From: an uncultured Leptospirales bacterium | Lineage (GTDB): Bacteria; Spirochaetota; UBA4802; UBA5550 | Reading direction: 5' to 3' | NCBI GenBank assembly: GCA_964534225.1 | Contig: CAZHNW010000002.1 | Span: 20,581 to 84,580 of the forward strand | Length of the DNA stretch: 64,000 bases | In this document: piece by piece, positions 1 through 64,000 of the stretch | Layout: each line of letters opens with the position of its first letter | How positions within the stretch are numbered: the first letter of the stretch is position 1 | Notes under the pieces: model-generated | Seen by the model: only the letters and a program-made list of their open reading frames with translations | What the model was told of the DNA's origin: nothing | The model's database searches: none | Made by a program: the position numbers and the translations under genes

Positions 1-289
1 TTCCCACAATCCCCTCACCCGGTTTATATGTTCCCCGCCTGGCTTCGTTTTTGCTGTATCCATAGGCGACGTCAATGACAAGATTACGTGATTCTGTGTT
101 ATATACATTTATGGATCCACGTGTAATGTCAAGCTCCCTGGCGATAAGATTCATCACACCATTGAGCATGTCTTTCAGGTCGGATTTCGCGGAGAAGACA
201 CGTCCCATTTCATAGAGAAAAGCGGATTCCTTCATATCATAATTTATGGGTTCATCGACACGCCTGTTCAATGGTTTCTGTAAAGCCAT
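1..289 (-). CDS. GAF-domain protein, N-terminal fragment (gene continues past window start)
   Basis: Reverse complement reads without stops from ATG at 287-289: MALQKPLNRRVDEPINYDMKES...NEARRGTYKPGEGIVG. The Y-x-P-G-E-G-I-x-G stretch is typical of GAF domains. Not in ORF track because it is cut by the window edge. Confidence 0.4.
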   Translation of the reverse strand, partial: MALQKPLNRRVDEPINYDMKESAFLYEMGRVFSAKSDLKDMLNGVMNLIARELDITRGSINVYNTESRNLVIDVAYGYSKNEARRGTYKPGEGIVG

Positions 290-484
290 GAGATTACCTT
301 CCCGTTTTAATAACTTCCTGTTATATAATATACACTTTACAGGAGAATCAAAAAGTAAATATTGACACCCTGCATCCATATTGAGACTATTTTACATTTC
401 TGTAACCATCTTCAATAAAAGTAAAAGACGTGAACATTCATCTACAAAAGCGTTTATGCTTATCGGGAAAAAAAGAGGAAAAAC

Positions 485-1125
485 ATGAAATTCAGGGGAA
501 TTATTTTTGATCTTGACGGAACACTTGTTGATTCATTAGCTGATATCGCCGGGGCTATGAATATTCTTCTTGAGAGATATAATATGCCTTCTCACAGCAT
601 TGATTCTTACCGTTATTTTATCGGTGAAGGGCTTGAACACCTGGTAAAAACGGCATTGCCTGAAAATGAACGATCACCGGAAAAAACCGCACAGTATACA
701 ATAGAATACAGGCAGATATACCGCGAACACTGCCTTGACACGACGAAACCATACGAAGGGATCAATGAACTGCTGAAACAACTATGGTCACGCCATATCC
801 CCACTCAAATAAAAAAGACGTCTTTACAAAATATATTGTGGAAAGCCTCTTTCCCGGACATTGCTTTATCACAGTACGGGGAGCGGTGGATGATTTGCCG
901 ATCAAACCTGACCCGGCTGGAGCCCTTATTTGTGCAAAAAAAATGAACTGCAGTGTGAAAAAAACGATTTTCTGTGGTGATTCATCAGTAGATATTGAGA
1001 CCGGACTTAAGGCGGGAATGTTGTCAGCTGGCGTCTCCTGGGGAATACGCCCTGCCAGGGAACTGCTTGATGCAGGTGCACATATACTGGTACATAAACC
1101 AGATAACCTGCTGCACTACCTGTAA
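485..1125 (+). pseudogene. HAD-superfamily phosphatase (phosphoglycolate-phosphatase-like) with disrupted reading frame
   Basis: ORF 485-946 carries HAD motif I (IFDLDGTLVDS). The C-terminal half with KPDP and motif III (FCGDSSVDIETGLKAGM) lies in another frame (784-1125). The frame-1 ORF opens after a TGA at 766-768, so the shift falls around 770-815 next to C4 and A6 runs. Confidence 0.6.
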
Positions 1126-1430
1126 CTGTTGATAAACAATAAATCAGAGATTTGTAAAGGGAAACCCTTTACGCCTCTCTGATTTATGTCTGACACTACT
1201 TCAAAAAACTGAAGTACCGTCAAAGAGGGAGGAGACCTTCAGCTTTACTGCTGTTACTATCATGTAAAAACTTTATTGCTGAATTCATGTTATCTCATCA
1301 CAAGATAGCCTTGAAAATAAAATTCAGCAATAGGGAACAATACCTTTTGAAGGTAGTATTTTTGATATTTTTTAGATAGGGAGAAACCCTATGGAAAAGC
1401 AAGGAAAGAAAAAAAATCAGAAAGCGATAA

Positions 1431-1610
1431 CTACTTAGTATTCATATCCTTTGACAATTTATTGGTCGTGGATTGAACGGCATAGAGTATATTCAGGGTA
1501 ACGGTAAGAATATATGATATGGAACCGTACATGAGGTCAATATTGATAAAGAAAAAATAATAGCACCCTACGAGACATATAAAAGCTAAAAGCAACATAA
1601 CCTTGTTCAT
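1431..1610 (-). CDS. hypothetical small hydrophobic protein (59 aa)
   Basis: MNKVMLLLAFICLVGCYYFFFINIDLMYGS... on minus strand, preceded by AAAGGTGG Shine-Dalgarno, about 125 nt downstream of gyrA stop. Below the ORF-track size cut-off. Confidence 0.25.
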   Translation of the reverse strand: MNKVMLLLAFICLVGCYYFFFINIDLMYGSISYILTVTLNILYAVQSTTNKLSKDMNTK

Positions 1611-1736
1611 TTACCTTACCACCTTTCATCTAAGTAGGTACATTTTGATATTAAAAAACAGAATAACAAGTATTTTTTCATTTCATCAGCAACATTATCT
1701 GCCTGCATTCACGAATCCAGGCAGATAACTCTTATT

Positions 1737-4226
1737 TTATTCCGATATTACCGCAAAGTCTGACACACAGTCATCGCCTTCTATAGAAAGAAGCCTTACT
1801 CCTGTTGCAGTTCTTCCCTGAGTTGAGATATCCTTTGCCAGAACCCTGATTGTCATGCCTGATTTTGAAATAATAATTATTTCATCATCAGGGAAAACAG
1901 ACCATATGCCAACAGCTGCACCATGCTTATCGCTGGCCTTAACATAAGTCATACCTTTACCACCACGTCCCTTTGTGGAAAAATTCTGATAGACGACCCT
2001 TTTGCCAAATCCCTTTTCTGTCAGTACAAAGAGGGAAGAATTTTTCTTTACAACATCAATACCGATAATCTGGTCATCTTTAGTAAGACGCATCCCAATA
2101 ATACCAGCGGCGGTACGTCCCATGGTACGCATCTTATCAATATTGGTGCGTATAATAAGGCCGTTTCTCGATGCAATCACCACATCGTTATCCTTTTCAA
2201 CCACCCTGACATCTACCAGCTCATCTTCCTTTTTGAGATTAATGGAAATAATCCCTCCCTTACGGGAATTCGAAAAATCGCTGGCAGCGATCTTTTTCAT
2301 TATTCCGTTCCTGGTGACCATACAAAGGTTTATATCCTCACTGTAATCGTTTACAGAACAGATGGCCGTAATAAGTTCTCCCGATGAAAGATTAATAATT
2401 CCCTTGAGGCTTTTCCCTCTGCTTGATTTTGAAGCAACAGGAATCTCATATGCTTTGAGAGAAAAAATCTTGCCCTTGTTTGAAAAAAGCATCACCATGT
2501 CATGTGTTGAGCAGATTGTCATCATCCTGATAAAATCTTCACGCTTTGATGACATTCCAATTACGCCCTTACCGCCACGACGCTGTTTTTTGAAGGTATC
2601 GATAGGCATACGGCGTATAAACCCATCATTGCTAATGGATATTACCATATCCTCTTCAGCAATAAGATCCTCAACATTGAAATCGGTGGAAGTTTCACCT
2701 CCTTCCACAATTTCAGTTCGTCGTGGATCAGCATATTTTTCCTTAACAGCCAGGAGTTCATTCTTTACTATATTTAAAATTTTTGTCTCGCTTTTCAGAA
2801 TCGCCTTAAGCTCGGCAATAAGCTTTTCCAGCGCCTTTAATTCTTCAACGATCTTCTGCACTTCAAGGCTTGTCAGCCTCTGCAGACGCATATCAAGAAT
2901 TGCCTTTGCCTGGATTTCAGAGAGTTTGAAACGCTTAATCAGTTTCTTTCCCGCCTCATCGGCATTCTTTGATCCACGAATGATCTTGATAACCTCATCA
3001 ATATTATCAAGGGCTATCTTGAGTCCTTCAAGAATATGAGCCCTCTCCTCGGCCTTTCTCAGTTCATACTGTGTTCTGCGTGTCACAACCGTTTTACGAT
3101 GAAGAACGTAATGAGATAAAATACCTTTGAGATCGAGAATCTTTGGCACATTGTCAACGATGGAAAGAAATATTATTCCATAGGAACTCTGAAGAGCGGT
3201 ATGCTTGTAGAGTTGATTTAATATGACAGAGCTGTTAGCGTCTTTTTTAAGACCAATGAATACACGCAGTCCCTTTTTATCAGATTCATCGCGAATCTCG
3301 GCGATGCCTTCAATTACCTTTGCGTTGACAAGTTCCGCAATCCTGGCAATCATATTAGCCTTGTTGACCTGGTAGGGAATATCCTGGATAATAATAGCTT
3401 CACGACCACGTTTATATTCTTCAATAGTTGAATGAGCACGTATCTTGATACTGCCTCTGCCTGTTGTGTAGGCCTTGTAAATACCCTCACTGCCCATAAT
3501 ACTGGCACCGGTGGGAAAATCAGGACCCTTGATATGCTTCATCAACTGCTTGATCTTTATATCAGGATTTTCAATCAATGCGATTGTGCCATCAATGACT
3601 TCACCCAGGTTATGAGGAGGAATTTTAGTTGCCATACCAACGGCAATACCTTCAGAACCGTTTACGAGAAGATTAGGGAATGATGCAGGAAGTACAATTG
3701 GTTCCTTTCGTGTTTCATCGAAATTAGGGAGAAAATCAATTGTTTCTTTATCTATGTCCTTAAGCAGTTCTTCTGCAGCCTTATTTAAACGGGCTTCAGT
3801 ATAACGATAGGCAGCAGGAGGATCACCGTCAATGGAACCGAAATTACCCTGTCCATCAATGATGGGTAGCCTCATGGAAAATTCCTGAGACATCCTGACC
3901 ATTGTGTCATACACAGCTGAATCACCATGGGGGTGAAAGTTACCAATAACTTCCCCCACAATCTTTGCTGATTTAACATAGGGCCTGTCACTTCTCCAGG
4001 CCCTCTCGTTCATGGCGTGCAGAATCCGGCGATGGACTGGTTTTAATCCGTCACGAATATCAGGAAGGGCCCGGCCGATTATGACACTCATTGCATAATC
4101 GAGATAGGCGCCCCTCATCTGGTCTTCAATTTCAACATCAAGAATAGTCTCCTGTGGTTGAAAAAGTTCCTGCTGTGTATCTTTTTTGACCTTTGCTGGT
4201 TTTTTACCTGTTTTTTTCGTCGCCAC
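1737..4226 (-). CDS. gyrA: DNA gyrase subunit A
   Basis: 829 aa. Has AAYRYTEARL and active-site region NFHPHGDSAVYDTMV, and C-terminal beta-pinwheel repeats. Directly downstream of gyrB. Confidence 0.97.
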   Translation of the reverse strand: MATKKTGKKPAKVKKDTQQELFQPQETILDVEIEDQMRGAYLDYAMSVIIGRALPDIRDGLKPVHRRILHAMNERAWRSDRPYVKSAKIVGEVIGNFHPHGDSAVYDTMVRMSQEFSMRLPIIDGQGNFGSIDGDPPAAYRYTEARLNKAAEELLKDIDKETIDFLPNFDETRKEPIVLPASFPNLLVNGSEGIAVGMATKIPPHNLGEVIDGTIALIENPDIKIKQLMKHIKGPDFPTGASIMGSEGIYKAYTTGRGSIKIRAHSTIEEYKRGREAIIIQDIPYQVNKANMIARIAELVNAKVIEGIAEIRDESDKKGLRVFIGLKKDANSSVILNQLYKHTALQSSYGIIFLSIVDNVPKILDLKGILSHYVLHRKTVVTRRTQYELRKAEERAHILEGLKIALDNIDEVIKIIRGSKNADEAGKKLIKRFKLSEIQAKAILDMRLQRLTSLEVQKIVEELKALEKLIAELKAILKSETKILNIVKNELLAVKEKYADPRRTEIVEGGETSTDFNVEDLIAEEDMVISISNDGFIRRMPIDTFKKQRRGGKGVIGMSSKREDFIRMMTICSTHDMVMLFSNKGKIFSLKAYEIPVASKSSRGKSLKGIINLSSGELITAICSVNDYSEDINLCMVTRNGIMKKIAASDFSNSRKGGIISINLKKEDELVDVRVVEKDNDVVIASRNGLIIRTNIDKMRTMGRTAAGIIGMRLTKDDQIIGIDVVKKNSSLFVLTEKGFGKRVVYQNFSTKGRGGKGMTYVKASDKHGAAVGIWSVFPDDEIIIISKSGMTIRVLAKDISTQGRTATGVRLLSIEGDDCVSDFAVISE

Positions 4227-4244
4227 GACTTTTACTCCGCTGGA

Positions 4245-6188
<1,944 letters not shown>

Positions 6189-6403
6189 CTAATTCTTTTC
6201 TTTTAATTATAGTAAAGGGACTGACTGCACTTGAAATAATTGAATTATTTTCGTCTACAGCTATAGTCTTATTGTTGCTTTCTGTCTTTTTAAGGATATA
6301 CCGGTTTTCATCAGACATCTCCAGTGTTTCCCGGTTAAAAATTCCAATTAGCCGGGATAAAGAAACTATCCTGTTGTTACCAATGTGTATATGCATTTTC
6401 AAT

Positions 6404-6826
6404 TCAATGGTTATTCCACTGCAACCTTTTAATTTCCATTTTTATAGTATTAACAGAAGCCGCTGGTACCTTTTCGCGAATCTGTTGAAGAATGCTTTCT
6501 TTCATCATTGTCAGTTCATTTGCATAAACAGAATGATCAGTGGTAATAAAAAGAATATTTTTAAAAATTCTGTCAGGAATACTGTGGGAAGACAGTATTT
6601 CTCCCACAAAATTGTTCCATTCTGACCGTATGTTTTCAATAATAAACGAATCTTTAATATTGAATTCTGATACAATGTCAGGAATAAGAGACTCAATATT
6701 TGTAATTTTTTTTGACCGTTTGGTATTAAATCTGAATTTCATAGGCATACTTTGAATATAGACCTGATATCGTTTTTGGTATAATTTGAGCAAGCAAATT
6801 TTGAGAGAGTCTCTTGAAAATAACAA
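6404..6826 (-). CDS. DUF721-family small protein located between recF and gyrB
   Basis: Positional and sequence resemblance to the small DUF721/YaaB-type protein found after recF in many genomes. The listed start is a TTG; in-frame ATGs at 6748/6742 (MPMKFRF...) are alternative starts. No clear SD at any of them. Confidence 0.55.
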   Translation of the reverse strand: MLFSRDSLKICLLKLYQKRYQVYIQSMPMKFRFNTKRSKKITNIESLIPDIVSEFNIKDSFIIENIRSEWNNFVGEILSSHSIPDRIFKNILFITTDHSVYANELTMMKESILQQIREKVPAASVNTIKMEIKRLQWNNH

Positions 6827-6893
6827 TTTTATTATGTCGCTTCAACTCCGTCAATCATTTGTTTATTTGTTATAATTAATTCCATTTATATAT

Positions 6894-7612
6894 ATGCCCC
6901 TTTCAGCCGACAATTCTCAATATAACAACAAGCAGGAGTTTATTTTAAAAATGAAATCAGAAAAATTATTAATAATGACTACTCTTATAACTCTGTTAAT
7001 ACCGGTATCTGAAATCTTTGGTAATAGTATAAGAGAGGAAACCAATTATCTTGATAAATTTCATGCCCATAAAATTGTTCGAAAACTCAGCACCCAGAAT
7101 ATTAGAAAAATAGAATTTCTTGAAATAATTGCGAAAAACTTTGGTTATGTAGACAATTACTCTCTCAGAAAAGGCTACTGGAAAGCATACCTGATGATAA
7201 CCAGTGGTGATATTATAGATGCCATGAAAGGCATGAAAAAAACAAGAAAAATATCCAGAAAGCTTTAAAGAAAGCAGCACTGCTTTATAAAGGCGATACT
7301 GAGGAAATACTCAATGAATGTTCCATTCGTCTTTCTGTAATGAAACTTGAAACAGAAAATAATCGTAAAGATAAAGATATACTGGAACAAAACCAGCTGC
7401 GACTGCGTATTGCGTTTAAAGAACTTCACAATGCTGAAACAGCTTTAATAAACAAACAATACTGTAATTCAATAAATCTATTTCGAACAGCTAAAAACCA
7501 GGCAATAAAAGCCCTTGAAAATATTTCCCCAGAAAATGAAAAGAAGCAGGTTATATATAAATATAGAATTCATATAGTTGATAACAGGCAGGAAGTATAT
7601 AAAAAAAGCTGA
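6894..7612 (+). CDS. hypothetical exported/membrane-anchored protein, split into two ORFs by an apparent frameshift at an A7 tract
   Basis: ORF 6894-7268 (N-terminal hydrophobic segment MKSEKLLIMTTLITLLIPV) and ORF 7340-7612. The frame of the second ORF is open back to 7211 and reads KALKKAALLYKGDTEEIL... Frames switch at A7 run 7236-7242. AT-rich, on the opposite strand to the surrounding dnaA-gyrA genes. Confidence 0.35.
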
Positions 7613-7751
7613 ATCTATTTCTTTGAAAATTCCGCCAGGTCACTGATACTGAAACCACTCTTTTTTTATTGATGCTATAGAAAAAATCCTGATGGGGAGC
7701 AAGTCTATCTATAATTTTCCAGCTAAATAGCTGAGTAGTTACAATCTATTT

Positions 7752-8861
7752 TTATTTTTCTATAATGTGAGCCTCTTTTTCAAGGGAAAATGTTTTCACT
7801 GAAGGGAAAAGGTCAATATTAAACATTCGTATATCAACCATGGTAAATATTACCTGGTTTCCTCTGCTTAAGATTTTTACCATATTCGCCCTTCTCTCTT
7901 CATCAAGCTCAGAAAAAATATCATCAACAAGTATAATTGCCTTTGTTGACAGTTTCTTTTCCAGGTATGAAAATTCTGCAGCTTTAAGTGCAATGGCTGC
8001 AGTACGTCTTTGCCCCTGAGAAGCATAACTTGTAAAATGAATATTTTCACTCATCTGGAGCCTGATATCATCTCTCTGGGGACCAGCACCGGTATTGCCA
8101 CTCATAATGTCCTTCTGTCGCCTGGAAATAAGACTCGTGACAATATCATTATCTGAATCAACATTTATCGATTCTATATATTTTATATCAGGGCCGGAAT
8201 CATTCAGACCTATCTTTCTGTAACTTTCAGAAAAAAGCATTTGAAATATTTCAATAAAGGCCCTTCTCTTTTTAATAATATATGATGCCTTTTCTGCAAA
8301 AAGAGCATCAAATACATCAAGCTGCCGCGTATCACTGGTCTTTCTTTCTCTCAATGATTTCAACAGCCTGTTTCGTGACATCAGTATTTTTCTGAATTCA
8401 TTGAGATTTTCAAGATAAACAGGATCTGTTTTAGAAATAACACTGTCAATAAACCTGCGTCTTATTTCAGGGGCACCGTTTACAAGGTTAATATCAACAG
8501 GAGAAAAAACTACTGTCTGTAGTTTTCCGTAATAATCGCTTATGCGATTTATTTCTCTTCCATCTATTTTTACACGTTTTTTTAATCTTTCCTTTTCGAT
8601 ACTGCAACCGACTTCATAACGATGTACTACATCTGTATGTACCCGGGAAGAACAGTAATAATTATCCGTATGCCATCGCATCATATCTGAATCACTGACA
8701 TTGCGAAATGATTTGATATGTGAACATACGGCAATAGCTTCAAGAATATTTGTTTTCCCTGTTCCATTTTTACCGGTTATAAAATTAATCTCCGGTGAAA
8801 AATTAACACACAGCTCAGGATAGTTTCGAAAATTTTTGCAGCTCAGCTCAGTCAGATACAT
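7752..8861 (-). CDS. recF: DNA replication and repair protein RecF
   Basis: 369 aa. Walker A ITGKNGTGKTNILEAI, SMC-like signature region. Classic position after dnaN. Confidence 0.95.
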   Translation of the reverse strand: MYLTELSCKNFRNYPELCVNFSPEINFITGKNGTGKTNILEAIAVCSHIKSFRNVSDSDMMRWHTDNYYCSSRVHTDVVHRYEVGCSIEKERLKKRVKIDGREINRISDYYGKLQTVVFSPVDINLVNGAPEIRRRFIDSVISKTDPVYLENLNEFRKILMSRNRLLKSLRERKTSDTRQLDVFDALFAEKASYIIKKRRAFIEIFQMLFSESYRKIGLNDSGPDIKYIESINVDSDNDIVTSLISRRQKDIMSGNTGAGPQRDDIRLQMSENIHFTSYASQGQRRTAAIALKAAEFSYLEKKLSTKAIILVDDIFSELDEERRANMVKILSRGNQVIFTMVDIRMFNIDLFPSVKTFSLEKEAHIIEK

Positions 8862-8889
8862 ATACTAAATCAATGAGGTATCTATTTTC

Positions 8890-10026
8890 TTAATCAGCTG
8901 ATGATTTTATCTGTATAGGCATGATAACAGATACATACTCTTTATCATCTTCAGGGACAATGGTAATGGGACTCATTTGACCGGTAATGCCACACTTGAT
9001 GGAATATGAATCAATTTCCCTGAGACATTCAATGAGAAACTGTGCATTCAATCCAAGAGTTACTTTTTCGTTAGAATTGGATTCGATATTTAATTCCTCT
9101 TCGGCCTCACCTAGTTCGGGGGTCGTTGCCTCAATATTCAACTTTGAATTATTGAAGGTAAGGATTATTTTGTTTGCAGGTTCACGGGTAAAAATCATTG
9201 CCCTCTTCACAGAATCGAGGAGCTTTTTTGTTTCAATAATGACTTCCTGGCTGTTTTCGAGAGGAATAACATGCTTGTAATTGGGAAACTGTCCATCAAC
9301 TATACGTGAAATAATTTCGGTGTTGCCTATTCTGAAAAAACACTGGTTGTTATCGTAGCTGAACCGGCAGAGACCTGAAGATTCCAGGAGACGGAAGATT
9401 TCATTGACTGTCTTCAGTGGAATTATAATCCCCTCCTGAAGTCCAATATCGGTTTCATTATCAAGATTTCTTGTAATTAAGGAAAGCCTTCGAGAGTCGG
9501 TAGCGACAGCTGAAATAAATCCTGGTTTTTCATTGATAAGATAGATACCGTTAAAGACAGGCTTTATAGTATCGTTAGATGCTGAGTACATGACTTTTTT
9601 AAGCATCTCCTTGAGAAGAGACTGTTCTATTTCTATAGCTGAATTTTCGCTGAATTCAGGAATCTCAGGATAATCTTCTGTACCTGTACCAATAAGCCGG
9701 TAATGGCCTTTAACTTCCTTTGATTTTGTTTTTATATCTATTGCCATCTGGTCATTGATATCAATAACCAGTTCATCGTTGGGAAGTTCTTTGAGTATGC
9801 TCGAGAATTTTTTTCCATTAACGGTAAATGAAATATTTGATTCAGCAACTGCATCAATTTTGGTTCTTACCGCCATTTCGTTATCTGTTGATAAAATTTC
9901 TATTTGATCTTTTGTAATATTAAAAAGACAGTTTGAAAGTATGGTATTAACATTTTTGGATGAAACAATTGAATCTGCTATTTGTATTGTTTTCAGCAGG
10001 TTTTCTTTGTCGACATTGATTTTCAT
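8890..10026 (-). CDS. dnaN: DNA polymerase III beta subunit (sliding clamp)
   Basis: 378 aa, three-domain beta-clamp length and profile. Immediately downstream of dnaA. Confidence 0.95.
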   Translation of the reverse strand: MKINVDKENLLKTIQIADSIVSSKNVNTILSNCLFNITKDQIEILSTDNEMAVRTKIDAVAESNISFTVNGKKFSSILKELPNDELVIDINDQMAIDIKTKSKEVKGHYRLIGTGTEDYPEIPEFSENSAIEIEQSLLKEMLKKVMYSASNDTIKPVFNGIYLINEKPGFISAVATDSRRLSLITRNLDNETDIGLQEGIIIPLKTVNEIFRLLESSGLCRFSYDNNQCFFRIGNTEIISRIVDGQFPNYKHVIPLENSQEVIIETKKLLDSVKRAMIFTREPANKIILTFNNSKLNIEATTPELGEAEEELNIESNSNEKVTLGLNAQFLIECLREIDSYSIKCGITGQMSPITIVPEDDKEYVSVIMPIQIKSSAD

Positions 10027-10288
10027 TGTAGTCCCTCTTCTATTATTATATTAATAATAATTTTATTATTTATAGTAGTAGTAGTAGTGTCGAAGAATTT
10101 TGTGAATAATTGCATTAACTCCTGAAAAATTCAAGACTTTTTGTTATTATTGTCCTGTTAATAACTGTGGTTCCCTTTGTATAAATTATTATTATAATCG
10201 TTGTATTTATAAATTAATTTGAAAACAGTATATTATTTATTATTTATAAACATGAATAACATACTGTTTTCAGTTTGTTAACAGGTAA

Positions 10289-11635
10289 TTAACTTTTTAA
10301 TTCCATAATAAGGTCTTCAAGCATTTCTTTAAATTCCGGGTTTTTTTTCATATTATCTTCGACTTTATTTACTGCGTTGACAACAGTTGAATGATCCCTG
10401 TCACCGAATTCTTTTCCGACATCAGTTGTGGTCATATCGGTAAGTTTTCTGGCCAGAAACATGGCGGTAAAACGGGGAAGGATTATTCTGTTTTGCCTGC
10501 TGTTTGATTTAAGGTCTTCAGGGGTTACCTGGTACTTTTCTGAGACCTTTTTCATTATATCGCTGAGGGTCACCTTCTGGTTGGCGTCGACGTCAAATAG
10601 TTCTTTGAGATGAACCTTGGCGAGTTCAGCAGTGATGGGATTATTATTGAAAGAGGCAACCATCTTTAAACGGTTTACAGCCGCTTCAAGTGCTCTGATA
10701 TTTGATTTTATCCTTCGTGCTATATAGGTATAGGCTTCATCGGTAATGTCGATATCAATCTTTTCGGCCTTATTGCGCAGGATTGCTTCACGAGTTTCGA
10801 GATTAGGAGGCTGGATATCGGTTATCATTCCCCATTCAAAACGTGTTCTGAGCCTGTCAGCAAGTGTCGCTATCTGTTTGGGCGGCCTGTCGCTTGATAT
10901 TATAATTTGTTTCTTGTTTTCGTGCAGGGCATTAAAAGTATGAAAAAATTCATTTTGCGTTTCTTCCTTGTTTTCGAGGAATTGAATATCATCTATCAAC
11001 AGAATATCAACATCCCTGTATTTTATTTTAAAACTTTCCTGTGTTCTGTTGCGTATTGATGTAATGAATTCATTTATGAACTGCTCGGTGGAAACAAAGA
11101 GAACCTTGAGATAGGGTTTTTCGTCAGTGATATAATGTCCTACAGCCTGAAGAAGATGGGTTTTACCGAGACCGGATGATCCGTAAATAAAAAGGGGATT
11201 TATCTCCCGTGCAGGAGACTGCGCCACGGAGTAGGCAGCGGCATGGGCGAATTGATTATTAGGGCCTATAACGAAATTATCGAAGGTATAACTGGGATTG
11301 AGTACCAGGTCAGGTTTTTCATTTGAATTAATTCTCGGGATAAAATCCGGTTCAGGGTTTGTCTTTATATCGGTTTGTTTCGTTTTATCGAAATCGATAC
11401 CTGTAACAAACTCACAGACATATTTACGTCCTGTTATTTCTTCAACGATTGACTCTATCTGTGTCGAATAATGTTCATGTATATGCCTGCGAGCCACATC
11501 ATCAGCAACCTTAACGGTAAGGCGGTTTTCGGTAAGGGAAACCGGTTGAGTATCCTTGAGCCACATATTAAAGGATTGTCTGTTAATTTCTCCTTCAAGG
11601 GTGGATAAAACCCTGTTCCATATTGTTTGTGTCAC
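10289..11635 (-). CDS. dnaA: chromosomal replication initiator protein DnaA
   Basis: 448 aa. AAA+ Walker A GSSGLGKTHLLQA, Walker B LLIDDIQFL, C-terminal DnaA-box binding helix region (KSNSRQNRIILPRFTAMFLARKLT). Confidence 0.97.
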   Translation of the reverse strand: MTQTIWNRVLSTLEGEINRQSFNMWLKDTQPVSLTENRLTVKVADDVARRHIHEHYSTQIESIVEEITGRKYVCEFVTGIDFDKTKQTDIKTNPEPDFIPRINSNEKPDLVLNPSYTFDNFVIGPNNQFAHAAAYSVAQSPAREINPLFIYGSSGLGKTHLLQAVGHYITDEKPYLKVLFVSTEQFINEFITSIRNRTQESFKIKYRDVDILLIDDIQFLENKEETQNEFFHTFNALHENKKQIIISSDRPPKQIATLADRLRTRFEWGMITDIQPPNLETREAILRNKAEKIDIDITDEAYTYIARRIKSNIRALEAAVNRLKMVASFNNNPITAELAKVHLKELFDVDANQKVTLSDIMKKVSEKYQVTPEDLKSNSRQNRIILPRFTAMFLARKLTDMTTTDVGKEFGDRDHSTVVNAVNKVEDNMKKNPEFKEMLEDLIMELKS

Positions 11636-12266
11636 TATTTACCTCGTATTTATCAACAATTGTTGATAACTTTGTGCATAAGTATACCTTTGTTGAGTAG
11701 TGTCTCATTATGAAACATACTATCAACATGGATTGTTGTAGTCAATGTAAGGGAAGAATAGGAAATAGCTACGTAACTATTTGTACTTTTGATAACGGAA
11801 AGAATTATTTTTGCAACCAATTAATTCTTAAAGAATGGGTGAAATTGAAAAAAATTCAATTTCTTTATTGTGTGGGGATAACCTGTTAACAGCAATCTAC
11901 TTATTGTTAATAAAAGAGATATTACTGTTAATTTTTTATGAATAAAAGGTTAATAGTTATTTATTATTTTTTATAAAAATATTTTTATGAAATAATTTGA
12001 ACTATAAAATATATTGTATTTTAATTAATTTGAAAATGATTTTATATTGTGTAAATAATTTTGATATGATTTATACTGATAAAATATAAATGTGTTTCTT
12101 TTTTGTTGACAATGTATTAATAATACTGTTTTCTCACATAATGTGACATAGTCTAAGTTTTAGGTAATCAAATTTTTTTAATTATAGACAGGGAAGTCTT
12201 TTTGTAAGTAAATTAATTGAATTCTTCCCTGTTAATATGTTGATAAGTTCATAAAAGGGGGCAGGA
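11636..12266. promoter_or_regulatory. replication origin (oriC): DnaA-box cluster plus AT-rich unwinding element, includes the dnaA promoter
   Basis: Perfect 21-bp palindrome TTATCAACAATTGTTGATAA at 11649-11669 (two inverted TTATCAACA boxes). Further boxes: CTATCAACA at 11720-11728, TGTGGGGATAAC at 11871-11882, and TGTTGATAAG at 12238-12247. The stretch 11930-12110 is more than 85% AT. Confidence 0.65.
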
Positions 12267-12905
12267 GTGAAAAAGTTTTCAATAGTTATTGTATTTTTTT
12301 TGGTATTGCTCTCTGGTCCGGTATATTCTCTCGGAAATGAGCTGGTGTGTAAAATCGGGGGAAGTTATGCTCATGAGTTGGGGGATGCCGGTCTTGATTT
12401 AAGTGTTGTTTATCTCCTTGATTTTGATCCCTATTTTGTTGCAGGTATTGAGGGAAGTTTTTTCTGGATTCCCTGGGAGAAAAAACTTGGTACCCGGGAG
12501 GAGGGAAGTAATCCTGTCGATGTCGATGTTGTTGCTTCTGCAAATACCTTTGCCATACCGGTAATGTTTAATGCCCAGGTGCGACTCCCCTTTCTTGTGA
12601 AAAAGATATACGTTGAACCCTATATGACCATTGGTATCGGTTATACACCGGTAATTCTTACCTATGATCAGCCAGCCTTTGAAGATGCCGAAACCACTGT
12701 TTCCTATGCAGAGGAGGATATTACCCGCTTCTTTCACGGTTTTTCGTGGCAGGTACTGGCGGGGGCATCCTTTAAACCATCGAAAGATTCTTCTATCCGT
12801 TTTGTTGGTGACATCGGTTACCGCGGCATCAACGCAAAAAAGGGTGCAGAGAAACTGGATATTTCAGGCCTTCTCTTCAGGGTAGGTGTGCTTTTTAAAC
12901 TGTAG
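12267..12905 (+). CDS. outer-membrane beta-barrel protein (OmpW/OmpA-like small barrel)
   Basis: GTG start with GGGGGCAGGAG SD. Signal peptide MKKFSIVIVFFLVLLSGPVYS, alternating amphipathic strands, C-terminal VGVLFKL ending in aromatic-x-L typical of beta-barrel OMPs. Confidence 0.55.
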   Translation: MKKFSIVIVFFLVLLSGPVYSLGNELVCKIGGSYAHELGDAGLDLSVVYLLDFDPYFVAGIEGSFFWIPWEKKLGTREEGSNPVDVDVVASANTFAIPVMFNAQVRLPFLVKKIYVEPYMTIGIGYTPVILTYDQPAFEDAETTVSYAEEDITRFFHGFSWQVLAGASFKPSKDSSIRFVGDIGYRGINAKKGAEKLDISGLLFRVGVLFKL

Positions 12906-12919
12906 AGATTTTCAGCTTT

Positions 12920-14914
12920 TTACCTGTTAATGGATACAGACTTTTTTTGAAAGGCTTTTTCAACGACTGAATATTTTCCCCGTGCGTTCCAGAAGGTAAA
13001 ACCGCTGCAGCCACTTTCACGCGCCCCCCGTACCTGGTTGAGGATATACCCCGTACCCCAGGTGGGTGACATCATCCTGAATGCCTGTAGATAGGGGCGT
13101 ATTACTGTTTCCGGGGCGGCAATGTCAACTGCCCGTTTTCCCCCGTCATGAACAATTCTGTAGGGCCTGAGTTCTCTTTTTCCCTTCATGTAGAAACGCC
13201 TGCCAAAATGTGAAGGGTATACCATGGGAGAAATGACATCGACAATACGGGAAAATTCTTCCATGTCCTGTCCTATCCAGTTTCCAAAACTGTACCATGA
13301 GTTGAATCCGTAGATATCGGTACTGATGGGAACAGTGAGGGCATTGCGTGCCCGTGTCAGGAAATCTGCCAGTATTTCGGATTTATACATTTCGGGATCT
13401 TTTTTGTAGTGGTAGTGACAGAGCCAGGTGGGCCCGTCTGAGGGGAAACGTATATAGTCGAACTGGATCTCATCAAAGCCGAGTTTTTCCAGTTCACGGC
13501 CAATGGCTATGTTATAGTCCTGGACGAATTGTGAATGGGGATCAACCCAGTATTCCCGGGGGTTTCCGCGCCAGGGCCGGCGGGTTTTCCTGTTTCGTAT
13601 GGTATACTTCCCCCCATAGGCCCTGAAAAGTTTTTTGTCTTTAAAGACAACGATACGGGCGATGGTATAGATATTATTTTTTTTAAGGCGCTGCAGTATT
13701 TTTTTTACGTTAAGGGGGCGGCGGGCGGAACGTATCTGACGCGCTGTTTTTATTTTTGTCGGATAATAGAGGTTGCCAAAATCGTCCTTCATGTCGATGA
13801 CGATGGCATTGAAGTTGCTTGTTTTCATTGTTTTTATCAGTGACCCGAGGCGCCTTCGTATGGAGGGGACACTGGCATAGATGCTTCTGCGCCCTGCCCC
13901 CTTAAGGCGTTTTTTTTCCGTCGGGACACGCCCGAGTTGGAAAAAGAGGGGTGGATGGTTTTTATTTTTTGAGATGAGTGTTAGTGAGAGGGGCTGGATA
14001 TTTCCAGGTATCTCTCTGATTACTGATGAAGGAGTTATTTTTTCCCAGCGGGGGGATGAACTTCCCCCCTTATAAACATTTGATCCTGTGGATATATAGA
14101 TTTCACTGCCCCGGCAGGTGATACTGCTCACAGCCGTGAAAGGATCGAGATTTTCAGGAAGTTTAATTTTCTGCCACCGTCTCCCGCGGTAAGGGAGGAG
14201 ACGCAGTTCTGCGCCGAAACGAAACCCCCCGTAGAGGCGCCCTGCTTCATCGTGGGCAAAGGCAGTAAGCTCCTCTGTGAAATGAAGGCTCCCTGAATAG
14301 GGTTCCTGTGGCAGGCCGCGGTTGAGGCGGCGATAGCGGCCACTGCTGAGGCGGTAGAAACCGTTGAATGACGTACCTGCATAGATGCGGCCTCCCCGCA
14401 GTGCCAGGGCGGTGATATAATTTCTACTCTGGAGTCCGGGGGTACGGAGGCGCTTCCATGTGTTCCCCCTGTCCCGGGACAGGTAGATACTGTGTTTTGT
14501 CGCCAGTGCGATGCTTCCTTTTTTTAAGGGGTCTGCAGCAAAGGCAGAGATTTTACGATAGCCTGCGTCGGGAAAAAAAAGGCTTCGTTTTTTGAAGGCG
14601 TCGCAGTTAATTGATTTCCAGGTGTTACTTCCCTCATCGAGGCGGTAGATCCCCTGCCTGTCAGTGACCAGGTAGCGTGTTTTCCCGATGCTGTAGAGCC
14701 TCAGGGGCAGAATTTTTTCCGGGAGGCCTTTATTTACTTCCTCCCATGACCGGCCGCCATTGTCACTGTAAAGGACACCCCTTTTCGCCGTGAGCAGGTA
14801 GGCATGCGCATCGTCACGGCTGTGTCCTGTCGTTAGAATGAGAAAAAGGAAAAGAGAGAGAAGGGTAAGGTTTTTAAAAAGACTGGTTGAACATTTCTTC
14901 GTTGTAGATTTCAT
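12920..14914 (-). CDS. secreted two-domain protein: N-terminal BNR/Ycf48-like beta-propeller repeats, C-terminal putative TIM-barrel glycoside-hydrolase-like domain (DUF4015-like)
   Basis: Signal peptide. Repeated S-x-D-x-G-x-(S/T)-W motifs (SDNGGRSWEE, SRDRGNTWKR). C-terminal half resembles the uncharacterised GH-like family (NAIVIDMKDDFGNLYYP...YWVDP...EIQFDYIRFP). Contains A8/T8 homopolymers at 13910-13917 and 14572-14579. Confidence 0.45.
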   Translation of the reverse strand: MKSTTKKCSTSLFKNLTLLSLFLFLILTTGHSRDDAHAYLLTAKRGVLYSDNGGRSWEEVNKGLPEKILPLRLYSIGKTRYLVTDRQGIYRLDEGSNTWKSINCDAFKKRSLFFPDAGYRKISAFAADPLKKGSIALATKHSIYLSRDRGNTWKRLRTPGLQSRNYITALALRGGRIYAGTSFNGFYRLSSGRYRRLNRGLPQEPYSGSLHFTEELTAFAHDEAGRLYGGFRFGAELRLLPYRGRRWQKIKLPENLDPFTAVSSITCRGSEIYISTGSNVYKGGSSSPRWEKITPSSVIREIPGNIQPLSLTLISKNKNHPPLFFQLGRVPTEKKRLKGAGRRSIYASVPSIRRRLGSLIKTMKTSNFNAIVIDMKDDFGNLYYPTKIKTARQIRSARRPLNVKKILQRLKKNNIYTIARIVVFKDKKLFRAYGGKYTIRNRKTRRPWRGNPREYWVDPHSQFVQDYNIAIGRELEKLGFDEIQFDYIRFPSDGPTWLCHYHYKKDPEMYKSEILADFLTRARNALTVPISTDIYGFNSWYSFGNWIGQDMEEFSRIVDVISPMVYPSHFGRRFYMKGKRELRPYRIVHDGGKRAVDIAAPETVIRPYLQAFRMMSPTWGTGYILNQVRGARESGCSGFTFWNARGKYSVVEKAFQKKSVSINR

Positions 14915-16646
14915 ATGAGTAGCCCTGTTCGGTAAGGAAAAGCTGCCTGTTGTGGGCGAATTTTTCTTCCACTGAGTTGGCGCTGATGATGGTATAGAAG
15001 TGAGCGGTGTTCTCCTGGCTCTTGGGACGCAGAATGCGTCCGAGGCGCTGTGCCTCCTCCTGGCGTGAACCGAAGGTGCCGGATATCTGTATGGCCACGT
15101 TGGCGTCGGGAAGGTCGATAGAAAAGTTTGCCACCTTGGATACCACGAGGATTCTTATTTCCCCTTCCTTGAACTGGCGGTAGAGTTTTTCCCGTTCAGG
15201 TACAGGGGTGCTTCCCGTGATAAGGGGAAGTTCAAATCGTTTAGCCACTCCCTTAAGCTGGGAGATGTACTGTCCAATAATGAGAATGTTTGATTCACTG
15301 TGCCTGTCAATGAGTGCACGGGTGATGTCGAGCTTTTTCGGGTTCTCCGAGGCGATTCTGAATTTTTCCCTGTCACGGGCGATGGAATACTGGAGACGGT
15401 CCTCTTCGGGAATTTCCACTCGTATTTCAGTACAGAGAGCCTCTGCGATCCAGTTGGATTTTTCAAGGACCTTCCAGGGCATGTCAAATTTTTTAGGGCC
15501 GATGAGACTGAAGACATCGGTCTCCATGCCGTCTTCGCGTATCAGGGTGGCGGTAAGTCCCAGGCGTCTCTTTGACTGGATTTCTGACGTCATGCGGAAA
15601 ACCGGCGCCGGTAGAAGGTGTACCTCGTCGTAGATGATCAGGCCCCAGTTCATTTTATTAAAGAGATCAAAGTGGACGAAGGGGCCTTTTTTATTTTTTC
15701 TGTAGGTGAGAATGTTATAGGTGGCAATGGTTATCGGCTTTATTTCTTTTCGGTCGCCTGAAAACTCCCCGATCATTTCCGGATCGATGTCGGTCTTGTC
15801 GAGAAGTTCTTCTTTCCACTGGTGAAGGGCCACGGTATTGGTGACCAGTATCAGGGTGGCGGTGCTGTGAAGGGCCATTTCCCCGATACCGACGATGGTT
15901 TTACCGGCCCCGCAGGGGAGTACAATGATACCGCTGCCGCCCTCGGGACCGCCGCCGCGGTAGAATGCATTAATGGCGCTTTCCTGGTAATCGCGAATGC
16001 TGAAGGTGTTTCCCCTGCTGTCTGTTGTTCGCAGAGACAGGGGACAGGGATCGCCTTTTTCGTAACCGGCCAGGTCTTCTACGGGAAAACCAATTTTTAT
16101 CAGGGCCTGCTTGATGTGGCCGCGGAAATTGGCACGAATTTTTATGGTATTGTCATCGATTCTTTTGTCGATAAATTCCTGCACCTTTCGATGGTTCATG
16201 ATTTCATTTAACAGAATGGCATCCTTTGAAACCAGGTGCAGTTCTTTATTTTCTTTGATGAGTTTCAGAAGGCCGTAACGCTGCATCTGTTCCCGGACAG
16301 TGATGATTACAATTTCAGGGATTTCATAGCGGGAAAAATTTTTCAGGGTATCCATGATGTCATCTGCCGTGAGACCTGAGGCAGCGGCATTCCAGAGAGA
16401 GAGGGATGATACCCTGTAGGTATGAATATGCTCCGGGCTTTTTTCCAGTTCCGCAAAAGGGGCGATGGAATCACGGGCCAGTTCAAATTCAGGGTTATCA
16501 ACTTCGAGTAGGAGGGTGTTGTCGCTCTGGACGATGACGGGTTTTGTCATTAAATAAATTCCACCTGGAGGTTCATGAATTTTGATTAAGAGCCCTTTAT
16601 CTGTATAAGCATGCCATTTGTCAAGGAAGTAATATTTATCTGTCAA
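14874..16646 (-). CDS. XPB/Rad25 (ERCC3)-type superfamily 2 DNA helicase
   Basis: 590 aa. N-terminal damage-recognition-like domain, Walker A LPCGAGKT, DEVH box IIYDEVHLL, the XPB-specific RED motif (TLIREDGMETD), helicase C domain. Confidence 0.85.
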   Translation of the reverse strand: MTDKYYFLDKWHAYTDKGLLIKIHEPPGGIYLMTKPVIVQSDNTLLLEVDNPEFELARDSIAPFAELEKSPEHIHTYRVSSLSLWNAAASGLTADDIMDTLKNFSRYEIPEIVIITVREQMQRYGLLKLIKENKELHLVSKDAILLNEIMNHRKVQEFIDKRIDDNTIKIRANFRGHIKQALIKIGFPVEDLAGYEKGDPCPLSLRTTDSRGNTFSIRDYQESAINAFYRGGGPEGGSGIIVLPCGAGKTIVGIGEMALHSTATLILVTNTVALHQWKEELLDKTDIDPEMIGEFSGDRKEIKPITIATYNILTYRKNKKGPFVHFDLFNKMNWGLIIYDEVHLLPAPVFRMTSEIQSKRRLGLTATLIREDGMETDVFSLIGPKKFDMPWKVLEKSNWIAEALCTEIRVEIPEEDRLQYSIARDREKFRIASENPKKLDITRALIDRHSESNILIIGQYISQLKGVAKRFELPLITGSTPVPEREKLYRQFKEGEIRILVVSKVANFSIDLPDANVAIQISGTFGSRQEEAQRLGRILRPKSQENTAHFYTIISANSVEEKFAHNRQLFLTEQGYSYEIYNEEMFNQSF

Positions 16647-16663
16647 AAGAGGGGGCAGCAGCC

Positions 16664-17590
16664 CTACCGGGCATGTGTTGCCCCTGTTTTTTCCTGTTTT
16701 ACTTTAAGGAACAGGTTCTTATACCGGGGCGGTGTTTTTCCCCCGTTGATCATGACGGAGAGTGTTTTTCCCGCGGGAAGTTTCATCTCAGCAATACGGG
16801 CAAGAAAATCACCATCGGTACTGTAGCTGTTGCCAAAACCGGCCAGAACAAAGACCTTTCCCTTTCCTTTGCTTTTCAGGCGGGCTACAATGTTTTCCAT
16901 GACCTTCGTCTTGCCCGGTCCATAGGTAACAGGTCTTTCAGGTGTAGAAGTAATGCATCCCTTTCGGCTTTTCATAACAATGCCGCGTACCTGGCTGCGG
17001 GGAATACCGAGAACAGATGCGGCACCCCTGACATAGACATCGGCACTGGCACTGATGACGTAGACGAGGATGCCCTGCTTTTTAAATGCATCTATTATAC
17101 GAAGGGACGAGTCAAAGAAGTAATGCTGCAGTGTAGATTGGAAGTATTTTTCTGAGAATGAGATGATTTCATTTTCCTTTTTCCCCTCAAGGGCGCGGGG
17201 AAAGAAAAGGAGATAGGAGATATGGTCTTTTTTATTCAGCATTTCCGCCTTTTTTTCAAAAAGCGGGTATTTCCCTGGAGGCCAGGCTGAGGAGAGACCC
17301 GCGTTGATGGTCTTTTCTGCAAGACCTGTAAATACTTTTTTGCCGTCAACGGTGAGTCCCTCGGTGCAGTCTCCCTTTTGAATGGTGCCATCGAAATCCC
17401 AGAAGGTGATAAAGCGGGCTGACTCTCCCTTTACAAGGGTGTTCTTAAGGGCCTGGCGTGTGGAGGTGATATGGTTGATGACAGGGGAAACGTGCTTTTC
17501 CCTGTTGCCGGAACAGGCGCTGAAGGGCAGAAACAGTGCAGCTGTGAAGATAATGACAATAAGGGATTTGTTAATGGTGTGTGCGTTCAT
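16664..17590 (-). CDS. HAD-superfamily hydrolase lipoprotein (subfamily IB-like)
   Basis: Likely start MNAHTINKSLIVIIFTAALFLPFSAC (lipobox) at 17590. The track ORF extends upstream to 17794 and would overlap the GT2 gene. HAD motif I FWDFDGTI. Confidence 0.6.
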   Translation of the reverse strand: MNAHTINKSLIVIIFTAALFLPFSACSGNREKHVSPVINHITSTRQALKNTLVKGESARFITFWDFDGTIQKGDCTEGLTVDGKKVFTGLAEKTINAGLSSAWPPGKYPLFEKKAEMLNKKDHISYLLFFPRALEGKKENEIISFSEKYFQSTLQHYFFDSSLRIIDAFKKQGILVYVISASADVYVRGAASVLGIPRSQVRGIVMKSRKGCITSTPERPVTYGPGKTKVMENIVARLKSKGKGKVFVLAGFGNSYSTDGDFLARIAEMKLPAGKTLSVMINGGKTPPRYKNLFLKVKQEKTGATHAR

Positions 17591-17603
17591 TTTTTCTCCA
17601 TGT

Positions 17604-18305
17604 TTAGTTAATGGTTGAGTTCGGGTAGAGGTAGCTCTCTGTTTCAATGATTGATAAAAACATGCCCAGGGGGTCTTCGTATTCAACAAGTTCGGAGGCA
17701 AAGCTTTCACCTGATGTAGCGGGAATCTCCAGGGATGTGAGTTTAAAATAATGGCTCTGTACCCATAGCTGCAGGAGAAAGCCGTGGGTTTCATCGGTCA
17801 GTTCCATCGGCTCCAGGGCCTTTATCTCAACGGCGAGAATGCCGGAAAGGGGATCGGTAATGTCAAGGCCGGTAATTTCCGCCAGTTTTTCTCCCAGGGC
17901 TGTTGTAACTGATAGATCATTTTTGTCCATGGTTTCTATTTCCCTGTTTTCCAGAACGCGGCTGCAGGAGACGAGATCATAGCCGTAATCAATGTTTTCC
18001 ATGAGACTCTTGATATCTTCAGTAATGTTTTCATTATCAGGATTTACCAGGACAAGGCGTTCATACCCCATGTCCCGGGCATAGTCACAGGCGGTCATGA
18101 GAAGTGAGCCGAAGCCGAGGGGTATTTCATGATGGATGCTGATAACCCCATCGACATCTTTCAGTATATCCCTGGTGCCGTCACTGGATCCATCGTCGAC
18201 AATACAGATATCAATATCCTCCAGAGTCTCCAGGAGGGGGAGTTTTGTGTTGATAAAGGGGGCATCATTGAAAAGGGGAATGATGCAGATTGTTTTATTC
18301 TTCAT
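17604..18305 (-). CDS. family 2 glycosyltransferase
   Basis: 233 aa. GT-A fold signature IVDDGSSDGT and acidic DxD-like region. Confidence 0.8.
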   Translation of the reverse strand: MKNKTICIIPLFNDAPFINTKLPLLETLEDIDICIVDDGSSDGTRDILKDVDGVISIHHEIPLGFGSLLMTACDYARDMGYERLVLVNPDNENITEDIKSLMENIDYGYDLVSCSRVLENREIETMDKNDLSVTTALGEKLAEITGLDITDPLSGILAVEIKALEPMELTDETHGFLLQLWVQSHYFKLTSLEIPATSGESFASELVEYEDPLGMFLSIIETESYLYPNSTIN

Positions 18306-18629
18306 TGGTTTCCTTAGTAATTTTTACAACGTATCCATTATAAATATAATTTATTTTTGTCTGAATTGCGATAATATCTTTCTCTTTTTTATACAGAAAC
18401 GACAGGGGGGCGGTGAAAATCAAGTTAAAATTTGTCAGGGGGGAAGTTTAAAAACATCCTGAAGAGAAAAGATTTTTGCCCCGATGATCTTTTCTTTAGA
18501 CGCTCAAAAAACTATTGACAAATTATATGCCTGATTGTGTCCATGAATACTTGGATACCTGTTTTTTAATCAGGGCATTACGGCAAAAGCGGTACAGACG
18601 CGGACAAACACCAGAATAAAGAGGGCACC

Positions 18630-21392
18630 ATGGATTATTCAAAAACTGTTAATCTCCCCACCACTGATTTCCCCATGAGGGCAAATCTTCCCAAACGCGA
18701 ACCGGATATTCTCAAGAAATGGGAAGATGAAAATCTCTATGAAAAAATTCAGGAGGCCCGTACCGATGCGGATCTCTTTATCCTGCATGACGGCCCTCCC
18801 TATGCCAACGGTCACATACATATCGGCCATGCCCTGAACAAGATTCTCAAAGATATTATTATCAAGCATAAGACCATGTCCGGCTACCGGGTTCCCTATG
18901 TTCCCGGCTGGGACTGTCACGGCCTTCCTATTGAACTGAATGTCACCCGTGACATGGGTGACGCGGCAAAATCAGCTTCAAAGGATTCTATCCGCCAGGG
19001 GTGCAGAAAATTCGCCCGAAAATTCGTTGATATTCAGATGGAGGAGTTCAAACGCCTTGGTGTTCTCGGTGATTATGACAATCCCTACCTTACCATGAGC
19101 AATGAGTACGAGGCGACCATTGTTGATTCCTTCGCGGCAATACTGGAGAAGGAGTACATCTACCGGAGCAAGAAACCGATTTACTGGTGCCCCAGCTGTG
19201 TCACCGCCCTGGCGGAAGCGGAAGTTGAATACGGCGACCATACTTCCCCCTCAATATTTGTAAAATTCAAGGTGGATCCCGCATCAATAAAAATAGAAGG
19301 TGTTGATGCGGAGAATACCCATGTGATTATATGGACCACCACTCCCTGGACACTGCCGGCAAACCTGGCGGTTTGTTTTCATCCTGATTTTGACTATGGA
19401 GTGTACCGCTTTGGCAATGAATTCTATATCGCCGCAAAGGGCCTGGTTCACGCCATGGCTGACAAGATCGGGAAGGAGTTCGACGAGGAATATCCCCTTG
19501 ACCAGCAGGCCATTGCGGAGCTCAAGGTCTATCATCCCTTTATTGATCGCGAATCAAAGGTTATCTTTGGGGACCACGTTACCCTGGAACAGGGTACCGG
19601 TATTGTTCATACCGCACCGGGCCATGGCCACGAGGACTATATTGTGGGCCTTCAGTACGGCCTTGATGTCTACTGTCCCGTAGATGACAATGGTAATTTT
19701 ACTGATGATTTTCCTGAGATGAAGGGTGTCAATGTCTGGGACGCCAATCCAAAGGTCCTTGAACTTCTCAATGAGAAGGGGGTGCTCCTCTATACAGAAC
19801 CCATTGACCACTCCTATCCTCACTGCTGGCGCTGCAAAAAGCCCCTCATCTTCAGGGCCACGGAGCAGTGGTTTTTCAGCATTGACCATGATCAGCTGAG
19901 GGATAAAGGTATTGAAACCGTTGATAAGACAGAGTGGGTCCCCTCCTGGGGTGAGTCACGTTTCCGCAGTATGGCTGAAACACGTCCTGACTGGTGTCTT
20001 TCCCGCCAGAGGTCATGGGGTGTACCTATCCCGTCATTTCACTGCACCGAGTGTGAAAAGAACAACATGACCCCCGCCTCGGTAAAACATTTCGCGAAGC
20101 TGGCACGGGAAAAATCCATCGATATCTGGTATACTGAAAAAATAGAAGATCTCATCCCCGCGGGAACGAAATGCTCTTGCGGTTCTGAAAGTTTTGAAAA
20201 GGAATACGATATTCTCGATGTCTGGTTTGATTCAGGGGTCTCCCACTTTGCTGTTCTTGACAACTGGCCGGGACACCGCTGGCCCGCGGACATGTACCTT
20301 GAGGGAAGTGATCAGCATCGTGGATGGTTCCAGTCTTCACTCTGGCCGGCACTGGCAGTGCGTGGCCGGGCGCCCTTTGATATCGTTCTCACCCACGGGT
20401 TTGTTCTCGATGAGAACGGTAAGGCCATGAGTAAATCTCTCGGCAATGTTGTTCCCCCGGAAAAGATCATCAAGCAGTACGGGGCGGATATTCTGCGCCT
20501 CTGGGTCTCCTCTGAGGATTACCGCAATGACCTGCGTATCGGTTTCGACATGGTCAAGCAGATCGCTGATTCTTACCGGCGTATTCGCAATACCTTCAAA
20601 TTTCTCATCGGCAACATTTCTGATTTCGATGCTTCGAAGGCCGTTGATTATAAAGACCTGACTGATATTGACAGGTGGATACTGAATAAGCTTGCCCTTC
20701 TCTCTGATGCGGTTATAAACCACTATGATAAATATGAGTTTCATCTTGTCTATCGCAAGATACTGAACTTCTGTGCCGTTGAACTTTCATCGATATATTT
20801 TGATATTTCAAAGGATATTCTCTATGTTGAGGCAATGGATTCGGCAAAGCGCCGCGGCAACCAGACTGTTCTCTATGAGATCTTCAATACCCTGCTGCAC
20901 CTGGTGGCACCGATTCTCTCTTTTACGGCTGAAGAGATATGGTCTTTTATCGGCCAGGAGGGTTCTGTGCACATGTCAAATTATTACCCGGTAAAAGATG
21001 TCTTCAAAAATGATGAAATCGCCGAAAAGATAGAGCATGTGGTAAATGTCAAAAAGGACGTGCTTAAAGCCCTTGAGGGGATGCGCCGCGAAAAAGTTAT
21101 CAAGAGTTCTCTCGAGGCGGATGTGACCATCTATGTGCCTAATGAGGCACTGAGAAAACAGCTTGAAGAAATGGGTGAAGAGTTCCGCCGTTTTCTCCAG
21201 GTGGCAAAGGTGGTACTTGTCCAGGAAAAAGGAGGCGATATGGATGAGTTCGATACAACCTGTATCGCTTCTGTCCGCACCGAGGGTAAAAAGTGTGTAC
21301 GCTGCTGGAACTTTTTCGATGAACTCGGTACTGATAAGGATCATCCTGAACTTTGCCAGCGCTGTACAGACGTTGTAAAATCACTGGGGTAG
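18630..21392 (+). CDS. ileS: isoleucyl-tRNA synthetase
   Basis: 920 aa. HIGH motif (PYANGHIHIGHALN), KMSKS motif (KMSKSLGNV), C-terminal Cys4 zinc finger (CVRCWNF...CQRC). lspA follows directly. Confidence 0.97.
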   Translation: MDYSKTVNLPTTDFPMRANLPKREPDILKKWEDENLYEKIQEARTDADLFILHDGPPYANGHIHIGHALNKILKDIIIKHKTMSGYRVPYVPGWDCHGLPIELNVTRDMGDAAKSASKDSIRQGCRKFARKFVDIQMEEFKRLGVLGDYDNPYLTMSNEYEATIVDSFAAILEKEYIYRSKKPIYWCPSCVTALAEAEVEYGDHTSPSIFVKFKVDPASIKIEGVDAENTHVIIWTTTPWTLPANLAVCFHPDFDYGVYRFGNEFYIAAKGLVHAMADKIGKEFDEEYPLDQQAIAELKVYHPFIDRESKVIFGDHVTLEQGTGIVHTAPGHGHEDYIVGLQYGLDVYCPVDDNGNFTDDFPEMKGVNVWDANPKVLELLNEKGVLLYTEPIDHSYPHCWRCKKPLIFRATEQWFFSIDHDQLRDKGIETVDKTEWVPSWGESRFRSMAETRPDWCLSRQRSWGVPIPSFHCTECEKNNMTPASVKHFAKLAREKSIDIWYTEKIEDLIPAGTKCSCGSESFEKEYDILDVWFDSGVSHFAVLDNWPGHRWPADMYLEGSDQHRGWFQSSLWPALAVRGRAPFDIVLTHGFVLDENGKAMSKSLGNVVPPEKIIKQYGADILRLWVSSEDYRNDLRIGFDMVKQIADSYRRIRNTFKFLIGNISDFDASKAVDYKDLTDIDRWILNKLALLSDAVINHYDKYEFHLVYRKILNFCAVELSSIYFDISKDILYVEAMDSAKRRGNQTVLYEIFNTLLHLVAPILSFTAEEIWSFIGQEGSVHMSNYYPVKDVFKNDEIAEKIEHVVNVKKDVLKALEGMRREKVIKSSLEADVTIYVPNEALRKQLEEMGEEFRRFLQVAKVVLVQEKGGDMDEFDTTCIASVRTEGKKCVRCWNFFDELGTDKDHPELCQRCTDVVKSLG

Positions 21393-21396
21393 AAAA

Positions 21397-21900
21397 ATGA
21401 CAAAGACGAGACAGAATATTATGGCTGCGGGAATACTCGTGTCCACCCTCATTCTCGATATCTGGACCAAGTACCTGGTGGTGCAGAATCTCAACTATTA
21501 TGACAGGATCGATTTCCTCGGGGGTTTTTTTCGTATTACCCTGGTCTACAACAAGGGAGGGGTTTTCGGTATTGCCCAGGGGTACAAGCATGTCTTCCTG
21601 ATAATATCTCTTGTCGTTCTCGCCTTTATGATAGGCTATTATATCTATGAGAAGAACAAGACACCTCTTTTCAGTATCTGTATGGCCCTCATCGTTTCCG
21701 GCGCCATTGGAAACATCATCGACCGCATGGTTCCGGGACGACCCGGCGTAGTGGATTTTATTTCCATCGGTGTTGACGGTGCCTACCGCTGGCCCGCCTT
21801 TAATGTTGCCGACTCATGCATTGTCGTGGGGGCCTTTCTGCTGGTTATTGTCTTTTATCTCGAGGAGAAGCGCCGCAAGGCGGAAGAAGCTGCGGGATAA
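21397..21900 (+). CDS. lspA: lipoprotein signal peptidase (signal peptidase II)
   Basis: 167 aa, four TM segments, conserved NKGGVFGI and FNVADSCIVVG regions. Canonical ileS-lspA pairing. Confidence 0.9.
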   Translation: MTKTRQNIMAAGILVSTLILDIWTKYLVVQNLNYYDRIDFLGGFFRITLVYNKGGVFGIAQGYKHVFLIISLVVLAFMIGYYIYEKNKTPLFSICMALIVSGAIGNIIDRMVPGRPGVVDFISIGVDGAYRWPAFNVADSCIVVGAFLLVIVFYLEEKRRKAEEAAG

Positions 21901-21923
21901 CATCTGTTCAGGCAGGGGCCTTT

Positions 21924-22304
21924 TCAGTGGAGACGTATCTCCACGGAGTTGCGCCCCACTTCCTTCTTCCCCGCGGAGGCAACGACAAGAAAGGTACCCT
22001 CACTGTAGAGGGGGACCAGCATAGAGGCTGACTGGTCTTCAGGCTTTACCTCCCGGTACCGGGTGGCGCGTAGTTTTTTCTTCCCCCCCACTGCCTTTTC
22101 GAAAATATCAAGCTTTAACCGGTTAACGGTAAAGGGGCCTTCGGCCCTGACCAGTACCATGACATCTCCCGTGGTAAAGACCCTGCCGCATTTGACCCCC
22201 TTCCCTTCGGGGGTTTTACCCTCACAGAAGCTGACTGTTTCATTTTTTTTGCAGGAAGTTAAAAGCAGCATTAATGCGGCTATCATGAGAAGTGTCTTTC
22301 GCAT
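21924..22304 (-). CDS. hypothetical lipoprotein
   Basis: MRKTLLMIAALMLLLTSCKK, lipobox LTSC. No recognisable domain. Confidence 0.45.
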   Translation of the reverse strand: MRKTLLMIAALMLLLTSCKKNETVSFCEGKTPEGKGVKCGRVFTTGDVMVLVRAEGPFTVNRLKLDIFEKAVGGKKKLRATRYREVKPEDQSASMLVPLYSEGTFLVVASAGKKEVGRNSVEIRLH

Positions 22305-22325
22305 ACGATTCTCCTGTGGGGATAT

Positions 22326-23687
22326 TTAATTTTTACAGAGGGCGTCATAGAGCGCCGCCAGGGTCTCATCGGCGTGATAGTTCAGGACCCCGAAGTGGAA
22401 GCTGATCTGTGCCGGCCCCTGGTCAATAATTTCGATGTTGATATTTTTATCCTTCAGGGCTGTCGCTGCCGCGGCAATGACCCCTGGCTGGTCTCTCATA
22501 CCGATTCCCACGGGGGAGAGAACGGTAATGTTGTAGTTAAAGGAAATGCTGTCAGGGTTCAGCTGTTCCTGTATGACATCCTTCAGGTCATCTTCATAGC
22601 CAATCAGGTCGTCCTGGTTAAAGATGACGGAGACATCGTCCTTGTCCGTGGGATAGTGATAGGTTTCGATACCGAAATCCTTCATGATTTTAAGCAGGTC
22701 GTTGACAAAGCCGATGGTTTCACCGGCGCCGTCTTTTTCAAGATAGCAGTAGGCGATATTATCGAGGCGGGCGATGCCGACGACGGTTTCCTCGGGGATA
22801 CGTTCGGATACGATCATGGTTCCCGGTGCCGATGGATTGTTGGTATTGCGGATGTTTATCGGGATATGGCGTTTTTTGCAGTTCACCATGGCATCGAAGT
22901 GAAAGACATTGAATCCCTTTGATGACAGGAGCCTGATTTCTTTATAGGTAAGGCGCGGGATAACATGGGCCCCGGGAATGATACGTGGGTCCACCTGGTA
23001 GATGCCGTCGGTGTCGGTCCAGTTCTCATAGAGTGAGGCGTTGACCGCGTAGGCAACCTCTCCGCCCGTCAGGTCTGATCCGCCCCGGGAAAAGACGGCA
23101 ACATCACCTTTTTCCGTGATGCCGTAGTAGCCGGGAATGACCGCGACAAAATCATTGTCGCCAAGATGGGCAAGGTTTTTGTAGGTGACCGGAATGACCC
23201 TGGCGCTGCCGAAATCTTCGGATACGACGATGCCGATATCTTCAGGGAGGAGGAGCTTCGCGTTTATGCCTTCTTTTTTGAAGTAACGGGTGATGATTTT
23301 AGCATTATAATGTTCCCCCCGTGATGCAAAGAAGTCGATCTTTCTGTTGTCGGGAAGTGATTTTTTCAGGTCACTTCCCAGGTCAGAGAGAATGTCTTCC
23401 CCTTCGATACCAAGGTCTTTGATGAGGCGTGTGAACTTGTTTATAACGCTGCGGCTGCTTTCATCGGGGGTAATATTCTTGTTACGGATCCTGAAATGGT
23501 TTCCCCCCGTGGCGATATTGAAGAGATGATCCGTAACCTTTTCGCTGTCGATATCATCTTTGCCTGGAGCGGAGACAATGACATATTTTCTATCGGTGTT
23601 GGCTTTGATAATGTCTGTGACCTTTTCGATCTGTCCCGCGTTGGCCACTGAACTTCCCCCGAATTTACAGACAATGTGTCCTTCCAT
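22326..23687 (-). CDS. lysC: aspartate kinase
   Basis: 453 aa. N-terminal KFGGSSV amino-acid-kinase motif, two C-terminal ACT-like regulatory domains. Confidence 0.9.
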   Translation of the reverse strand: MEGHIVCKFGGSSVANAGQIEKVTDIIKANTDRKYVIVSAPGKDDIDSEKVTDHLFNIATGGNHFRIRNKNITPDESSRSVINKFTRLIKDLGIEGEDILSDLGSDLKKSLPDNRKIDFFASRGEHYNAKIITRYFKKEGINAKLLLPEDIGIVVSEDFGSARVIPVTYKNLAHLGDNDFVAVIPGYYGITEKGDVAVFSRGGSDLTGGEVAYAVNASLYENWTDTDGIYQVDPRIIPGAHVIPRLTYKEIRLLSSKGFNVFHFDAMVNCKKRHIPINIRNTNNPSAPGTMIVSERIPEETVVGIARLDNIAYCYLEKDGAGETIGFVNDLLKIMKDFGIETYHYPTDKDDVSVIFNQDDLIGYEDDLKDVIQEQLNPDSISFNYNITVLSPVGIGMRDQPGVIAAAATALKDKNINIEIIDQGPAQISFHFGVLNYHADETLAALYDALCKN

Positions 23688-23940
23688 TGTAGTTTAAACT
23701 CCCTTTGATGATTATGGTCTGCCCGGCATCTGTTGTGGCACCGGTTTTATACCGTAATGAGTATACCTGACATAAAAGAAGGGAGTGAACATATTGCAAG
23801 AATTTTTTATTATCCCTTCTTACCCTGAAAGCTGTACTTCAGTTTAAAAGACAGGAAATGAAGAAGAGGAAAAATGGCGTTTAATGAAGAAAAAATTGAA
23901 ATATAGGAAAGTCAATTAACATAAACCAGTTTATGATCCA

Positions 23941-24029
23941 TAAAAGTTCTTATCAGTAGCTGGTACATGTCTCAGAATTGTTAATATACTGACAAAATGT
24001 GCGGGATTGGCAAGACTTTTTTAAATTTT
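23941..24029 (+). repeat. 89-nt direct repeat, copy 1 (80% identical to 26011-26099, no gaps)
   Basis: taaaagttcttatcagtagctggtacatgtctcagaattgttaatatactgacaaaatgtgcgggattggcaagacttttttaaatttt. Contains a TGGTAC...TAATAT promoter-like pair and a terminal T-run. Confidence 0.55.
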
Positions 24030-24221
24030 GATGCCGGAGTAATTATTGACCCCGACTCTATCGAGTGTGGTAATCTCGGGACAGGTACCATTGATGAATT
24101 CAAAGTTACCATAGCATTTAAGCAGTTTCAGCTGGTGGATTATATAAACAGTACACCGGGTCTTCTTGACGGTGACACTGAAGCATCCTGCCTGGCGTCT
24201 TCCATATTTTGTTGCTGCTGA
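23997..24221 (+). CDS. doubtful small ORF (74 aa) starting inside repeat copy 1, ends in SSIFCCC
   Basis: ATG lies inside the repeat. The corresponding position in copy 2 has no ATG, no SD and no recognisable family. Probably non-coding. Confidence 0.15.
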   Translation: MCGIGKTFLNFDAGVIIDPDSIECGNLGTGTIDEFKVTIAFKQFQLVDYINSTPGLLDGDTEASCLASSIFCCC

Positions 24222-24358
24222 ATGCAGATATTTTTAAGCAGGGAGATGGGAAGATTTTCATGTAAAGGTATTTGTGTTTAGCAGGGATATTATTGTTTTC
24301 AACTGGCCTTTATCCAGAGCAGAATCCTGAAATAAAAAAACAGTATCTCTTTTATTCT

Positions 24359-25945
24359 TTAAACTGCCTGATAAAACTCCACCCGGTTCCTTCCGTTATT
24401 TTTTGCACGGTAGAGTGCCTGGTCCGCTTCGGAAAGCAATCTGCTTAATATCTCCTCAACGGACTCTTCTGTTTCTATGCTGGAGAAATCAATATATGAT
24501 ATGCCAAAACTTGCCGTAATCTGCAACACCTTCTCTTCAAAATCAATCTGCATGCCGGCAATCCGTTCTTTCAGCCTGTCTGCAATTTTTTCTGTACCAT
24601 TGCCACAGACATCGGGAAGAATAATGGCAAACTCCTCGCCGCCGTATCTGCCTGCGTCATCATTCTCTCTCAGGTCTGCTTTAAATACCGTTGCTATTTC
24701 AATCAACACGGCATCCCCGGCCTGATGGCCGTATGTGTCATTGACTTTTTTAAAATAATCAAGATCAAGAATTATAATGGAAAGTTTGCGTTTATGACGC
24801 CTGGCCCTGATTATTTCACTCTTGCATATATCAATAAAGTGACGCCTGTTTGACAGGCCGGTGAGATCATCAGTGGTGGCCAGATTATAGAGAGACTGTT
24901 GCAGGAGCTTCTGGGTGGTTATGTCGTTCAGCGTTATAATCGATCCGATGCGTTGTCCACGGGAAGAAGCAATATCGGTTATTGAAGAATTGAAATAGAT
25001 ATTCTTCTTGTTTTGTGTTAACTTCATTTCAATCGTTTTCCTGTTCTCCGAGTTTAAATGTGCAATTAACGGCGTCTGGTCTTTCAGTACATCGGCAAAC
25101 ACCTTTCCCCTTGATCCGGCAAGTTGGGGAAAAAGTTTCATTGACGAGGCGTTGAAATCAGCAATTCGTCGTTCCCGATCGACAACAATGACAGGGTCCA
25201 GCATATTTTCAAAAACACGACCGCGTGCTATGGGAATAATATCAAACATCTTAAACCTGAACAAGGCCAGGGCAAAAAACGGTCCTGTCAGTGCCAGGAA
25301 GAATGGATTGATGTCAACGCCCCCTGGCCCCAGTTCTGCCAGGTAGGCAATACTGCCCACCCAGGGAATCAGGGAAGCGACAAACATGGTAATTGCCTGT
25401 AAGCGCAGGGGACCTTTTGATTTAAACATCATCAGGAAAAAGAGAATGTTTCCTCCGATGATCAGAATGTCCCTATAGATAAAATCGATATAATACCATT
25501 TGCCCTTTGTAATGCCCGCCATGGGGAATGGACCCGAAGTGTCAAGAGTCAATGACGCATAATGAAGGTGATGGTGTTCATTGGTATAGAGCATGACAAT
25601 GGTCGTCAGGGGTACTACAAATAAAAGAGCGACAACCCTGGAGTTGATCTTTTCGGTATAGCCGCTGTATTGCAGGGCCATGATAATCCAGAAAACCGAC
25701 ATAGGGGCAATGCCGAGATATTCTATCTTCAGGGCAAGGTAGATTCCCTCAATAGTGGTATTGTACAACTCAAAGGCATAGCCAAAGGTGTATATAGACA
25801 GGGTGATCATTAATAGCATGTAAGCAATTGCACCCCTGGTATCTTTTCTTCGGGAGGCATAAAAGGAGAGGAATAAAGTTATCCCACCGGAAACCAGAAG
25901 GAATATGAGCAGTAACGTTTTGATAGACATATAATTCCTGAACAC
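24359..25945 (-). CDS. membrane-bound diguanylate cyclase: N-terminal polytopic (about 7 TM) sensor domain, PAS-like linker, GGDEF domain
   Basis: 528 aa. Multiple N-terminal TM helices, GGDEF active site RYGGEEFAIIL, with the upstream RxxD-type region. Confidence 0.85.
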   Translation of the reverse strand: MFRNYMSIKTLLLIFLLVSGGITLFLSFYASRRKDTRGAIAYMLLMITLSIYTFGYAFELYNTTIEGIYLALKIEYLGIAPMSVFWIIMALQYSGYTEKINSRVVALLFVVPLTTIVMLYTNEHHHLHYASLTLDTSGPFPMAGITKGKWYYIDFIYRDILIIGGNILFFLMMFKSKGPLRLQAITMFVASLIPWVGSIAYLAELGPGGVDINPFFLALTGPFFALALFRFKMFDIIPIARGRVFENMLDPVIVVDRERRIADFNASSMKLFPQLAGSRGKVFADVLKDQTPLIAHLNSENRKTIEMKLTQNKKNIYFNSSITDIASSRGQRIGSIITLNDITTQKLLQQSLYNLATTDDLTGLSNRRHFIDICKSEIIRARRHKRKLSIIILDLDYFKKVNDTYGHQAGDAVLIEIATVFKADLRENDDAGRYGGEEFAIILPDVCGNGTEKIADRLKERIAGMQIDFEEKVLQITASFGISYIDFSSIETEESVEEILSRLLSEADQALYRAKNNGRNRVEFYQAV

Positions 25946-26010
25946 AAATACGGGGTGTTATCGAAATAACATCTGGAAAATTTTCTCAAAAAAAATTAGT
26001 TCACACCCGA

Positions 26011-26099
26011 TAAAAATTCTTATTTGCAGCTTGTACTTGTCTCTGTAATGTTAATATATTGACAAAAAAATCGGGATTAGCAAGGTTTTTTTAAATTCT
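26011..26099 (+). repeat. 89-nt direct repeat, copy 2
   Basis: taaaaattcttatttgcagcttgtacttgtctctgtaatgttaatatattgacaaaaaaatcgggattagcaaggtttttttaaattct. About 200 nt upstream of the AraC-family gene. Confidence 0.55.
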
Positions 26100-26304
26100 C
26101 GAACGAAAAATCAGCCAAAAATTTTTGCGCGAACAAACCTCTTTGCATGTTCCATGCCCCGAAGGGGCTTTTCTTGAAATCAAACCTATGAGGGGAAAGA
26201 AATAACAGGGGAGTTATAAAAATGACTTGCCAGTGTTTTATGATTTGAAGTTACTGAAAAAAGTAAAACGCAGATGAAATTTTTGATAATATAGACACTG
26301 TTAT

Positions 26305-27393
26305 ATGAATCTATCCATCGATATTTATTTTTCAATTTTTGTTATTTCAGGGTGTTTCTTCTCCTTTTTCGTCTCCCTGGCGATATTTATCAAGCCCCGG
26401 GATGACAGGAGAAAGTTTCTCGAAGGGGCGGTTTTTCTGCTGGCCTCTCTCTGGATGTTCTGCGCCTATCACCGCCTGTTTCTCGGGAAACGGGAAGACA
26501 ACCTCTTTATCGTGGGTACCATTCTCTTTGCCTTTTTTGTGCCGGTACTCTATCTCTATATCCGTATGCTGCAGGATACCCGGTTTTCGCTAATCAAGAA
26601 GCATTTTATTCTCTTTGTTATACCTCTCCTGCTGCTGCCGGTTTTTATGGTGACGTTCCGGTTTCCCCCCGGTTTTTATGAATTATTTAATGTCAGGCCC
26701 CTGGAGGCAAGTCTGCGATATTCCATTCTTATGGGGGCAACCTTTGCCGAAAACCTTTACCTCTTTGTTATGCTCTTTGTTCTGAATATGCAGTTTGTCA
26801 AAATATTCCGTACCGGCAGGGACAACCGGTACCATTACCTGCGCTATTTTTTTGTGCTTACCTTTTTCCTTAACCTGATCATCGGTTTCTATTTTGTGAA
26901 TTATTTTCTCGAACTGAAAATGATTAAATATTCTTATATAACGGGAACAATACTGGTATATTATTTTTTTGTAATATATTTTATTTTTTTCGCCGAGATA
27001 TCCACACGCTACGAAGAGGAAAAAAAACAGCCCGATGGAGACTGTTTGAAGGGGCTTGATCCGGCTCTCCTTTTGTCCCGCCTTGAAAGCCTGATGCATG
27101 AGGAGAAACTCTACCGCTCTGAAGACCTGACACAGAGGGCCCTGGCAGAGAAGTTGCGTATTTCTCCCCAGCAGCTTTCGGCCCTTTTTGGTGTTTACAT
27201 TAAAAATAATTATTATTCATACCTTAGTGCATGGCGTATCGATGAGGCAAAAGAACTGCTTCTCGACGCCCCGGAGATGAAGATCCTTGAAATTGCCCTG
27301 CACGTGGGGTTCAACTCACAATCATCCTTTTACAGCGCCTTTAAAGGGGTGACCGGTATTTCTCCCCGGGAGTATAGAAAAAGTAAGGTATAA
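26305..27393 (+). CDS. AraC/XylS-family transcriptional regulator with N-terminal multi-TM membrane domain
   Basis: 362 aa. About 7 hydrophobic helices in the first 230 aa. C-terminal double HTH (LSALFGVYIKNNYYSYLSAWRIDEAKELL...SSFYSAFKGVTGISPREYRK). Confidence 0.8.
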   Translation: MNLSIDIYFSIFVISGCFFSFFVSLAIFIKPRDDRRKFLEGAVFLLASLWMFCAYHRLFLGKREDNLFIVGTILFAFFVPVLYLYIRMLQDTRFSLIKKHFILFVIPLLLLPVFMVTFRFPPGFYELFNVRPLEASLRYSILMGATFAENLYLFVMLFVLNMQFVKIFRTGRDNRYHYLRYFFVLTFFLNLIIGFYFVNYFLELKMIKYSYITGTILVYYFFVIYFIFFAEISTRYEEEKKQPDGDCLKGLDPALLLSRLESLMHEEKLYRSEDLTQRALAEKLRISPQQLSALFGVYIKNNYYSYLSAWRIDEAKELLLDAPEMKILEIALHVGFNSQSSFYSAFKGVTGISPREYRKSKV

Positions 27394-27403
27394 AATAAAA
27401 AAA

Positions 27404-27434
27404 GACGCATCTGGTTCCAGATGGAAGTTTTTTT
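27404..27434 (+). terminator. rho-independent terminator after the AraC-family gene
   Basis: Hairpin GCATCTGG-ttcc-AGATGG followed by TTTTTTT. Confidence 0.5.
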
Positions 27435-27528
27435 GTCCTTAATTAAGTATCTATTAATCATAACTATGCTTTTTCAGATTATAAATTTTTGAACCTGTTC
27501 CGGTCTGAGTGGAAAAGCAGCGAGGAAC

Positions 27529-30021
27529 GTGATGATGAAGTTAAAAGCAGCCATCCTGAATATGTGTATTATTTCCCTCTTTGCCGCCTGCGGCGGCATA
27601 AGTCCCCTTGAAATGGCCGGTAATTTTATTGCCAACAGGCCCCCGGAGATCACGGATTTCAGGACTACAACTGATATTAGCCGGGGCCTTATCCCCAATA
27701 TGACCATGCATCTTGAGGTTGAGGCGGATGACGCTGATGGCCATGAACTGAACTATGAGTTTACCGCCGATAACAGTATCGGTTCCTTTGCCTTTAAAGA
27801 AGTAACAGACACGGGGTGTTCCATAGATTATTACCTGCCTGATGCCATTCCCCTGGACCTTTCATTCAGTGTCACCGTTACCGTCACCGACCCGAAGGGG
27901 GCTGAGTCGGTACAGAAGCTGGATCTCGGCACGGGGAAGACGGGGCCGGTACTTTCTACACGGACCCTCAGTGAGACCGGTTTTTTTGTTGTACGTGAAG
28001 GGCGCACCTATGTAAAACCGGATTACCAGGCGGAGATAGAATTTACCAGTGACAGCGACGGCTTTTACCAGGTGCGTATTTACAGTGACTTTGAGGCGGA
28101 ACCATCCTTTGATGAAAGCAAACCGGTTCATCTCTACCGTGTTGCCAGCGGCCCTAAAACCATTACCATAGCCGCCAGCGGTACCTCCGCTGACGCGATC
28201 ATTACCCCCAACACGCCCCAGAAGCTCTGCATCTTTATGCAGGACACCCTGGGACAGACCAGCCTCAAGGTCTATTATTACTATGCAGACACGGCACCCC
28301 CGGCGCCCCTCATGGACTATAAACATGGCATTGCCATTACGAAAGGTCAGACCCTGGTGATACCCTTTGATGAAGAACTTCAAATCTCAGGGGCAGCGGC
28401 CTTTGATTCCACTGATCCTGTCAATACTATTCTTGATGACGGCATAAACGCCACGGCAACGGTAAGCGGCTCAACAGTAACCATTACTCCTCAAACGGGC
28501 AGCACCTGGTCAATGGCCACTGAAAGATATTCGCAGCAATACGAACTCTATCAGACGGGCCTTGACAGGATTGCCCGCATCAACGTAAAGGATGATTTTG
28601 ACAACGAGGGATATGTGGATATCCGGTTTCATGTTTTTGAAGAGGTTCTGTATGTCAATGCCGGTAATACCGCTGCCAGCCCTGACGGTTCAGCGGACAA
28701 TCCCTACAGGTATATTCAGGATGCCGTGGATGTTGTCCGTACCAGTGGTAATATTGCGGGGATATGTGTCTCACAGGGAACCCATACACCTCAATACACC
28801 GGAACCAGTGTTGCCCTGATAAGTGGTTATGAACAGGTCAATCTCCTGGGGGGCTATGCGTATCAGGATAATGATACCACAAAGGTCAACCCCCTGCGAA
28901 GAGACCCGCAGAAGTACCCTTCGGTTATCAGTTATACCGCCCCTGATCCTGATGGCGCCGGTTCTAATCCCGGGGGGGCCATTGATGAGCCGGCAAGCGC
29001 CATCTTGATGGGGACGGATAGTAATTATAATTATCCGGTTCTCATTGACGGTTTCATCTTTGAGACCTCCGGGCATGCAAAGGGCTCCACCGTTGTCGCG
29101 GATATTTTCTGTGGCAACCATGCTGCCATGATCCAGGGCAATGTCTTTTATACTGCCGCCAATACTGCCTACAGCTTCAATATTGCTGTTGTCTATAACA
29201 ATGTGATTGAAGGGATCAGTAATACCAGTTACTGTCTCGCATATGAACAGCGCATCTACAATAATTATTTTTTTACCGGTGGGCAGAACAACCATGCCAG
29301 GGCGATACAGATCGAGTGCTGGAGTGAAGATGACATTACCCCTGTTCATGCTACTGATCTTCAGTATAAGGCGGATATCCGTCACAACACCTTTGCCCTG
29401 AGCAGCGGTTCCGGGGGAAAAACCAAGGGGGTTTATATCAGCACCTATCACTGTACCGATCCCAATGCTCCATCAAATCAAGTCTGTTATGAAAACACAA
29501 CAGCGGATTTTCAGATTGATGCAACGGTAATGAATAATCTTATTTTTGTTACCGCCTTTGACCCGGCAAACAGGCCCATGGCCCTTTTCAGTCATCATGC
29601 AGAAACCGCGCCGGGGAATTATTGCGTCTATAACGCCTTTCATAATAATTTTAATGACCTTTCGACAGTCTCTTCAGAATCAGAGATGTATTATTATGTA
29701 CTCAGTTCGCATGTCTCCACTCAAAATTTATATAATCAGGGTTTTGGCTATTATGATACATTGCCATTACCCTCATGGAGCGGTTTTGGCAGTGAAAATA
29801 TAGCCGTTGATCCTCTTTTTGTGTCAGCAGATGGTCTCTGGCTGCTTCAGCAGATAAGCCCGGTTTCAGTACGGATCGAGGGTATTGACGATTCACCCTC
29901 AACAGACGATGGTAATTACCAGGCCTTTGGCCAGATGATTCCCCTGGATTTTTTCGGCAATGCCCGCACCGGCAACGGTACTGACGGAGTATCCCTGGGG
30001 GCCCATGAGATGGACCAGTAG
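27529..30021 (+). CDS. large lipoprotein (830 aa), probable right-handed beta-helix/adhesin-like surface protein
   Basis: Lipoprotein signal MMMKLKAAILNMCIISLFAACGG. T/S/N/G-rich repetitive beta-strand segments (NNVIEGISNTSYC, NNYFFTGGQNNHARAIQIE). G7 tract 28972-28978 inside the CDS. Domain assignment is tentative. Confidence 0.45.
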   Translation: MMMKLKAAILNMCIISLFAACGGISPLEMAGNFIANRPPEITDFRTTTDISRGLIPNMTMHLEVEADDADGHELNYEFTADNSIGSFAFKEVTDTGCSIDYYLPDAIPLDLSFSVTVTVTDPKGAESVQKLDLGTGKTGPVLSTRTLSETGFFVVREGRTYVKPDYQAEIEFTSDSDGFYQVRIYSDFEAEPSFDESKPVHLYRVASGPKTITIAASGTSADAIITPNTPQKLCIFMQDTLGQTSLKVYYYYADTAPPAPLMDYKHGIAITKGQTLVIPFDEELQISGAAAFDSTDPVNTILDDGINATATVSGSTVTITPQTGSTWSMATERYSQQYELYQTGLDRIARINVKDDFDNEGYVDIRFHVFEEVLYVNAGNTAASPDGSADNPYRYIQDAVDVVRTSGNIAGICVSQGTHTPQYTGTSVALISGYEQVNLLGGYAYQDNDTTKVNPLRRDPQKYPSVISYTAPDPDGAGSNPGGAIDEPASAILMGTDSNYNYPVLIDGFIFETSGHAKGSTVVADIFCGNHAAMIQGNVFYTAANTAYSFNIAVVYNNVIEGISNTSYCLAYEQRIYNNYFFTGGQNNHARAIQIECWSEDDITPVHATDLQYKADIRHNTFALSSGSGGKTKGVYISTYHCTDPNAPSNQVCYENTTADFQIDATVMNNLIFVTAFDPANRPMALFSHHAETAPGNYCVYNAFHNNFNDLSTVSSESEMYYYVLSSHVSTQNLYNQGFGYYDTLPLPSWSGFGSENIAVDPLFVSADGLWLLQQISPVSVRIEGIDDSPSTDDGNYQAFGQMIPLDFFGNARTGNGTDGVSLGAHEMDQ

Positions 30022-30084
30022 GCAGGCCTTTAAAATTATAAAAAAAGAAAATAACTGTATTTATACAACGGGAGTAAAAGAACG

Positions 30085-31029
30085 ATGACCGGTAAAAATA
30101 ATGGCAAGATCGGCACAGGACTGGTGGCTTTCATCGCCCTGGCCTCTGTGGCGGGGGCACTTTTGATGACCAGAACGGGATTTGATAAAAAAAGCGCCTC
30201 TATCAACGCGCGGGTGACATTTCTTGTGGGTTCCGCTCAGGTGACACGGCAGAAAAAGGAGACAGTCCTGAGGGCGGGTGATGCCCTGCAGCAGGGCGAT
30301 GTAATACGCACGGGTAAAAAGTCGCGGCTGGTTGTACAGGTTGACCGCGTGGGGGTGCTGACACTTTTTGCCGACGCGGTTTTTTATCTTAAAGAGGTTC
30401 AGGGGGGGAAGTTAAAGGCCACCAGGGTGGGCCTTGACAGGGGGCGCCTTTTTTCAAAAATTTTGAAACAGAAAAAGGGCCCCTACACGGTGCAGACACC
30501 CACGTCTACCGCGGCGGTGCGGGGTACATCTTTTCTCACCACTACTGACACCAGGGGATCATCACACCGTCTCCTGGAGGGGAAGGTACTTGTGACTTCC
30601 CTCACGAAAAAGAAAATGACCGGGGAGGAAAAAATTCTCGAACCGGGATCGGCCGCCCTGGTTACGAAAAATAGAAAGGTTGCCATCAGGAAAATGGACA
30701 GGCTGGAGAAACTTGAAACAGAAAAGCTGGGCCTTTATCCCTACCGGGAACATATCGATGATAAAAAAGAAGCAGAAAGGACTGAAAATAACGTAGAGAG
30801 CGAAGAAAACAGGCTGCAGAAAATGATCAACCAGGAGCTGGATAAACTTCCCCCCCTTGAAAAACTGCGCCGCCAGGGCAGGCCCCTTACCATGCTCTCC
30901 CTGAAAGATGGTTCACGTATTACCGGGCATGTGGTAAGTTCTGATGCCGGGTTTGTCCGCTTTGATACGGGGCGGAGGGTCATTTCCATTGAGGTGGGTG
31001 ATATCAGGCGCCGGGTTCCGGTGAAATAG
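30085..31029 (+). CDS. FecR-domain protein with N-terminal membrane anchor and C-terminal coiled-coil
   Basis: TM/signal anchor, then FecR-like beta-sandwich region (GDVIRTGKKSRLVVQV...TPTSTAAVRGTSF). Charged coiled-coil tail. G7 tract 30402-30408 in the CDS. Confidence 0.65.
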   Translation: MTGKNNGKIGTGLVAFIALASVAGALLMTRTGFDKKSASINARVTFLVGSAQVTRQKKETVLRAGDALQQGDVIRTGKKSRLVVQVDRVGVLTLFADAVFYLKEVQGGKLKATRVGLDRGRLFSKILKQKKGPYTVQTPTSTAAVRGTSFLTTTDTRGSSHRLLEGKVLVTSLTKKKMTGEEKILEPGSAALVTKNRKVAIRKMDRLEKLETEKLGLYPYREHIDDKKEAERTENNVESEENRLQKMINQELDKLPPLEKLRRQGRPLTMLSLKDGSRITGHVVSSDAGFVRFDTGRRVISIEVGDIRRRVPVK

Positions 31030-31043
31030 AAGGGATTGATAAA

Positions 31044-31886
31044 ATGAAAAAAAGAATGACGGGCATTGTTATCGCGGGGCTGCTTTTCTGCGCCGCGGCA
31101 CTCTCGGCGGAGATGGTCTACCTTAAAGACGGGCAGGTGATATCGGGGAAGATCACAGCAGAGAACCGGGTTTTTATTACAGTCAAGAATAAGTATCAGA
31201 CCTTTCAGTTGAAACGTTCGGATATAAAGCGCATCATGTACGGTGACCGTAAAATGGAGACCATCTATATCGAAAAGACAGATGGTAAACTTTTGAAGGG
31301 ATTCATGGTCGACCAGGATGCACTGAAGGTTTATTACAAAAAATCGCGGGACGCCCGGGAGACGATTATCCTGAAGAAAAACATAACGCGCATGTCGTCG
31401 CATCCCTTTGTGCCCCTGGACGTGGGGCTCATGCTGCGCAGTGGTATCTTCTACCCCGTTAATTCGGGCAACTCCTCCCTGGGGGTGGCGCCGGTGGTCC
31501 TTGCCTCGGCGGGGCTTAATCTTCCTTTTAAGAATTTTCGCCTTTTCATGGAGTCGGGGTATTATCAGAGTACAAGCTCTGTTCACACCGACCAGTTCAT
31601 GTTTTTTATTCCCGTGACGGTAAATCTTACCTACGATTTTGCCTTTGGCCATTTTCACCTGCTGCCAAAGGCGGGGACAGGTATCGCCATTGTCAGGTTT
31701 GATGATGGTGAAGGGAGTGATGCTTCAGGAACGACCTTTAACCTGATTATCGGCGCGGGAGGAATGTGGGAAATTTTCAAACGCCGCCTTTACGCGGGCC
31801 TCTGGTTCGACTACTGCCTCATTGCTGATTCAAGCGCCGCCTGGCATGGTATTATGGCAACGGCCAGTATCAGCTACCGGTTTTGA
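31044..31886 (+). CDS. hypothetical exported protein with C-terminal beta-barrel-like region (outer-membrane protein candidate)
   Basis: Signal peptide MKKRMTGIVIAGLLFCAAALSA. C-terminal alternating strands ending ...ASISYRF (terminal Phe). Confidence 0.45.
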   Translation: MKKRMTGIVIAGLLFCAAALSAEMVYLKDGQVISGKITAENRVFITVKNKYQTFQLKRSDIKRIMYGDRKMETIYIEKTDGKLLKGFMVDQDALKVYYKKSRDARETIILKKNITRMSSHPFVPLDVGLMLRSGIFYPVNSGNSSLGVAPVVLASAGLNLPFKNFRLFMESGYYQSTSSVHTDQFMFFIPVTVNLTYDFAFGHFHLLPKAGTGIAIVRFDDGEGSDASGTTFNLIIGAGGMWEIFKRRLYAGLWFDYCLIADSSAAWHGIMATASISYRF

Positions 31887-32106
31887 GCCCCCGTATTTTT
31901 TTCTAAAAATTTTTCTGGTTTTTCATTATGCCAAAATTTATGATGATAGTTTTGGAACCCGGGTTATTTGCTCCAGGATAAAATTCATCTTGAGATTTCT
32001 GTTCACTACAGGTATTATAAATCAATTATCTTCCGGGGCCCGGAGGACCAATGGCTGTTTTCCGGGTATGAGAAAAGAATAATTTTTTACAGTAAGAGGA
32101 ATTACC

Positions 32107-33438
32107 ATGCCAAGGCTGAAAGATATCAGGGGTCACACCCGTCTTTTCCTCGAGGATTACTCGAAAAAAATTTTAAGAAGTGAAATGATTCGCGCGGGAA
32201 TCGTGGCATCTATTTCCTTTATTGCCATGACATGGTTTTTTGTTACTCTCTTCATTTTTCCTGATTACTTCCCCTCGGCGGCATTGAAGGAGTTCAGGGG
32301 GATTTCGATTTTTGCCTGGCTCGCCCTTGTTTTTGTTCTTCTGGGTGTCTATGAAATTATTTTTATGGGCGTTTTAAGGATGTTTATGAAAAGGGAGAGG
32401 AAGTTTCCCCTGGCTCCCCGGTTCTTTAATGCCTTTATCGAAATATCTACCCTTTCCCTGGTCATCTTTTTTTCAAGCCGTGCCGGCCTCGGCATTGAAT
32501 CGATTTTTACGCCGACAATTTTTCTCTACTTCATTTTTATTGCCCTTAGCTCCCTGCGTCTTATTGTCAGCCTTTCATTTTTTACCGGTTTTGTCGCTGC
32601 TGCAGAATATATCATTATGGCCTTCACTTTCATGGAAAAGTATGCCGCAACAGACCAGACCGGCATGGCATCTGTGGCCTACTCGCCCGGCTTTCATCTT
32701 TCACGGGGCCTGATTCTCTTTGCCGCGGGTCTCGTCACCGGTTTTGTTTCCTACCAGATCAAGAGACGACTCGTCAGTTCCCTGGAAAGCATTGAGGAGA
32801 GAAAAAGGGTACTTACCATTTTTGGCGAACATGTCTCACCCCAGGTGGTAACGCGTCTTGTTGAAGCGGGGGGGGAGATCAGCAATGAGAGCATCTATGT
32901 CTGCATCATGTTTTTTGATATTCGAAATTTCAGCTCCTTTTGCGAAAATCACAGTGCTGAAGAGGTAACAGGTCTACTCAACTATCTCATCGAATTTATA
33001 GTGGAGATAGTTGATGAACATCACGGCATGGTGAACAAGTTTCTCGGTGACGGGTTTCTTGCCCTTTTTGGCGCCCCCTTTCCATCGGGGGATGACTGTG
33101 CCAATGCGGTTATGGCGGCCCTTGCTATTGTTGATCGTCTCGAGGAGGAGATCAGAAAGGGCTTTATTGAACCGGTACGTGTCGGTATCGGTATACATGC
33201 GGGAGATGTTATCTCAGGTAATGTCGGTTCTACTCGCCGTAAGGAATATACTATTATTGGCGATGTGGTCAATATCGCCTCCCGCCTGGAGCAGTTGAAT
33301 AAAAAGTTTTCCTCGACGCTGCTGGTCTCCGGCGAGGTGTGGAAACAGCGGGGAGATCTTTCGGTAAAAGGTGAAAATCTTGGATCTGTCGCGGTAAAAG
33401 GGTATTCTGCACCGGTGCCGGTTTACCGTCTGCGGTAG
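32107..33438 (+). CDS. membrane-anchored class III adenylate/guanylate cyclase
   Basis: 443 aa. Six-ish N-terminal TM helices. Cyclase-homology domain motifs IMFFDIRNFSSF and KFLGDGFLALFGAP. Confidence 0.85.
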   Translation: MPRLKDIRGHTRLFLEDYSKKILRSEMIRAGIVASISFIAMTWFFVTLFIFPDYFPSAALKEFRGISIFAWLALVFVLLGVYEIIFMGVLRMFMKRERKFPLAPRFFNAFIEISTLSLVIFFSSRAGLGIESIFTPTIFLYFIFIALSSLRLIVSLSFFTGFVAAAEYIIMAFTFMEKYAATDQTGMASVAYSPGFHLSRGLILFAAGLVTGFVSYQIKRRLVSSLESIEERKRVLTIFGEHVSPQVVTRLVEAGGEISNESIYVCIMFFDIRNFSSFCENHSAEEVTGLLNYLIEFIVEIVDEHHGMVNKFLGDGFLALFGAPFPSGDDCANAVMAALAIVDRLEEEIRKGFIEPVRVGIGIHAGDVISGNVGSTRRKEYTIIGDVVNIASRLEQLNKKFSSTLLVSGEVWKQRGDLSVKGENLGSVAVKGYSAPVPVYRLR

Positions 33439-33640
33439 TTAAACTTCCCCCCCCCTCATTATTTTTTTGCATGAGGTCTGCGCGACTGGTCAAATTCCGA
33501 CCGGACTGTCTTTAATTCTTGACAAGGAATTTAGTTTTTGTTTTATTGTTGATTGACATGTCAGTCATTAAGTTCCGGAAAGATGATTCTAACCGGGTGT
33601 CTGATTTCTTCATGTCTTTGGGAGAAGGAGGAAAAGAAAT

Positions 33641-36202
33641 ATGAAAAAAGCTCTGGTACAACTGTTTGTTTTTGTTTTCATACTTTTTGGTTTTTTCGGG
33701 TGTGATGATCCCTATGAGTCCATATTCGATAACAGGCCTGATTATCCCACCGGGAGAGGATGGTCCTATATGGGACCTGAATCGCAGAATCCCTTTAAAT
33801 TCGCCAATAAAACATACAGGGTAAAATTTTATAAAAATGACGGGTATATTAAGACCTCGTCATTAGGATACTGGACAGGCAGCAGTGACGAGGCTGTGGT
33901 TTTCTACCTGAAACCGGCGGCACTGGGTCAGTATATTCTCATGGACAGGGATCATAAATATCTTTCTGTTTTTGGTTCTCTTGTTATCAGGTCCGGGAAT
34001 CTTACCAACAATGTGATATGGGAAATTGCCAGTTCCGGGGATGATAATATATTTGTTCTTCGTTCACTGGAAAAGCAGAAATATCTTGCTGTTGGCAGCA
34101 GTGGAGCCCTGAAGCTGGTTGATTCCCTTACCACGCGATGGAACACAAAAAGGGAAGAGTGCGGTATTGTTTTTTCTGAGGTTGAGGCTGATTTCTCATT
34201 TCCCGAGGCGGAGATAAATGTGGCCTTTACTGATGATGCTGGCAACAGTGTCTCTCCCGGAAATGCCCTGCAGCGTCCTGCCCCGGAAGAGGAAATAATC
34301 GGTTATGCAGACGTTCATACCCACCTGAACCACTACCTCGGATCAGGACAGGCGAACTTTGTGGGTGCCAATTTTTCCCCCCTGGGAATACAGAAAGCCC
34401 TTGATGACTGCGGTTCTATTCATGGCATTAATGGTACCATGGATATTTTTGGCATGGCACTGGATGGCCATACCACCCATGATACAGGAGGATATCCTGA
34501 TTTTCCCTTCTGGCCCACATCATATTCAGAAACCCACCAGCAGGCCTATTACAGGTGGCTCGAGCGGTCATGGCTGGCAGGGCAGCGTGTCCTGGTGCAG
34601 CAGTTTGTGAATAATGAGATACTGGGAGAAATCCGGCGCCGACTTCCCCTGGCAGATCCTGATGCCCCCACCAATGACATGGTTGTCTGTGAGATTCAGA
34701 TGAAGAATATGTATGCCATGCAGGAATATATCGATGCCCAGAGCGGCGGTCCCGGCAGGGGCTGGTTCAGGATATGCACCTCATCAAAAGAGGCCCGCCA
34801 GGTTATCAGCGATGGTAAAATGGCTGTTTTTCTTGCTATTGAGGTAGATACGGTTTTCGGTATCGAGGATGATATCAAGGGAATGGCCGAAGCCGGCCTT
34901 ATTCCTGAAAGTGACTGGGCAAAGGCGAAGGAAAATATTCTCAGTCAGCTTGAAATGTTTTATGATCTGGGGGTTCGCAGTATTTTTCCTGTTCATGCCT
35001 TTAATAATGGTTTTGCCGGGGCGCAGCTCTACCAGGCCCCCATGTTTAACCTGGTTAACTGGGTTGAGCGGGGTGAGTTCTACAGTGTAGAGTTAAGCCC
35101 CAATCCCCGGGTGACCTACCGCGAAGGGGGGATAGAGGTTCAGGATCAAAAGGTCATGGAAGTCCTTGAATCACTCGGCTTTATTGATTCTCTTGTTCCC
35201 CTTGTGCCGGCAGGTTCTGATGATGGTACCTGGGGGCACTCCAATAAGGTTGGCCTATCAGCCACGGGTGAATGGCTCATAGATGAACTGGTCAAGCGGG
35301 GGATTGTGGTGGAAGTTGACCATATGAGTGACCGGTCTCTGAACCGGACCCTTGAACTTCTCGAGGAAAAGAGGTACCCCGGTGTTATTGCCAGTCATAC
35401 CCGTATTATAGACATGTATCCTGACGGCAATACCGATGCATGGGAACAGATGGATATCCCCCGCATGATCCGTGTCATGCGTCTCGGGGGGATTATTTCC
35501 CCCATGCTCTGGTCTACCATGGCAGAAGAACAGAAGTGTGCCGCAGACCACCTGAAGCTGATGATCGAAGGGGGTGGGTATTTTGGTGATGCGAACCATA
35601 AAGATTATGATTACCGCTATACCCGTTTCAACGAATTCGATCCCGGTATTGCCAATTATGACGGCGGCAACCTGATCATAAGGCCTTCATGGTATAACTG
35701 CAATGATAATCCTGACGATGACCTGATCCTTGGTATACCCTTTGCAACGGATGTCAACGGGGCATGCAGGCTTCCGGCCTTTAAGCCCTATGGTGCGCGT
35801 GAAAACGATAACATGGACCCGGGAATCTACGGAACCTATAACGAAGTCAAACTTCCCCGGGACGAAACGGGCAGGTATACCTTTGGTACCCTCTACCCGG
35901 GAGTCTACCAGCCGGGGGTCACTGCCCTGTTCAGCCAGCAGAAAACGGGTAACAGGGTTTTCGATATCGAGGCATCACCTGGAGTGGCACATTATGGCCT
36001 GATTCCTGATCTTATTAAAAAGCTTCAGAGCCGGCCAAAGCAGGTCAACCAGGACGCCCTTTTTCATTCAGCAGAGGCGTACCTGAGGATGCTTGAACGA
36101 ACAGAACGGTACAAGGAAAATCCTGACGAGATAAAGAATGGCTGGAATGCATGGCTTGAAAGCATGAATGACCAGCTGCCCCTTGAAAGGCATATGCAGT
36201 AG
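33641..36202 (+). CDS. large lipoprotein with ricin-like/beta-trefoil N-terminal region and a membrane-dipeptidase (peptidase M19)-like TIM-barrel domain
   Basis: Lipobox FFGC. Segments align by eye to M19 dipeptidase blocks: ADVHTHLNHY, LAIEVDTVFG...FYDLGVRSIFPVHAFNNGFAG, GIVVEVDHMSDRSL...PGVIASHTRI. Catalytic assignment unverified. Confidence 0.5.
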   Translation: MKKALVQLFVFVFILFGFFGCDDPYESIFDNRPDYPTGRGWSYMGPESQNPFKFANKTYRVKFYKNDGYIKTSSLGYWTGSSDEAVVFYLKPAALGQYILMDRDHKYLSVFGSLVIRSGNLTNNVIWEIASSGDDNIFVLRSLEKQKYLAVGSSGALKLVDSLTTRWNTKREECGIVFSEVEADFSFPEAEINVAFTDDAGNSVSPGNALQRPAPEEEIIGYADVHTHLNHYLGSGQANFVGANFSPLGIQKALDDCGSIHGINGTMDIFGMALDGHTTHDTGGYPDFPFWPTSYSETHQQAYYRWLERSWLAGQRVLVQQFVNNEILGEIRRRLPLADPDAPTNDMVVCEIQMKNMYAMQEYIDAQSGGPGRGWFRICTSSKEARQVISDGKMAVFLAIEVDTVFGIEDDIKGMAEAGLIPESDWAKAKENILSQLEMFYDLGVRSIFPVHAFNNGFAGAQLYQAPMFNLVNWVERGEFYSVELSPNPRVTYREGGIEVQDQKVMEVLESLGFIDSLVPLVPAGSDDGTWGHSNKVGLSATGEWLIDELVKRGIVVEVDHMSDRSLNRTLELLEEKRYPGVIASHTRIIDMYPDGNTDAWEQMDIPRMIRVMRLGGIISPMLWSTMAEEQKCAADHLKLMIEGGGYFGDANHKDYDYRYTRFNEFDPGIANYDGGNLIIRPSWYNCNDNPDDDLILGIPFATDVNGACRLPAFKPYGARENDNMDPGIYGTYNEVKLPRDETGRYTFGTLYPGVYQPGVTALFSQQKTGNRVFDIEASPGVAHYGLIPDLIKKLQSRPKQVNQDALFHSAEAYLRMLERTERYKENPDEIKNGWNAWLESMNDQLPLERHMQ

Positions 36203-36219
36203 TCTCTTATTATTAAGAA

Positions 36220-36259
36220 TAAAAAAGCCGTCCGGTGCTGAACCGGGCGGCTTTTTTTT
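36220..36259. terminator. bidirectional rho-independent terminator between convergent genes
   Basis: AAAAAA-AGCCGTCCGGT-gctga-ACCGGGCGGCT-TTTTTTTT. The T-run overlaps the stop codon of the pyrophosphatase gene. Confidence 0.6.
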
Positions 36260-37913
36260 AAGAAGACCGGCTGATAACCTCCGTCAGGTAGGGAATAAGC
36301 TGCTTTTTCCGGGAAAGGATTCCCTTCATGCTGTAGATGTCTTTCTGGATTTTCGGGTAGGTGAGTGATGCCTTTACTTCCTCATCGCCGGCAATAAAAA
36401 AGATACTGTCCAGTTCGGTAATGTCGGTAACGAGAAGGGCAGAGAAAAGGAAATTTTCCGATTTCTGAAGTTTGTTGAGCTCTTCAAGTATTTTGTCCTG
36501 CCTTTCCATTAACTCTGTCAATGTGGTAACTTCCACCTGGCTGACCGAATAGGAGGTGTCTCCCTGGGGATAACGTTTCATGTCCATTGCAAGGATTTCG
36601 TTGACGGGCTTTTTACCGATCTGTGAAGCGGCATGCATGATATCATTGCCAAATTCTTCGATGGAGAGATCGGTTATTTCCGCAAGGTATTGTGCCACAT
36701 TCCTGTCTGTATCCGTGGTGGTGGCGGAGCGGAGTATAAGCGTATCAGAAAGGATCCCCGCAAGGAGAAGGGAGGCAATATTTTTCTGCATGGGAATCTT
36801 TTGTTCCAGGAACAGGGTGGCAATAATCGTGGATGTTGATCCCACGGGCTTGTTGATAAAGGTAATGGGGTAGGTGGTGGGAGGATTTCCCAGCCGGTGG
36901 TGGTCGATGATCTCGAGAATTCGATAGTTTTTAATGCCCTCTGCCGCCTGGGAGAGCTCGTTATGATCGACGAGAATGACATCAATGTTCGGCTCTCCCA
37001 TCAGGTCTCCCTGGCTGAGAATGCCGATGACCCGTTTTTCCGCGTCTACTACGGGAAGGGAGCGTGAAATACTGGCGCTTATCTTTTCGTGTATGTTCTT
37101 GATATACTGGTCTTCTCCAAGGGGCTCAAGGGCATTGTCTGCCATGAATTTGACAGGTGTGGCATAGAATGAAAGGAGAGAGCTTGTTGCCGTATCAAAG
37201 GGGGAGATGAGCAGGGAGGTCTTTTTTTTCTCCGCCAGTTCCCTGACGTCCTTCCGGATTGTTTTCCCCCCTGTAACGACAAGGCAGCGAATACCCCTTT
37301 CGATGGCGGCCCGGTGAACCTCGGCCCTGTTGCCTGCGATGATAATAATATTTTCACCGGGGATGGAATCGATAAATTCACTGATGGTCTCAAGGTCTGA
37401 TGCCGCCACCAGGAGGCGCGCCTTGAATACCTCGTCGCCATGAAAGGTAATGATCTCCTGGGCGTTGAGAGTCTGGCTCAGCATGGTGATGGTCGTGGGA
37501 ATAATGTTTTGCCGGTGAGGATCGATTTTTTTCAGCATGTTTTGCGCAAAGGCATTGTAGTGAAGTACCGAGGTAAGTCTTTTACTGTCATCAACAACAG
37601 GAAGCATTTTATGGTTGTCACGGTTGAGGATTTCAAGGGCTTCCCAGAGTGGTGTTGATTCATGAACTGTCAGGGGGGAGATGCTCATATAGTTTCTTAC
37701 ACGCGGTACAAGGTCACTGATGAGACGTGGTTTTTCTACATCGAAGCGCCGCAGTATGTAGTCAGTCTGGGGATTTATTTTTCCCACGCGAACCGGGTAG
37801 CATTCAGAAGCACCCTGGAGTTTTTTCAAATCCGCATAGGCAATGGCAGAAACCACGGAATCGGTATCGGGGTTGCGGTGACCGAGGATATAGGTTTGTT
37901 TCTTCTGTTTCAT
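36258..37913 (-). CDS. CBS-domain-containing manganese-dependent inorganic pyrophosphatase (family II, DHH/DHHA2)
   Basis: 551 aa. DHH motif I GHRNPDTDS, motif DHNE (ILVDHNELSQ), inserted CBS pair, C-terminal DHHA2. Confidence 0.85.
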   Translation of the reverse strand: MKQKKQTYILGHRNPDTDSVVSAIAYADLKKLQGASECYPVRVGKINPQTDYILRRFDVEKPRLISDLVPRVRNYMSISPLTVHESTPLWEALEILNRDNHKMLPVVDDSKRLTSVLHYNAFAQNMLKKIDPHRQNIIPTTITMLSQTLNAQEIITFHGDEVFKARLLVAASDLETISEFIDSIPGENIIIIAGNRAEVHRAAIERGIRCLVVTGGKTIRKDVRELAEKKKTSLLISPFDTATSSLLSFYATPVKFMADNALEPLGEDQYIKNIHEKISASISRSLPVVDAEKRVIGILSQGDLMGEPNIDVILVDHNELSQAAEGIKNYRILEIIDHHRLGNPPTTYPITFINKPVGSTSTIIATLFLEQKIPMQKNIASLLLAGILSDTLILRSATTTDTDRNVAQYLAEITDLSIEEFGNDIMHAASQIGKKPVNEILAMDMKRYPQGDTSYSVSQVEVTTLTELMERQDKILEELNKLQKSENFLFSALLVTDITELDSIFFIAGDEEVKASLTYPKIQKDIYSMKGILSRKKQLIPYLTEVISRSS

Positions 37914-37933
37914 GTGAGCTGGTTCTCCCTGTC

Positions 37934-38200
37934 TCAGAGAAGGGACCCCTGGAGGTCATCTTCGTCGGCAATTTCTCCCGTCTCTTCTTTGACCTTGATT
38001 TTCTTTTTTTCTACGGAGTCATCATCGCCCGTCTGGAGGATCTCTATCTTCTTTTCAGCCTCTTCCAGTTTTCCGTGACAGAGGCGGGCATACTGCATGC
38101 CCTTTTCGAATTCAGCGATTGAATCTTCAAGGGAGAGTTCCCCCGTTTCCAGTTTGCGTGCAATCTCCTCGAGAGAGGAGATTGCATCTTCGAATTTCAT
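37934..38200 (-). CDS. xseB: exodeoxyribonuclease VII small subunit with acidic C-terminal extension
   Basis: Core FEDAISSLEEIARKLETGELSLEDSIAEFEKGMQYARLCHGKLEEAEKKIEIL. ATG at 38200 preferred over the GTG at 38269, which would overlap xseA by 56 nt. Confidence 0.75.
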   Translation of the reverse strand: MKFEDAISSLEEIARKLETGELSLEDSIAEFEKGMQYARLCHGKLEEAEKKIEILQTGDDDSVEKKKIKVKEETGEIADEDDLQGSLL

Positions 38201-38213
38201 GTCTGCGGGTATT

Positions 38214-39509
38214 TTACTTTTTCCCAATGGTGTCTCCTTTATTGATTGATTCGACTCTGCAGCCGGCACTTCCGTCTGCCAGGAGTATTTTTATTTTTTG
38301 ATTTTCTGCCAGGGACGTTACACTCCTGACAAGGGTTTCTTCTTCGTTCTTTATAACGGCATAGCCCCTTTTCATAACCTGGAGGGGGGAGAGCTGCTCC
38401 AGTGCCTGAAGGGCCATGTTATACCTGTGGTTCAGGGCATTGACCCGTTCCCCTGCAAGACGGGTGATGTCAGGGATGGTGAGGAAGTCTTCTTTTTTGC
38501 GGGAGAGAGTCATCTTTATGCTGTTCAGGAGGGAGAGTTCGTATTCCCGTAAAAGCATTTCGCGGCTGGCAATGAGTTCAATGGGATCCCTGAAAATGCG
38601 GCGGTCCATAACACTGTCGAGACGGTTTTCCGCCATGGATATCATGGTGGCCAGGGCCTTTTCACATCGCGCAAAGAGGAAGTTGATTTCATCAGTAAGG
38701 TCCTGTTTAACGGGGATGGCAATTTCCGCCGCTGCTGACGGTGTGGGGGCGAAGGCATCAGCAGCATCATCGGAGAGGGGATGGTCGATCTGGTGTCCCA
38801 CGGCGGAAATAATGGGGACGGTACTCTCCGCAAAGGCCCGGACAACGGGCTCCTCGTTAAAGGGCATCAGGTCCTCAAAGGAACCTCCTCCACGGCCGGC
38901 AATGATGACATCAATGCCGTAATGGGGCCTGTTCAGCTCCCGGATGCCCGTAACGATGGTGGGGGCGGCGTCATCCCCCTGTACCTTTGCCGGTGCCAGG
39001 ATAATCTCTATGGAGGGATAGCGCCGCAGGGCCACCTTGATGATGTCCTGGATGGCGGCCCCGGTGGGAGAGGTGACCACGCCGACACGGCGCGGCAGAA
39101 AGGGAAGGTCTTTCTTTTTCTCCGGGTCAAAGACTCCCTCTTCACTCAGTTTTTTCCTGAGCTGCTCGATTTTTTTTTGAAGTTCTCCTTCGCCTTCGAT
39201 TTTAACTGAAGAGACATTAAACTGGTAGCTGCCCCGTTTTTCGAAAACGGTGACATTACCGAAGGCAAAGATACTCATGCCTTCCTCGAGGCGGAACTTC
39301 AGCTTCCTGTTGGCATACTTGAAAAAGGTAACGGAAATGAGGGCATTTTCATCTTTAAGGGTAAAATAGATATGCCCTGATGAATGATAGGTAAGGTTAT
39401 AGATTTCACCCTTCAGCCAGATGCCCGTGAAGGCATCCTGCTGTTCAAGGGTTTTCTTGATTTGGCGTGTAAGCTCAGTTACGGTAAAAATTTTTTTGTC
39501 CATATCCAC
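38214..39509 (-). CDS. xseA: exodeoxyribonuclease VII large subunit
   Basis: 431 aa. N-terminal OB-fold, central catalytic region, C-terminal coiled segment. Upstream of xseB. Confidence 0.9.
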   Translation of the reverse strand: MDMDKKIFTVTELTRQIKKTLEQQDAFTGIWLKGEIYNLTYHSSGHIYFTLKDENALISVTFFKYANRKLKFRLEEGMSIFAFGNVTVFEKRGSYQFNVSSVKIEGEGELQKKIEQLRKKLSEEGVFDPEKKKDLPFLPRRVGVVTSPTGAAIQDIIKVALRRYPSIEIILAPAKVQGDDAAPTIVTGIRELNRPHYGIDVIIAGRGGGSFEDLMPFNEEPVVRAFAESTVPIISAVGHQIDHPLSDDAADAFAPTPSAAAEIAIPVKQDLTDEINFLFARCEKALATMISMAENRLDSVMDRRIFRDPIELIASREMLLREYELSLLNSIKMTLSRKKEDFLTIPDITRLAGERVNALNHRYNMALQALEQLSPLQVMKRGYAVIKNEEETLVRSVTSLAENQKIKILLADGSAGCRVESINKGDTIGKK

Positions 39510-39562
39510 CTGTGTTTCTTGATGGATAATGACGACGGAACCAGAAAAATTTCAATGATTAT

Positions 39563-39907
39563 TTAACCCCAGAAAACCATTTCAGGGTCCTGGTCAATCT
39601 CATCGAGAAGGTCATCGATATTTCTCGAAGGTTTTGCCTCGCTGTACTGGTGCCACTTTTCACGGCGGTCAGCCCAGTAGAGAGACCAGGTTCGTTTTCT
39701 CTGGTTATAGCGAAACTGTGCAACCTTGAAGTTGCTGGATTCTTCGGGTTCATAATCACTCTTCATCTGTTCAAAGAGTGTTATGATATCCCCCCTGATT
39801 TTGTACCCAACCATGTTCTCTTCGATTTGACTTTCCGGAACACAGTTGCAGCAGTAGGTGGCGAGCTTCTGCTCGGCCCTGCACTTAACTTTTTGTGGTA
39901 AAGCCAT
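39563..39907 (-). CDS. hypothetical protein (114 aa)
   Basis: Start taken at MALPQKVK. The longer track ORF would overlap the inositol monophosphatase gene. Conserved-looking WSLYWADRREKWHQY segment. Family not recognised. Confidence 0.4.
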   Translation of the reverse strand: MALPQKVKCRAEQKLATYCCNCVPESQIEENMVGYKIRGDIITLFEQMKSDYEPEESSNFKVAQFRYNQRKRTWSLYWADRREKWHQYSEAKPSRNIDDLLDEIDQDPEMVFWG

Positions 39908-39944
39908 AACAACACCCCGGTAATTTTTTGTATAACAGATTATA

Positions 39945-40730
39945 CTATATCGAGGCGAGTGTGTCAATAAGGGATAAATGAATTTTTCCGTTAGATGCAA
40001 TAATTTCTGCGATTTCCGGGTCAAATTTGCGGCCGTTATATGCCGTAACGGTTCCACCGGCTTCTTCGACGATTATTGCCCCTGCCGCCATGTCCCAGGG
40101 CTGCAGTTCAGGCTCCCAGTAGCCGTCTAATCGGCCGCATGCGACATAAGCAAGGTCAATGGCGGCTGAACCCATGCGGCGTATGCCCTGAACATGGGGG
40201 AGAACCCGGGAAAACTGTGCGAGATTGTTTTTTGCGGGGTCTTCTTTTTCGTAGGGGAACCCGGTGGCGAGAAGTGAAATGCCCATCTCTTCAGTGTCTG
40301 AAACGGAGAGGCGACTTCCATCAAGAAACGCTCCTCCCTGGTATGTGGCACTGAAGAGTTCCTGGTGAAGGGGATCATAGATGACTCCCGCGGCGACCCG
40401 GTCGAGTTCCCTTGAAAAGACACCGATGGAGACACAGAAAACGGGTATGCCGTGGGCATAGTTGTTTGTCGCGTCAAGGGGATCGATGTACCAGATAAAG
40501 TCACCGGGTGATTCTTTTCTGCTGCCCTCCTCGGCGATGATGGTGTGGCGGGAAAATTTTTCGCTTACCGCTTTGAAGAGAAATTCTTCAGAGGCATGGT
40601 CCATGTTGGTGACAAGATTTGTTCTGCTTTTATAGGAAACCTCTGTCGAGGCGGAACGGAACCCCTCCAGGAGAAGGGCCCCGGCTTCGCGGGAGATATC
40701 AACGGCAAAGTCACGGATTTTTTCAAGCAT
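39945..40730 (-). CDS. inositol monophosphatase family protein (SuhB-like)
   Basis: 261 aa. Metal-binding motif WYIDPLDATNNYAHGIP and C-terminal IMPase fold region. Confidence 0.85.
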   Translation of the reverse strand: MLEKIRDFAVDISREAGALLLEGFRSASTEVSYKSRTNLVTNMDHASEEFLFKAVSEKFSRHTIIAEEGSRKESPGDFIWYIDPLDATNNYAHGIPVFCVSIGVFSRELDRVAAGVIYDPLHQELFSATYQGGAFLDGSRLSVSDTEEMGISLLATGFPYEKEDPAKNNLAQFSRVLPHVQGIRRMGSAAIDLAYVACGRLDGYWEPELQPWDMAAGAIIVEEAGGTVTAYNGRKFDPEIAEIIASNGKIHLSLIDTLASI

Positions 40731-40732
40731 AA

Positions 40733-42187
40733 TCAGTACATACCCCCCACACCGATTTTAAAATTGAACTCGTGGTGGTCTTCATTGGGGTCGCCCAGCT
40801 CGATAATGACCTTCTGGTAGAAAAAGAGGTAGGGGAGGATCTGTTCATCAATGCGAAAGGAGAGCTCGTAGCCCAGGGCCCTGAAACCGCTGAAGGGATT
40901 GCCCTTGGTCCATTTGCCGATATCCATGCCGAACCACCCCTGGCCGTTGGGCAGGTATGAATAGGGATCGGTATTGGCAAGGTCCCTCAGGTAGAAGCGC
41001 TGGCGGTACTCGATGGCCATCTTCCATGCAAAACCGGTGTTGCTGCGGCTGATCTCTCCGAGGGAAACGCCGATGCCGATATCATAGACCCCGTAGTAGT
41101 TTGACTGGGGGGTGGTGTGGTCAAAGATATAGAAATCCTGTGCCTCGAAAAGGGTGTAATACTTGAGATGTTTTTTTACCGTGTAGGTGAACCTGAAGGT
41201 GAGCATGTCCGTATCAAGGGTGTACCCGGTGTTGCTCTTTCCGTCAAAGGGTATCAGGCGGGGATAGAACCGCAGTTTAAAGTTCATGTTTTTTTTCGTG
41301 TAGGCAAAGAGAAATCCCACCTTGAAGTCATATTCTTTAAGGTTCTGGCCGAAGTTGAAACTTCCCTCGTGGTGGTTGAAGAGAAAACCGATGCCCAGCA
41401 TGAAATTGCCCAGGTAGTACATGGACTCAAAGATTTCACGGTGTGTCAGGAGATTGGGGGAGAGACAGCCCAGCCAGGGGTTCTCCGCGATCATGACGAA
41501 TTCCCATGCCTTGATGGGGGTAAAGCTGACGTAAAAGGTCTCCATGATGTTGCCCATGGCACCGGGATCAGAGATGTAGCGGTAACCCTTGTCGCCGGAA
41601 AAATAATAGCCCGTGCGAATGGTATAATCAACCGTGCCGAGTACCCAGCGGTGGATTTCCTTTTTCTTTTTTTTCTTCTTTTTCGCGGCGGTTTCGGCAA
41701 CGATTTCACCTTTCTTTTTCAGGCGCAGTGCCCGTTCCTGTGCCAGTTTTTTGGCGTAGGCGTCGGTAAGCCACCTGGTGACCTTTTTATTGTTGGGATC
41801 GATTTTCAGGACATATTCGCCGGTTTTCACGGCATTAATATAGTTGCCAGACTTGTAGTAGAGAAAGCCGAGTTTTTCTCCTGTTATGACCTGCCGGGGG
41901 TTGCGGCGCAGTGCTTCTTCATAGTTTTTTATCGCCGCTTCGGTATTGCCCTGCAGCTCCTGGGCCCATCCCCTGTTGTGGTAGGTCATGGCGGAGTCTT
42001 TATCATAGGTCTTGATGGCCCGGTCAAATTCCTTGATAGCCTCGTCGTATTTTTTCTTTTTACCCAGCTCGACACCCATGCGGTTATATTTTTTCGGGTT
42101 CGCCGAGGCGAGGGGAAGTGTCAATGCCGGCAGCAGAATAATGGTGAGGGTAAGTGCTGCGCCTGTTTTATTCCATGGTGCTTTCAT
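40733..42187 (-). CDS. TPR-repeat protein fused to a C-terminal beta-barrel (outer-membrane protein candidate) with a poly-lysine linker
   Basis: Signal peptide. About 3 TPR units (YHNRGWAQELQGNTEAAIKNYEEALRRNP...). KKKKKKKK linker encoded around 41640-41670 including a T8 run. Tyrosine-rich C-terminal strands ending GVGGMY. Confidence 0.6.
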   Translation of the reverse strand: MKAPWNKTGAALTLTIILLPALTLPLASANPKKYNRMGVELGKKKKYDEAIKEFDRAIKTYDKDSAMTYHNRGWAQELQGNTEAAIKNYEEALRRNPRQVITGEKLGFLYYKSGNYINAVKTGEYVLKIDPNNKKVTRWLTDAYAKKLAQERALRLKKKGEIVAETAAKKKKKKKKEIHRWVLGTVDYTIRTGYYFSGDKGYRYISDPGAMGNIMETFYVSFTPIKAWEFVMIAENPWLGCLSPNLLTHREIFESMYYLGNFMLGIGFLFNHHEGSFNFGQNLKEYDFKVGFLFAYTKKNMNFKLRFYPRLIPFDGKSNTGYTLDTDMLTFRFTYTVKKHLKYYTLFEAQDFYIFDHTTPQSNYYGVYDIGIGVSLGEISRSNTGFAWKMAIEYRQRFYLRDLANTDPYSYLPNGQGWFGMDIGKWTKGNPFSGFRALGYELSFRIDEQILPYLFFYQKVIIELGDPNEDHHEFNFKIGVGGMY

Positions 42188-42583
42188 GCCTGTTCACGCT
42201 GTCCTTTTGTAGTGAGATCATCTTATCCTTTCTTTCGGTGGAGACAAGTATAATTTCACATTCACGCGAATTTGAGGGTCTCCTGAAGCCGGATGCTCAA
42301 AATACGCGGTAAAGCGGCCTTTTTCAGTTGCCCTTCTTCCCTGTATTGTATACAGTCATAGTATTTATGAAAAGCCGAAAAGGGCAAATTTTTCACCGCC
42401 TTTCCGTTTATCTTTTGTTCGATTCAGACTTTAAAAAGCAGGCGGGGGGAAGTAAAGGCGCACCGGCCATGAGACCCGGCACGGGGCGCGGTTTTTGTCA
42501 GGGGGAAGTCTCACCTGTCGCGGACAGGCAACCGGTTCGATCCATGCAGATTAATACCAGGTCAAAAAAAGGGAGGAAGAGTC

Positions 42584-43126
42584 ATGGCAGAAAGGGAAAA
42601 AATTTTAAAATACCTCCATGTAAAAAAGGGTGACATAACCCGCGAGGAAGTTGATGCCATTGTTAATGCCGCCAACCCGTCACTTCTCGGCGGGGGCGGG
42701 GTCGACGGAGCCATACACCGTGCCGCGGGGCCGGGGCTTCTCGATGAGTGCCGAACACTGGGGGGATGCCGGCACGGGGAAGCCCGCATTACTGCAGGCT
42801 ATAACCTTCCCGCCCGGCATGTCATTCATACGCCGGGGCCTGTCTACCGGGGGGGGCGTGAAGGCGAGGCGGATGTTTTACGCAGTTCCTATTATAATTC
42901 ACTTCTCCTGGCAAAGGAGTATGATCTTACATCGATTTCCTTCCCCGCCATATCAGCGGGAGTGTATGGCTATCCCCTTGAGGAGGCGTGCCGTATCGCC
43001 GTTGATACGGCAGTAGAATTTATGGAGAGAGAAAATTATTCTATTGATGTATATTATGTCCTTTTTGATAATGGCAATTATAGAATCTATGAAAACTACC
43101 TGAAACAGTTAAGAGAGGGGCAATGA
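42584..43126 (+). CDS. macro-domain protein (ADP-ribose/O-acetyl-ADP-ribose processing, YmdB-like)
   Basis: 180 aa. VDAIVNAAN and [14 protein letters not shown] motifs. G8 tract 42849-42856 inside the CDS. Confidence 0.85.
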
Positions 43127-43968
43127 ATTACCTTGAACAGTGTGTTGAAACTTCCCGCAAAACTAACAGTATTGTCTGTATGGGAATGGACCCGGTCCTC
43201 GCGGACATGCCCGTGGAGGGAACCCCGGGAGAGCAGATCTATACCTTTTACGAAACGCTGCTCAACGAGATTGTGAAGACCGGTATCTTCCCCGCGTCAG
43301 TGAAACCGAACTACGCTTTTTACGCCCAGTACGGCATCGAGGCCATTGAAGCGCTGGCAAAGCTGATCGCCCTTTATAAAAAAGAGGGGATCCCGGTGAT
43401 ACTCGATGTCAAGCGAGGGGACATCGGCAAGACAGCACGGGCCTATGCGGCCGAAGCCTTTGATTTTTTCGGCGCTGACGCGGTGACCCTTTCTCCCTAC
43501 CTGGGGTATGATTCCATTGAGCCCTTTGTAACGAATTACCCTGACCGTGGATTTTATATCCTGACCAAGACATCCAATAAAAGCAGCGGTGAACTGCAGG
43601 ATATCTCTTACCAGGGCTCTCCCCTCTATCTCTACATGGCCCGCAAGCTCGTTGACTGGTACCATCCCGGTATCGGTTCAGTCGTGGGGGCCACTTACCC
43701 GGAACAGCTCGAGGAGATCGCCGCGGTATTTTTTGAGGCAAACAAAGAAGTGCCCTTTTTGATTCCCGGTATTGGCAGCCAGGGGGGCGACCTGGAGGCG
43801 GTGATGAAGGTCCTGAACCAGTGCGGGGAACCGCGTATTCACCGCATCAACTCTTCGAGCGCCATAAACTTCGCCTGGAAAAAAAGCGAAGGCATGCCCT
43901 ATGAAAAGGCCGCTGTTGCGGCCCTGAAAAAACTGAACGATGAGATCGGCGCCCTCATGGAGGGCTGA
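43123..43968 (+). CDS. pyrF: orotidine 5'-phosphate decarboxylase, type 2
   Basis: 281 aa. Substrate-binding VCMGMDPV, catalytic lysine region [17 protein letters not shown]. Confidence 0.8.
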
Positions 43969-43997
43969 TCTCATCCCGCAGCCTGAAAAAATTTTTG

Positions 43998-44768
43998 CTA
44001 CTCTACGGGATAGGCAATGAGAATTTTTTTCAGGCTGTCTTTTTTAAAGGTGAAATAGATCTGTACCGGCAGGGCGTCTGCCGTGTTGTAGATAAGGGTC
44101 TCTTTCTGTTTTTGTGCCGGTTCTCCCAGTTTTTTTATCAATGTTTTTTTACTCATTCCTGTTTTAATGCCGTATTTTAGGGGCAGGTCGTTGCCGGTAA
44201 TGATGATGCCCTGCATGATCTGTTTGTCCAGTTTTACGGCATGGTAGATTGTAAAGGTCACCCCGGGATAGGTCAGGGTATACTTTTTATCGGTAATGGA
44301 GGGGTCGTGAATGTTTTTGACTTCTTCGGTCTTGATTTTTGCTTTTGCCGGTATGTTTTTTTCCAGTGATTCTTTCACATCACTGGCGGTGGTCTGACGG
44401 TAGTATTTTTTTGCGAAAGGCGCCGTGGCAAAGATGCCGAGTCTGCTCATGTCATCCTGTTCCTGGGGGGCATAGTTTGCCAGCCAGGCGCTAAAGACCC
44501 ATCCCTCGTTTTTTCCATAGCGGACCCTGACCCAGGGAGCGGTTTTCCCGCCGATGACGGATATTTTGTTTGAATATTTCAGGATGCCCACCTTTGCCTT
44601 AAAGGGTATAACCGTTATCTTTTTTGCATCAATACCCGGGCCTGAACGAAGTACAAGGCCGTTGCGGGCCGTTACGGTGGTGGTTTCTTTAACTTCCTTT
44701 TTGCATGCATGAAAACTAAAGGAAAAAATAAGTGCCGCGCAGAGGGGCAGGATGATTGTTCGTGTCAT
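43998..44768 (-). CDS. hypothetical lipoprotein
   Basis: MTRTIILPLCAALIFSFSFHACKKE lipobox. No recognised domain. Confidence 0.45.
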   Translation of the reverse strand: MTRTIILPLCAALIFSFSFHACKKEVKETTTVTARNGLVLRSGPGIDAKKITVIPFKAKVGILKYSNKISVIGGKTAPWVRVRYGKNEGWVFSAWLANYAPQEQDDMSRLGIFATAPFAKKYYRQTTASDVKESLEKNIPAKAKIKTEEVKNIHDPSITDKKYTLTYPGVTFTIYHAVKLDKQIMQGIIITGNDLPLKYGIKTGMSKKTLIKKLGEPAQKQKETLIYNTADALPVQIYFTFKKDSLKKILIAYPVE

Positions 44769-45098
44769 GGGCTTTCTCCTGGCGATGAGTTTTTTCTATC
44801 ATGACAGAGATTGCCCGAAAAGGCAAACAGAATTCAGGAGGAACGTAATGACCCTGTTTAAACTGTTTAAAGTTATTTGATCTTGATTTGATCTGTGCAA
44901 CGAGACTGCTGTCGGGACTGGTGAAAAGAAGTAATCTGCCAAAAACAGGGGTATTTACCTTGACGAATAGTAAAAATTGTTGTTACTATATGGTCAGTTT
45001 TCTGTTTAATAAATAGAGCCATCGTTTTACGGGATGCCTGTTCAGGCAATGCCGGGAATAAGAGAAAAGTAAACTAACTATTAAAGGAGTATTTCGTT

Positions 45099-45641
45099 AT
45101 GGCAAAAAAAATCATGTTTCTTCTTTTTTCAGGTCTGCTTTCCTTTGCACTCATGGGATGCGAGTCCGATGATGATGGTGGAAGCGGCGCCCTTGGTGGT
45201 GGCGACAGCGCAATGGTCGGCGAGGTCTATACGGCAGTGGCCGCGGCAATGTCAACTGCTCAGAGCAGTAACAGGGGAACTGCGCCGAGTGGTGGTACTA
45301 TTGATTATGATGATCCGAACGGTTACTGGTCAGCAACCGGCACCTATTCCATAGATACGACAACAGGCGCCTCCTCCTATGATATCGATTTTACCTGGAA
45401 TGGGTATACTTCAGGGAATGTGACCCTGGTGAGCGGTACAGCTAATTGCACTTTGGATATATCCAGTGATTCATCAATGACCTATGCCTATGACGGTACA
45501 TTTGTTGTTCTGTATAATGACATTCAACATAACTTTTCATGGGACATAGATGTTACCTCAGATGGCAGTTCTTATTCAATTACCGGTGAATATACTGTCG
45601 ACGGGGCTACTTATAGCTATTCTAACAATATCAATTATTAG
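45099..45641 (+). CDS. hypothetical lipoprotein, S/T/G/D-rich
   Basis: Lipobox LMGCESDDDGGSG. Plausible sigma70 promoter upstream (TTGACG-18-TACTAT at about 44970-45000). Terminator hairpin follows. Confidence 0.45.
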   Translation: MAKKIMFLLFSGLLSFALMGCESDDDGGSGALGGGDSAMVGEVYTAVAAAMSTAQSSNRGTAPSGGTIDYDDPNGYWSATGTYSIDTTTGASSYDIDFTWNGYTSGNVTLVSGTANCTLDISSDSSMTYAYDGTFVVLYNDIQHNFSWDIDVTSDGSSYSITGEYTVDGATYSYSNNINY

Positions 45642-45656
45642 GATAGAACTCTCATC

Positions 45657-45694
45657 CATCACCGGCCCTGTGCCGGTGATGTGTATTTGTCTTT
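45657..45694 (+). terminator. rho-independent terminator
   Basis: Perfect 10-bp stem CATCACCGGC-cctgt-GCCGGTGATG followed by a T-rich tail. Confidence 0.5.
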
Positions 45695-45894
45695 AGAACT
45701 GTCGTGTTTTCCCTTAATTATTCTATCCTGTCTTATCTCAGATAAAAAAATTTTACATTACCTCTGTTCTGTTATTCGTATCGGCTGTGATCAGGCGATA
45801 TCATATGATTTGACAGGTTTTCATAAAGACCTTGACTTTGCTCCTTAATAGAATAACAGTTGCAAGAAATTTTCATGCTCTACCCGGGGTAAAA

Positions 45895-47127
45895 ATGAAT
45901 ACTAAAATAGATGCGTCTGAAGCCGCAAATGAAACAAGAAAATACAGTCTTGATAACCTCCGCAGTCTTATGATTGTTTTTGTCATATTTTTCCATGCGA
46001 GTCTTGCTTATTCAATAAGTCCTGAATGGTGGATGGTCAAGGAATCCGCGGGTTCTTTTTCTTTTGATCTTTTTATGGTGCTCTGTGATATCTTCATGAT
46101 GCCGGTATGTTTTTTTATCGCCGGCTCTTTTGCCCTTCCCTCTCTCAATGTTCATGGTTCTACGGGCTTTTTGCGGGGCAAGTTGAAACGCCTCGGTCTT
46201 CCCCTTCTTGCGGGTGTTTTTCTGATAAATCCCTTTACGCACTGGATTACGGTCAATCACCGGGGCCTGCATGGACCGGTCTATTCTTCTTTCAGTTCTT
46301 CATGGTTTGACTTCGTGAATAAAATGATTTCAGCGAACAGCGGTGTGGTAACAGAGTTTTACGGTTTCTCCTACCGGCATTTCTGGTTTGTCATTCTTCT
46401 TTTATATTTTTTTATGCTCCTCCTGGCAGTCAGGCCCTTTCTTCCCGGGCATTTTTTTAAAGAGAAGGCCCGTGACGAGTTTACCTCCCCGGTTCCGGCG
46501 GTTGCTCTTGCCTGCGGCATTTCTTTCCTGGGATTTGCGGCGTCTGCATTTTATACTGCCCCTGACAACTGGGCGCAGGCTGGTGCCTTTCTCATGTATC
46601 AGCCCAGCAGGCTTTTTCTTTATGGTGCGGTTTTTATTCTTGGAATATCTGCCTTTCGGGGGGGATGGTTCAGTAAAAGGGAGCAGGGAAAATCCCTGAA
46701 CTTCTGGTGTATCATCAATAGTGTCCTTCTTGTCATGACCCTGATATCAATGCAGTTTTACTATGTTACCTTCAGGGATTCATCAATAGCGATGGTGTTT
46801 CATGGTTTTGTGCGTACCCTGTTTGTCTATGCCCTGCTTATTCTTTTTGTGAAAGTTTTTTTGAAGTACGGTACGAAAACGGGAAAGATGCGGTCTTCAC
46901 TGGCGGCTTCTTCGTTTCATATGTATATTCTGCACTTCCCCCTGGTCCTGCTGTTGCAGAAATTTTTTCTCACTTTTGAAATGTCTTTCATAATTAAATT
47001 TTTTCTGGTGGGAACCGTTGCAGCAGTCATTTCGTGGGCAACGAGCCATTACCTGCTGCAGAGAGGTTTCAGGGTTACCCTCGCTACTGCCGGTGCAGTC
47101 TTTCTTGCTTTCTGGTTTTTTTTATAG
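45895..47127 (+). CDS. acyltransferase family 3 (OpgC/OafA-like) membrane protein
   Basis: ATG at 45895 preferred over the upstream TTG. Signature LDNLRSLMIVFVIFFHAS and about 10 TM helices. Confidence 0.75.
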   Translation: MNTKIDASEAANETRKYSLDNLRSLMIVFVIFFHASLAYSISPEWWMVKESAGSFSFDLFMVLCDIFMMPVCFFIAGSFALPSLNVHGSTGFLRGKLKRLGLPLLAGVFLINPFTHWITVNHRGLHGPVYSSFSSSWFDFVNKMISANSGVVTEFYGFSYRHFWFVILLLYFFMLLLAVRPFLPGHFFKEKARDEFTSPVPAVALACGISFLGFAASAFYTAPDNWAQAGAFLMYQPSRLFLYGAVFILGISAFRGGWFSKREQGKSLNFWCIINSVLLVMTLISMQFYYVTFRDSSIAMVFHGFVRTLFVYALLILFVKVFLKYGTKTGKMRSSLAASSFHMYILHFPLVLLLQKFFLTFEMSFIIKFFLVGTVAAVISWATSHYLLQRGFRVTLATAGAVFLAFWFFL

Positions 47128-47709
47128 ATCTTTTATTGCTACTGCCGCCCTGCCGGCAGTTTCAGTTTTACATGCCTCGGTAAATGGTTCCGCCCTTTCG
47201 GGGAGAATTTGAATTTTTATTATGATACCCTCAGCAGTATAGCTGATTGCTTCATCGGTGATGTTATATTTTTTCATCAGGGAAAAGATAATTCCCGTGT
47301 CATCATGACCGGCTGATATTTCAAGGGAAACTTTTTGGACTATAACCATAAAGGGGGCCTGCTGCAGTGCCCGTGCCGTCGTGCCCCCGTAGGCGCGGGC
47401 AAGTCCTCCGGTACCGAGCTTGATGCCGCCGAAGTACCGTGTGACGATTATGGCAATATTGTTCCAGGCGCCGGAATCAATGGCCCTGAAAATGGGCATT
47501 CCCGCGGTTCCGGCGGGTTCGCCATCGTCACTGAAACGGTACTTTTTATCTGCCTTCCAGGCCCAGCAGTTATGGCTCGCCGAAGGGAAGACATGTTTTT
47601 TCAGCAGTACAGGGAAATCGTCAGAATTTTCCAGGGGCAGGATGGTGACGATGAAACGGCTTTTTTTTATGATTTCCTCGTGGCGATATTTTTTTTCCGG
47701 TTTTTTCAT
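47122..47709 (-). CDS. IMPACT/YigZ-family protein (UPF0029)
   Basis: 195 aa. Conserved RFIVTILPLENSDD...SDDGEPAGTAGMPI...YFGGIKLGTGGLARAYG blocks. Confidence 0.75.
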   Translation of the reverse strand: MKKPEKKYRHEEIIKKSRFIVTILPLENSDDFPVLLKKHVFPSASHNCWAWKADKKYRFSDDGEPAGTAGMPIFRAIDSGAWNNIAIIVTRYFGGIKLGTGGLARAYGGTTARALQQAPFMVIVQKVSLEISAGHDDTGIIFSLMKKYNITDEAISYTAEGIIIKIQILPERAEPFTEACKTETAGRAAVAIKDL

Positions 47710-47839
47710 ATGCGGTCATTCAGTCATTAAATATTTTCTGTTGTTTTAACGGTTCTATCAGGTTAAAAAAAATGAGAATATTCTACAATAAATTATTCTT
47801 TACAGTTAAATTAAATTTTTGTGGGGTGTCCGGAATTGA

Positions 47840-48967
47840 ATGTATATTTACTACTGCGCTATGATGAAGACAATTTTAGATATTCGAATTCAACCGGTTG
47901 ATTTTTCTTCCCTTAATTTAAAGAGTGATCTTTTCCAGAGCGGTTTCTGGGGATACTTTAAATCATATCACGAGAAGGATGCCCTTGCCTTTGTGGTAAG
48001 GGCGGGAGGAACATCTTTTCCTCTTGTTTTAATACAACGCTGCGGTCCCGGAGGGGTGATCTATGCTTATTCGCCCCGGTCTCCCCAGATTCAACTGCCG
48101 GAAGAAAACCAGGGACCCTTTCTTGAAATCCTTGCATGGGAACTGAAAGATTATATTTCCCGGGAGACTGCATTTATTCGTTTTGATACCATATGGGATT
48201 CACCTTATGATGATAGGGATTCATATGTCGAAAAACAGTGGGATGGCCCTCCCCGTGATTCTCTCAGGGAAATACGCATGAATTATTTTACCAGGTCAAA
48301 GAACTTGAGAAAAGCTCGTACTGATATGATGCCTGCTGACACAGTAGTGCTTGATCTTGAGTGGGACGAAGAGGAACTGTTCATGGATATGCGGGCCAAT
48401 ACACGCAACTGTATCCGCAGGGCAGTGCGCAGGGGGGTTACTGTTGTCAATGCATCTCTCAGGTATCTTCCTGACTGGTATAACCTTTATGCAGACACTG
48501 CACAGAGAAAAGGATTTCCCTGTGTTGGCTATGAATACTTTGAGTCTCTTTTTTTTGCTGCTGATGATTATCGGGCTTTTGCCAATGATGAGAGGATCAC
48601 ACCTGAGTTTCATCTTCTTCTTGCCACCAGGGGAAAGGAGATTCTTTCCGGGATGATAATGGGTATATATGGCAATACCGCTTATTACCTGTTTGCAGGA
48701 TCATCACTTCACCGGGGGGACCATATGCCGAATTATCGTCTCCAGTGGGAAGCAATCAGGCTCGCCAGGCAGGAGGGGTGCCGGTGTTATGACCTTTTCG
48801 GGATTCCCCCTACTCAGGATGTTATGCACAGCCAGCATGGTCTCTTCACTTTCAAGACAGGGTTTGGGGGAAGTATATACCACCAGCGGGGCTGCTGGGA
48901 CTATCCCCTGAAACAGGATGAATACTATTACCACTGCAGCATGGAAGGGTTGATGGCCTGTTCCTGA
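47840..48967 (+). CDS. FemAB-family (peptidoglycan interpeptide-bridge aminoacyltransferase-like) protein
   Basis: 375 aa. C-terminal block GNTAYYLFAGSSLHRGDHMPNYRLQWEAIRLARQEGCRCYDLFGIPP typical of the FemAB/GNAT-like family. Confidence 0.6.
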   Translation: MYIYYCAMMKTILDIRIQPVDFSSLNLKSDLFQSGFWGYFKSYHEKDALAFVVRAGGTSFPLVLIQRCGPGGVIYAYSPRSPQIQLPEENQGPFLEILAWELKDYISRETAFIRFDTIWDSPYDDRDSYVEKQWDGPPRDSLREIRMNYFTRSKNLRKARTDMMPADTVVLDLEWDEEELFMDMRANTRNCIRRAVRRGVTVVNASLRYLPDWYNLYADTAQRKGFPCVGYEYFESLFFAADDYRAFANDERITPEFHLLLATRGKEILSGMIMGIYGNTAYYLFAGSSLHRGDHMPNYRLQWEAIRLARQEGCRCYDLFGIPPTQDVMHSQHGLFTFKTGFGGSIYHQRGCWDYPLKQDEYYYHCSMEGLMACS

Positions 48968-48999
48968 ATTGTTCGCGGGCTTTTGTTCCATTCATGTTT

Positions 49000-50097
49000 T
49001 TATTGCTTTTTCCTGAGAAAGAGTTCGCGGTAGCGGAAACTTCCCCCCCGCGCCTCTTCTCTTTGTGCCATCCATTCTTTTTCGTTCTCCGGAAGGGGAA
49101 GCATCTCTTCAGGATGGCGTTTTTCCATGCGTATCGCCCCGGTGGGACATGTAGTTGCACAGAGTCCGCAGCCGATACATTTTTTATTGATTATGGCCGT
49201 CTCTTCAATGTCAAGGGCATGTACCTGGCAGCGGTCGAGACAGATGCCGCAGGCGGTGCAGAGGGATTCATCGACAACGGCACGGTAATTGGAGGCAGCG
49301 GTGGCGTTCGGCTGGCCCAGCTCATTCATCCCGCGGAGGATACCGCAGCAGCAGCTGCAGCAGTTGCAGATGGCATAATGCCCTTTTTTGAAGTTGTTGG
49401 TCATATGCACCAGGCCCGCCTCTTCGGATTTTTTGAGAATGGCAAGGGCTTCTTCTTTTGTGATGGGGCGCCCCCAGAAATGGTCATCGAAAAAGTTTTC
49501 CACGGGTGCGATACCCATACAGACTTCTGTTGGTTTTGTACAGGGCTCTCCCAGGATGCCCTTTTCGGTCTTACAGATGCAGTCTCCCACGCCCCATGAT
49601 TTTGCGCTGCTTATAATTGTTGAAATGCTTTCATAGGGCTCGATGGCAGACCCGGGGGGTATTTCTTCTTCGATGGGGAGTACCTTTAAAAGCGAGGGTG
49701 TATGGCGGTAAAACTCTTTCCCGAAAGCGGTATTCATGTATCGTTCACACATCTCCACCAGCTCGCTGTCGAGGCGGTAGAGCTGCATCTCGTAGATTCC
49801 GAAGACAAAGGGAAACAGTTTATACAGTGAAACGGGACCGATTGTTGCCCCGAAGATGAGTCCACGTGCCTGCATGGCGGCAAGTTTTTCTTTCAGGAAG
49901 GCGGCATCAAGGCCGGTGCGTGCCGCGACCGCGTCAGGGGTTTCCCATTCGAGGGAGAGTTGCAGTGCCAGGGCCGCCTCTTCTTCAGTGAAGATTTTTT
50001 GAAGGATTTTCAGTTCAAGGCCGTCTTCTGTTGAGGGGAAACCATTGGGAATAGTATCGAGAAGGCTGCGCAGTTCTTTATATACAGTGCTTTTCAT
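49000..50097 (-). CDS. 4Fe-4S dicluster-domain iron-sulfur protein (COG2768-like)
   Basis: 365 aa. Multiple Cys clusters: CNCCSCCCG, CTACGICLDRC, CIGCGLCATTCP. Confidence 0.55.
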   Translation of the reverse strand: MKSTVYKELRSLLDTIPNGFPSTEDGLELKILQKIFTEEEAALALQLSLEWETPDAVAARTGLDAAFLKEKLAAMQARGLIFGATIGPVSLYKLFPFVFGIYEMQLYRLDSELVEMCERYMNTAFGKEFYRHTPSLLKVLPIEEEIPPGSAIEPYESISTIISSAKSWGVGDCICKTEKGILGEPCTKPTEVCMGIAPVENFFDDHFWGRPITKEEALAILKKSEEAGLVHMTNNFKKGHYAICNCCSCCCGILRGMNELGQPNATAASNYRAVVDESLCTACGICLDRCQVHALDIEETAIINKKCIGCGLCATTCPTGAIRMEKRHPEEMLPLPENEKEWMAQREEARGGSFRYRELFLRKKQ

Positions 50098-50461
50098 GGA
50101 ATACCTTCTGTTTAGTTATAGTTATACGCCTGATTGCAATTTTTTATCCCTGTTATTCGGTTTCGTCAAGGAGAAAAATAACAATGTTATGTTTTTGTGG
50201 CTTTTTTTTCCCGGCGGGATAATCATGGGGGTGGAATTTTTATATTAAGGCTGACCTGCTGTACCGGCTTCGGGAGAACAGGTGTATAAACTTCCCCGCA
50301 AAAAAATATTTTCTTTTTGGTTCTTTTTTAGTATATTCCCCCTGGTGTTTTTTGTCTACAAAAGGATAAAAGCCCTTATATGGCAGGAGTTAAATTATTT
50401 TCAGGGCCAAAATTTTCTTCCCTCGAAATAAAGAAGAAAATCTGGGCCTTCGAGGGAGAAG

Positions 50462-50920
50462 ATGATGAAAACAGTTACCATTCGTCACATGAATATTGAT
50501 GATCTTCCTGATGTTTTTCATCTTGGGGAATCTCTTTTTACTTTGAAGGAATATCCCACCCTCTACCGCACCTGGGATGAATACGAGGTGCTGAACTTTT
50601 ACATGACAGACCCGGAACTCTGTCTTGTGGCTGATGCAGGAGAAGGGTGTGCAGGTTTTTGTATCGGTACTATTATTGATAAGAGAAATTCTCCGCGCCG
50701 TTACGGGTACCTGGTCTGGTTTGGCATTGCCGATTCGATGCAGCGTAAGGGTGTGGGGGCCCTTCTATTCGAGACATTTAAAAAGCATCTTGAAGGCGCA
50801 GGGGTGACCATGATGCTGGTGGATACCTCTGCGGATAATGAGAAGGCCCTTTCTTTTTTTAAGTCCCGGGGATTCAGTTCTCCCCGGGACCATGTGTATC
50901 TTTCCCTTGCCATGGAATAA
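50462..50920 (+). CDS. GNAT-family N-acetyltransferase
   Basis: 152 aa. Acetyl-CoA binding motif QRKGVGALLFE. Confidence 0.75.
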   Translation: MMKTVTIRHMNIDDLPDVFHLGESLFTLKEYPTLYRTWDEYEVLNFYMTDPELCLVADAGEGCAGFCIGTIIDKRNSPRRYGYLVWFGIADSMQRKGVGALLFETFKKHLEGAGVTMMLVDTSADNEKALSFFKSRGFSSPRDHVYLSLAME

Positions 50921-50952
50921 GAGCATTATGTTTTCAGGGTATTAAAACACAC

Positions 50953-51981
50953 CTACCGCATATATTTTTTAAGGGTGGTGAAATATTTATTCACGGTGAT
51001 GTTTTTTTTGAAATACTGTTTCTTTGTACGGTAAATCACACAACGGGCAAATCCTGACATGTTTTGATAGTGCATGGCTACGCGGTAGTTATCCTTTGTC
51101 CAGATGTATCCCCCCCAGTAGCCCTTCACATGCCTGCTGTAGGGGCCGAACTGCCTTTTCATCCTGGCAAGGAGCCGGCGTGTTTTCGAGGCAACAGTAC
51201 TCTTTGAGTGGTTCCCCAGCTTTACGGTCTCTTTGATAATAACAACTCTCCTGGTGACGGGATCAGCGATAAGTGTCGGGGGATTGGGGCCCGCATAGGA
51301 GTTGGAGCACATCATGACAATATATTTACTTCCAAAAACAGAAAGGTAGTCCTTTTCTCGTTTCTGGTCGGGATCGACTATTCCTGTTGCTTTTACTTTC
51401 TGTCTGAAGACCCTGCGTGCCTGGTCAATGGTCATTCCGAGATGAAACCCGGCGTGGCTGTTCCATGAATTACCTCCTGATGTGCGGCGGGATGAAGAGT
51501 CCCGCTGATTACGACGTGCATGCTTTTTGCCTTTTATGGTAAAGTAGTAATTGATGCGAAGGGTTCGCCTGCTGTTCTGGTCCCGGTGGTATACGATGGC
51601 ATGGTAGCGCCCTGGGCGTATGCTGCGGGAAAGGTTAATGTTCCACATGGCGTTATGGTACCACCTGAAGGTGGCGTTTCTCCGGCGCTGGTTTTTTCGG
51701 GCAGCATTAGCGTTGCGCCAGCCGAAATCCTTTAAAAGGCGGCGGCCTTTTTTTACAACAAGTTTTGTTCGAAAGGGGGCTCCTGTCCCCTGCCTTACCT
51801 TGAGGGGGCCGATCTTATAATAGAAATAGATTTTCTGCCCCTGTTTTACGGATGTGCCGATAGAGCGTGCCCTGGAGGCATTGTTTGTGTTTGTGATAAA
51901 TGATTTTAATAAACGAATGTTTTTCGCCTGCAGTGGGGTAACAAGAGTAAAGGCGAAAATGAAAATGAGTGTTTTTTTCAT
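50953..51981 (-). CDS. secreted, highly basic hypothetical protein, paralog A of a tandem pair
   Basis: Signal peptide MKKTLIFIFAFTLVTPLQA. First 150 aa about 75% identical to the upstream paralog, with about 85% nt identity at the 5' end. R/K-rich divergent C-terminus. Confidence 0.55.
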   Translation of the reverse strand: MKKTLIFIFAFTLVTPLQAKNIRLLKSFITNTNNASRARSIGTSVKQGQKIYFYYKIGPLKVRQGTGAPFRTKLVVKKGRRLLKDFGWRNANAARKNQRRRNATFRWYHNAMWNINLSRSIRPGRYHAIVYHRDQNSRRTLRINYYFTIKGKKHARRNQRDSSSRRTSGGNSWNSHAGFHLGMTIDQARRVFRQKVKATGIVDPDQKREKDYLSVFGSKYIVMMCSNSYAGPNPPTLIADPVTRRVVIIKETVKLGNHSKSTVASKTRRLLARMKRQFGPYSRHVKGYWGGYIWTKDNYRVAMHYQNMSGFARCVIYRTKKQYFKKNITVNKYFTTLKKYMR

Positions 51982-52003
51982 TGATGACCTCGCAGTTTTA
52001 AAT

Positions 52004-53488
52004 TTACTTCTGTTGCCATTTATAGAGATAGTTTACCATGTAGTATGAACCCGGGCCGGACCAGGCGGCATTAATGGTCATGTAATTGTAATATGAAACA
52101 GCGGTATTGTTGTTTACGTAGACTTTTCCTCCCGGTTTTGCCTTGATTGTTCCTTTAGGGTAACGTTTCCACCGGTATGGCTGCTTGAGAGTTGTTTGGC
52201 CGAGAACGTCTCTCCCGCCGTGATAAGAGGGCCGGGCAGAGTATTCAACACTGCATTTAAAAACCCCCGGTATTGTTTGATTCGGTTTTCCTTTTATTCC
52301 TGCTAATTTTCCGCGTGCATCCATTTTTATAACAGAGCCGGGTCGGTATTGTTTACGGGGCCTGTTCCAGGTCCACTTTTCGTGCCTGTATTTATGGCGT
52401 GGAGAACCCCTGTACCATTCACACTTTGTAACGATGCTGGAGCCTGATCGATTTACACGGCACCATCTTTTAACACGTTTTTTAACTGAAGTTTTCACGA
52501 AAACCCAGCGCCCCTTTGCGGCGGATTTTTTGTGAAGCGAAAGAAGAATGTTCCTGACTGCAAGCCGCCTGTGCGATGGCCCTTTATAGTTTTGACGGGA
52601 TGTGGAGGCAATGGCAGTGCGGCCCCGGTGGAGATCGAGGTTGCTGCGAGCACCTCCCGCGAGAAGTGCCTTGACCGTGTTGATGTGGCCGTAGCGGGCC
52701 GCAACGGAGAGAGGTGATGTTGCGGCGAGGCTTCTTCCCTTGATAACATTGGGGTTTGCCCCTGCACTGAGTAAAAGGCGTACAACACCGGTATGGCCGA
52801 ACCGGGAAGCGAGCCAGATGAGACTCTGGCCATAACGGTCTTTGAAATTGGCATTGGCCCCTTTGTCCAGGTAGTAACGTGCTTTCCTGGTATTGCCGGA
52901 TTTGGCTGCCCTGTACAGGCCCATGTTTATATTCGTTTTACTGTTTTTTGAGGTGTCTTCTTTGATAATGTCACTTATGGTGTTAATAATTTCTCCGGAT
53001 GTGCTGGATCGATGTTTCCCCCGCGAAGCTGATTCTCCTATTATTCTAAAAGTGTACCGTATGGCAATATTTTCTTCGGCATTCTGATCATAATGGTAGA
53101 TAAGGGCATTGTATCTGCCCGGGGCGAGTTTCCGTGAGAGTTTGATGTTCCAGCGGGCATTATGGTACCAGCCATAGGTCCTGTTCTGGCGTCTCTGGTG
53201 TGGCTTTACTGCATTAGCGCGTTGCCATCCGAAATCTTTAAGAACACGGTTTCCCTTTCTGATTATAAGTTTTGTCCTGTAAGGGGCTCCTTTTCCTTTA
53301 CGAACACGGAGGGGACCAATTTTATAATAGAAAAATATTTTTCTTCCCTGTTTTACGGATGTGCCGATAGGGTGTGCCCTGGAGGCATTGTTTGTGTTAG
53401 TAATGAATGACTTCAGTAAACGGATGTTTTTCGCCTGCAGTGGAGTAATAAGAGTAAAGGCGAAAATAAAGATGAGCATTTTTTTCAT
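52004..53488 (-). CDS. secreted, highly basic hypothetical protein with ankyrin repeats, paralog B of a tandem pair
   Basis: Same signal peptide and N-domain as paralog A. Central ankyrin repeats (GQSLIWLASRFGHTGVVRLLLSAGANPNV, TSPLSVAARYGHINTVKALLAGGA). R/K/Y-rich tail. Confidence 0.55.
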   Translation of the reverse strand: MKKMLIFIFAFTLITPLQAKNIRLLKSFITNTNNASRAHPIGTSVKQGRKIFFYYKIGPLRVRKGKGAPYRTKLIIRKGNRVLKDFGWQRANAVKPHQRRQNRTYGWYHNARWNIKLSRKLAPGRYNALIYHYDQNAEENIAIRYTFRIIGESASRGKHRSSTSGEIINTISDIIKEDTSKNSKTNINMGLYRAAKSGNTRKARYYLDKGANANFKDRYGQSLIWLASRFGHTGVVRLLLSAGANPNVIKGRSLAATSPLSVAARYGHINTVKALLAGGARSNLDLHRGRTAIASTSRQNYKGPSHRRLAVRNILLSLHKKSAAKGRWVFVKTSVKKRVKRWCRVNRSGSSIVTKCEWYRGSPRHKYRHEKWTWNRPRKQYRPGSVIKMDARGKLAGIKGKPNQTIPGVFKCSVEYSARPSYHGGRDVLGQTTLKQPYRWKRYPKGTIKAKPGGKVYVNNNTAVSYYNYMTINAAWSGPGSYYMVNYLYKWQQK

Positions 53489-53631
53489 TTATTCCTCCGG
53501 GTGTCGTTTAACAGATGTTTTTAGACGTTAAACAAAAAAATTTTCTGCAGGCAAGGAGTTTTTCTAAAAAAAAAGATATGGGTTGTTTTACAGGAAGTGT
53601 AGGGACGGGAATGGTGGTATAATCATTTTAA

Positions 53632-53672
53632 CCTGCAATAATGACGTGTAGAGTTTTTGTCATTATTGCAGG
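53632..53672 (-). terminator. stem-loop terminator downstream of the membrane-protein gene
   Basis: 14-bp perfect inverted repeat CCTGCAATAATGAC-(13 nt)-GTCATTATTGCAGG. Confidence 0.45.
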
Positions 53673-53679
53673 GTCAAGT

Positions 53680-54861
53680 TTATTGAAGCTCGGCTGCAGG
53701 CTGTGCAGAGATACAGGACATTCTCTCTTTTTTCCCCATAACTTCGCTGCAGAGAAGGTGTCTTTTAAACAGCATACCAAAAATACTTACAGATGTAATC
53801 ATCGCGGCTATGTTGACAGCCATTGAAACAGGGCTCTGCACCGTTACCCCGTAAAAGAAGGAACCAAGAACAGCAAAGGCGACAAAGGGACAGACAAAAC
53901 CCCACTGTGAAATATAAAATTCTTTTTTGAAAAAGTCTTTTTTCAGGTAATCCTTTAAGAGGGCGATACCGAAGATCAGGTACCAGACTTCGAAGGCATA
54001 GCCAGTAACGATAGAAATCTGGTTAAAGGTATGCATATGCGCCCCGAACTGGTGTTCCATGTAGTGGCCGAGGCGGAAAATGGAAATGGCATAGAGGGTC
54101 AGGTTCGGCACCACGATGAGAAAACTGGGGAGAAACTGTTTTTCTGGCAGCCCTTCGGCGGCAAAGTGACTTTTGAAAATGGTGATGAGTTTAACTGTCA
54201 AAAGGAAAAATCCCATGGTACCTGAGACCAGTGACATGAAGGCCGCGGTATGGGCAATGCTGGCGTTTTTTGCCATGGCGGCAATGCCTGTACCGGTCAC
54301 GGTGAGCATGCCGAGGGTAAAGGGATGAAGGAGCCATCCGAAGCTGATTTTACTGACATCAAAATTATTCGTAAAAGAAATTTTAAGAAGCCTGATTTCC
54401 ATGCTAAGGATTAAGAACCAGAGGATGCCCCATCCCGCCAGTGCAGGGGCCATCATGCTTTGCAGGTTTGATGAAAGCACCGGGAAGAAGAAGCGAATGG
54501 GACCGATGAAAACATTCATGGTCATGGTCAGGGAAAGAAAGGGGGTCAGTATACCTGCGTTTTTAAGGGGATCATTGATAAAGCCGGTGTATTCCGGTTG
54601 CCTGATCCATGCAAAGAGACGGCGCAGGAAAACAGCTGTTAAAACAAAATGGATTATGACAAAAAGTACCATAATCCCTTCAAGTGAATAATAGAATATT
54701 TCTTTTGAAAGGGGAAGTGAGCCGTGCCCGAGAAAGGAACGGGTAACCAGGCCCTTGAAACCAGTCAGTGAGGACTTCAGAAAAGCAAAGGGCAAGACTG
54801 CAATACCCCCGGCCCCAAGTGAGGCCAGAAAGATCAGGGGAGAAAAGTTTTCATTTTTCAT
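53680..54861 (-). CDS. polytopic integral membrane protein (about 10 TM), possibly a TDT (TehA/Mae1-type) transporter
   Basis: 393 aa, 10 or more hydrophobic helices. Family assignment is a guess from size and topology only. Confidence 0.4.
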   Translation of the reverse strand: MKNENFSPLIFLASLGAGGIAVLPFAFLKSSLTGFKGLVTRSFLGHGSLPLSKEIFYYSLEGIMVLFVIIHFVLTAVFLRRLFAWIRQPEYTGFINDPLKNAGILTPFLSLTMTMNVFIGPIRFFFPVLSSNLQSMMAPALAGWGILWFLILSMEIRLLKISFTNNFDVSKISFGWLLHPFTLGMLTVTGTGIAAMAKNASIAHTAAFMSLVSGTMGFFLLTVKLITIFKSHFAAEGLPEKQFLPSFLIVVPNLTLYAISIFRLGHYMEHQFGAHMHTFNQISIVTGYAFEVWYLIFGIALLKDYLKKDFFKKEFYISQWGFVCPFVAFAVLGSFFYGVTVQSPVSMAVNIAAMITSVSIFGMLFKRHLLCSEVMGKKERMSCISAQPAAELQ

Positions 54862-55232
54862 AGTACTACCTCGTATAGCATACCGTTTCAGACGGCAAAA
54901 ATGTGGATTGATGTAATTATAACGGTAATAATTTTTTGAAATTAAATCATTTTATTGAATTCTAAAATACTAAATTTAATTGTTACTGTCAAATATTTTT
55001 GCCGGCAAATAGAATTTTTTTGATTTTTTTTTCAGGAAGTTTTTTCACTTTTAACTTCCCCCTGCATGTGCAAGGGCCTCTACTCTCTTCTGACCATGAT
55101 TCTACGGGCAGGTTATAGTTAAAAAGTACTGGATTTTTGTAAGAATATGATGCTGTTTTATGTACCTCTACCTGAATGTTCCGGGCAGGGGGAGGGGATC
55201 TGTTCATGATTTTTAACTGAGAGGTACCTGTT

Positions 55233-55700
55233 GTGAAAGCTCCTGTAAAGTATACCGGTATTGTTTTTCTTGTTTTTGTTGCTGCCCTGGCTGCCGCCTA
55301 TGCGTGGATCAATTATGATGCCACGAAACTTCCTGCTAATAATCCTGAAAAATTTGCCAGGGAAAAACGGGTATCACAGAAAGGCAGAAGGGTTGTCGTC
55401 TGCGCAGGAGACAGCATCACCCATGGCAGGGTAAGTATAAATTATGTTGACATACTTGAAAAACGTTTTTCATCGCGGGAGTATATATTTATTAACGCTG
55501 GCATAAATTCAGAACGTGCATGGAATCTGAAAAACCGGCTGGATGCCATTGCTGCATGTCATCCCGACATTATTTCCTTTTTTTTCAGGCAATCATGATT
55601 CCTGGATAACCATAAGTGTTGCACTGCTGCGTGATATTTCCTTTCCTTTGTCATCGCGAAGTGTGGTGTCAACGATGATGAGGCGGCGTCCCCTTTTGTA
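55233..55700 (+). pseudogene. SGNH/GDSL-hydrolase remnant: frameshift at a T8 tract and loss of the C-terminal catalytic half
   Basis: GTG start. Block I CAGDSITHG. After the T8 run (55578-55585) the +1 frame continues with SGNHDSW (the GxND block III) and then terminates near 55700. The catalytic DxxH region is missing and the 3' part overlaps the thioesterase gene on the opposite strand. Confidence 0.5.
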
Positions 55701-56015
55701 GACTGTTGCTTCAGCGATGAGGGACCCTTTTGAAGCCATGGAGAGAAAATTATTTTTCAGTTCAATGGTGGTGATGTTTTCTCCCGGGGCGAGTGTGGTC
55801 ATTACCGCGTGCGCCGCTGCCTCGCTTGAAAAGGCGATAGCGAGGCCCCCCTGCATGATGCCGGCCCCCTGGAGAAACTCCGGGCGAATTGCCATGCTGA
55901 ACCGGGCGTATCCCTCTTTTAATTCTTCGAGATGCATCCCGAGGAAATAGAGAAAGGGATTATCCACTTTCTCTCCGCTTGAGAGTTTTTCTAAATAGGC
56001 CTTGTAGTCATACAT
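55593..56015 (-). CDS. PaaI-family hotdog-fold thioesterase
   Basis: 140 aa. Hotdog-fold profile NPFLYFLGMHLEE...GIMQGGLAIAFSSEAAAHAV. Confidence 0.75.
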   Translation of the reverse strand: MYDYKAYLEKLSSGEKVDNPFLYFLGMHLEELKEGYARFSMAIRPEFLQGAGIMQGGLAIAFSSEAAAHAVMTTLAPGENITTIELKNNFLSMASKGSLIAEATVYKRGRRLIIVDTTLRDDKGKEISRSSATLMVIQES

Positions 56016-56061
56016 CTTTTATCTCCTTTATTGCCGCATGGCAGCAGGCTTTGCGGGTACT

Positions 56062-56439
56062 TTACCCTGAATATTTACAATAGATAATTAACTGGATAAT
56101 ACCCGCAATGAGAGAGACAAAGGCAAGGCCCGCGAGGAGAATCAGCATCAGCATATGGAAGGCAGAGAGATTGCTGTCCGGGAATGTTTCATCGTGGTGT
56201 TTGGTCAGTGCAGAAAAAGTGAAATCCCTGATACGTTTTTTATCTCTCCCGCGGGAGAGAACTCGGGACATTTTCCAGTAGATTCGCAGCCGTATTATTA
56301 TCAGTAGAAGAATAAAAAGGACCAGTACCCCCAGGGAGGAGATCCAGTATGCCTTTGCGTTTTCTTTCAGTATCTCAACAATTTCCGCAGCGCTCTGGAT
56401 ATCACCGGCGATACCTATTATTTCAAGTAAGAATTTCAT
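56062..56439 (-). CDS. hypothetical small membrane protein (2-3 TM)
   Basis: 125 aa, hydrophobic helices. No recognised family. Confidence 0.3.
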   Translation of the reverse strand: MKFLLEIIGIAGDIQSAAEIVEILKENAKAYWISSLGVLVLFILLLIIIRLRIYWKMSRVLSRGRDKKRIRDFTFSALTKHHDETFPDSNLSAFHMLMLILLAGLAFVSLIAGIIQLIIYCKYSG

Positions 56440-56853
56440 AGTGTTAACGTGATGTAAAATGATTCATCTGAAAAAGTCAGATGGTTATTTCAGAATGAAG
56501 AGGGTGACAATTACGGGATGTTCTGTCAATTCTTTCACCGGGGAGACTGAGAAAATGTTGTATCATTCAACACTTGATTTCAATTTTTGGGTGGTAACCG
56601 CTTTATTCAATGGGAGCACAAAACCGGTTGTATGAATTTTTACAAAGTCTTTATGGGAGAAGTCTGGTTATCTGTAACTGTTTCTCTTTATTGAAATCAA
56701 TAAAAGGGTGCACATGCATTGACAAAAAAATCAATGAATATAGGATTTGCCTGTTTTAATAAAATTTGAAAAAAGGCCGCCTCAAAACAAGGTTCCCACC
56801 TTTCTGGAAGGTGGATATTTACTTTAAATTTTATTGCGAGAGTTTTACATACA

Positions 56854-57339
56854 ATGCAAATAGAAAAGATCGAAAACTACATCAGGGAAATCCTGTCTGT
56901 TCCACCGTATGTTCCTGTTAATGTCACCGAAAACGGCAGTGTGCATCGTTCAAACTGCGAGAGTGAACTCTTAGAAACAGAAAGTTCCCTGTCAACCCGT
57001 ATCACTGTCTCAGAAGGGAAGACCGCATCTGTCTTTACCCTGGAAAAACCTCTGAGTGAAATCAACAGGGAAGATATTCTTTCCCTTAAAGAGGCCCTGG
57101 ATGATGAAGTCTCTGGAAGCAGTTTTCTGAAAAGGGGGCTTGTAAGGCTTTTTGGCTGGTGGGTCATCTTTGCCGGCTCCCTCACACTTTTTAGTGTATG
57201 CCCTGTTTGTGGAAACATGGGGTGCCCTGTCGGCCTTGGTATTACAGGTATTGTCGCAGGCATGCTTGCCTTTTTTAAACAGTATGGGCGTTATCTTCTG
57301 TCCAGGATTTCCGGGATTTTTTTTAGAACGAAAGAGTAA
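56854..57339 (+). CDS. hypothetical protein with C-terminal TM hairpin carrying CPVCGNMGCPVG
   Basis: 161 aa. Hairpin CCACCTT-tctgg-AAGGTGG at about 56797-56815 just upstream of the start. Confidence 0.3.
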   Translation: MQIEKIENYIREILSVPPYVPVNVTENGSVHRSNCESELLETESSLSTRITVSEGKTASVFTLEKPLSEINREDILSLKEALDDEVSGSSFLKRGLVRLFGWWVIFAGSLTLFSVCPVCGNMGCPVGLGITGIVAGMLAFFKQYGRYLLSRISGIFFRTKE

Positions 57340-57475
57340 AAACGTTTTTTCACGCTATACAAAGTCCTCACGGCTGTTTTTTCAGATATTCAGGTAAAAC
57401 AGTGATTAAGTATTTGACAGAGTTTTTGCTGTCTGTAAAATGTACCGAACGGTCAGTATTCAAAGGGAAGGGTCA

Positions 57476-58075
57476 ATGGAAAAACGGAAGGGCGCAATAA
57501 CACGTGAGCATGTTCTTGAATCGGCCATGAACCTCATCAATACAAAGGGGTACGGGGCAACCAGTATCAATGATATTATCGAGATTTCAGGCGTAAAGAA
57601 GGGGAACCTCTATTTTCATTTTTCTAATAAAGAGGAACTTGTTTATGCAATGATCGAAAAGGCCCGCGATGATTATAATAATTTTTTGCGGTCCCGGGTC
57701 AAGGGTGAGACCTCCCTGCAAAAGCTCTACAGTATTTTTGATTCTATCTTCAGGTTTCATCGGGCCCGTAAATTTGAGGGGGGGTGCATTTTTGGAAATA
57801 TAGCCCTCGAGATGGGTGATGAAAATCCCCGGTTCGCCCGCCTTATTAAAGATATTTTTGATGAATGGGCTGAAATGTTCCTTCCCCTGATTCGGGCGGG
57901 CCAAAAGGAGGGAAGTATCAGGGGTGACATCGGTGCGGATTTTCTGGCGCGTCATATTGTTGCGGCCCTCGAAGGGGGGGTTATGCTGACACGCCTCAGT
58001 AAAAGACCCGCTGATTTCAGGAACTGTATCGATTCTCTCAGGCTGCTCATGGAGGCCGGCAATGATAGATCGTGA
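57476..58075 (+). CDS. TetR-family transcriptional regulator
   Basis: ATG at 57476 with AAGGGAAGGG SD. N-terminal HTH TREHVLESAMNLINTKGYGATSINDIIEISGVKKGNLYFHF. Two G7 tracts within the CDS (57778-57784, 57974-57980). Confidence 0.8.
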   Translation: MEKRKGAITREHVLESAMNLINTKGYGATSINDIIEISGVKKGNLYFHFSNKEELVYAMIEKARDDYNNFLRSRVKGETSLQKLYSIFDSIFRFHRARKFEGGCIFGNIALEMGDENPRFARLIKDIFDEWAEMFLPLIRAGQKEGSIRGDIGADFLARHIVAALEGGVMLTRLSKRPADFRNCIDSLRLLMEAGNDRS

Positions 58076-59189
58076 CCAGGTGAGGGTGGTGGCCGCGGAG
58101 GGCGGCTTTGGGGATGTCGGTTTTACCACTGCCGATCCCTTTGATGACCAGCGGGAACGCCTCGAGGCAATGTGCGATGAATACGCATGGGCAGAAAATT
58201 CAGGCCTGGACCTCAGGTCTGGAACCGACCCTTCTTCTATCCTGCCGGGGGCTAAAAGTATTATTGTTTTGATGGAAGTCTATTTCGCCAGGTCTTTTCC
58301 CCGAAGGCTGGAAAAACATTTTGGGCGCTGTTATCTCGATGATGACCGCGTGACCAGGGACGGCCTGGCGGTAAGGATAAAAAAATTCAGAAGTTTTCTG
58401 CGCGATAATGGCATCGATTCAAAGGTCCCCTTTAACCTGCCTCACCGGGTTGCCGCTGCACGGGCGGGACTCGGTGATTTCGGAAAGAACTGTCTCTTTT
58501 ATTCTAATTCAGTGGCGGGGAAGTCGAGCTGGGTACTGCCCGTTACCATCGTGACTGACCATGAATTTCTCCCTGATGAACCCACCGGCGGCATCGGGTG
58601 CCCGGACTGGTGCCGCAATGCCTGTGTCGCCGCCTGCCCCACCAGGGCCCTCAAGGGGAATGGCACCATTGATCCCCGCAGGTGTATTTCGTACATGACC
58701 TATTACGGGGAAGTTATTACTCCCAGGGAACTGCGTGAGCCCATGGGGCTCTATGTCTATGGTTGCGACCGCTGCCAGGATGTCTGCCCGCGCAACGCCC
58801 CCTGGCTTGCTGAAAATCTTCCGTTAAATGAAAAAGTCGTGGCAAAGGAAGAGGACCTTGATCTTGAAAAACTCCTCCTCATGGATAAGGATTACTTTCT
58901 TGCAAAGGTCTGGCCGCAGATGTTTTACATGGGCCCTGACCATATCTGGAAATGGAAAATGAATGTTGCCCGTGTCATGGGAAACAGCGGCAATGGGAAG
59001 TATCTTCCTGCCTTGAAAAAAGCCTTTCCAGAATGTGAAGACCCCCGTGCACGGGGAATGATTGCCTGGGCCCTGGGACGCATCGGGGGCGGTGACGCGA
59101 AGAGTTTTCTTGAAGAGATGAAAAAAGTGACGCCGCAGAATGAAGTCATTGTCCATGAAGAGATAGAAGAGGCGTTGAAGATGTTGTAA
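58062..59189 (+). CDS. queG: epoxyqueuosine reductase
   Basis: 375 aa. Two 4Fe-4S Cys motifs (CPDWCRNACVAACP, CISYMT...GCDRCQDVCPRN), C-terminal HEAT-like repeats. Start overlaps the TetR gene by 14 nt. Confidence 0.8.
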   Translation: MIDRDQVRVVAAEGGFGDVGFTTADPFDDQRERLEAMCDEYAWAENSGLDLRSGTDPSSILPGAKSIIVLMEVYFARSFPRRLEKHFGRCYLDDDRVTRDGLAVRIKKFRSFLRDNGIDSKVPFNLPHRVAAARAGLGDFGKNCLFYSNSVAGKSSWVLPVTIVTDHEFLPDEPTGGIGCPDWCRNACVAACPTRALKGNGTIDPRRCISYMTYYGEVITPRELREPMGLYVYGCDRCQDVCPRNAPWLAENLPLNEKVVAKEEDLDLEKLLLMDKDYFLAKVWPQMFYMGPDHIWKWKMNVARVMGNSGNGKYLPALKKAFPECEDPRARGMIAWALGRIGGGDAKSFLEEMKKVTPQNEVIVHEEIEEALKML

Positions 59190-59381
59190 ACTTCCTGCAT
59201 GATTTTTATAATTACAGGACCTGAAAGAATATACGGTTACCCGCCTGGAAATATTTTTTAGGATAAAAAAATTACCCTCTTTCCGTAGATTGCTCCTGCC
59301 ACTTTAATTTGAACCCGCACCGATTGTCCCGTATTATTTAAGAAGATATTGTTTTGAACCCGTATGTAGATTCCAGGAGGA

Positions 59382-60359
59382 TTGTTTATGAGAAATTTTC
59401 GTACTATATGCCTGTATGTTTTTTTTGTCATGCTTCTATGCTCAGCCTGTGGTGACAGTGGCAGCGGTGGAGGAGGCCTTGGTTCTGGCATGTTTGTTGC
59501 TGTCGGTGAAGGGGCTGTTGTGACATCACGGGACGGGGGCGTGACATGGGAGCGCAGCGCACCCTGCCAGGCCGATGAGCTCTACGAGATTGTCTACGGC
59601 AACGGTATTTACCTGGCCACGGGGGCTGACTACGATGCGACGGGCTTCAGGGCATGGTATTCATCTGACGGGACCAACTGGCTTGAGACTTATCCATCCA
59701 TTTCACAGCTGGGAACGAGCATGTACGGAAACGGCATGTTTATCGTGGTTCACAGCGGTTCGGGAGCGATGCAGACATCAACGGACTGTGTGACCTGGAC
59801 CTCTCCGGTTACAAAATTTGCGGGCATGGAACCGGTTGACGGTATCTGTGTGAACGGCACCTTTTACCTGGTCTGTGCTGATGAAACAACCGGTGACCTC
59901 ACCGTATTCACCTCCACCGATGCTGACACATGGACGCAGCATGATGTTCCGGCCATCCAGGTTGTTCTCGGGGGGATGTGTTACGGCAACGGCTATTTTA
60001 TCCTGGTGGTATCAGATGGCAATATTTACCGCTCAACCAATGGCACGGACTGGAGCGGGAACCTGGGCCCTGGTGCCAATATTTATTTTAATAATGTCAC
60101 CTGCGGGGACGGCACCTTTGTTGCCTCCGGTCCTGATGCAAAAATTTACATCTCCACTGACAATGGAGCGACATGGGACCAGACGACCCCTAATAATCTC
60201 CCCGGTATACAGGGTGGCGCCTATGGCGCGGGAAAGTTCGTCCTCGTCGGGGGAGGGCTTGATGTCTGGACATCATCAACAGGTGAACTGGGGACATGGT
60301 CAAAGGTCTTTGATCCTGCAACATCTGATTATCTCTATGAGGTGGTCTATGTGGAGTAG
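59382..60359 (+). CDS. lipoprotein with repeated BNR/Ycf48-like beta-propeller blades
   Basis: Lipobox LLCSACG. About 6 repeats of the pattern S/T-x-D-G-(G/T)-x-W (TSRDGGVTWER, YSSDGTNWLE, TSTDADTWTQ, STDNGATWDQ). Confidence 0.5.
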   Translation: MFMRNFRTICLYVFFVMLLCSACGDSGSGGGGLGSGMFVAVGEGAVVTSRDGGVTWERSAPCQADELYEIVYGNGIYLATGADYDATGFRAWYSSDGTNWLETYPSISQLGTSMYGNGMFIVVHSGSGAMQTSTDCVTWTSPVTKFAGMEPVDGICVNGTFYLVCADETTGDLTVFTSTDADTWTQHDVPAIQVVLGGMCYGNGYFILVVSDGNIYRSTNGTDWSGNLGPGANIYFNNVTCGDGTFVASGPDAKIYISTDNGATWDQTTPNNLPGIQGGAYGAGKFVLVGGGLDVWTSSTGELGTWSKVFDPATSDYLYEVVYVE

Positions 60360-60362
60360 GGA

Positions 60363-61064
60363 TTAACTTTTCTTTTCCCGCTCGAGCATCCAGCAGGCGA
60401 GGTCGTAATCGAGGGGTGTAGTCACCTTGATGTTGCGGGGGTCCCCGGGAACCTCCTGTACGTTTCCTCCCGCGGCAAGGACCATTGAGACATCATCGGT
60501 AAAGGCCGCCTCCGGGTTACGGCGGGCATGTTCATGGGCGCTTTTGATGAGATCATACCTGAAGGCCTGGGGGGTCTGGGTGTAGTAGAGATGCTCTCTT
60601 TCCGGGATGGCGGTCACTTTTCTGTCATGGATCTCGGTGATGGTGTCAGTGGCGGGAAGGTAAAGGCCGGCACCACCACCTGTTTCTGCCGCCTCGATGC
60701 AGGTTGATATCTTTTCAGGTGAGACAAAGGGGCGCGCCGCGTCATGGATGAGAATTATATCATCGGGTGAGAAGTCACGGGCGGTAAGCCCCCTGAAGGC
60801 GGATTGCTGCCGCGTGGCGCCCCCTTCAACGAGGCGGCAATCTTTTCGGGCAGGATACCGCTCAAGGATTTCCTTCATGGTTTCCATGTGAAAGGAAGGC
60901 ACCACAAGAATGAGGGCGGTGACTTCCTTCACCGCCTCGAAGCGGGCCATGGTTTCCCTGATGAGGGGACGTTCCCCCAGGGGAAGAAATTGTTTCGGCG
61001 CGGGGCCTCCCACGCGTGTTCCGGACCCGCCGGCGAGTATCAGTGCGTATACGTTTCTGGTCAT
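60363..61064 (-). CDS. ispD: 2-C-methyl-D-erythritol 4-phosphate cytidylyltransferase
   Basis: 233 aa. N-terminal ALILAGGSGTRVG nucleotide-binding motif and IspD fold profile. Confidence 0.85.
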   Translation of the reverse strand: MTRNVYALILAGGSGTRVGGPAPKQFLPLGERPLIRETMARFEAVKEVTALILVVPSFHMETMKEILERYPARKDCRLVEGGATRQQSAFRGLTARDFSPDDIILIHDAARPFVSPEKISTCIEAAETGGGAGLYLPATDTITEIHDRKVTAIPEREHLYYTQTPQAFRYDLIKSAHEHARRNPEAAFTDDVSMVLAAGGNVQEVPGDPRNIKVTTPLDYDLACWMLEREKKS

Positions 61065-61253
61065 GCTTTTACTTCCTTACATTATTCTCTTTTCATACTA
61101 TGACGGTGGCGTCAAGTTTTTCACGCCCGGAAGATAAAAAGGGGGCAATAATGAAAATTAATTACTTGCCATATGAGACCCCTTCGATAGAATATTCAAA
61201 ATTTTACCAGATACTAAAATACTTTTGCTTCTGACCGGCTGAGACAGAAATTA

Positions 61254-61874
61254 ATGATCCAGAGTGATTACTACATAGAGGCCCGTGACATCGCCCAGAA
61301 GTTCAGGCGCCGCACCCTTTTCAGGAATGTCACCCTTGCCCTGAAACAGGGAGAGGCCCTTGCCATTACCGGGCGTAACGGGGCGGGGAAGTCAACCCTG
61401 CTGCAGATACTGGCGGGGATCAGCCTTCCCACCAGGGGGCATGTGTCGCGGGGTGCGGGAGAGGAACTCCTCGAGTGGGATTCTTTTCGCCGCCTTCTCG
61501 GTTTTGTCAGTCCCCGGGTCAATCTCTACCGGGAATGTACCGGCATGGAAAACCTCGCCTTTGTCCTCGGTGACGCCGCGGCAGGGACTGAAACAAAGGA
61601 GCTCCTTGAGCTTTTTCGGCTTTCCGGGCACGAGAACAAGGCCCTTAAGACCTATTCCTCCGGCATGGCGCAGCGCCTCAAGCTGATTGCTGTGTTTGCA
61701 AAAAATCCCTCTTTTCTTTTTCTCGATGAACCGGGAACCAATCTCGACGCTGAGGGAAAGAAAACCCTGTATCATTATATCAATAAAGTGAAAAATAACC
61801 GGGTTCTTATCATCGCCACCAACGAGGCTGATGAAGCGGCACTCTGCGGGGAGGTGCTGAGCCTTGATGCGTGA
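61254..61874 (+). CDS. ccmA: heme-exporter ABC ATPase CcmA
   Basis: 206 aa. Walker A GRNGAGKST, signature YSSGMAQRL, Walker B FLFLDEP. Followed by ccmB-E. Confidence 0.75.
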   Translation: MIQSDYYIEARDIAQKFRRRTLFRNVTLALKQGEALAITGRNGAGKSTLLQILAGISLPTRGHVSRGAGEELLEWDSFRRLLGFVSPRVNLYRECTGMENLAFVLGDAAAGTETKELLELFRLSGHENKALKTYSSGMAQRLKLIAVFAKNPSFLFLDEPGTNLDAEGKKTLYHYINKVKNNRVLIIATNEADEAALCGEVLSLDA

Positions 61875-62526
61875 GATGATGAGAAACCTGCGCAAGGACC
61901 TGCGTATCGAGCTGCGGAGCCGCGGCGCCTTTACTGTCACCTTTGCCTTTGCCGGTATCACCACCCTTTCGGTGAGCATGGCCGCGGGGGGGCGCCCCTT
62001 TTCTTCCATGGTGTATGCCCTTCTCCTCTGGGTGATTCTTTTTTTCAGCGCCATGAACGGCCTGCTTCATATCTTTACCCGCGAAGAAGAAGAGGGAACA
62101 GCCCTTTTCCTTTCCCTCAACGCATCAGCAGAGGCGGTGTTCGGGGGGAAGTTGCTCTTCAACCTTCTTCTTTTCCTGGCCCTGGAGGCACTGGTTCTGC
62201 CCCTCTACCTTTTCTTTCTGCAGGTGCCGGTGGCCAATCTCCTGCTGCTGGTTCTGACCGTTATTGCCGGGGGATGTGCCATTGCCGGTTCGGTTACCCT
62301 TTTAGGCGCCATGGCGGCAAAGGCGGGGGGGAAGGGTGCCCTCTTTACGGTGATTTCTTTTCCCATCGTTTTGCCGGTGCTCTGGGTCTCTATTGCCACC
62401 ACGGTGGCGGCCCTGGAAAAGCCCTGGCCGGGGCCTGTATCGAACGTGGTTTTTTTACTTGCATTTTCAGGAGGCGTCATGGCCTTATCGTTTCTACTAT
62501 TCCATTTTATCTGGCATGACTCATGA
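61864..62526 (+). CDS. ccmB: heme-exporter membrane protein CcmB
   Basis: 220 aa, 6 TM. Overlaps ccmA end and ccmC start. Two G7 tracts (61986-61992, 62325-62331). Confidence 0.75.
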   Translation: MMREMMRNLRKDLRIELRSRGAFTVTFAFAGITTLSVSMAAGGRPFSSMVYALLLWVILFFSAMNGLLHIFTREEEEGTALFLSLNASAEAVFGGKLLFNLLLFLALEALVLPLYLFFLQVPVANLLLLVLTVIAGGCAIAGSVTLLGAMAAKAGGKGALFTVISFPIVLPVLWVSIATTVAALEKPWPGPVSNVVFLLAFSGGVMALSFLLFHFIWHDS

Positions 62527-63209
62527 TTATCTGCAGACTCGTCTATATCGTAATGCCCGTGGCCATATATCTCGCCATCATGTGGGCCCCTCCCGCGGCG
62601 ATTCTCGGTGAAACAAGCCGTATCGTTTATTTTCACGTTCCCGTTGCCTGGGGGGCTGTCCTTGCCTTTTCTGTTTCCGCCGTCTATTCCATTCTCTATC
62701 TCCGTGATGGCAACAGGCGGTGGGACCTTCTCGAGGAAAAGGCGGCCAATGCCGCAGGCATCGGCCTTCTCTTTACCATACTGGCCACGGTTACAGGTTC
62801 TCTCTGGGCAAAGATGAGCTGGGGAAGCTACTGGAACTGGGACCCCAGGGAGACATCCATTGCCTTTCTTTTATTGATCTATATCGCCTTTTTCAGTCTC
62901 CGGTCCCTTCTTCATGAACATCCCCGGAAGGGAAACATTACCGCCGTCTATCTCATTGTAGCCATGGTGACGGTTCCCTTTTTTGTTTTTATCGTGCCGC
63001 GTATCAGGGACTCCCTTCACCCCCAGACTGTTATCAACACCCGGCAGGGGATGCAGATGGAAATGGCCATGCGTATTGCACTGCTGGTCTCTGTGGCGGC
63101 CTTTAGCCTTCTCTTTTTCTATATCCTGGGCCTGCGCAACAGGATCAGCCTTCTTGAAAAAAGATATGACTACCATTGTGATGAAATCGAGATGAAGGAG
63201 AATACCTGA
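62523..63209 (+). CDS. ccmC: heme-exporter protein CcmC (WWD-domain heme handling protein)
   Basis: 228 aa. WWD motif WGSYWNWDPRE. Confidence 0.85.
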   Translation: MIICRLVYIVMPVAIYLAIMWAPPAAILGETSRIVYFHVPVAWGAVLAFSVSAVYSILYLRDGNRRWDLLEEKAANAAGIGLLFTILATVTGSLWAKMSWGSYWNWDPRETSIAFLLLIYIAFFSLRSLLHEHPRKGNITAVYLIVAMVTVPFFVFIVPRIRDSLHPQTVINTRQGMQMEMAMRIALLVSVAAFSLLFFYILGLRNRISLLEKRYDYHCDEIEMKENT

Positions 63210-63319
63210 TGTTTAAAATACTGCTGACCATCATGATCGTCTGGGTGGGGATCGCCCTGTATCTCTTTACCCTTGACCGGAAACTGCGCCGCCTTGAGAG
63301 GGAAATGGATGAACTCTAA
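63209..63319 (+). CDS. ccmD: CcmD-like small membrane protein (36 aa)
   Basis: ATG overlaps the ccmC stop (TGATG). MFKILLTIMIVWVGIALYLFTLDRKLRRLEREMDEL is a single TM plus charged tail. Overlaps the ccmE start. Below the track size cut-off. Confidence 0.5.
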   Translation: MFKILLTIMIVWVGIALYLFTLDRKLRRLEREMDEL

Positions 63320-63698
63320 GAGAATCTTACTTTTTGTTGCCGCCCTGTTGCTTCTTATCGGGGCTATCTTTGCCCTCAGTGACGATATGCTGAGTCCCTA
63401 TGTCTCCTTTGCGGAGGCGAAGAGTTCTGCGGGGAAGTACGTGCAGATCATCGGCCATATTGCTGATAAGGAGAAGGTACGTCAGGATGAAAAGGGCTAC
63501 TCCTTTGTTTTAAAAGAGAAAACGGGAGATACCCTCAGGGTGGACCACCGGGACATCAAGCCCCTGAATTTTGAGCATGCTGAACAGGTGGTGGTACTGG
63601 GGCGCTACCAGGGAAGAGATAATCTTTTTCACGCGGAGAAGGTCCTGGTGAAGTGTCCTTCGAAATATGAGAAAACAAACAACACATCGAAAAAATAA
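63309..63698 (+). CDS. ccmE: cytochrome c maturation heme chaperone CcmE, CxxxY variant
   Basis: Start MNSKRILLF (N-terminal anchor), OB-fold core. C-terminal motif is VKCPSKYE (Cys-x3-Tyr) instead of the canonical His-x3-Tyr. Confidence 0.75.
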   Translation: MNSKRILLFVAALLLLIGAIFALSDDMLSPYVSFAEAKSSAGKYVQIIGHIADKEKVRQDEKGYSFVLKEKTGDTLRVDHRDIKPLNFEHAEQVVVLGRYQGRDNLFHAEKVLVKCPSKYEKTNNTSKK

Positions 63699-63853
63699 AT
63701 CATAATCTTAACAGCCCCCTGTGGGGGGGTGGGGGGCCGGTTTCAGGGGCATTCTCCATAATCCAGAAAGATGAAATGTTACGATTTCCCGGTCTCCCCG
63801 GAAAGGGAGAGGGGAGACCTCTGCAATAAAAAATCAGTAAGGGAGAAACAACT

Positions 63854-64000
63854 ATGAGTATGGGAACAATCCTTCTCATCGCGGTACTGGCTCTGCTGGT
63901 ACTGGTGATGGTTTTTTTAACCCGCTCCGCTTCGGGCAATCAGTTCAGCCTCGTGACGGGACGGCAGATATATTACCTGACGACACTTCTTCTCTTCTTT
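63854..64000 (+). CDS. ccmF: probable CcmF N-terminus (partial, runs off the window)
   Basis: AAGGGAG SD then MSMGTILLIAVLALLVLVMVFLTRS... Hydrophobic N-terminus, in the position expected for ccmF after ccmE. Confidence 0.35.
   Translation, partial: MSMGTILLIAVLALLVLVMVFLTRSASGNQFSLVTGRQIYYLTTLLLFF

Follow-up and report, generated by a model that had tools for sequence, protein, structure and literature searches.

Gene order and composition of the origin block

Between 1.7 and 11.6 kb of the window (the whole stretch of DNA analysed, 64 kb in length), nearly all large ORFs lie on the minus strand. The genes of this origin block are the following:

1737-4226, minus strand: gyrA (Pfam)
4245-6161, minus strand: gyrB (Pfam)
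6145-6402, minus strand: RemA-like gene, 85 aa (weak Pfam match)
6404-6748, minus strand: dciA (PF05258, DUF721; Pfam), divergent neighbour of the target gene
7752-8861, minus strand: recF (Pfam), convergent neighbour of the target gene
8890-10026, minus strand: dnaN (Pfam)
10289-11635, minus strand: dnaA (Pfam)

The target of this analysis lies in the interval between dciA and recF, where the sole substantial ORFs are two on the plus strand, at 6894-7268 (124 aa) and 7340-7612 (90 aa). An earlier description made from the nucleotide letters (the sequence-only reading) had placed plus-strand coding sequence within the otherwise minus-strand block, and both the ORF map and the Pfam assignments bear this out.

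The same description held that the region is markedly lower in GC than the flanking replication genes. This is correct with respect to gyrA, gyrB and dnaA (GC of 0.40-0.42), but not with respect to dciA (0.31) and the RemA-like gene (0.32): the target, with a GC of 0.30-0.32, equals both of these adjacent genes in GC and GC3, and recF (0.36) may also be counted among its equals. The GC of dnaN is likewise 0.36, and the 6-10 kb stretch as a whole is AT-richer than the window mean (GC 0.456). No convincing terminator was detected in the spacer between the target gene and recF, no paralogue of the target gene was found within the 64-kb window, and the ORF listings of the flanks contained no repeats, tRNA or mobility genes.

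A single gene in two frames and its predicted product

Two assemblies nearly identical to the window, the Logan contig L003 and the ENA contig L004, were compared with it. The features of the target gene and its upstream region are as follows:

6816-6865, minus strand: intergenic block of 50 bp, conserved in the three species compared and holding a promoter-like site
6854-6849 and 6831-6826, minus strand: sigma-70-like promoter (TTGACG, 17 nt, TAAAAT) facing dciA, the RemA-like gene, gyrB and gyrA
6866-6932, plus strand: 67-bp segment shared by the window and L004 and missing from L003, directly 5′ of the ribosome-binding site and including the start at 6894
6868-6876, plus strand: extended -10-like TGTTATAAT within the 67-bp segment, a putative promoter by its consensus
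6934-6938, plus strand: AGGAG ribosome-binding site, 12 nt 5′ of ATG 6951, kept in strain L003
6951-7612, plus strand: the whole gene, 220 aa if the run is A8 (fused translation, intact allele of L003, orthologue alignments)
6951-7268, plus strand: the frame as it stands, with a truncated product of 105 aa (three-frame translation; 105-aa protein P0006)
7236-7242, plus strand: A7 homopolymer, where one nt has probably been deleted; A8 in the intact allele, in which the run encodes Lys-Lys-Asn (AAA AAA AAC)
7243-7612, plus strand: 123 codons of the C-terminal part (residues 98-220), shifted out of the starting frame and ending at the stop TGA 7610-7612

Three-frame translation showed that no stop interrupts the frame of the downstream ORF (7340-7612) as far back as about 7211 and that this frame and the upstream one overlap at the A7 run. 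Adding one A to the run produced an uninterrupted ORF of 220 aa from ATG 6951, whose fused product aligns with intact homologues of 225 aa without a gap over the junction. Because of this ungapped alignment, and because a near-identical strain carries an intact A8 allele with a product 97.7% identical to the fused one, the ORFs at 6894-7268 and 7340-7612 are proven to be a single gene. The proposal of the sequence-only reading that one gene is broken exactly at the A7 run was confirmed by the L003 allele and the orthologue alignments.

The true start is ATG 6951, preceded by the AGGAG site; the start at 6894 was rejected, as it falls within the segment that strain L003 lacks. After codon 97 the frame is shifted, and it closes at the stop TAA 7266-7268. 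As in pseudogenes, the frame is disrupted relative to intact orthologues, and no second lesion was found in the window allele. The internal ATG at 7340 has no Shine-Dalgarno sequence, and a product initiated there would be devoid of the signal peptide. The 67-bp indel is probably a deletion in L003, because the first bases of the segment align to L006, a metagenome contig from a more distant lineage. If TGTTATAAT, which matches a promoter consensus, does act as a promoter, then each of the two haplotypes of the species would have a potentially inactivating lesion of its own.

Searches of the fused protein against Pfam and NCBIfam gave no match. An AlphaFold run on a 77-sequence alignment, which replaced a poor earlier run on 3 sequences (pLDDT 60), predicted an elongated, all-alpha bundle with a pLDDT of 94 and a pTM of 0.84, the hydrophobic N-terminus being of low confidence. 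The predicted helices span residues 33-64, 69-84, 88-134, 139-167, 171-192, 195-204 and 206-212, a model that agrees with the helical, K/E/N-rich body described from the translation. The N-terminal anchor of that description needs amending: the hydrophobic segment is present, but it looks like a cleavable Sec signal peptide and not a membrane anchor, since the corresponding segments of distant family members end in a canonical ..A-Q. The protein would then be exported to the periplasm.

The 105-aa product contains the signal peptide, helices 1 and 2, 10 residues from the start of helix 3 (47 residues in all) and 8 out-of-frame residues. As the frameshift after residue 97 cuts this central helix, the truncated product is predicted to be unable to form the bundle; it lacks four of the six core helices, on which ground the allele is considered to be null.

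Alleles, orthologues and the reading of the A7 run

Clustering at 90% identity grouped the 124-aa fragment with three other sequences, so that the cluster holds the two window fragments, the 105-aa version from another assembly and the intact 220-aa protein P0005, encoded on L003. This contig is 99.3% identical to the window in DNA over 9.5 kb and has A8 where the window has A7, a difference that is the only gap between the two over 8.7 kb. L004, an independent contig, is 99.97% identical to the window (3 SNPs over 11.3 kb) and has A7 and the same split; two of its three SNPs are common to L003, and its first 213 bases, at a different contig end, are unrelated to the window. The tract length was read in three consensus assemblies on distinct haplotypes (A7 in the window and L004, A8 in L003), and the A7 and A8 haplotypes also differ by 0.66% SNPs and by the 67-bp indel. 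Between L003 and the window, the target gene shows five nonsynonymous changes to one synonymous, compared with 10:17 for seven genes of the flanks (Fisher p=0.07), an excess that is suggestive of relaxed constraint and not significant at this p value.

Other homopolymers were surveyed in the same sequences. Each of the overlaps with L003 and L004 contains 15-16 A/T runs of at least 7, and the target run alone differs in length. The window has 92 such runs, about 60 of them inside other real ORFs and all of these in frame, and the target is the only split gene detected in the 64 kb. The label 'frameshift-prone', applied to the target by the sequence-only reading, does not suit a gene with a single lesion in such surroundings. 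A candidate second frameshift at another A7 run (42564-42570) was rejected, as the upstream ORF is spurious and the downstream one, an intact macro-domain gene, has a ribosome-binding site of its own. The xseA/xseB overlap in the window is normal.

A word-indexed search with the fused product returned two 225-aa proteins of about 60% identity at 95-98% coverage, ungapped over the junction, together with the window's own 124-aa fragment. Scans of two collections, one of genome contigs and one of metagenome contigs, gave one relative each. The relatives and their gene contexts are the following:

L001, MAG of an 'uncultured Spirochaetota bacterium': 60% aa identity; two extra minus-strand genes ahead of recF
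L014, Logan contig: about 60% aa identity; dciA, the gene, a 304-aa gene
L015, JGI metagenome contig: 45% aa identity; dciA, the gene, recF
L006, 1.1-Mb metagenome contig: 47% aa identity; gyrB, RemA-like gene, dciA, the gene, recF, dnaN, dnaA

The orthologues of these four more distant lineages are intact, with lengths of 225-226 aa and 45-60% aa identity, and P0001 and P0002 (about 60%), P0007 (45%) and the L006 protein (47%) are all collinear over the junction. In every relative with readable context the intact orthologue is divergent from dciA, a pairing common to five lineages. From these comparisons, the target appears as a vertically inherited gene that has long resided between dciA and recF in this clade of Spirochaetota, and it is best described as a conserved, lineage-restricted gene for a protein predicted to be exported and helical.

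The sequence-only reading had presented the gene as an AT-rich insertion, a term that is misleading because five lineages carry the gene in this slot and its composition matches that of the genes next to it. That a foreign, AT-rich gene landed in the origin block by horizontal transfer and is now decaying would agree with its opposite strand, its low GC against the window mean, its lack of a Pfam match, the different lesion of L003 (the 67-bp upstream deletion) and the 5:1 excess of nonsynonymous changes. Even so, we regard such an origin as scarcely credible: the gene holds the same slot in lineages down to 45% identity, all the orthologues are intact, GC and GC3 match those of dciA, the RemA-like gene and recF, and no mobility genes, tRNA or repeats are listed in the flanks. 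Deviating composition, patchy presence and mobility signatures, as expected of a horizontal island, were not found.

The reading that we favour, with a probability of about 0.68, is that of a single resident gene, vertically inherited, in which the loss of an A from an A8 run has created a strain-level null allele, the run itself being incidental. One A would have been lost from the run (AAA AAA AAC), most likely via replication slippage; translation would then shift after codon 97 and end at 7266-7268 with the 105-aa product. The outcome would be inactivation of the gene at the level of the strain, either as an early pseudogene or as a mutation that is revertible in principle. Homopolymer frameshift pseudogenes and strain-variable null alleles at poly-A runs of AT-rich bacteria are alike in the single-base contraction of a coding run, in the intact allele of a sister strain and in the intact orthologues, and no feature distinguishes the present case from them.

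The most serious competitor, to which we give a minor but real share of the probability, is an error of sequencing or assembly, in which the true genome would have A8 and an intact gene and A7 would be a consensus miscall of the homopolymer length. The lesion changes a homopolymer by one base, which is where such errors classically arise, the 99.3%-identical strain has A8 and every orthologue is intact; moreover, the window and L004, only 3 SNPs apart, might share a sample or reads, and the same error could have been made twice. Against this, A7 occurs in two assemblies with different SNPs and contig ends, and the other A/T runs of at least 7 in the overlaps are equal in length across all three assemblies. 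The in-frame state of the roughly 60 other intragenic runs and the absence of any other split gene indicate that the assembly is not prone to homopolymer errors. Because A7 recurs in L004 and no other homopolymer differs in length, a real 1-nt deletion is likelier than an error, and A7 is probably biological. It had been anticipated that an intact, conserved single ORF between recF and gyrB in related genomes would reduce the split to a plain sequencing error. Such orthologues do exist, yet the recurrence of A7 in L004 and the constancy of the other homopolymers speak against that conclusion.

The poly-A run could also be a contingency locus, that is, a selected and reversible ON/OFF switch operating by slipped-strand phase variation on an exported, possibly sheath-associated protein. 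Near-identical strains do carry ON (A8) and OFF (A7) alleles, a predicted exported product belongs to the usual class of phase-variable genes, an A7 or A8 run falls within CDS nucleotides 286-333 of each orthologue, and compositional plasticity of the spirochete sheath has been proposed (PMC13518957). Nevertheless, when the gene was recoded synonymously with the codon usage of its neighbours, 71% of the recodings contained at least A8 and 82% at least A7, so the run is no more than the amino-acid sequence predicts. Its codon position is not conserved either: the A7/A8 runs of the orthologues lie at different codons, or there is none at the codon of the window. A/T runs of 7-9 occur everywhere in the genome (92 in 64 kb) without frameshifts, and the two alleles, compared in three assemblies, sit on haplotypes separated by 0.7% SNPs and the 67-bp indel, and look fixed in their lineages and not rapidly switching. 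The tract is thus neither longer nor more conserved in position than coding constraint explains. Since A8 is expected from Lys-rich coding and the position of the run varies among orthologues, the phase variation considered by the sequence-only reading finds no support as a designed switch and is, in our estimate, improbable; the comparisons indicate that the run is an incidental by-product of Lys-Lys-Asn and Lys-rich coding.

Even less probable is that the A7 allele still yields the full-length protein by recoding, through a programmed -1 ribosomal frameshift or transcriptional slippage. A shift of -1, which corresponds to one additional A in the mRNA, would have to take place on a run of seven A's, and RNA polymerase is known to slip on poly-A runs in AT-rich bacteria. 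A7 is, on the other hand, at or below the length where slippage turns efficient. The zero frame reads ATG AAA AAA ACA, which provides no in-phase X XXY YYZ heptamer, and in the sister strain and all the orthologues a single frame encodes the protein, which means that the frame shift is not conserved. Neither the heptamer nor the conserved two-frame arrangement that typify programmed frameshifting was found.

The protein family and a candidate relation to flagellar sheath proteins

An exhaustive HMMER search with a 3-sequence profile detected 84 cluster representatives at E<=1e-3, of which 35 also reach <=1e-10. The family, unnamed and comprising about 84 clusters at 50% identity, has members of 206-322 aa, save a few shorter and apparently truncated ones, and the match covers nearly all the members from end to end. 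In the 77-sequence alignment we recognized canonical Sec signal peptides, often ending in ..AQ, and the motifs YLD.FHA, NFG, H/L-x-R-x-A-K and a C-terminal Y..D..D/N. At least one member comes from a Hydrogenedentota MAG.

Two NCBIfam models were matched by members of the family, in all cases below threshold. NF047447 ('adhesin OmpL37 family surface protein') matched 41 of the 77 members, and NF047672 ('LIC11274 family') matched 13 weakly, with scores far below the respective cut-offs of 150 and 360 bits. When the 77-member profile (A5) was compared with the PDB, the matches were FlaAP 10lk (chain 10lk_Z1; E 3.3e-8), FlaAP 10lm (2e-4) and LEPBI_I1029 (5e-4), all three of them components of the Leptospira flagellar filament, with collinear secondary matches to the C-terminal motifs. 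Alignment of A5 with a Leptospira FlaAP fragment by hhalign gave a probability of 96.6% (E 5.8e-10). The same fragment scores 193 bits over 145 residues on NF047672, which identifies FlaAP with the LIC11274 family.

The proteins closest to the window behaved differently in these searches. P0005, P0001 and P0002 gave no match to NF047672, for which 360 bits are required; the window protein gave none to the OmpL37 model NF047447, and the relatives inspected reached at most 28 bits of the 150 required. A profile of the close clade (A6) matched neither FlaAP nor the PDB chains, and a word-indexed search with the FlaAP fragment returned truncated Leptospira ORFs only. Since the window protein and its close clade have no direct match, the FlaAP link is transitive, via the broad family. 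The profile comparisons accordingly point to a family remotely homologous to Leptospira FlaAP/LIC11274 and to OmpL37, at the level of a superfamily and not of family membership. A literature search found no paper linking OmpL37 to FlaAP.

In the Leptospira filament, FlaAP and its paralogues belong to the sheath and fold as alpha-helical bundles (bioRxiv 10.1101/2022.03.03.482903; PMC13518957). The signal peptide and the alpha-helical bundle of Leptospira FlaAP (FlaA2-associated protein; LEPBI_I0551; NF047672; PDB 10LK, 10LL and 10LM; paralogues B0SMK8, B0SMT6 and LEPBI_I1029) are both predicted for the target, from the AlphaFold model and the signal peptides of the family. The family profile further shares with FlaAP collinear N-terminal helices and the C-terminal motifs 'HyR.AK..AI' and 'Y..d..D'. 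FlaAP is nevertheless a protein of about 370 aa with long meandering loops, compared with the 220 aa of the target. OmpL37 (NF047447/PF28315) is of a comparable size class; family members match the first ~100 of the 228 model positions, with a best E of 9.4e-10, and one has a precomputed weak match to PF28315, whereas OmpL37 is annotated as a surface adhesin and the target protein itself does not match. In Treponema, T. denticola FlaAP1 (TDE2349, 234 aa; PDB 10PL) is a helical-repeat sheath protein (PMC13439194). It resembles the target in its size, in being all-helical and in its expected Sec-type export, and is an accessory protein of the spirochete periplasmic flagellar sheath. The PDB sequence search to E<=10 gave no match to FlaAP1 (10PL), which is either unrelated or missing from the set searched.

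The gene neighbourhoods of distant members, which are not near the origin, are mixed. Some adjoin fliL, flbD and fliMNOPQR, others cheD and response regulators, others an MCP gene, and others lie beside unrelated, non-motility genes. These last neighbourhoods, together with the Hydrogenedentota member, argue against an exclusively flagellar role of the family. A role of the target on the sheath of the periplasmic flagellum is therefore a lead and not a finding.

A broader proposal, which we put forward as speculative, is that the gene might stand for a compact branch (~220 aa) of a FlaAP/OmpL37 superfamily, so far unrecognized, and be an optional component of the periplasmic-flagellum sheath in free-living Spirochaetota, one that natural strains would switch off independently, by the A8-to-A7 change or by the 67-bp promoter-region deletion. 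If so, the losses in individual strains would record, at the level of the genome, the 'compositional plasticity' that cryo-EM work has suggested for the spirochete sheath. Through its fixed position near oriC, in head-to-head orientation to the dciA-gyrBA promoter, the gene could have its expression tied to transcription of the replication genes or to gene dosage. Should the lead hold, the superfamily would reach well beyond Leptospira, and natural ON and OFF strains would be at hand for tests of the accessory protein.

As a feature of the genome, the lesion is a homopolymer frameshift of the ordinary sort, in a gene that is not essential, with nothing unusual about the replication-origin block. 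The target would count as a new and remote representative of a known superfamily, and its kind of lesion is very ordinary. For the protein family there is now a model of high confidence and, as a first hint of function, a remote lead towards helical sheath proteins of the FlaAP/OmpL37 type. In the public annotation, the two 'hypothetical proteins' of 124 and 90 aa should be merged as one frameshifted gene starting at 6951.

A variable interval between dciA and recF

Near-identical strains were found to differ upstream of the split gene by a 67-bp indel, the segment being present in the window and missing at 836/837 of L003, the 99.3%-identical strain contig in which the ORF is intact.

Window 6866-6932: 67-bp segment containing an extended -10-like element (TGTTATAAT) and the spurious 6894 start

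Because it is the strain with the intact ORF that lacks this segment, the window's and L003's haplotypes may each carry a different inactivating lesion.

Downstream, the locus varies most in the spacer from the stop of the split gene to the stop of recF (window 7613-7751): 6 differences separate it from L003 over 139 bp (4.3%), where the flanking genes show ~0.6%. Two related genomes encode extra genes between the orthologue of the split gene and recF:

L001, 8692-10772, minus strand: two genes, of 370 aa (weak Ion_trans match) and 319 aa
L014, 1396-2310, minus strand: one gene, of 304 aa

Such genes are present in L001 and L014 but absent from the window and from L015 and L006, which makes the dciA-recF interval a small variable region.

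Conserved elements on the dciA side

Sequence comparison revealed a 50-bp intergenic block that is near-invariant among the window, L001 (77% nucleotide identity overall) and L006 (whose orthologue of the split gene is 47% identical at the amino-acid level). It includes a promoter-like site directed towards dciA, the RemA-like gene, gyrB and gyrA. Positioned between dciA and gyrB, the RemA-like gene shares a 17-nt overlap with the annotated start of gyrB, and its conservation extends to L001, L003, L006 and L004, the 99.97%-identical ENA contig.

Window 6816-6865, minus strand: block with promoter-like site TTGACG-17 nt-TAAAAT
Window 6145-6402, minus strand: RemA-like gene, 85 aa (DUF370, weak Pfam match, E 0.0045)

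OmpL37 and FlaAP models

The broad family to which the split gene's product belongs (77-member alignment) is matched over the same N-terminal helices by two NCBIfam models, NF047447 ('adhesin OmpL37 family surface protein') and NF047672 (LIC11274), the latter representing FlaAP, a sheath protein of the Leptospira periplasmic flagellum. This shared match suggests that OmpL37 may be a paralogue of FlaAP, a relationship that, if true, fits awkwardly with the surface adhesin annotation of OmpL37. Our literature search found no paper naming both proteins.

Assembly checks and candidate oriC

Positions 1-213 of ENA scaffold_2878 (L004) are rich in GC and show no relationship to the window, the remainder being 99.97% identical to it; they are probably a chimeric contig end. 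A second candidate frameshift, at the A7 run at 42564-42570, was rejected: the run falls shortly before the RBS of a gene that is itself intact. A 101-aa ORF (window 42328-42633) was judged spurious.

Window 42584-43126: macro-domain (YmdB-like) gene, intact, with its own RBS

Upstream of dnaA, a cluster of five DnaA-box-like 9-mers (≤1 mismatch) adjoins a very AT-rich stretch with a GC content of 0.17-0.24 (ranges for cluster and stretch, window 11600-11881 and 11700-12300). The dnaN-dnaA spacer (window 10027-10288) forms a second AT-rich stretch (GC 0.22-0.25), and cumulative GC skew reaches its minimum near 8.7-9.2 kb of the window. Judged from these sequence features together, this is likely the oriC region.

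Follow-up and report, generated by a model that had tools for sequence, protein, structure and literature searches.

Two imperfect copies of a noncoding sequence lie in direct orientation on either side of a single 1.93-kb block in the genome of an uncultured spirochaete. The copies are homologous and were probably left by a rearrangement in which a piece of a divergent promoter region became duplicated around this block, judging from the sequence of a 64-kb window (the whole stretch of DNA that was analysed) and from related genomes. The features of the locus are as follows:

22326..23687, minus strand: aspartate kinase of the lysC type, a conserved core gene (Pfam AA_kinase and ACT), downstream of copy 1 on the minus strand
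23894..23939, plus strand: diverged left extension of repeat copy 1 (54% identical to 25964-26009)
23940..24029, plus strand: core of repeat copy 1, 90 nt (72/90 identical to copy 2 in register)
23979..23994, no strand: central near-palindrome of copy 1, TGTTAATATACTGACA, one mismatch to TGTTA-N6-TAACA
24018..24221, plus strand: 3' end of a truncated DUF4382-family lipoprotein gene, from protein and DNA homology
24359..25930, minus strand: membrane diguanylate cyclase, HisKA_7TM and GGDEF, 523 aa (Pfam PF16927, 8.8e-58; PF00990, 1.2e-43; also a 523-aa gene call on the source contig)
25956..25971, no strand: TGTTAT-CGAA-ATAACA, a perfect palindrome upstream of the cyclase gene, 26 nt from its ATG
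25964..26009, plus strand: diverged left extension of repeat copy 2, beginning 33 nt upstream of the cyclase ATG
26010..26099, plus strand: core of repeat copy 2, 90 nt, in the intergenic DNA separating the divergently oriented cyclase and AraC-family genes
26049..26064, no strand: central near-palindrome of copy 2, TGTTAATATATTGACA, 14/16 self-complementary
26156..26175, plus strand: terminator-like hairpin GCCCCGAAGGGGC followed by TTTTCTT, between copy 2 and the AraC-family gene
26305..27393, plus strand: AraC-family regulator whose N-terminal half is hydrophobic with multiple helices (Pfam HTH_18 and HTH_AraC, residues 280-359)

The repeat and the truncated gene at its edge

An initial sequence-only reading of this DNA had described an 89-nt direct repeat, which our alignment confirms: 23941-24029 and 26011-26099 match at 71 of 89 positions, with no indels and both on the plus strand. 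The core of the repeat spans 23940-24029 and 26010-26099, with 72 of 90 positions identical in a gap-free, in-register alignment at an offset of 2070 nt (blastn E 6.8e-15). None of the other 90-nt windows of the sequence approaches this value (n=63,731; mean 23.4 matches, sd 4.4). To the left of the core, 23894-23939 and 25964-26009 remain in register at lower identity (25/46, or 54%), a level attained in just 9 of 63,863 windows, and the duplicated unit is therefore estimated at about 136 nt; a repeat search returned a family of 134 nt at 72% identity. The left edge is thus graded and the right one sharp: identity falls to 5/46 directly beyond the latter. The pair is the sole noncoding repeat of such size in the window. 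A protein-coding repeat was rejected, since the mismatches lack 3-nt periodicity and there are in-frame stop codons upstream.

On its right side, copy 1 ends where a gene is broken. The 74-aa ORF at this position (23997-24221) starts at an ATG inside copy 1 and had been called doubtful; it is a 3' fragment of a DUF4382 lipoprotein gene rather than a small gene in its own right, and we have re-annotated it as a pseudogene fragment. The protein encoded by the remnant is 54% identical in amino-acid sequence to residues 257-310 of a 328-aa protein carrying PF14321 DUF4382 (P0246), and its DNA (24027-24148) is 69% identical to positions 6778-6899 of L017. The part of the gene encoding the first 256 residues is absent from the 64-kb window. 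Homology to DUF4382 starts at 24018 for protein and 24027 for DNA, at most 12 nt from the right edge of copy 1. Because the repeat ends where the gene is truncated, the edge of the repeat is likely to be a rearrangement breakpoint. In a relative, the DUF4382 homologue sits within an IS66/RHS/integrase island.

A probable rearrangement upstream of lysC

The locus lies between lysC and xseAB, about 12 kb from dnaA/oriC, and its gene content differs among relatives. Relatives with 77-87% identical LysC retain the order lysC-125aa-lspA-ileS, whereas the genes upstream of lysC vary (MCP, xseAB and others); xseAB abuts lysC in two relatives, and here xseA is about 14.5 kb from lysC. The aspartate kinase itself matches NCBIfam PRK09034 (8.7e-129) at 430.1 bits, just below the curated cut-off of 434. 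A comparison with related genomes had been proposed as a check, and neither the repeat nor the cyclase was found at the corresponding position. A proximal block upstream of lysC (approximately 23768-23814) is kept in three relatives, while copy 1 is not. Since only this block is common to relatives, a conserved lysC regulatory element or lysine riboswitch was rejected as an identity for the repeat, and since lysC has this conserved block of its own, copy 1 is not needed for lysC.

The closest homologue of the cyclase outside the species has 52% identity and an unrelated context, and the contexts of the cyclase homologues in general (≤52% identity) are likewise unrelated and lack the repeat. 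The AraC-family gene is the first of a plus-strand cluster downstream of copy 2, and its product has only two homologue clusters in a database of 5.8 billion proteins. A paralogous AraC-817aa-FecR cluster on L015 has just a 17-mer in common with the repeat and otherwise lacks it. The absence of the repeat from this cluster and from the cyclase homologues led us to reject a conserved cyclase or AraC regulatory region. A sensor domain shared by the AraC-family and cyclase proteins was also rejected, as BLASTP found no similarity between the two.

Additional copies of the repeat, for which a wider search had been suggested, were found neither in the window nor in public collections. Searches with blastn and nhmmer gave two copies only in the 64-kb window, and approximately 1 Mb of related loci yielded no others. 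Pattern scans gave no matches in GTDB genomes, and two in JGI metagenomes (both chance matches within coding sequence); a plasmid search gave none, and the searches of viral contigs returned one chance match and none, with nothing related. A weak nhmmer match in a relative (L005 6131-6182, E about 0.005-0.03) is AT-rich intergenic sequence in which the palindrome is not kept. A claimed third occurrence at 56718-56750 did not hold up: it consists of an exact 15-mer (TTGACA plus an A-run) with dissimilar flanks and an nhmmer E of 7.8, and thus is not a repeat copy. It reads as an independent TTGACA-17-TAGGAT promoter of the gene at 56854.

A 98%-identical sister strain (L014) has the same arrangement, with one substitution in copy 1 and an identical copy 2. 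The two available strains diverge by 1.4-1.8%, and the most variable patch between them is 26128-26140. Divergence between the two copies of the repeat is 20%, which is large relative to that between strains and points either to an old event or to copies that differed from the start.

Of the explanations put forward for the repeat, we favour the one that sees in it a scar, left when duplication or recombination captured the cyclase. The homology is in register, its edges are abrupt, a disrupted gene lies at one edge, the arrangement and the cyclase are absent from relatives, and no other copies occur in the collections searched. The bracketed block (24030-25963) is composed of the DUF4382 3' tail and the 7TM-GGDEF cyclase gene, the latter with 33 nt of its 5' flank. 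The position of the cyclase gene between the copies, on the minus strand, is as first described; its start, previously placed at GTG 25945, is most likely the ATG at 25930, preceded by an AGGAA ribosome-binding site. From this ATG, only 33 nt of unique upstream sequence precede the duplicated unit. With almost no upstream sequence belonging to the cyclase itself, copy 2 probably supplies its promoter.

The following account of how and in what order the rearrangement happened, and of any promoter or operator role, is our inference. A single rearrangement would have taken place in the spot between lysC and xseAB that varies among relatives, near the replication origin. It would have duplicated an intergenic stretch of about 136 bp, 90 bp of which have kept 80% identity. 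This could have occurred in one of two ways. First, a fragment that was foreign or translocated, and whose ends were arbitrary, may have been inserted, with duplication of the target sequence; to our knowledge, no insertion mechanism commonly duplicates 90-136 bp of its target. Second, a break within the DUF4382 gene may have been repaired by a short patch copied from 2 kb away. No genome with an empty site was found. The duplicated piece would be part of a divergent promoter region in which the central TGTTAATATAyTGACA gives overlapping weak promoter signals on both strands. The cyclase would be transcribed from the minus-strand signals of copy 2 (A-tract - TTGCyA - N16 - TGtCArTAT). On the plus strand, copy 2 continues to face the AraC cluster, and copy 1, still upstream of lysC, now leads into a dead gene fragment.

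The repeat is an ordinary feature and reveals no new RNA, mobile element or mechanism. It is a small, clean case of rearrangement-driven regulatory rewiring, of limited importance, and would document how a diguanylate cyclase gene came to lie behind a duplicated piece of a resident promoter in a recombination-prone spot near the origin of an uncultured spirochaete.

Alternative operator, RNA and mobile-element explanations

On the plus strand, both copies display TGtTAATAT (extended -10-like) with a poor -35 at 15 nt, and on the minus strand an A-tract, TTGCCA/TTGCTA, 16 nt and TGtCAGTAT/CAATAT; these elements were identified by eye, and all of them are kept in both copies. A sigma-70 promoter has -35 and -10 hexamers spaced by 16-18 nt, or a -10 extended by TGn. 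A sigma-70 consensus scan listed no site inside either copy, with hexamers below threshold on both strands. The promoter pair suggested earlier, TTGTAC-N15-TAATAT, is poor (first hexamer 3/6, 15-nt spacer, sub-threshold), although its TGnTAATAT part does occur in both copies. The centre of each copy is the near-palindrome TGTTAATATAyTGACA. Its half-sites recur in the perfect palindrome at 25956-25971, 93 bp centre-to-centre from the copy 2 palindrome. This is the only zero-mismatch TGTTA-N6-TAACA in the window; with up to one mismatch there are 7 sites versus 1.7 expected, three of them within this 2.1 kb. The loci of relatives show no such enrichment. Palindrome-like matches at 12106 and 12229 fall inside the AT-rich oriC region and are compositional, and an identity as DnaA boxes or an oriC element was rejected.

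These signals raise a second possibility, which we regard as tentative and rather unlikely: that selection has kept the copies similar as working modules bound by one factor, which would control lysC, the cyclase and the AraC cluster together. The factor might be a Rex- or CRP/FNR-like dimer acting on TGTTA-N6-TrACA, or the adjacent membrane AraC regulator. Selection would fit the 80% identity of the 90-nt core as against 54% in the adjoining 46 nt of the same duplication, and the presence of three TGTTA-N6-TrACA sites in 2.1 kb, one of them perfect and independent of the repeat. TTGTTAAnnnnTTAACAA is the consensus of Clostridia-type Rex boxes, and the repeat site matches it at 12 of 14 specified positions, though this may not be the motif used in this spirochaete. 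Rex sites of Thermoanaerobacterium show the same form (PMC5886521). On the other hand, the identical runs within the core are no longer than a random scatter of 18 mismatches would give (a rough estimate), and Pfam detects no Rex or CRP domain or gene among the 38 window ORFs that were scanned. The palindrome is not enriched in relatives, and none of their lysC regions contains copy 1, which here is found 250 nt upstream of lysC and farther out than the proximal block. The comparison of two strains involves too little divergence to reveal constraint. Selection and rearrangement overlap on the origin of the copies; they differ in that selection claims a present-day function for both.

A more specific form of this proposal seems improbable to us. 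The 90-nt core would be a lineage-specific operator/promoter module, with the dyad TGTTA-N6-TrACA and its perfect partner at 25956-25971, through which a redox- or nucleotide-sensing dimer or the neighbouring membrane-anchored AraC regulator could couple c-di-GMP synthesis, aspartate kinase and the AraC/FecR/cyclase cluster. If this were true, the duplication would be the route by which the incoming cyclase was wired into this regulon.

It had also been proposed that the repeat is a promoter with a conserved 5' leader or small RNA. Each copy would then comprise a promoter and the 5' part of a plus-strand transcript starting near TGACAAAA, that of copy 2 ending at the 26156-26175 hairpin. We consider this very unlikely. 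The extended -10-like TGtTAATAT is indeed kept in both copies, the plus-strand terminator-like hairpin 57 nt past copy 2 has no plus-strand gene upstream of it, and a long AU-rich hairpin followed by TTTT occurs downstream of copy 1 at about 24196-24260. Yet similarity ends at 24029/26099, and the putative transcripts would therefore have just ~35 nt in common. Nor is there a stable or conserved fold: relative to shuffled sequences, the repeat folds have z-scores of -1.14, 0.01, -0.30 and 0.77, with neither strand better, and alifold consensus energies from only two sequences, hence of low power, are -5.65 (plus strand) and -1.55 (minus strand) kcal/mol. Compensatory pairs between copies number 1-2, all in A/U runs. 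The suggested structure and covariance check thus revealed no shared fold beyond the level of shuffles, and lends the leader or small RNA little support. Nothing in the whole window reached an Rfam gathering score, and within 23600-26400 there were only chance-level matches (E 0.55-4.5) to eukaryotic, plastid, viral or metagenome-derived families, far under their gathering scores. A known RNA family or structured RNA was rejected on these grounds, and a tRNA/tmRNA search found none. In addition, the putative copy 2 transcript would include 26128-26140, the patch that varies most between strains, and the T-run of its terminator is altered too (first T to A in L014). What follows copy 1 is a dead fragment of a protein-coding gene.

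Finally, the 90-nt unit might be a dispersed repeat such as a MITE, a REP-like element or an integron attC, with the cyclase as a cassette between two sites. The direct orientation around a single gene, the sharp edges, the variable region and the island around the relative's DUF4382 homologue all speak for this, but it is very unlikely, and the least probable of the explanations considered here. An attC site has R''(RYYYAAC)...R'(GTTRRRY) 50-140 nt apart and an imperfect single-strand hairpin. A regex scan of 23800-26300 found no RYYYAAC...GTTRRRY core-site pair on either strand, and single-strand DNA folds reach only -2.5 to -4.8 kcal/mol (z >= 0). As for a MITE or IS, neither copy has terminal inverted repeats, and the flanks (ATCC|...|GATG and CCCG|...|CGAA) show no target-site duplication. 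Extra copies are lacking in the 64 kb, the ~1 Mb of related loci and the genome, metagenome, plasmid and viral collections, and 330 nt plus the gene fragment separate the cyclase stop codon from copy 1.

Comparison with known systems

Like integron attC/cassette arrays, the locus has direct repeats of about 60-140 nt around a single promoter-poor gene; unlike them, it has no core sites, hairpin potential, integrase or array, and neither the distance between gene and repeat nor the gene fragment suits a cassette. CRP/FNR operators have the form TGTGA-N6-TCACA, and AT-rich TGT...ACA dyads are common. With Rex and CRP/FNR operators, the repeat centre shares the 5-6-5 dyad geometry and the resemblance to the Clostridia-type Rex form, here in a Spirochaetota MAG, with a second, perfect dyad nine helical turns away. 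It differs from them in that the window has no regulator gene and the motif is not enriched in relatives.

A further comparison is with promoter capture or duplication, where a duplicated promoter region of the resident genome drives a transferred gene. The hexamers predicted here are weak by the standards of E. coli sigma-70, but the cyclase has a short 5' flank of its own, A-tract, -35-like and TG-extended -10-like signals are aimed at it, and the duplicated unit also lies upstream of the resident lysC. Segmental duplications or rearrangement junctions with flanking direct repeats arise by illegitimate recombination or templated repair in variable genomic regions. As such a junction, the repeat is unusual in its size, 90-136 bp being larger than transposase target duplications and much smaller than typical homologous-recombination substrates, in the 20% divergence of its copies, and in having no adjacent recombinase or IS element in the window. 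It is like such junctions in its collinear, gap-free homology with sharp edges, in the truncated gene at one edge, in the absence of the enclosed block from relatives, and in having two local copies only.

The duplicated unit and its edges

The window covers the replication-origin region of a genome from an uncultured member of the Spirochaetota, with the gene order gyrA, gyrB, recF, dnaN, dnaA, an AT-rich oriC-like spacer, ileS, lspA, a 126-aa gene and the aspartate kinase. The features around the repeat are, in order:

22326-23687, minus strand: aspartate kinase (lysC)
23940-24029, plus strand: copy 1 of the repeat, followed by a 74-aa ORF (plus strand)
24359-25930, minus strand: HisKA_7TM-GGDEF cyclase, start ATG at 25930, with an AGGAA ribosome-binding site
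26010-26099, plus strand: copy 2 of the repeat
26305-27393, plus strand: membrane AraC-family regulator, between copy 2 and an 830-aa gene
3' of the AraC gene: the 830-aa protein (no Pfam match), FecR, a 280-aa ORF and a nucleotidyl cyclase

Earlier in the window, a very AT-rich spacer of 630 nt comes after dnaA (10289-11635, minus strand) and contains DnaA-box-like motifs, such as tgtggggataacc near 11873. Together with dnaN, recF, gyrB and gyrA upstream, 10289-12266 looks like the chromosomal replication origin.

The direct repeat is present where the sequence-only reading placed it, with 71 of 89 bases shared between 23941-24029 and 26011-26099 at an offset of 2070 nt and no indels. Counted from 23940 and 26010, 72/90 positions are identical without gaps (blastn E = 6.8e-15). 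Background identity for 90-nt windows across the 64-kb sequence has a mean of 23.4 (sd 4.4), and none approaches 72/90; the pair is the sole sizeable non-coding repeat of the window. Elsewhere, a 282-nt direct repeat (79% identity, 51704-51985 and 53211-53492) spans the 5' ends of adjacent minus-strand genes, 50953-51981 (no Pfam match) and 52004-53488 (ankyrin repeats), and probably reflects paralogous N-termini.

On the right, the repeat ends abruptly, with identity of 5/46 immediately beyond it. To the left, in-register similarity carries on for 46 nt more (23894-23939 and 25964-26009; 25/46, attained by only 9 of 63,863 windows), and the duplicated unit is thus about 136 nt long. Better preservation of the 90-nt core than of this extension hints that some constraint acts on it. 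Mismatches within the core appear unclustered by a rough estimate. They lack codon periodicity, and in-frame stop codons lie upstream; a protein-coding repeat was rejected on these grounds.

The right edge of copy 1 also marks a broken gene. When 1.84 billion representatives were searched in full with HMMER, one real relative of the 74-aa ORF emerged: residues 8-61 of the ORF match residues 257-310 of P0246, a 328-aa DUF4382 lipoprotein of the nearest sequenced relative, at 54% identity. DNA-level homology runs from 24027 to 24148. P0246's first 256 residues have no counterpart anywhere in the window, so the ORF is what remains of the 3' end of a larger, truncated gene. The break, 24018-24027, falls where copy 1 ends on the right (24029). 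Copy 1 contains the start codon of the ORF by accident, and the corresponding position of copy 2 has no ATG. In the relative, the intact DUF4382 gene is located in an IS66/RHS/PIN/integrase island.

A variable slot upstream of lysC

Among relatives of LysC, the closest come from Spirochaetota or Leptospirales MAGs. Four genomes (LysC 87, 85, 81 and 77% identical) retain lysC-125aa-lspA-ileS and differ upstream of lysC, where they carry an MCP gene, two other plus-strand ORFs (locus L020) or xseAB directly. While xseAB adjoins lysC in two relatives (L008, L010) and other genes do so in others, it lies about 14.5 kb away here (23688-38200), beyond the DUF4382 remnant, cyclase, AraC, 830-aa protein, FecR, 280-aa ORF, nucleotidyl cyclase, an 853-aa protein and a DHH-CBS protein. 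Thus, the cyclase and the AraC cluster, along with the genes next to them, occupy a variable slot close to the origin that is rich in signalling genes.

The repeat is absent from these four loci and from 80 lysC loci of GTDB genomes. Common to the four lysC upstream regions, all of Spirochaetota, is only a proximal block at ~23768-23814 (…AAAAATTCTTGCAAtATG…TATGTCAG…), which probably serves as the actual promoter or operator of lysC; a search upstream of the aspartate kinase detected no lysine riboswitch. L014, a sister strain of about 98% nucleotide identity that comes from a separate sequencing run, shares the layout seen here, with copy 2 identical and one substitution in copy 1, inside which its contig ends. 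Most of the 830-aa gene (27581-29946) and 430 nt at 31078-31512 do not align to L014 by blastn, reflecting either strain-level differences or assembly artefacts.

Outside the species, the best cyclase homologue is 52% identical, and the homologues examined sit in unrelated neighbourhoods without the repeat. For the AraC-family regulator, whose N-terminal ~230 residues are hydrophobic and apparently multi-helical, a 5.8-billion-protein database yielded just two clusters of homologues, 96% and 59% identical; its architecture is therefore rare. A paralogous AraC-817aa-FecR cluster from the same sample (L015) lacks the repeat. Upstream of its AraC gene, the 17-mer TAAAAAAGTCTTGCCAA (5914-5930) is the reverse complement of 24007-24023 in copy 1, in opposite orientation relative to AraC and with dissimilar flanks, and may be shared by chance.

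Pattern scans of GTDB genomes, JGI metagenomes, plasmids and viral contigs found only chance matches within coding sequence. A weak nhmmer match to the 3' half of the repeat (E 0.005-0.03) falls in AT-rich DNA between divergent genes of the closest sequenced relative (L005 6131-6182, equivalent to L019 2131-2182), where the dyad is not kept. The weaker third copy proposed at 56718 proved to be an exact 15-mer only (TTGACA plus an A-run) whose flanks are unrelated; its nhmmer E is 7.8, and it is not counted as a copy. The site resembles a sigma-70-type promoter (56719-56747, TTGACA-17 nt-TAGGAT, upstream of a 161-aa ORF at 56854), which explains the supposed occurrence.

Origin and content of the repeat

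That the repeat is a recombination scar, as had been suggested, is supported by the right edge falling on the DUF4382 truncation, by relatives without the block between the copies, and by only two copies, both local, turning up in the sequences searched. Any account would have to explain these jointly with the in-register homology, the single abrupt edge, and a cyclase whose private upstream sequence is just 33 nt long. The simplest is one rearrangement in a recombination-prone slot, which would have left a piece of promoter region duplicated on either side of an arbitrary-ended fragment. This fragment ends within DUF4382 on one side and, on the other, a little upstream of the ribosome-binding site of the cyclase. 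The picture would fit an insertion that duplicated its target equally as well as the repair of a break by a short patch copied from 2 kb away. Given the 20% divergence between copies, either the event is much older than the strain split (1.4-1.8%) or the copies were never identical.

The proposal that the unit carries a promoter is plausible but unproven. Its centre is a near-palindrome, TGTTAATATAyTGACA (23979-23994 and 26049-26064), which on the plus strand reads as an extended -10-like TGtTAATAT with a poor -35; no signal on either strand of either copy passes a consensus promoter scan. The minus strand has an invariant A-tract, then TTGCCA/TTGCTA, 16 nt and TGtCAGTAT/CAATAT, and the cyclase most likely uses these signals of copy 2 as a putative promoter. 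To the right of copy 2 lies a plus-strand terminator-like hairpin (26156-26175, GCCCCGAAGGGGC-TTTT), which with the preceding stretch is the most variable intergenic part between the two strains. Within 26128-26175 the strains differ at ~7 positions and by an indel in a 14-nt patch just before the hairpin, and the T-run differs too.

A small RNA or leader, also suggested earlier, is not supported. Both copies on both strands fold no better than shuffled sequence (z-scores -1.14, 0.01, -0.30 and 0.77), as do longer putative transcripts; the consensus fold (-5.65 kcal/mol) has one compensatory pair, within an A/U run, and Rfam gives no match. An integron attC was rejected (core sites absent; single-strand DNA folds of -2.5 to -4.8 kcal/mol), as was a mobile element (no terminal inverted repeats or target-site duplication at the copies).

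Comparison with known operators

A perfect dyad, TGTTAT-CGAA-ATAACA (25956-25971), has the half-sites of the repeat centre; 26 nt separate it from the cyclase ATG, upstream of which it lies, and 93 bp from the dyad of copy 2. Allowing no more than one mismatch, the window contains 7 sites, versus 1.7 expected, and three are at this locus. We found no such enrichment in relatives, and saw no Rex/CRP-type regulator among the window ORFs scanned with Pfam. The Rex box of Clostridia has the form TTGTTAAnnnnTTAACAA, to which the repeat dyad is similar, as it is to CRP-type 5-6-5 sites; from this sequence likeness, a Rex/CRP-type operator would be a lead only. Thermoanaerobacterium Rex sites have the same form (PMC5886521). 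What is new about the repeat is its place; in kind it is ordinary.

Follow-up and report, generated by a model that had tools for sequence, protein, structure and literature searches.

Do four neighbouring envelope genes of a Leptospirales bacterium form one operon that turns a surface signal into a cyclic nucleotide, or does the functional unit comprise a different set of genes? The question arises from a sequence-only reading of the window (the whole stretch of 64,000 nucleotides analysed here), which grouped a lipoprotein, a FecR-domain protein, a barrel protein and a membrane cyclase into a single signalling cluster and pointed to homopolymer runs as possible switches. The functional unit is not this set of four but a trio conserved in Spirochaetota, consisting of a lipoprotein with a variable distal part, a FecR-domain periplasmic protein and an 8-stranded OmpA/NspA-like barrel.

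The genes and their products

The four co-directional open reading frames were recovered exactly as first read, all on the + strand and separated by gaps of 63, 14 and 220 bp. The features of the locus are as follows.

26305-27393, + strand: gene of a membrane AraC-type regulator (AraC-TM), called from PF12833 (E 1.6e-20), hydrophobic segments and synteny with the related loci L013/L006
27408-27423, no strand assigned: terminator-like hairpin flanked on each side by T/A runs, between the AraC and lipoprotein genes (a consensus match only, on both strands)
27529-30021, + strand: lipoprotein gene, 830 aa, lipobox LFAAC
30085-31029, + strand: FecR-domain gene, 314 aa (PF04773)
30106-30180, + strand: signal-anchor helix of the FecR protein, aa 8-32
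30298-30588, + strand: FecR domain (PF04773), aa 72-168
between the FecR domain and the C-terminal beta domain, + strand: charged helical linker of the FecR protein
30892-31011, + strand: C-terminal ~40-aa beta domain of the FecR protein, aa 270-309
31044-31886, + strand: ORF4, 280 aa, outer-membrane protein
N-terminus of ORF4, + strand: signal peptide
31113-31232, + strand: ORF4 small beta domain 1, aa 24-63, homologous to the FecR C-terminal domain
31266-31394, + strand: ORF4 small beta domain 2, aa 75-117, homologous to the FecR C-terminal domain
31422-31880, + strand: ORF4 8-stranded barrel, aa 127-279, final residues YRF
31887-32106, + strand: AT-rich intergenic region, 220 bp, containing a sigma-70-like promoter match
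32107-33438, + strand: class III cyclase gene, 443 aa (PF00211)
32896-33402, + strand: cyclase catalytic domain (PF00211), aa 264-432

The reading of an 830-aa lipoprotein holds, with a start more likely at ATG 27532 or 27535, preceded by GAGGA at 27522-27526. Its N-terminal ~250-260 aa (27529-28308) constitute a conserved Ig-like module that an HMM finds in lipoproteins at related loci. Over its C-terminal ~450 aa (28666-30021), the protein is lineage-specific and possibly beta-helical; the sole hints of a beta-helix are ladder motifs of the form N-x-[FIV] and a 'GAHE' motif in the C-terminal part, which suggest such a fold. The lipoprotein had zero matches in Pfam, NCBIfam, PHROGs and the PDB, a search of 5.8 billion proteins found just two homologues, and the AF2 model reached a pLDDT of only 41, with an all-beta prediction.

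The FecR domain scored 46.4 bits against a PF04773 cutoff of 24, and the membrane anchor attributed to this protein is a single N-terminal hydrophobic helix. The additional proposal that the FecR protein transmits to a cytoplasmic partner fits the window protein poorly: its cytoplasmic part amounts to ~8 residues, and the anti-sigma domain is absent, since only 10 codons separate the upstream stop from the FecR ATG. No ECF sigma gene was found near it.

ORF4, previously described as an exported protein with a C-terminal barrel, is confidently assigned as an 8-stranded OmpA/NspA-like barrel, at only 7-16% sequence identity to NspA, the OmpA TM domain, OprF-N, PagL, OmpX/Ail and OmpW. It carries two N-terminal periplasmic beta domains, whereas OmpA has a C-terminal peptidoglycan-binding domain instead; Plug, TonB_dep_Rec and STN domains were not detected in ORF4. 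Using hhalign, the FecR C-terminus matched ORF4 domain 1 (97% probability, E 1e-10) and domain 2 (92%), the two ORF4 domains matched each other (96%), and NCBIfam models NF047624 and NF047528 match both the FecR protein and ORF4. Judged from these alignments, a single ~40-aa beta domain occurs three times, once at the FecR C-terminus and twice in the N-terminal part of ORF4. The fourth product is a membrane class III cyclase, as proposed (PF00211, 94.4 bits), whose hydrophobic N-terminal 250 aa read as ~6 TM helices; the domain search revealed neither CHASE2 nor any other periplasmic domain in it.

Conservation across related loci

The comparison set comprised ~14 distinct related loci, all from Spirochaetota or Leptospirales MAGs or metagenome contigs. 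A FecR homologue lies directly upstream of the ORF4 homologue in 14/14 distinct loci with upstream sequence, with intergenic gaps of -17 to +81 bp. The HMM of the N-terminal lipoprotein module matches adjacent lipoproteins in L013-L018, L023, L027 (two copies) and L030, giving an adjacency count of ~10 when the window is included, and the lipoprotein gene sits either upstream or directly downstream of its FecR-ORF4 pair. The initial view of an envelope or cell-surface cluster built on a FecR-domain protein and an outer-membrane barrel is thus sound, the lipoprotein, FecR and barrel being co-conserved. The distal part of the lipoprotein varies with the locus, featuring PKD/Big domains in L014, LVIVD repeats in L016 and six copies of Big_7 plus SBBP in L017; that of the window is unclassified.

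The form of the FecR homologue also differs between lineages. In L014/L021 and L025, it has a ~85-aa cytoplasmic N-terminus followed by a TM helix, and an ECF sigma gene (Sigma70_r2/r4_2) lies directly upstream; the homologue of L022 has the same type of N-terminus, and the lineages with either an ECF sigma gene or a FecR of anti-sigma type number three in all. The homologues of L015, L016, L017 and L023 have a lipobox Cys and are surrounded by housekeeping genes (GltX, Sir2, methyltransferase). Inner-membrane-anchored FecR forms co-occur with a regulator gene, either ECF sigma or AraC-TM. In four lineages, no regulator lies near the trio.

In the window lineage, the regulator AraC-TM has its HTH_18 domain at the C-terminus, behind ~7 hydrophobic helices. 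Its gene is syntenic in L013/L006, where both flanks differ, and the only window frames of at least 100 aa with homologues there are AraC-TM (58% identity), the lipoprotein (63%), FecR (51%) and ORF4 (68%). The trio and this polytopic regulator travel as one block (26305-31886), an association found in one independent lineage only (window/L001 and L013/L006). In the sister strain L001, ~98.5% identical to the window, the lipoprotein allele is divergent and frameshifted, and ORF4 has lost 434 bp between GCGGGGCT direct repeats, so that neither of these two genes is intact there; FecR and the cyclase are.

Signalling or display

The best explanation, to which we assign about an even chance, is that the trio represents a relative of FecA-FecR-FecI signalling independent of a TonB transducer, with the cyclase as a neighbour and the G-runs as ordinary coding sequence. 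The two systems share a FecR-domain periplasmic protein encoded beside an outer-membrane beta-barrel partner, a FecR C-terminal part predicted to touch the periplasmic N-terminal domain of that barrel and, in three related lineages, a transmembrane anti-sigma FecR homologue whose gene directly follows one for an ECF sigma factor. They differ in that ORF4 is an 8-stranded OmpA/NspA-like protein rather than a 22-stranded TonB-dependent transducer, the predicted contact would here involve homologous ~40-aa beta domains, a dedicated lipoprotein is the third conserved member, and the window FecR lacks both an anti-sigma domain and a nearby ECF sigma gene.

We infer all the protein interactions and the signal direction in this module, which would operate as follows. 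The surface lipoprotein, retained at the barrel, would be the exposed or ligand-binding element, and the tandem periplasmic domains of the barrel would serve as docking sites for the C-terminal domain of the periplasm-spanning FecR-like protein, to which they are homologous. In some lineages, the latter is a genuine transmembrane anti-sigma factor and has an ECF sigma gene of its own. In the window lineage, the inner-membrane-anchored form has no cytoplasmic anti-sigma domain and, if it signals at all, may act on the co-conserved membrane AraC regulator; with no cytoplasmic domain on the window FecR, such coupling would have to be intramembrane or periplasmic.

A less probable reading, although one we take as quite possible, is structural or adhesive display devoid of signalling, in which the barrel and the FecR-like scaffold span the periplasm and tether the modular lipoprotein, and the regulators are incidental. 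The four lineages with no nearby regulator are consistent with a non-signalling structural role, and this reading also draws on the lipoprotein-type FecR homologues amid housekeeping genes and on the locus-variable, adhesin- or enzyme-type distal domains of the lipoproteins. The genes replaced or deleted in L001 are exactly those of the two predicted surface components, as expected for dispensable exposed antigens or phage receptors. The closest known spirochaete systems with a FecR domain are SigX/Rsx of L. interrogans (LIMLP_03680/03685; NF047528) and the Leptospira lipoproteins LipL45, Lsa33 and Lsa19. LipL45 and Lsa33 are FecR-domain proteins without anti-sigma function, described as membrane or surface binders of laminin and plasminogen rather than regulators (PMC5553009). 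SigX controls lipoprotein genes (PMC7708080). The window FecR is weakly related in NCBIfam to both the anti-sigma Rsx family, whose models align to its FecR domain, linker and C-terminal domain (aa 111-308), and the LipL45/Lsa33-type lipoproteins; its scores (23.6 vs 200, 44.3 vs 350 and 52.7 vs 420 bits) fall far under the family cut-offs, making it a distant relative, not a member. Against display stand the three lineages with genuine ECF sigma or anti-sigma versions, which have the same FecR subfamily and the same FecR-ORF4 arrangement, and the AraC-TM gene, which stayed with the trio when its genomic surroundings changed.

The cyclase and the homopolymer runs

That lipoprotein, FecR, barrel and ~6-TM cyclase form one operon converting a surface signal into cAMP or cGMP, as originally proposed, now looks improbable. 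In both the window and L001, the genes lie side by side and point the same way, and the lack of a strong terminator after ORF4 (fold z -0.21) makes co-transcription of the cyclase by read-through possible. However, the 220-bp gap contains a sigma-70-like promoter match (TTGAGA-17-TATTAT, 31990-32018), and this AT-rich region is probably where a separate transcription unit for the cyclase begins. In L013, the closest intact relative, the 5 kb downstream and the 10 kb upstream of AraC-TM-lipoprotein-FecR-ORF4 contain no cyclase, and the gene is also absent from 8 or more further loci with sufficient flanking sequence. The full-length cyclase family is widespread, and its orthologues at 62-63% and 48% identity occur in unrelated contexts, never beside FecR. 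The only other locus with a nearby class III cyclase is L027, where the gene lies 495 bp upstream of FecR-ORF4-lipoprotein, on the opposite side of the trio to that in the window, and is of another, 7TM-DISM-like type. In Campylobacterota, FecR-domain genes adjoin CHASE2 cyclases in documented clusters with TPR and phosphodiesterase genes (PMC9239204). The window resembles these in placing a FecR-domain envelope protein beside a membrane class III cyclase, but its cyclase has a ~6-TM anchor with no CHASE2 or periplasmic domain to take a FecR signal, TPR and phosphodiesterase genes are missing from the locus, and the adjacency is not kept in relatives. Together with L027, the Campylobacterota neighbours keep a cNMP link possible. 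In L001, the cyclase is intact despite the broken ORF4 and lipoprotein gene. Most probably, the cyclase is a neighbour with a transcript of its own rather than a conserved member of the module.

The three runs reported earlier are all present, and two others had been overlooked.

28972-28978, + strand: G7 in the lipoprotein gene, codons CCC GGG GGG GCC (P-G-G-A), within the segment replaced in L001
30402-30408, + strand: G7 in the FecR gene (Q-G-G-K), same length in L001; Q-S-E-T at this site in L013
30850-30856, + strand: C7 in the FecR gene, overlooked earlier, same length in L001
32868-32875, + strand: G8 in the cyclase gene, overlooked earlier, same length in L001
33447-33455, + strand: C9, intergenic, 9 nt past the cyclase stop; also C9 in L001, with one flanking T missing

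Seven consecutive G residues make a short tract if slippage is to be efficient. It is very improbable that the G7 runs act as slipped-strand ON/OFF switches of a phase-variable locus, even though they lie in frame in envelope or surface genes of a locus that varies between strains and at a local density of 4 vs 1.2 expected (post-hoc Poisson P ~0.04), because the window-wide G7/C7 count matches shuffles (20 vs 16.7 +/- 5.9), G7, C7, G8 and C9 lengths are unchanged in L001 despite ~1.5% point divergence, the L013 orthologues contain no run of 7 or more, and the variation observed consists of allele replacement and deletion between direct repeats rather than tract slippage. Ordinary Gly-Gly or Pro-Pro codons account for the G7, C7 and G8 runs.

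The trio of lipoprotein, FecR-domain protein and barrel is thus a new FecR-based envelope module, previously undescribed. On the preferred reading, it would be kin to FecA-FecR-FecI cell-surface signalling without the need for a TonB-dependent transducer; were it a display scaffold, the tethered lipoprotein would serve as adhesin, enzyme or binding protein.

Gene layout and protein families of the trio

Four co-directional genes, at exactly the coordinates first read from the sequence, encode a lipoprotein, a FecR-domain protein, the barrel protein ORF4 and a class III cyclase. The first three are referred to here as the trio, preceded by the gene of a membrane-embedded AraC-family regulator (AraC-TM).

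Features of the locus (window coordinates)
26305-27393, + strand, AraC-TM regulator gene, 5' of the trio
27529-30021, + strand, lipoprotein gene, 830 aa; 63 bp to the FecR gene
30085-31029, + strand, FecR-domain protein gene, 314 aa; 14 bp to ORF4
31044-31886, + strand, ORF4 (barrel) gene, 280 aa; 220 bp to the cyclase gene
32107-33438, + strand, cyclase gene, 443 aa

The N-terminal sequence of the lipoprotein as read is MMMKLKAAILNMCIISLFAAC, and a GAGGA at 27522-27526, 5' of the gene, makes the ATG at 27532 or the one at 27535 the more likely initiation codon. The AT-rich gap of 220 bp before the cyclase gene holds a promoter-like match (TTGAGA-17-TATTAT, 31990-32018). No clear terminator was found after ORF4, where the fold is no better than that of shuffled sequence (z -0.21), and an Rfam search of 26000-34000, including the 220-bp cyclase leader, returned no RNA elements. 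A 305-aa minus-strand ORF (30741-31658) was rejected as a shadow of the FecR and ORF4 genes, its sole homology in L013, a locus of the nearest relative with AraC-TM and the trio intact (L013/L006), being to the antisense strand of real genes.

The lipoprotein has two homologues among 5.8 billion proteins. Its search for a fold family gave no match in Pfam, NCBIfam (E up to 10) or PHROGs (E up to 1), profile and single-sequence searches of the PDB found nothing (best E 0.96), and the AF2 model, built on a 3-sequence alignment only, has a pLDDT of 41. The N-terminal ~380 aa consist of Ig-like all-β domains, the Big_5 and Big_9 matches in this region coming from two homologues (protein P0126 and the lipoprotein of locus L014). 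The C-terminal ~450 aa carry conserved N-x-[FIV] rungs (aa 538, 558, 579, 620, 670 and 706, invariant in alignment A1) and a terminal GAHE motif, a pattern compatible with a β-solenoid; the β-helix-like fold of the sequence-only reading is putative. An N-terminal module of ~250 aa is common to the lipoproteins of related loci, the distal parts of which are wholly different and feature PKD/Big domains, LVIVD repeats, or six Big_7 domains with SBBP. A second large lipoprotein is encoded at 33641-36202 (+); this 853-aa protein has the lipobox FFGC, its one domain match, to Peptidase_M19 (membrane dipeptidase), is partial (aa 534-594), and it is kept in the ~98.5%-identical sister strain L001 and not in L013.

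Pfam places the FecR-domain protein in its FecR family (PF04773, aa 72-168, 46.4 bits for a gathering threshold of 24), as originally proposed; the protein has four homologues among 5.8 billion proteins. It does not classify as a FecR-type anti-sigma factor: the cytoplasmic anti-sigma domain of about 80-90 aa is missing, with ~8 residues before the single N-terminal hydrophobic helix (aa 8-32) and a reading frame that opens only 10 codons 5' of the ATG, and a phmmer search of 20000-40000 with the ECF sigma sequence of L014 found no ECF sigma gene. Scores also remain below the NCBIfam cut-offs of the LIMLP_03685 (Rsx; NF047528, 23.6 bits for 200), LipL45 (NF033165, 44.3 for 350) and Lsa33 (NF047849, 52.7 for 420) families, and the N-terminal 40 aa contain no Cys, hence no lipobox.

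ORF4 has the signal peptide, the eight antiparallel transmembrane strands and the C-terminal aromatic residue of a β-barrel protein, which bears out its initial description. In FecIRA signaling, FecR is partnered by a TonB-dependent transducer that carries a signaling (STN) domain at its N-terminus; ORF4, an 8-stranded barrel without any Plug, TonB_dep_Rec or STN match, does not qualify as such a transducer. The ORF4 family comprises 33 clusters at E < 1e-30, all of ~280-290 aa and of identical architecture. Comparisons with hhalign revealed that the C-terminal ~40 aa of FecR homologues are homologous to both N-terminal domains of ORF4 (97% with domain 1, 92% with domain 2), as are the two ORF4 domains to each other (96%), with E values from 1e-10 to 5e-7 for the three comparisons. 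Both proteins match the NCBIfam LIC_13076 family and the C-terminus of the LIMLP_03685 family. ORF4 aa 12-68 score 38 bits (E 1e-9) against Lepto_7_Nterm (NF047433), just under the cut-off of 43, so that ORF4 is related to this family yet outside its curated threshold. The tandem ~45-aa domain (aa 10-118, window 31071-31397), for which no covering Pfam model was found, recurs widely, in hundreds of protein clusters (318 with E ≤ 1e-3), where it is fused to unrelated C-terminal regions (P0170-P0276, many of ~470 aa). At L018 (564-1540, a Leptospirales MAG), the ORF4 homologue is divided between two reading frames, either as a frameshift pseudogene or through an assembly error.

Conservation of the block and forms of FecR

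Genome and metagenome contigs were scanned with a 7-sequence ORF4 alignment and one or two peptide patterns, and neighboring genes were sought by tblastn, phmmer and HMMs over six-frame ORFs. The scan, whose sensitivity is limited and whose silence on the genus Leptospira does not equate to absence there, yielded 21 loci (L013-L033), ~13 of them distinct; all titled records are Spirochaetota/Leptospirales MAGs except one match to the N-terminal domain only, in Omnitrophota. A FecR homologue lies directly 5' of ORF4 in 14/14 distinct loci having upstream sequence. A lipoprotein with the N-terminal module is found upstream in the window and L013/L006, immediately downstream in L014, L015, L016, L017, L018, L023 and L027 (two copies), and in divergent orientation in L030. 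The only window ORFs that recur in L013/L006 are AraC-TM (58%), the lipoprotein (63%), FecR (51%) and ORF4 (68%), and both flanks differ; the conserved block is hence 26305-31886, and the upstream GGDEF gene and the downstream cyclase fall outside it. No published description of a lipoprotein-FecR-barrel trio was found in the literature searched, nor any functional information on LIC13076, LA_0442, LB137 or LA_3334.

The FecR homologues occur in three N-terminal forms across these loci.

N-terminal forms of FecR and their neighboring regulators
Anti-sigma form (~85 cytoplasmic aa and a TM helix): L014, L022, L025; ECF sigma gene directly 5' in L014/L021 and L025
Lipobox form: L015, L016, L017, L019, L023, L027, L030; no neighboring regulator, mostly housekeeping genes
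Signal-anchor form without Cys: window, L013; AraC-TM regulator with ~7 TM helices (26305-27393)

In L014 (3252-4987) and L025 (3-1629), the ECF sigma gene overlaps or abuts the anti-sigma-type FecR gene, which is followed by the ORF4 homologue; L014, with ECF sigma, anti-sigma FecR, barrel and lipoprotein, presents a full sigma version of the module.

The best explanation of the trio is a FecR-based trans-envelope module without a TonB-dependent transducer, related to ECF cell-surface signaling. Its parts would be a surface lipoprotein, a small barrel and a FecR-like periplasmic protein, and in the window lineage they would be paired with the membrane AraC regulator. The main rival explanation sees in the trio a display complex with a role that is structural or adhesive only. 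The trans-envelope module can also be read more boldly, and in our view rather doubtfully, as a new class of spirochaete signaling device. There, the 8-stranded barrel with its tandem SH3-like periplasmic domains would replace the TonB-dependent transducer, the FecR-like protein would dock on the barrel via the homotypic ~40-aa domain, and the modular surface lipoprotein would act as the sensor. The cytoplasmic output would have been exchanged during evolution, certain lineages using an ECF sigma factor and the window lineage a polytopic membrane AraC protein, and class III cyclases might be further outputs in the window and L027.

The cyclase as a neighboring gene

The sequence-only reading had included the cyclase in a surface-to-cNMP module. 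The enzyme itself is a class III cyclase (PF00211, aa 264-432, 94.4 bits for a threshold of 21.9) with the predicted membrane anchor, its N-terminus reading as ~6 TM helices. Three motifs, FFDIRNF, KFLGDGF and GDVVNIASR, provide the metal-binding Asp and the GDxVNxASR signature, and the Lys...Thr pattern suggests what we take to be an ATP-specific class IIIb enzyme. There is no CHASE2 match, the N-terminal 250 aa consisting of TM helices with short loops between them, and no Pfam model exists for this membrane domain.

The full-length family (~6-TM anchor and catalytic domain, ~440 aa) is widespread, with 40-63% identity over 95-100% of the length (P0002-P0120) in Spirochaetota, Beggiatoa/Parabeggiatoa, KSB1, CSSED10-310 and other groups. 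The 62-63% identical orthologues adjoin genes for an AraC/GyrI-like protein and for a SpoIIE phosphatase, the 48% orthologues lie 3' of cysS, and neither set has a FecR gene nearby. No cyclase gene is present in the 5 kb after ORF4 in L013. Adjacency to the trio concerns two among about nine informative loci, the window and L027, where a 7TM-DISM-like class III cyclase lies 495 bp 5' of the trio. This bacterial group appears to encode many cyclases, and since the two adjacent enzymes are also of different types and on opposite sides, these adjacencies are not convincing.

That the trio feeds a cNMP pathway via the cyclase thus ranks low, the enzyme lying outside the block kept in L013/L006. 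The idea stays alive at low probability because FecR-domain genes are known neighbors of CHASE2 cyclases in Campylobacterota (PMC9239204); those cyclases possess a periplasmic CHASE2 sensor, whereas the window enzyme does not. The best explanation is that the cyclase is a neighbor of the module in the window lineage. Nucleotide-signaling genes are abundant around the locus, with a 7TM-PAS-GGDEF diguanylate cyclase (24359-25945, -), the class III cyclase (32107-33438, +) and a DHH-CBS-DRTGG-DHHA2 protein (36258-37913, -); none of the three keeps its place beside the trio in L013.

Strain variation, homopolymer tracts and significance

The sister strain L001 (Logan SRR28093593) shares 98-99% nucleotide identity with the window in the flanks. 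In its lipoprotein gene, window positions 27581-29946 are replaced by 1.1 kb (L001 3622-4721) encoding a homologue 38-45% identical to lipoprotein aa 436-829; this remnant is without the N-terminal ~400 aa and contains at least two frame changes. Its identity to the L013 lipoprotein is 43%, about as far as from the window (window and L013 share 63%), which points to an imported or anciently divergent allele. In ORF4, a frame-breaking deletion of 434 bp (window 31078-31512; L001 5851-5853) lies between GCGGGGCT direct repeats. The FecR (98%) and cyclase (99%) genes are intact. Assembly artefacts are disfavored, and genuine variation is more likely, because the deletion joins the GCGGGGCT repeats and the lipoprotein segment is homologous but divergent coding sequence. 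The two predicted surface components, broken in L001 next to intact FecR and cyclase genes, thus appear to be the dispensable and variable part of the locus, which suggests diversifying or negative selection on them, perhaps by phage, predators or immune pressure. Elsewhere, window 6001-12000 has a G+C of 0.33-0.36 (0.43-0.54 in the remainder) and a GC skew sign change near 10 kb, a pattern that could reflect a foreign island or a switch of strand.

Phase variation of the locus through homopolymer tracts, the other proposal initially made, also ranks low. The tracts exist (G7 at 28972, G7 at 30402 and C9 at 33447). Two more had been overlooked, a C7 at 30850-30856 within the FecR gene and, within the cyclase gene, a G8 at 32868-32875. 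Locally, 4 tracts were counted for 1.2 expected (post-hoc P ~0.04). Slipped-strand switching is unsupported because the window holds 20 G7/C7 runs, at the level of dinucleotide-preserving shuffles (16.7 ± 5.9), the G7, C7, G8 and C9 lengths are all the same in L001, and the L013 orthologues contain no runs of 7 or more. The outcome is therefore deflationary for the sequence-only reading, both the surface-to-cNMP pathway and phase variation being without good evidence.

To our knowledge, little is known in spirochaetes on sensing across their unusual envelope or on the surface placement of lipoproteins. The present analysis delimits the trio as a conserved module in which FecR and ORF4 share a putative docking domain and which, in certain lineages, is linked to an ECF sigma factor; it also gives a first context to Leptospira families annotated as 'hypothetical', namely the Lepto_7 N-terminal domain, LIC_13076 and the Rsx/LipL45/Lsa33 relatives. 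The trio thereby represents a concrete candidate for a FecR-type pathway independent of a TonB-dependent transducer.

Follow-up and report, generated by a model that had tools for sequence, protein, structure and literature searches.

RbmA, a scaffold protein of the Vibrio cholerae biofilm matrix (PDB 4BE5; PMC3855419, PMC5605196), is built from two fixed FnIII domains and is encoded in the rbm/vps cluster. The same general β-sandwich architecture recurs in Big, FnIII and E-set adhesins, in accessory domains of glycoside hydrolases and in the carbohydrate-binding domain of Wzt, where it provides repeatable binding or spacer modules outside the cytoplasm. A second arrangement, in which a constant N-terminal part carries variable C-terminal parts, is typical of the polymorphic toxin systems (CdiA, Rhs, MafB, LXG). 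These form tandem paralogues or cassettes that recombine at the junction; the C-terminal part is a recognizable toxin (nuclease, deaminase, pore-former or peptidase), an immunity gene directly follows each toxin gene, and the head is a known trafficking domain (PAAR, Rhs, TPS, LXG, WXG) or is linked to secretion genes. Ankyrin repeats, helix–turn–helix units of 33 residues (Pfam PF00023 and PF12796), are found in a third group, the Dot/Icm type IV effectors, which NCBIfam models as AnkC, AnkG, AnkX, AnkY and others. Signal-peptide-bearing bacterial ankyrin proteins also exist, for example the periplasmic AnkB of Pseudomonas aeruginosa.

Here, we describe a pair of genes, A and B, from an uncultured Leptospirales bacterium, found in a 64,000-nucleotide stretch of its DNA (the window). 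Both proteins begin with a signal peptide and a common head domain (X); A continues into a tail termed Y, and B into an ankyrin block and a tail termed Z. An earlier sequence-only reading had taken this architecture to resemble polymorphic effector or toxin families and the ankyrin repeats to hint at host targeting. We compare the pair with each of the described systems and propose that A and B are exported polycationic binding proteins.

Results

Organization of the gene pair

The two ORFs lie exactly where they had first been placed, on the same strand and 22 nt apart (Table 1). Protein B is called identically in the ENA and Logan assemblies. Between the heads of A and B, dN/dS is 0.10–0.17; both copies are thus under purifying selection, which indicates that A and B are real genes. 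Shine–Dalgarno-like sequences precede both B (GGAGGA) and A (GAGG) and, since the spacer between them contains no minus-strand terminator-like site, the two genes probably share one transcript. The promoter-like site of B overlaps a 19-nt inverted repeat, which is probably the terminator hairpin of the upstream gene for a SLAC1/TehA-like channel.

Table 1 Features of the B/A locus, in window positions.
Feature	Position	Strand	Description
Gene B	52004..53488	-	494 aa; first of the pair; signal peptide, X head, linker, ankyrin repeats, Z tail
B signal peptide	53432..53488	-	aa 1–19, MKKMLIFIFAFTLITPLQA followed by K; n, h and c regions, A-x-A-type site, no lipobox Cys (heuristic)
X copy of B	53033..53431	-	aa 20–152; HMM match E = 1e-57; putative Ig-like β-sandwich, from the model of A's copy
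B ankyrin repeats	52589..52933	-	aa ~186–300, 3–4 repeats; Pfam, and helix pairs in the AlphaFold model
B tail Z	52007..52534	-	aa ~319–494; R/K/Y/W-rich; no known family
Spacer B/A	51982..52003	-	22 nt; GAGG ribosome-binding site; no terminator
Gene A	50953..51981	-	342 aa; second of the pair; signal peptide, X head, basic linker, Y tail
A signal peptide	51925..51981	-	aa 1–19 (heuristic)
X copy of A	51526..51924	-	aa 20–152; predicted Ig-like β-sandwich
A tail Y	50956..51492	-	aa ~164–342; no known family; homologues P0121, P0122, P0123, P0137
A 5' tract homogenized with B	51802..51981	-	codons 1–60; partner in B 53309–53488
Promoter-like site 5' of B	53625..53652	-	TCTACA-16-TAAAAT; consensus match weak only
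Inverted repeat, 19-nt (I1)	53627..53677	.	directly 3' of the stop codon of the upstream SLAC1/TehA-like gene
Strain-variable segment	51536..53678	.	B promoter region, all of B, A signal peptide and X head

The pair is chromosomal, approximately 40 kb from dnaA, and its neighbours encode the SLAC1/TehA-like channel, a ferredoxin-type protein and a GNAT protein; the GNAT gene follows A in convergent orientation and is retained in a strain that lacks the pair. Roughly 40 window ORFs were scanned; they are housekeeping or regulatory, and secretion-system genes, including those of T3SS and T4SS, were not found among them. The pair does not border on a gene cluster for exopolysaccharide or biofilm, and Rfam gave no match in the whole window.

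Export signals and charge

Signal peptides were called by our own heuristic. Those of A and B are near-identical, as had been noted (18 of 20 residues; MKK(T/M)LIFIFAFTL(V/I)TPLQA↓K), and both have the parts of a Sec/SPase I substrate: a basic n-region (MKK), a hydrophobic core of 13–14 residues (LIFIFAFTL(V/I)TPL) and an A-x-A-type cleavage site (LQA↓K). Residues 1–40 of A and B contain no cysteine and hence no SPase II lipobox. By the same heuristic, a canonical signal peptide is carried by A, by B and by 23 of 34 family sequences, the remainder being mostly fragments; a lipobox occurs in one distant relative, P0145, which also has Pro-rich linkers. An alternative is that the hydrophobic segment acts under the positive-inside rule as an N-out/C-in membrane anchor, leaving a basic, nucleic-acid- or membrane-binding body in the cytoplasm. 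Positive charge is indeed far greater C-terminal than N-terminal of the segment (K20, R23, K26 onward), but we regard this reading as extremely improbable: the core is short and ends in a helix-breaking proline, the A-x-A-type motifs after it are conserved across the family, P0145 is a lipoprotein, and features such as an Ig-like fold, Pro-rich linkers and tandem arrays usually mark a protein as extracytoplasmic. In E. coli, Lys or Arg at mature positions +1 to +7 would impede passage through Sec, so that for chains as basic as A and B export is an assumption.

The description of both proteins as extremely basic holds: A has a pI of 11.4 and a net charge of +64 (+18.7 per 100 aa), and B a pI of 11.1 and a net charge of +83 (+16.8 per 100 aa), against a window median of +0.8 per 100 aa. 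Both are charge outliers in their own genome. Net charge is positive in all 32 X domains (+1 to +40, median +11), and the pI is 9.1–12.0 across all family proteins. Judging from these values, positive charge is selected family-wide.

The head domain X

The head, its length given as 132 aa, is the part that A and B share. BLASTP aligns them with 111 of 164 identical residues (68%; E = 1e-77), and beyond residue ~165 nothing is alignable, so that the divergence of the downstream parts is as complete as had been reported. The amino-acid identity of about 75% claimed for the shared domain was slightly high; we measured 71% over residues 1–150 and 68% over residues 1–164. AlphaFold predicts A's copy of X confidently as an Ig-like β-sandwich (pLDDT 97). 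The fold neighbours of this model are generic only, the best being RbmA, with which X would share the FnIII/Ig-like fold at 14% sequence identity; none of the TM-scores to the other Ig-like domains introduced above exceeds 0.63. X has no significant match in Pfam, NCBIfam or PDB sequences, which bears out the impression that the head belongs to no named family. Across all 32 X domains, Pfam and NCBIfam returned scattered weak Ig-like matches (MalQ_N, MG2, ZirS_C and RbmA-like_FnIII), and the RbmA-like FnIII family (PF22021) takes in neither A nor B, its single match among the 32 having E = 0.07. As modelled, X is an autonomous Ig-like β-sandwich and a new, unannotated family. Its conserved motifs are FYYKxGP, GKGAPxxTR, KDFGW, WYH, PGxYxA and HxDxNSG, together with an invariant Asp.

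The family is rare. An exhaustive phmmer search gave 30 matches among 1.84 billion representative proteins, whereas an insensitive word-indexed search gave two for A and four for the X profile; genomes were scanned for X with a 10-sequence alignment. About 26 representative proteins contain X, and a conserved head with variable tails, as first noticed in A and B, is found family-wide. Named relatives all come from Spirochaetota MAGs (uncultured Spirochaetota or Leptospirales), and the sources are sludge-digester and activated-sludge metagenomes and uncultured MAGs. A phage origin was rejected, since viral contigs contain no relative. There are one to four copies of X per protein: it stands alone after the signal peptide, in proteins of ~170 aa that are common in the family, or in two or four tandem copies split by Pro-rich linkers (P0134, P0124).

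The tails

The tails attached to X comprise Y, ankyrin repeats plus Z, a CarboxypepD_reg-like region (read from the sequence by eye, Pfam giving nothing), R/Y-rich repeats, PGK/PEK repeats or none at all; some carry GTRYYKR repeats, which we liken to mussel glue. Y has no match in Pfam or PDB sequences and Z nothing significant in PDB sequences; both occur only fused or adjacent to X. By these searches, Y and Z are new domains. Profile–profile comparison showed Y to be unrelated to X. In its C-terminal part, Y has a conserved basic motif (N-x-Y-F...KK-x-M-K/R), and P0123 is a full-length orthologue of A with 43% identity.

The ankyrin repeats called in B are, on their profile scores, genuine: Pfam reports Ank_2 (E = 2e-13; 51 bits, cut-off 27.3), Ank (E = 5e-13; 48.8 bits, cut-off 21.1) and Ank_3 (E = 6.5e-10; 38.7 bits, cut-off 22.3), all above the gathering scores, and none are found in A. 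A single-sequence AlphaFold model of B, poor overall (pLDDT 47, and below 45 after residue ~320), has four helix pairs at residues ~185–322, with pLDDT mostly 60–89 per 10-residue block over ~190–290. Ankyrin matches dominate a search of full-length B against a word-indexed database of 5.8 billion, in which no match was informative on head or tail. Like AnkB and its kind, B is predicted to carry ankyrin repeats out of the cytoplasm by a Sec signal, but in B they form an insert between two novel domains of an ultra-basic protein, and neither a catalase gene nor that of another known partner accompanies it.

Ankyrin repeats of eukaryotic type that follow a signal peptide might indicate a host-targeting effector pair in a host-associated spirochaete, as the sequence-only reading had hinted, and B does weakly match models of Legionella and Coxiella Ank effectors. 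Those matches, however, reach 10–18 bits against equivalog cut-offs of 450–1400 and, far from full length, cover the ankyrin repeats only; ankyrin occurs in a single member, B, of a family of about 30; the relatives come from sludge and uncultured MAGs; and the window ORFs scanned include no T3SS or T4SS gene. We therefore consider host targeting highly improbable.

With polymorphic toxin systems the A/B family does share its layout, in which a conserved N-terminal region is followed by variable C-terminal domains. A trafficking head delivering variable toxins with cognate immunity proteins is nevertheless very unlikely. No part of A or B bears a catalytic or toxin signature in Pfam, NCBIfam, PADLOC or tail searches, ankyrin being the sole match to the PADLOC defence models. 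No immunity-like small ORF lies between or after the genes, where only the 22-nt gap and then the convergent GNAT gene are found; by Pfam and NCBIfam, X is none of the known trafficking domains, and unlike the heads of such toxins it is a small sandwich found by itself or in arrays as well. A and B might instead be polycationic antagonists, bacteriocin-like or active on the membranes or cell walls of competitors, their tails widening the target range. The extreme cationic charge of exported proteins, the constant head with variable tail and a strain-variable locus (see below) would suit this. We think it quite unlikely, given that lytic, pore-forming and nuclease domains were not detected, the locus offers no immunity candidate, X-only proteins are common and the tails are binding-type modules or low-complexity repeats. 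A and B look more like interchangeable parts that bind a surface or matrix than like toxins or host effectors.

Gene conversion and strain variation

At the DNA level, A and B are 89% identical in the first 66 nt, 83% in the first 200 nt (about 85% had been estimated) and 71% over 450 nt, and a repeat finder reports a 282-nt direct repeat (D1) between the two heads at 79% identity. By 10-codon block, identity is 77–93% in codons 1–60 and 50–67% further along the head; dS is 0.53 in codons 1–40 and ~2.5, i.e. saturated, in codons 41–150. Homogenization of only the first ~180 nt, with most of the head saturated, supports gene conversion at the 5' end. Of the two origins first offered for the similarity, recent duplication or gene conversion, the former is not supported, given the dS of the remaining head. 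Tandem pairs with homogenized heads recur in other genomes: in the L004 pair the first 120 nt are 97–100% identical, the ribosome-binding site is the same and the tails are unrelated, and in L005 the paralogue heads are 100% identical to each other but 92–93% identical to their orthologues in L004.

Across genomes, the genes are neither single-copy nor syntenic; they also vary from strain to strain, and no neighbouring gene is conserved across the family loci. When L026 and L027 were aligned to the window by blastn, the junction sequences showed that in a strain with 99%-identical flanks the strain-variable segment is replaced by 572 unrelated bp, and this strain therefore lacks B and the head of A. 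The replacement contains a 131-aa ORF, for which a guess at a PilZ protein was unsupported by Pfam. The locus thus suggests an accessory, strain-variable cassette.

These data also bear on the possibility that A and B are strictly periplasmic envelope proteins that never leave the cell, with X docking on peptidoglycan, membrane lipids or periplasmic flagella of the same cell and the charge binding anionic lipids or wall. A Sec signal in a diderm spirochaete leads only to the periplasm, so that A and B may never reach a matrix, and the window ORFs show no recognizable outer-membrane secretion system. Some nearby genes are related to the envelope (FemAB, Acyl_transf_3 and an SH3_3 protein), and every named carrier belongs to the Spirochaetota, whose periplasm is large. 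Those neighbours, however, do not recur at other loci of the family, a near-identical strain does without the pair, and tandem X arrays, Pro-rich linkers and low-complexity R/Y tails resemble surface or extracellular proteins more closely. We regard a strictly periplasmic role as unlikely.

Discussion

We propose, at a probability of roughly 40%, that A and B are exported, polycationic and accessory, and that they serve in binding or as a scaffold, docking through the head they share. They would form a two-gene unit producing Sec-exported, non-lipidated, non-enzymatic modular proteins. X may serve as the common docking or binding module, either for one ligand or for X–X assembly, and the positive charge would hold the proteins beyond the cytoplasmic membrane on polyanions, for which acidic exopolysaccharide, extracellular DNA and anionic polymers of the envelope are examples. 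The tails would add distinct binding surfaces, namely Y in A and, in B, an ankyrin block for protein–protein interaction together with Z. The pair could thereby put two different functions at one site, in the manner of an RbmA-type matrix or envelope scaffold; we infer the ligand, the final localization and the scaffold role from this combination of features. The parallel with RbmA has clear bounds, as A and B have one X with unrelated tails, carry far more positive charge, adjoin no polysaccharide cluster and belong to Spirochaetota.

The homologous heads would at the same time be substrates for recombination, gene conversion keeping the 5' ends alike while head-plus-tail blocks are gained, lost or swapped at the domain boundary; such gain, loss and exchange would make the locus an accessory cassette that varies by strain. 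A bolder proposal, which we hold to be improbable, is that X, Y and Z constitute an unrecognized exported system, named so far only in Spirochaetota, in which K/R- and Y/W-rich polycations assemble on polyanionic polymers into an adhesive or condensate, outside the cell or in the periplasm, through cation–π and electrostatic interactions, the head serving also as a handle for recombination by which tail cassettes are shuffled among paralogues and strains.

The locus touches no long-standing open question, and the function we assign to it is inferred. It is, however, a clean natural example of concerted evolution limited to the 5' head of tandem paralogues, and of exchange between strains that falls exactly on a domain boundary. 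A further question is how chains with a net charge above +60 pass through the Sec system. If the bolder proposal is true, a shared head acting as a recombination handle would be a mechanism of surface or matrix diversification distinct from the known toxin or antigenic-variation cassettes. If the main reading is right, X, Y and Z would gain a context as rare, modular, exported ultra-basic binding proteins of environmental spirochaetes. The pair may thus offer an entry point to how uncultured spirochaetes of anaerobic digesters and sediments stick to or organize polyanionic material, for instance extracellular DNA, acidic exopolysaccharide and necromass.

The tandem gene pair and its genomic setting

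A and B, the tandem genes with a common head (X) described in the sequence-only reading, were recovered with small numerical corrections. BLASTP aligns the two proteins at 68% identity (111/164 residues, E = 1e-77) with no alignment past residue ~165, and DNA identity falls from 89% in the first 66 nt to 83% across 200 nt and 71% across 450 nt; a repeat finder returned the head region as a 282-nt direct repeat. The spacer between B and A is 22 nt. Since each gene is preceded by a Shine-Dalgarno-like sequence and the spacer holds no terminator-like site, the pair is probably transcribed as one message. The window belongs to the chromosome and takes in the origin region, where 6-12 kb is GC-poor (33-36%) and GC skew turns from negative to positive at ~10-12 kb; the stretch from dnaA to ~12.2 kb probably contains oriC. 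The pair lies ~40 kb from the origin gene cluster amid ordinary genes, with a GC content typical of its surroundings. Upstream is a SLAC1/TehA-like channel gene; downstream are a convergent GNAT gene and then genes for a ferredoxin-type protein and FemAB.

Features of the window and their coordinates
Feature	Position	Strand	Remarks
gyrA	1737-4226	minus	
gyrB	4245-6161	minus	
recF-like	7752-8861	minus	
dnaN	8890-10026	minus	
dnaA	10289-11635	minus	
ORF	27529-30021	plus	830 aa; no Pfam match at E <= 1e-5
Basic ORF	42328-42633	plus	101 aa; no Pfam match
A	50953-51981	minus	342 aa; downstream gene of pair
C-terminal end of A	50956-50994		A aa 330-342
Segment replaced in L026/L027	51536-53678		
B	52004-53488	minus	494 aa; upstream gene of pair
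SLAC1/TehA-like gene	53680-54861		
Second indel	55069-55846		~778 bp absent from L026
GDSL-lipase-like ORF	55233-55598		truncated-looking
4HBT thioesterase gene	55593-56015		

Both proteins begin with a classical signal peptide (residues 1-19, MKK-LIFIFAFTL(V/I)TPL-LQA, followed by K) that has no lipobox cysteine. Their pI values are 11.4 (A) and 11.1 (B), and the mature chains carry net charges of +62 and +81, respectively; per 100 residues of full-length protein this is +18.7 and +16.8, where the median of 56 window ORFs is +0.8. A and B are predicted to be exported, non-lipidated, modular and polycationic, export of such basic chains being assumed. The only other window ORF of comparable basicity is the 101-aa one (pI 11.1, +17.8 per 100 aa), which may not be a real gene. 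The ankyrin repeats first read in B are sound: several Pfam Ank models exceed their gathering thresholds (best E 2e-13), and four helix pairs appear in the region even in a poor single-sequence model.

The head domain X and its family

An exhaustive phmmer search of 1.84 billion representative proteins (E <= 1e-3) matched only 30 to A, which is itself a member of a cluster that has the 147-aa fragment P0122 as its representative. A word-indexed search missed relatives at 50-56% identity (P0125, P0127) that the exhaustive one recovered. X, a domain of ~132 residues (20-152), is carried by about 26 of the 30, in one, two (P0134, P0146) or four (P0124) copies. It matches no Pfam or NCBIfam model and has no PDB sequence relative, in keeping with the initial reading, which recognised no named family in the head. 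The AlphaFold2 model from a 32-sequence alignment is an all-beta sandwich (pLDDT 97.2, pTM 0.89) with only generic similarity to known structures. The confident sandwich without sequence relatives places X as a new sequence family inside the generic Ig-like/E-set fold, with motifs of its own (FYYKxGP, GKGAPxxTR, KDFGW, WYH, PGxYxA, HxDxNSG) and an invariant Asp.

Family proteins have pI values of 9.1-12.0, and every X domain is positively charged (+1 to +40, median +11). Signal-peptide-like N-termini occur in 23 of 34 family sequences, the rest being mostly fragments; P0145 is a lipoprotein with Pro-rich linkers. The constant head and variable tail seen in the pair extend across the family, in which X may stand alone (~170 aa) or be followed by Y (the tail of A), by ankyrin repeats and Z (the tail of B), by short helical modules, or by R/Y-rich or PGK/PEK repeats; we take a CarboxypepD_reg-like region, read by eye and without a Pfam match, to be one further type. 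Low-complexity R/Y/G-rich ends, such as GTRYYKR repeated four to five times, are found in P0134, P0136, P0142 and P0147 (L023/L024 7671-8606), with pI up to 12.0, and P0145 and P0146 finish with PGKGPEKK or EPGKPEK repeats; such tails resemble adhesive or phase-separating sequences.

All named carriers of X are Spirochaetota or Leptospirales MAGs. Its metagenome matches include activated-sludge contigs; most of the matches come from JGI metagenomes without a reported habitat, and X was not found on viral contigs. At least three X genes occur in one MAG (L005 and L007) and two on a Leptospirales contig (L006), with tandem pairs at several loci and no conserved neighbours across X loci. Between the two X genes of L006 lies a 486-aa secreted protein (5948-7408) with no Pfam match, and a 736-aa gene flanking X in L006 and L013 is presumably GH36-like, as read by eye.

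Homologues of the Y tail (A aa ~164-342) fall into four lineages (P0121, P0123, P0137 and the near-identical P0122); Y matched no known family in family and PDB sequence searches, and is unrelated to X. The two are fused in A and in P0123 (locus L009), and Y lies in a gene adjacent to an X gene in L003 (same strand) and L022 (divergent), so that Y is linked to X in every case. The rarity of both domains and their constant linkage, a Rosetta-stone pattern, indicate that X and Y work jointly. The C-terminus of Y and its homologues holds a conserved basic motif, (V/I)N(K/R)Y(F/W)xx(L/M)(K/S/R)K(Y/F/K)M(K/R)-COOH, which may serve as a sorting signal or form an amphipathic helix.

Age of the duplication and concerted evolution

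The pair had been taken for the product of recent duplication or gene conversion. Synonymous divergence between the heads favours the second: dS is ~2.5 (saturated) over codons 41-150, which speaks against a recent duplication, but drops to 0.53 for codons 1-40 and to 0.32 for codons 1-20. Such values agree with an old duplication after which gene conversion, or else very strong constraint acting there, has kept the 5' ~180 nt similar. The dN/dS of 0.10-0.17 shows that both head copies are maintained by selection. The X domains of A and B are mutual closest relatives (68%); others reach at most 60% in the fetched loci and 61% in P0150.

In L004, a sludge-digester Spirochaetes MAG, tandem paralogues have a ribosome-binding site in common; their first 120 nt match at 97-100% and the sequence up to codon 180 at 73-93%, beyond which they are unrelated. 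In another MAG (L005) the heads of two paralogues show no difference in 87 aligned residues (100% identity), whereas the L004 orthologue of each, defined by its tail, matches at only 92-93%. To judge from these alignments, this is the signature of concerted evolution, arisen independently of the window pair.

Strain variation at the locus

Two Logan assemblies (L026, L027) contain this locus, and their flanks match the window at 98-99.6%, but 572 unrelated bp replace a segment comprising the region upstream of B, all of B, and the signal peptide and X head of A. The replacement DNA encodes an unannotated 131-aa ORF (L026 3052-3447; L027 178-573) that has no Pfam match and to which nothing in the 64-kb window corresponds. 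The left breakpoint directly follows the SLAC1 stop codon, and the right one, in an A-rich stretch at codon ~149 of A, coincides exactly with the end of X. The Y tail left behind has neither start codon nor signal peptide and carries a 3' frameshift; as read, it is a remnant. Across window positions 53679-54800, mismatches to L026 rise from ~1 to 14-16 per 100 bp nearing the junction. Import by recombination from a more distantly related donor would give such a gradient, which suggests a tract with one crossover inside the SLAC1/TehA-like gene. Given the replacement and this gradient, the pair is accessory, at a site prone to recombination. The second indel spans the GDSL-lipase-like ORF and the 3' part of the thioesterase gene.

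Proposed role

No search run revealed an enzymatic domain in A or B. X would serve as a common docking or binding module, positive charge would hold A and B to polyanionic envelope or matrix material, and the tails (Y; ankyrin repeats with Z) would carry different interaction surfaces to one place. Such a bringing together of surfaces would liken A and B to scaffolds of the type of RbmA, the Vibrio cholerae biofilm matrix protein with FnIII domains (PMC3855419, PMC5605196), although no EPS cluster lies near the pair; we give this tentative reading a probability of about 0.4. Its main rival, a purely periplasmic role in the envelope, is rather unlikely. That A and B are cationic antagonists is more doubtful, and the polymorphic toxin of the sequence-only reading is improbable; a host-directed ankyrin effector, its other suggestion, is slightly more so, and non-exported, membrane-anchored proteins are the least probable. 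These last four are disfavoured by the lack of toxin, immunity or secretion features, the environmental source habitats of relatives, the restriction of ankyrin repeats to one family member and the canonical signal-peptide cleavage motifs. On the comparisons made here, X represents a domain family that is new and very rare, in a familiar class, that of modular exported Ig-like binding proteins; what is unusual in the A/B family is its extreme charge, its head-restricted concerted evolution and its boundary-precise strain polymorphism.
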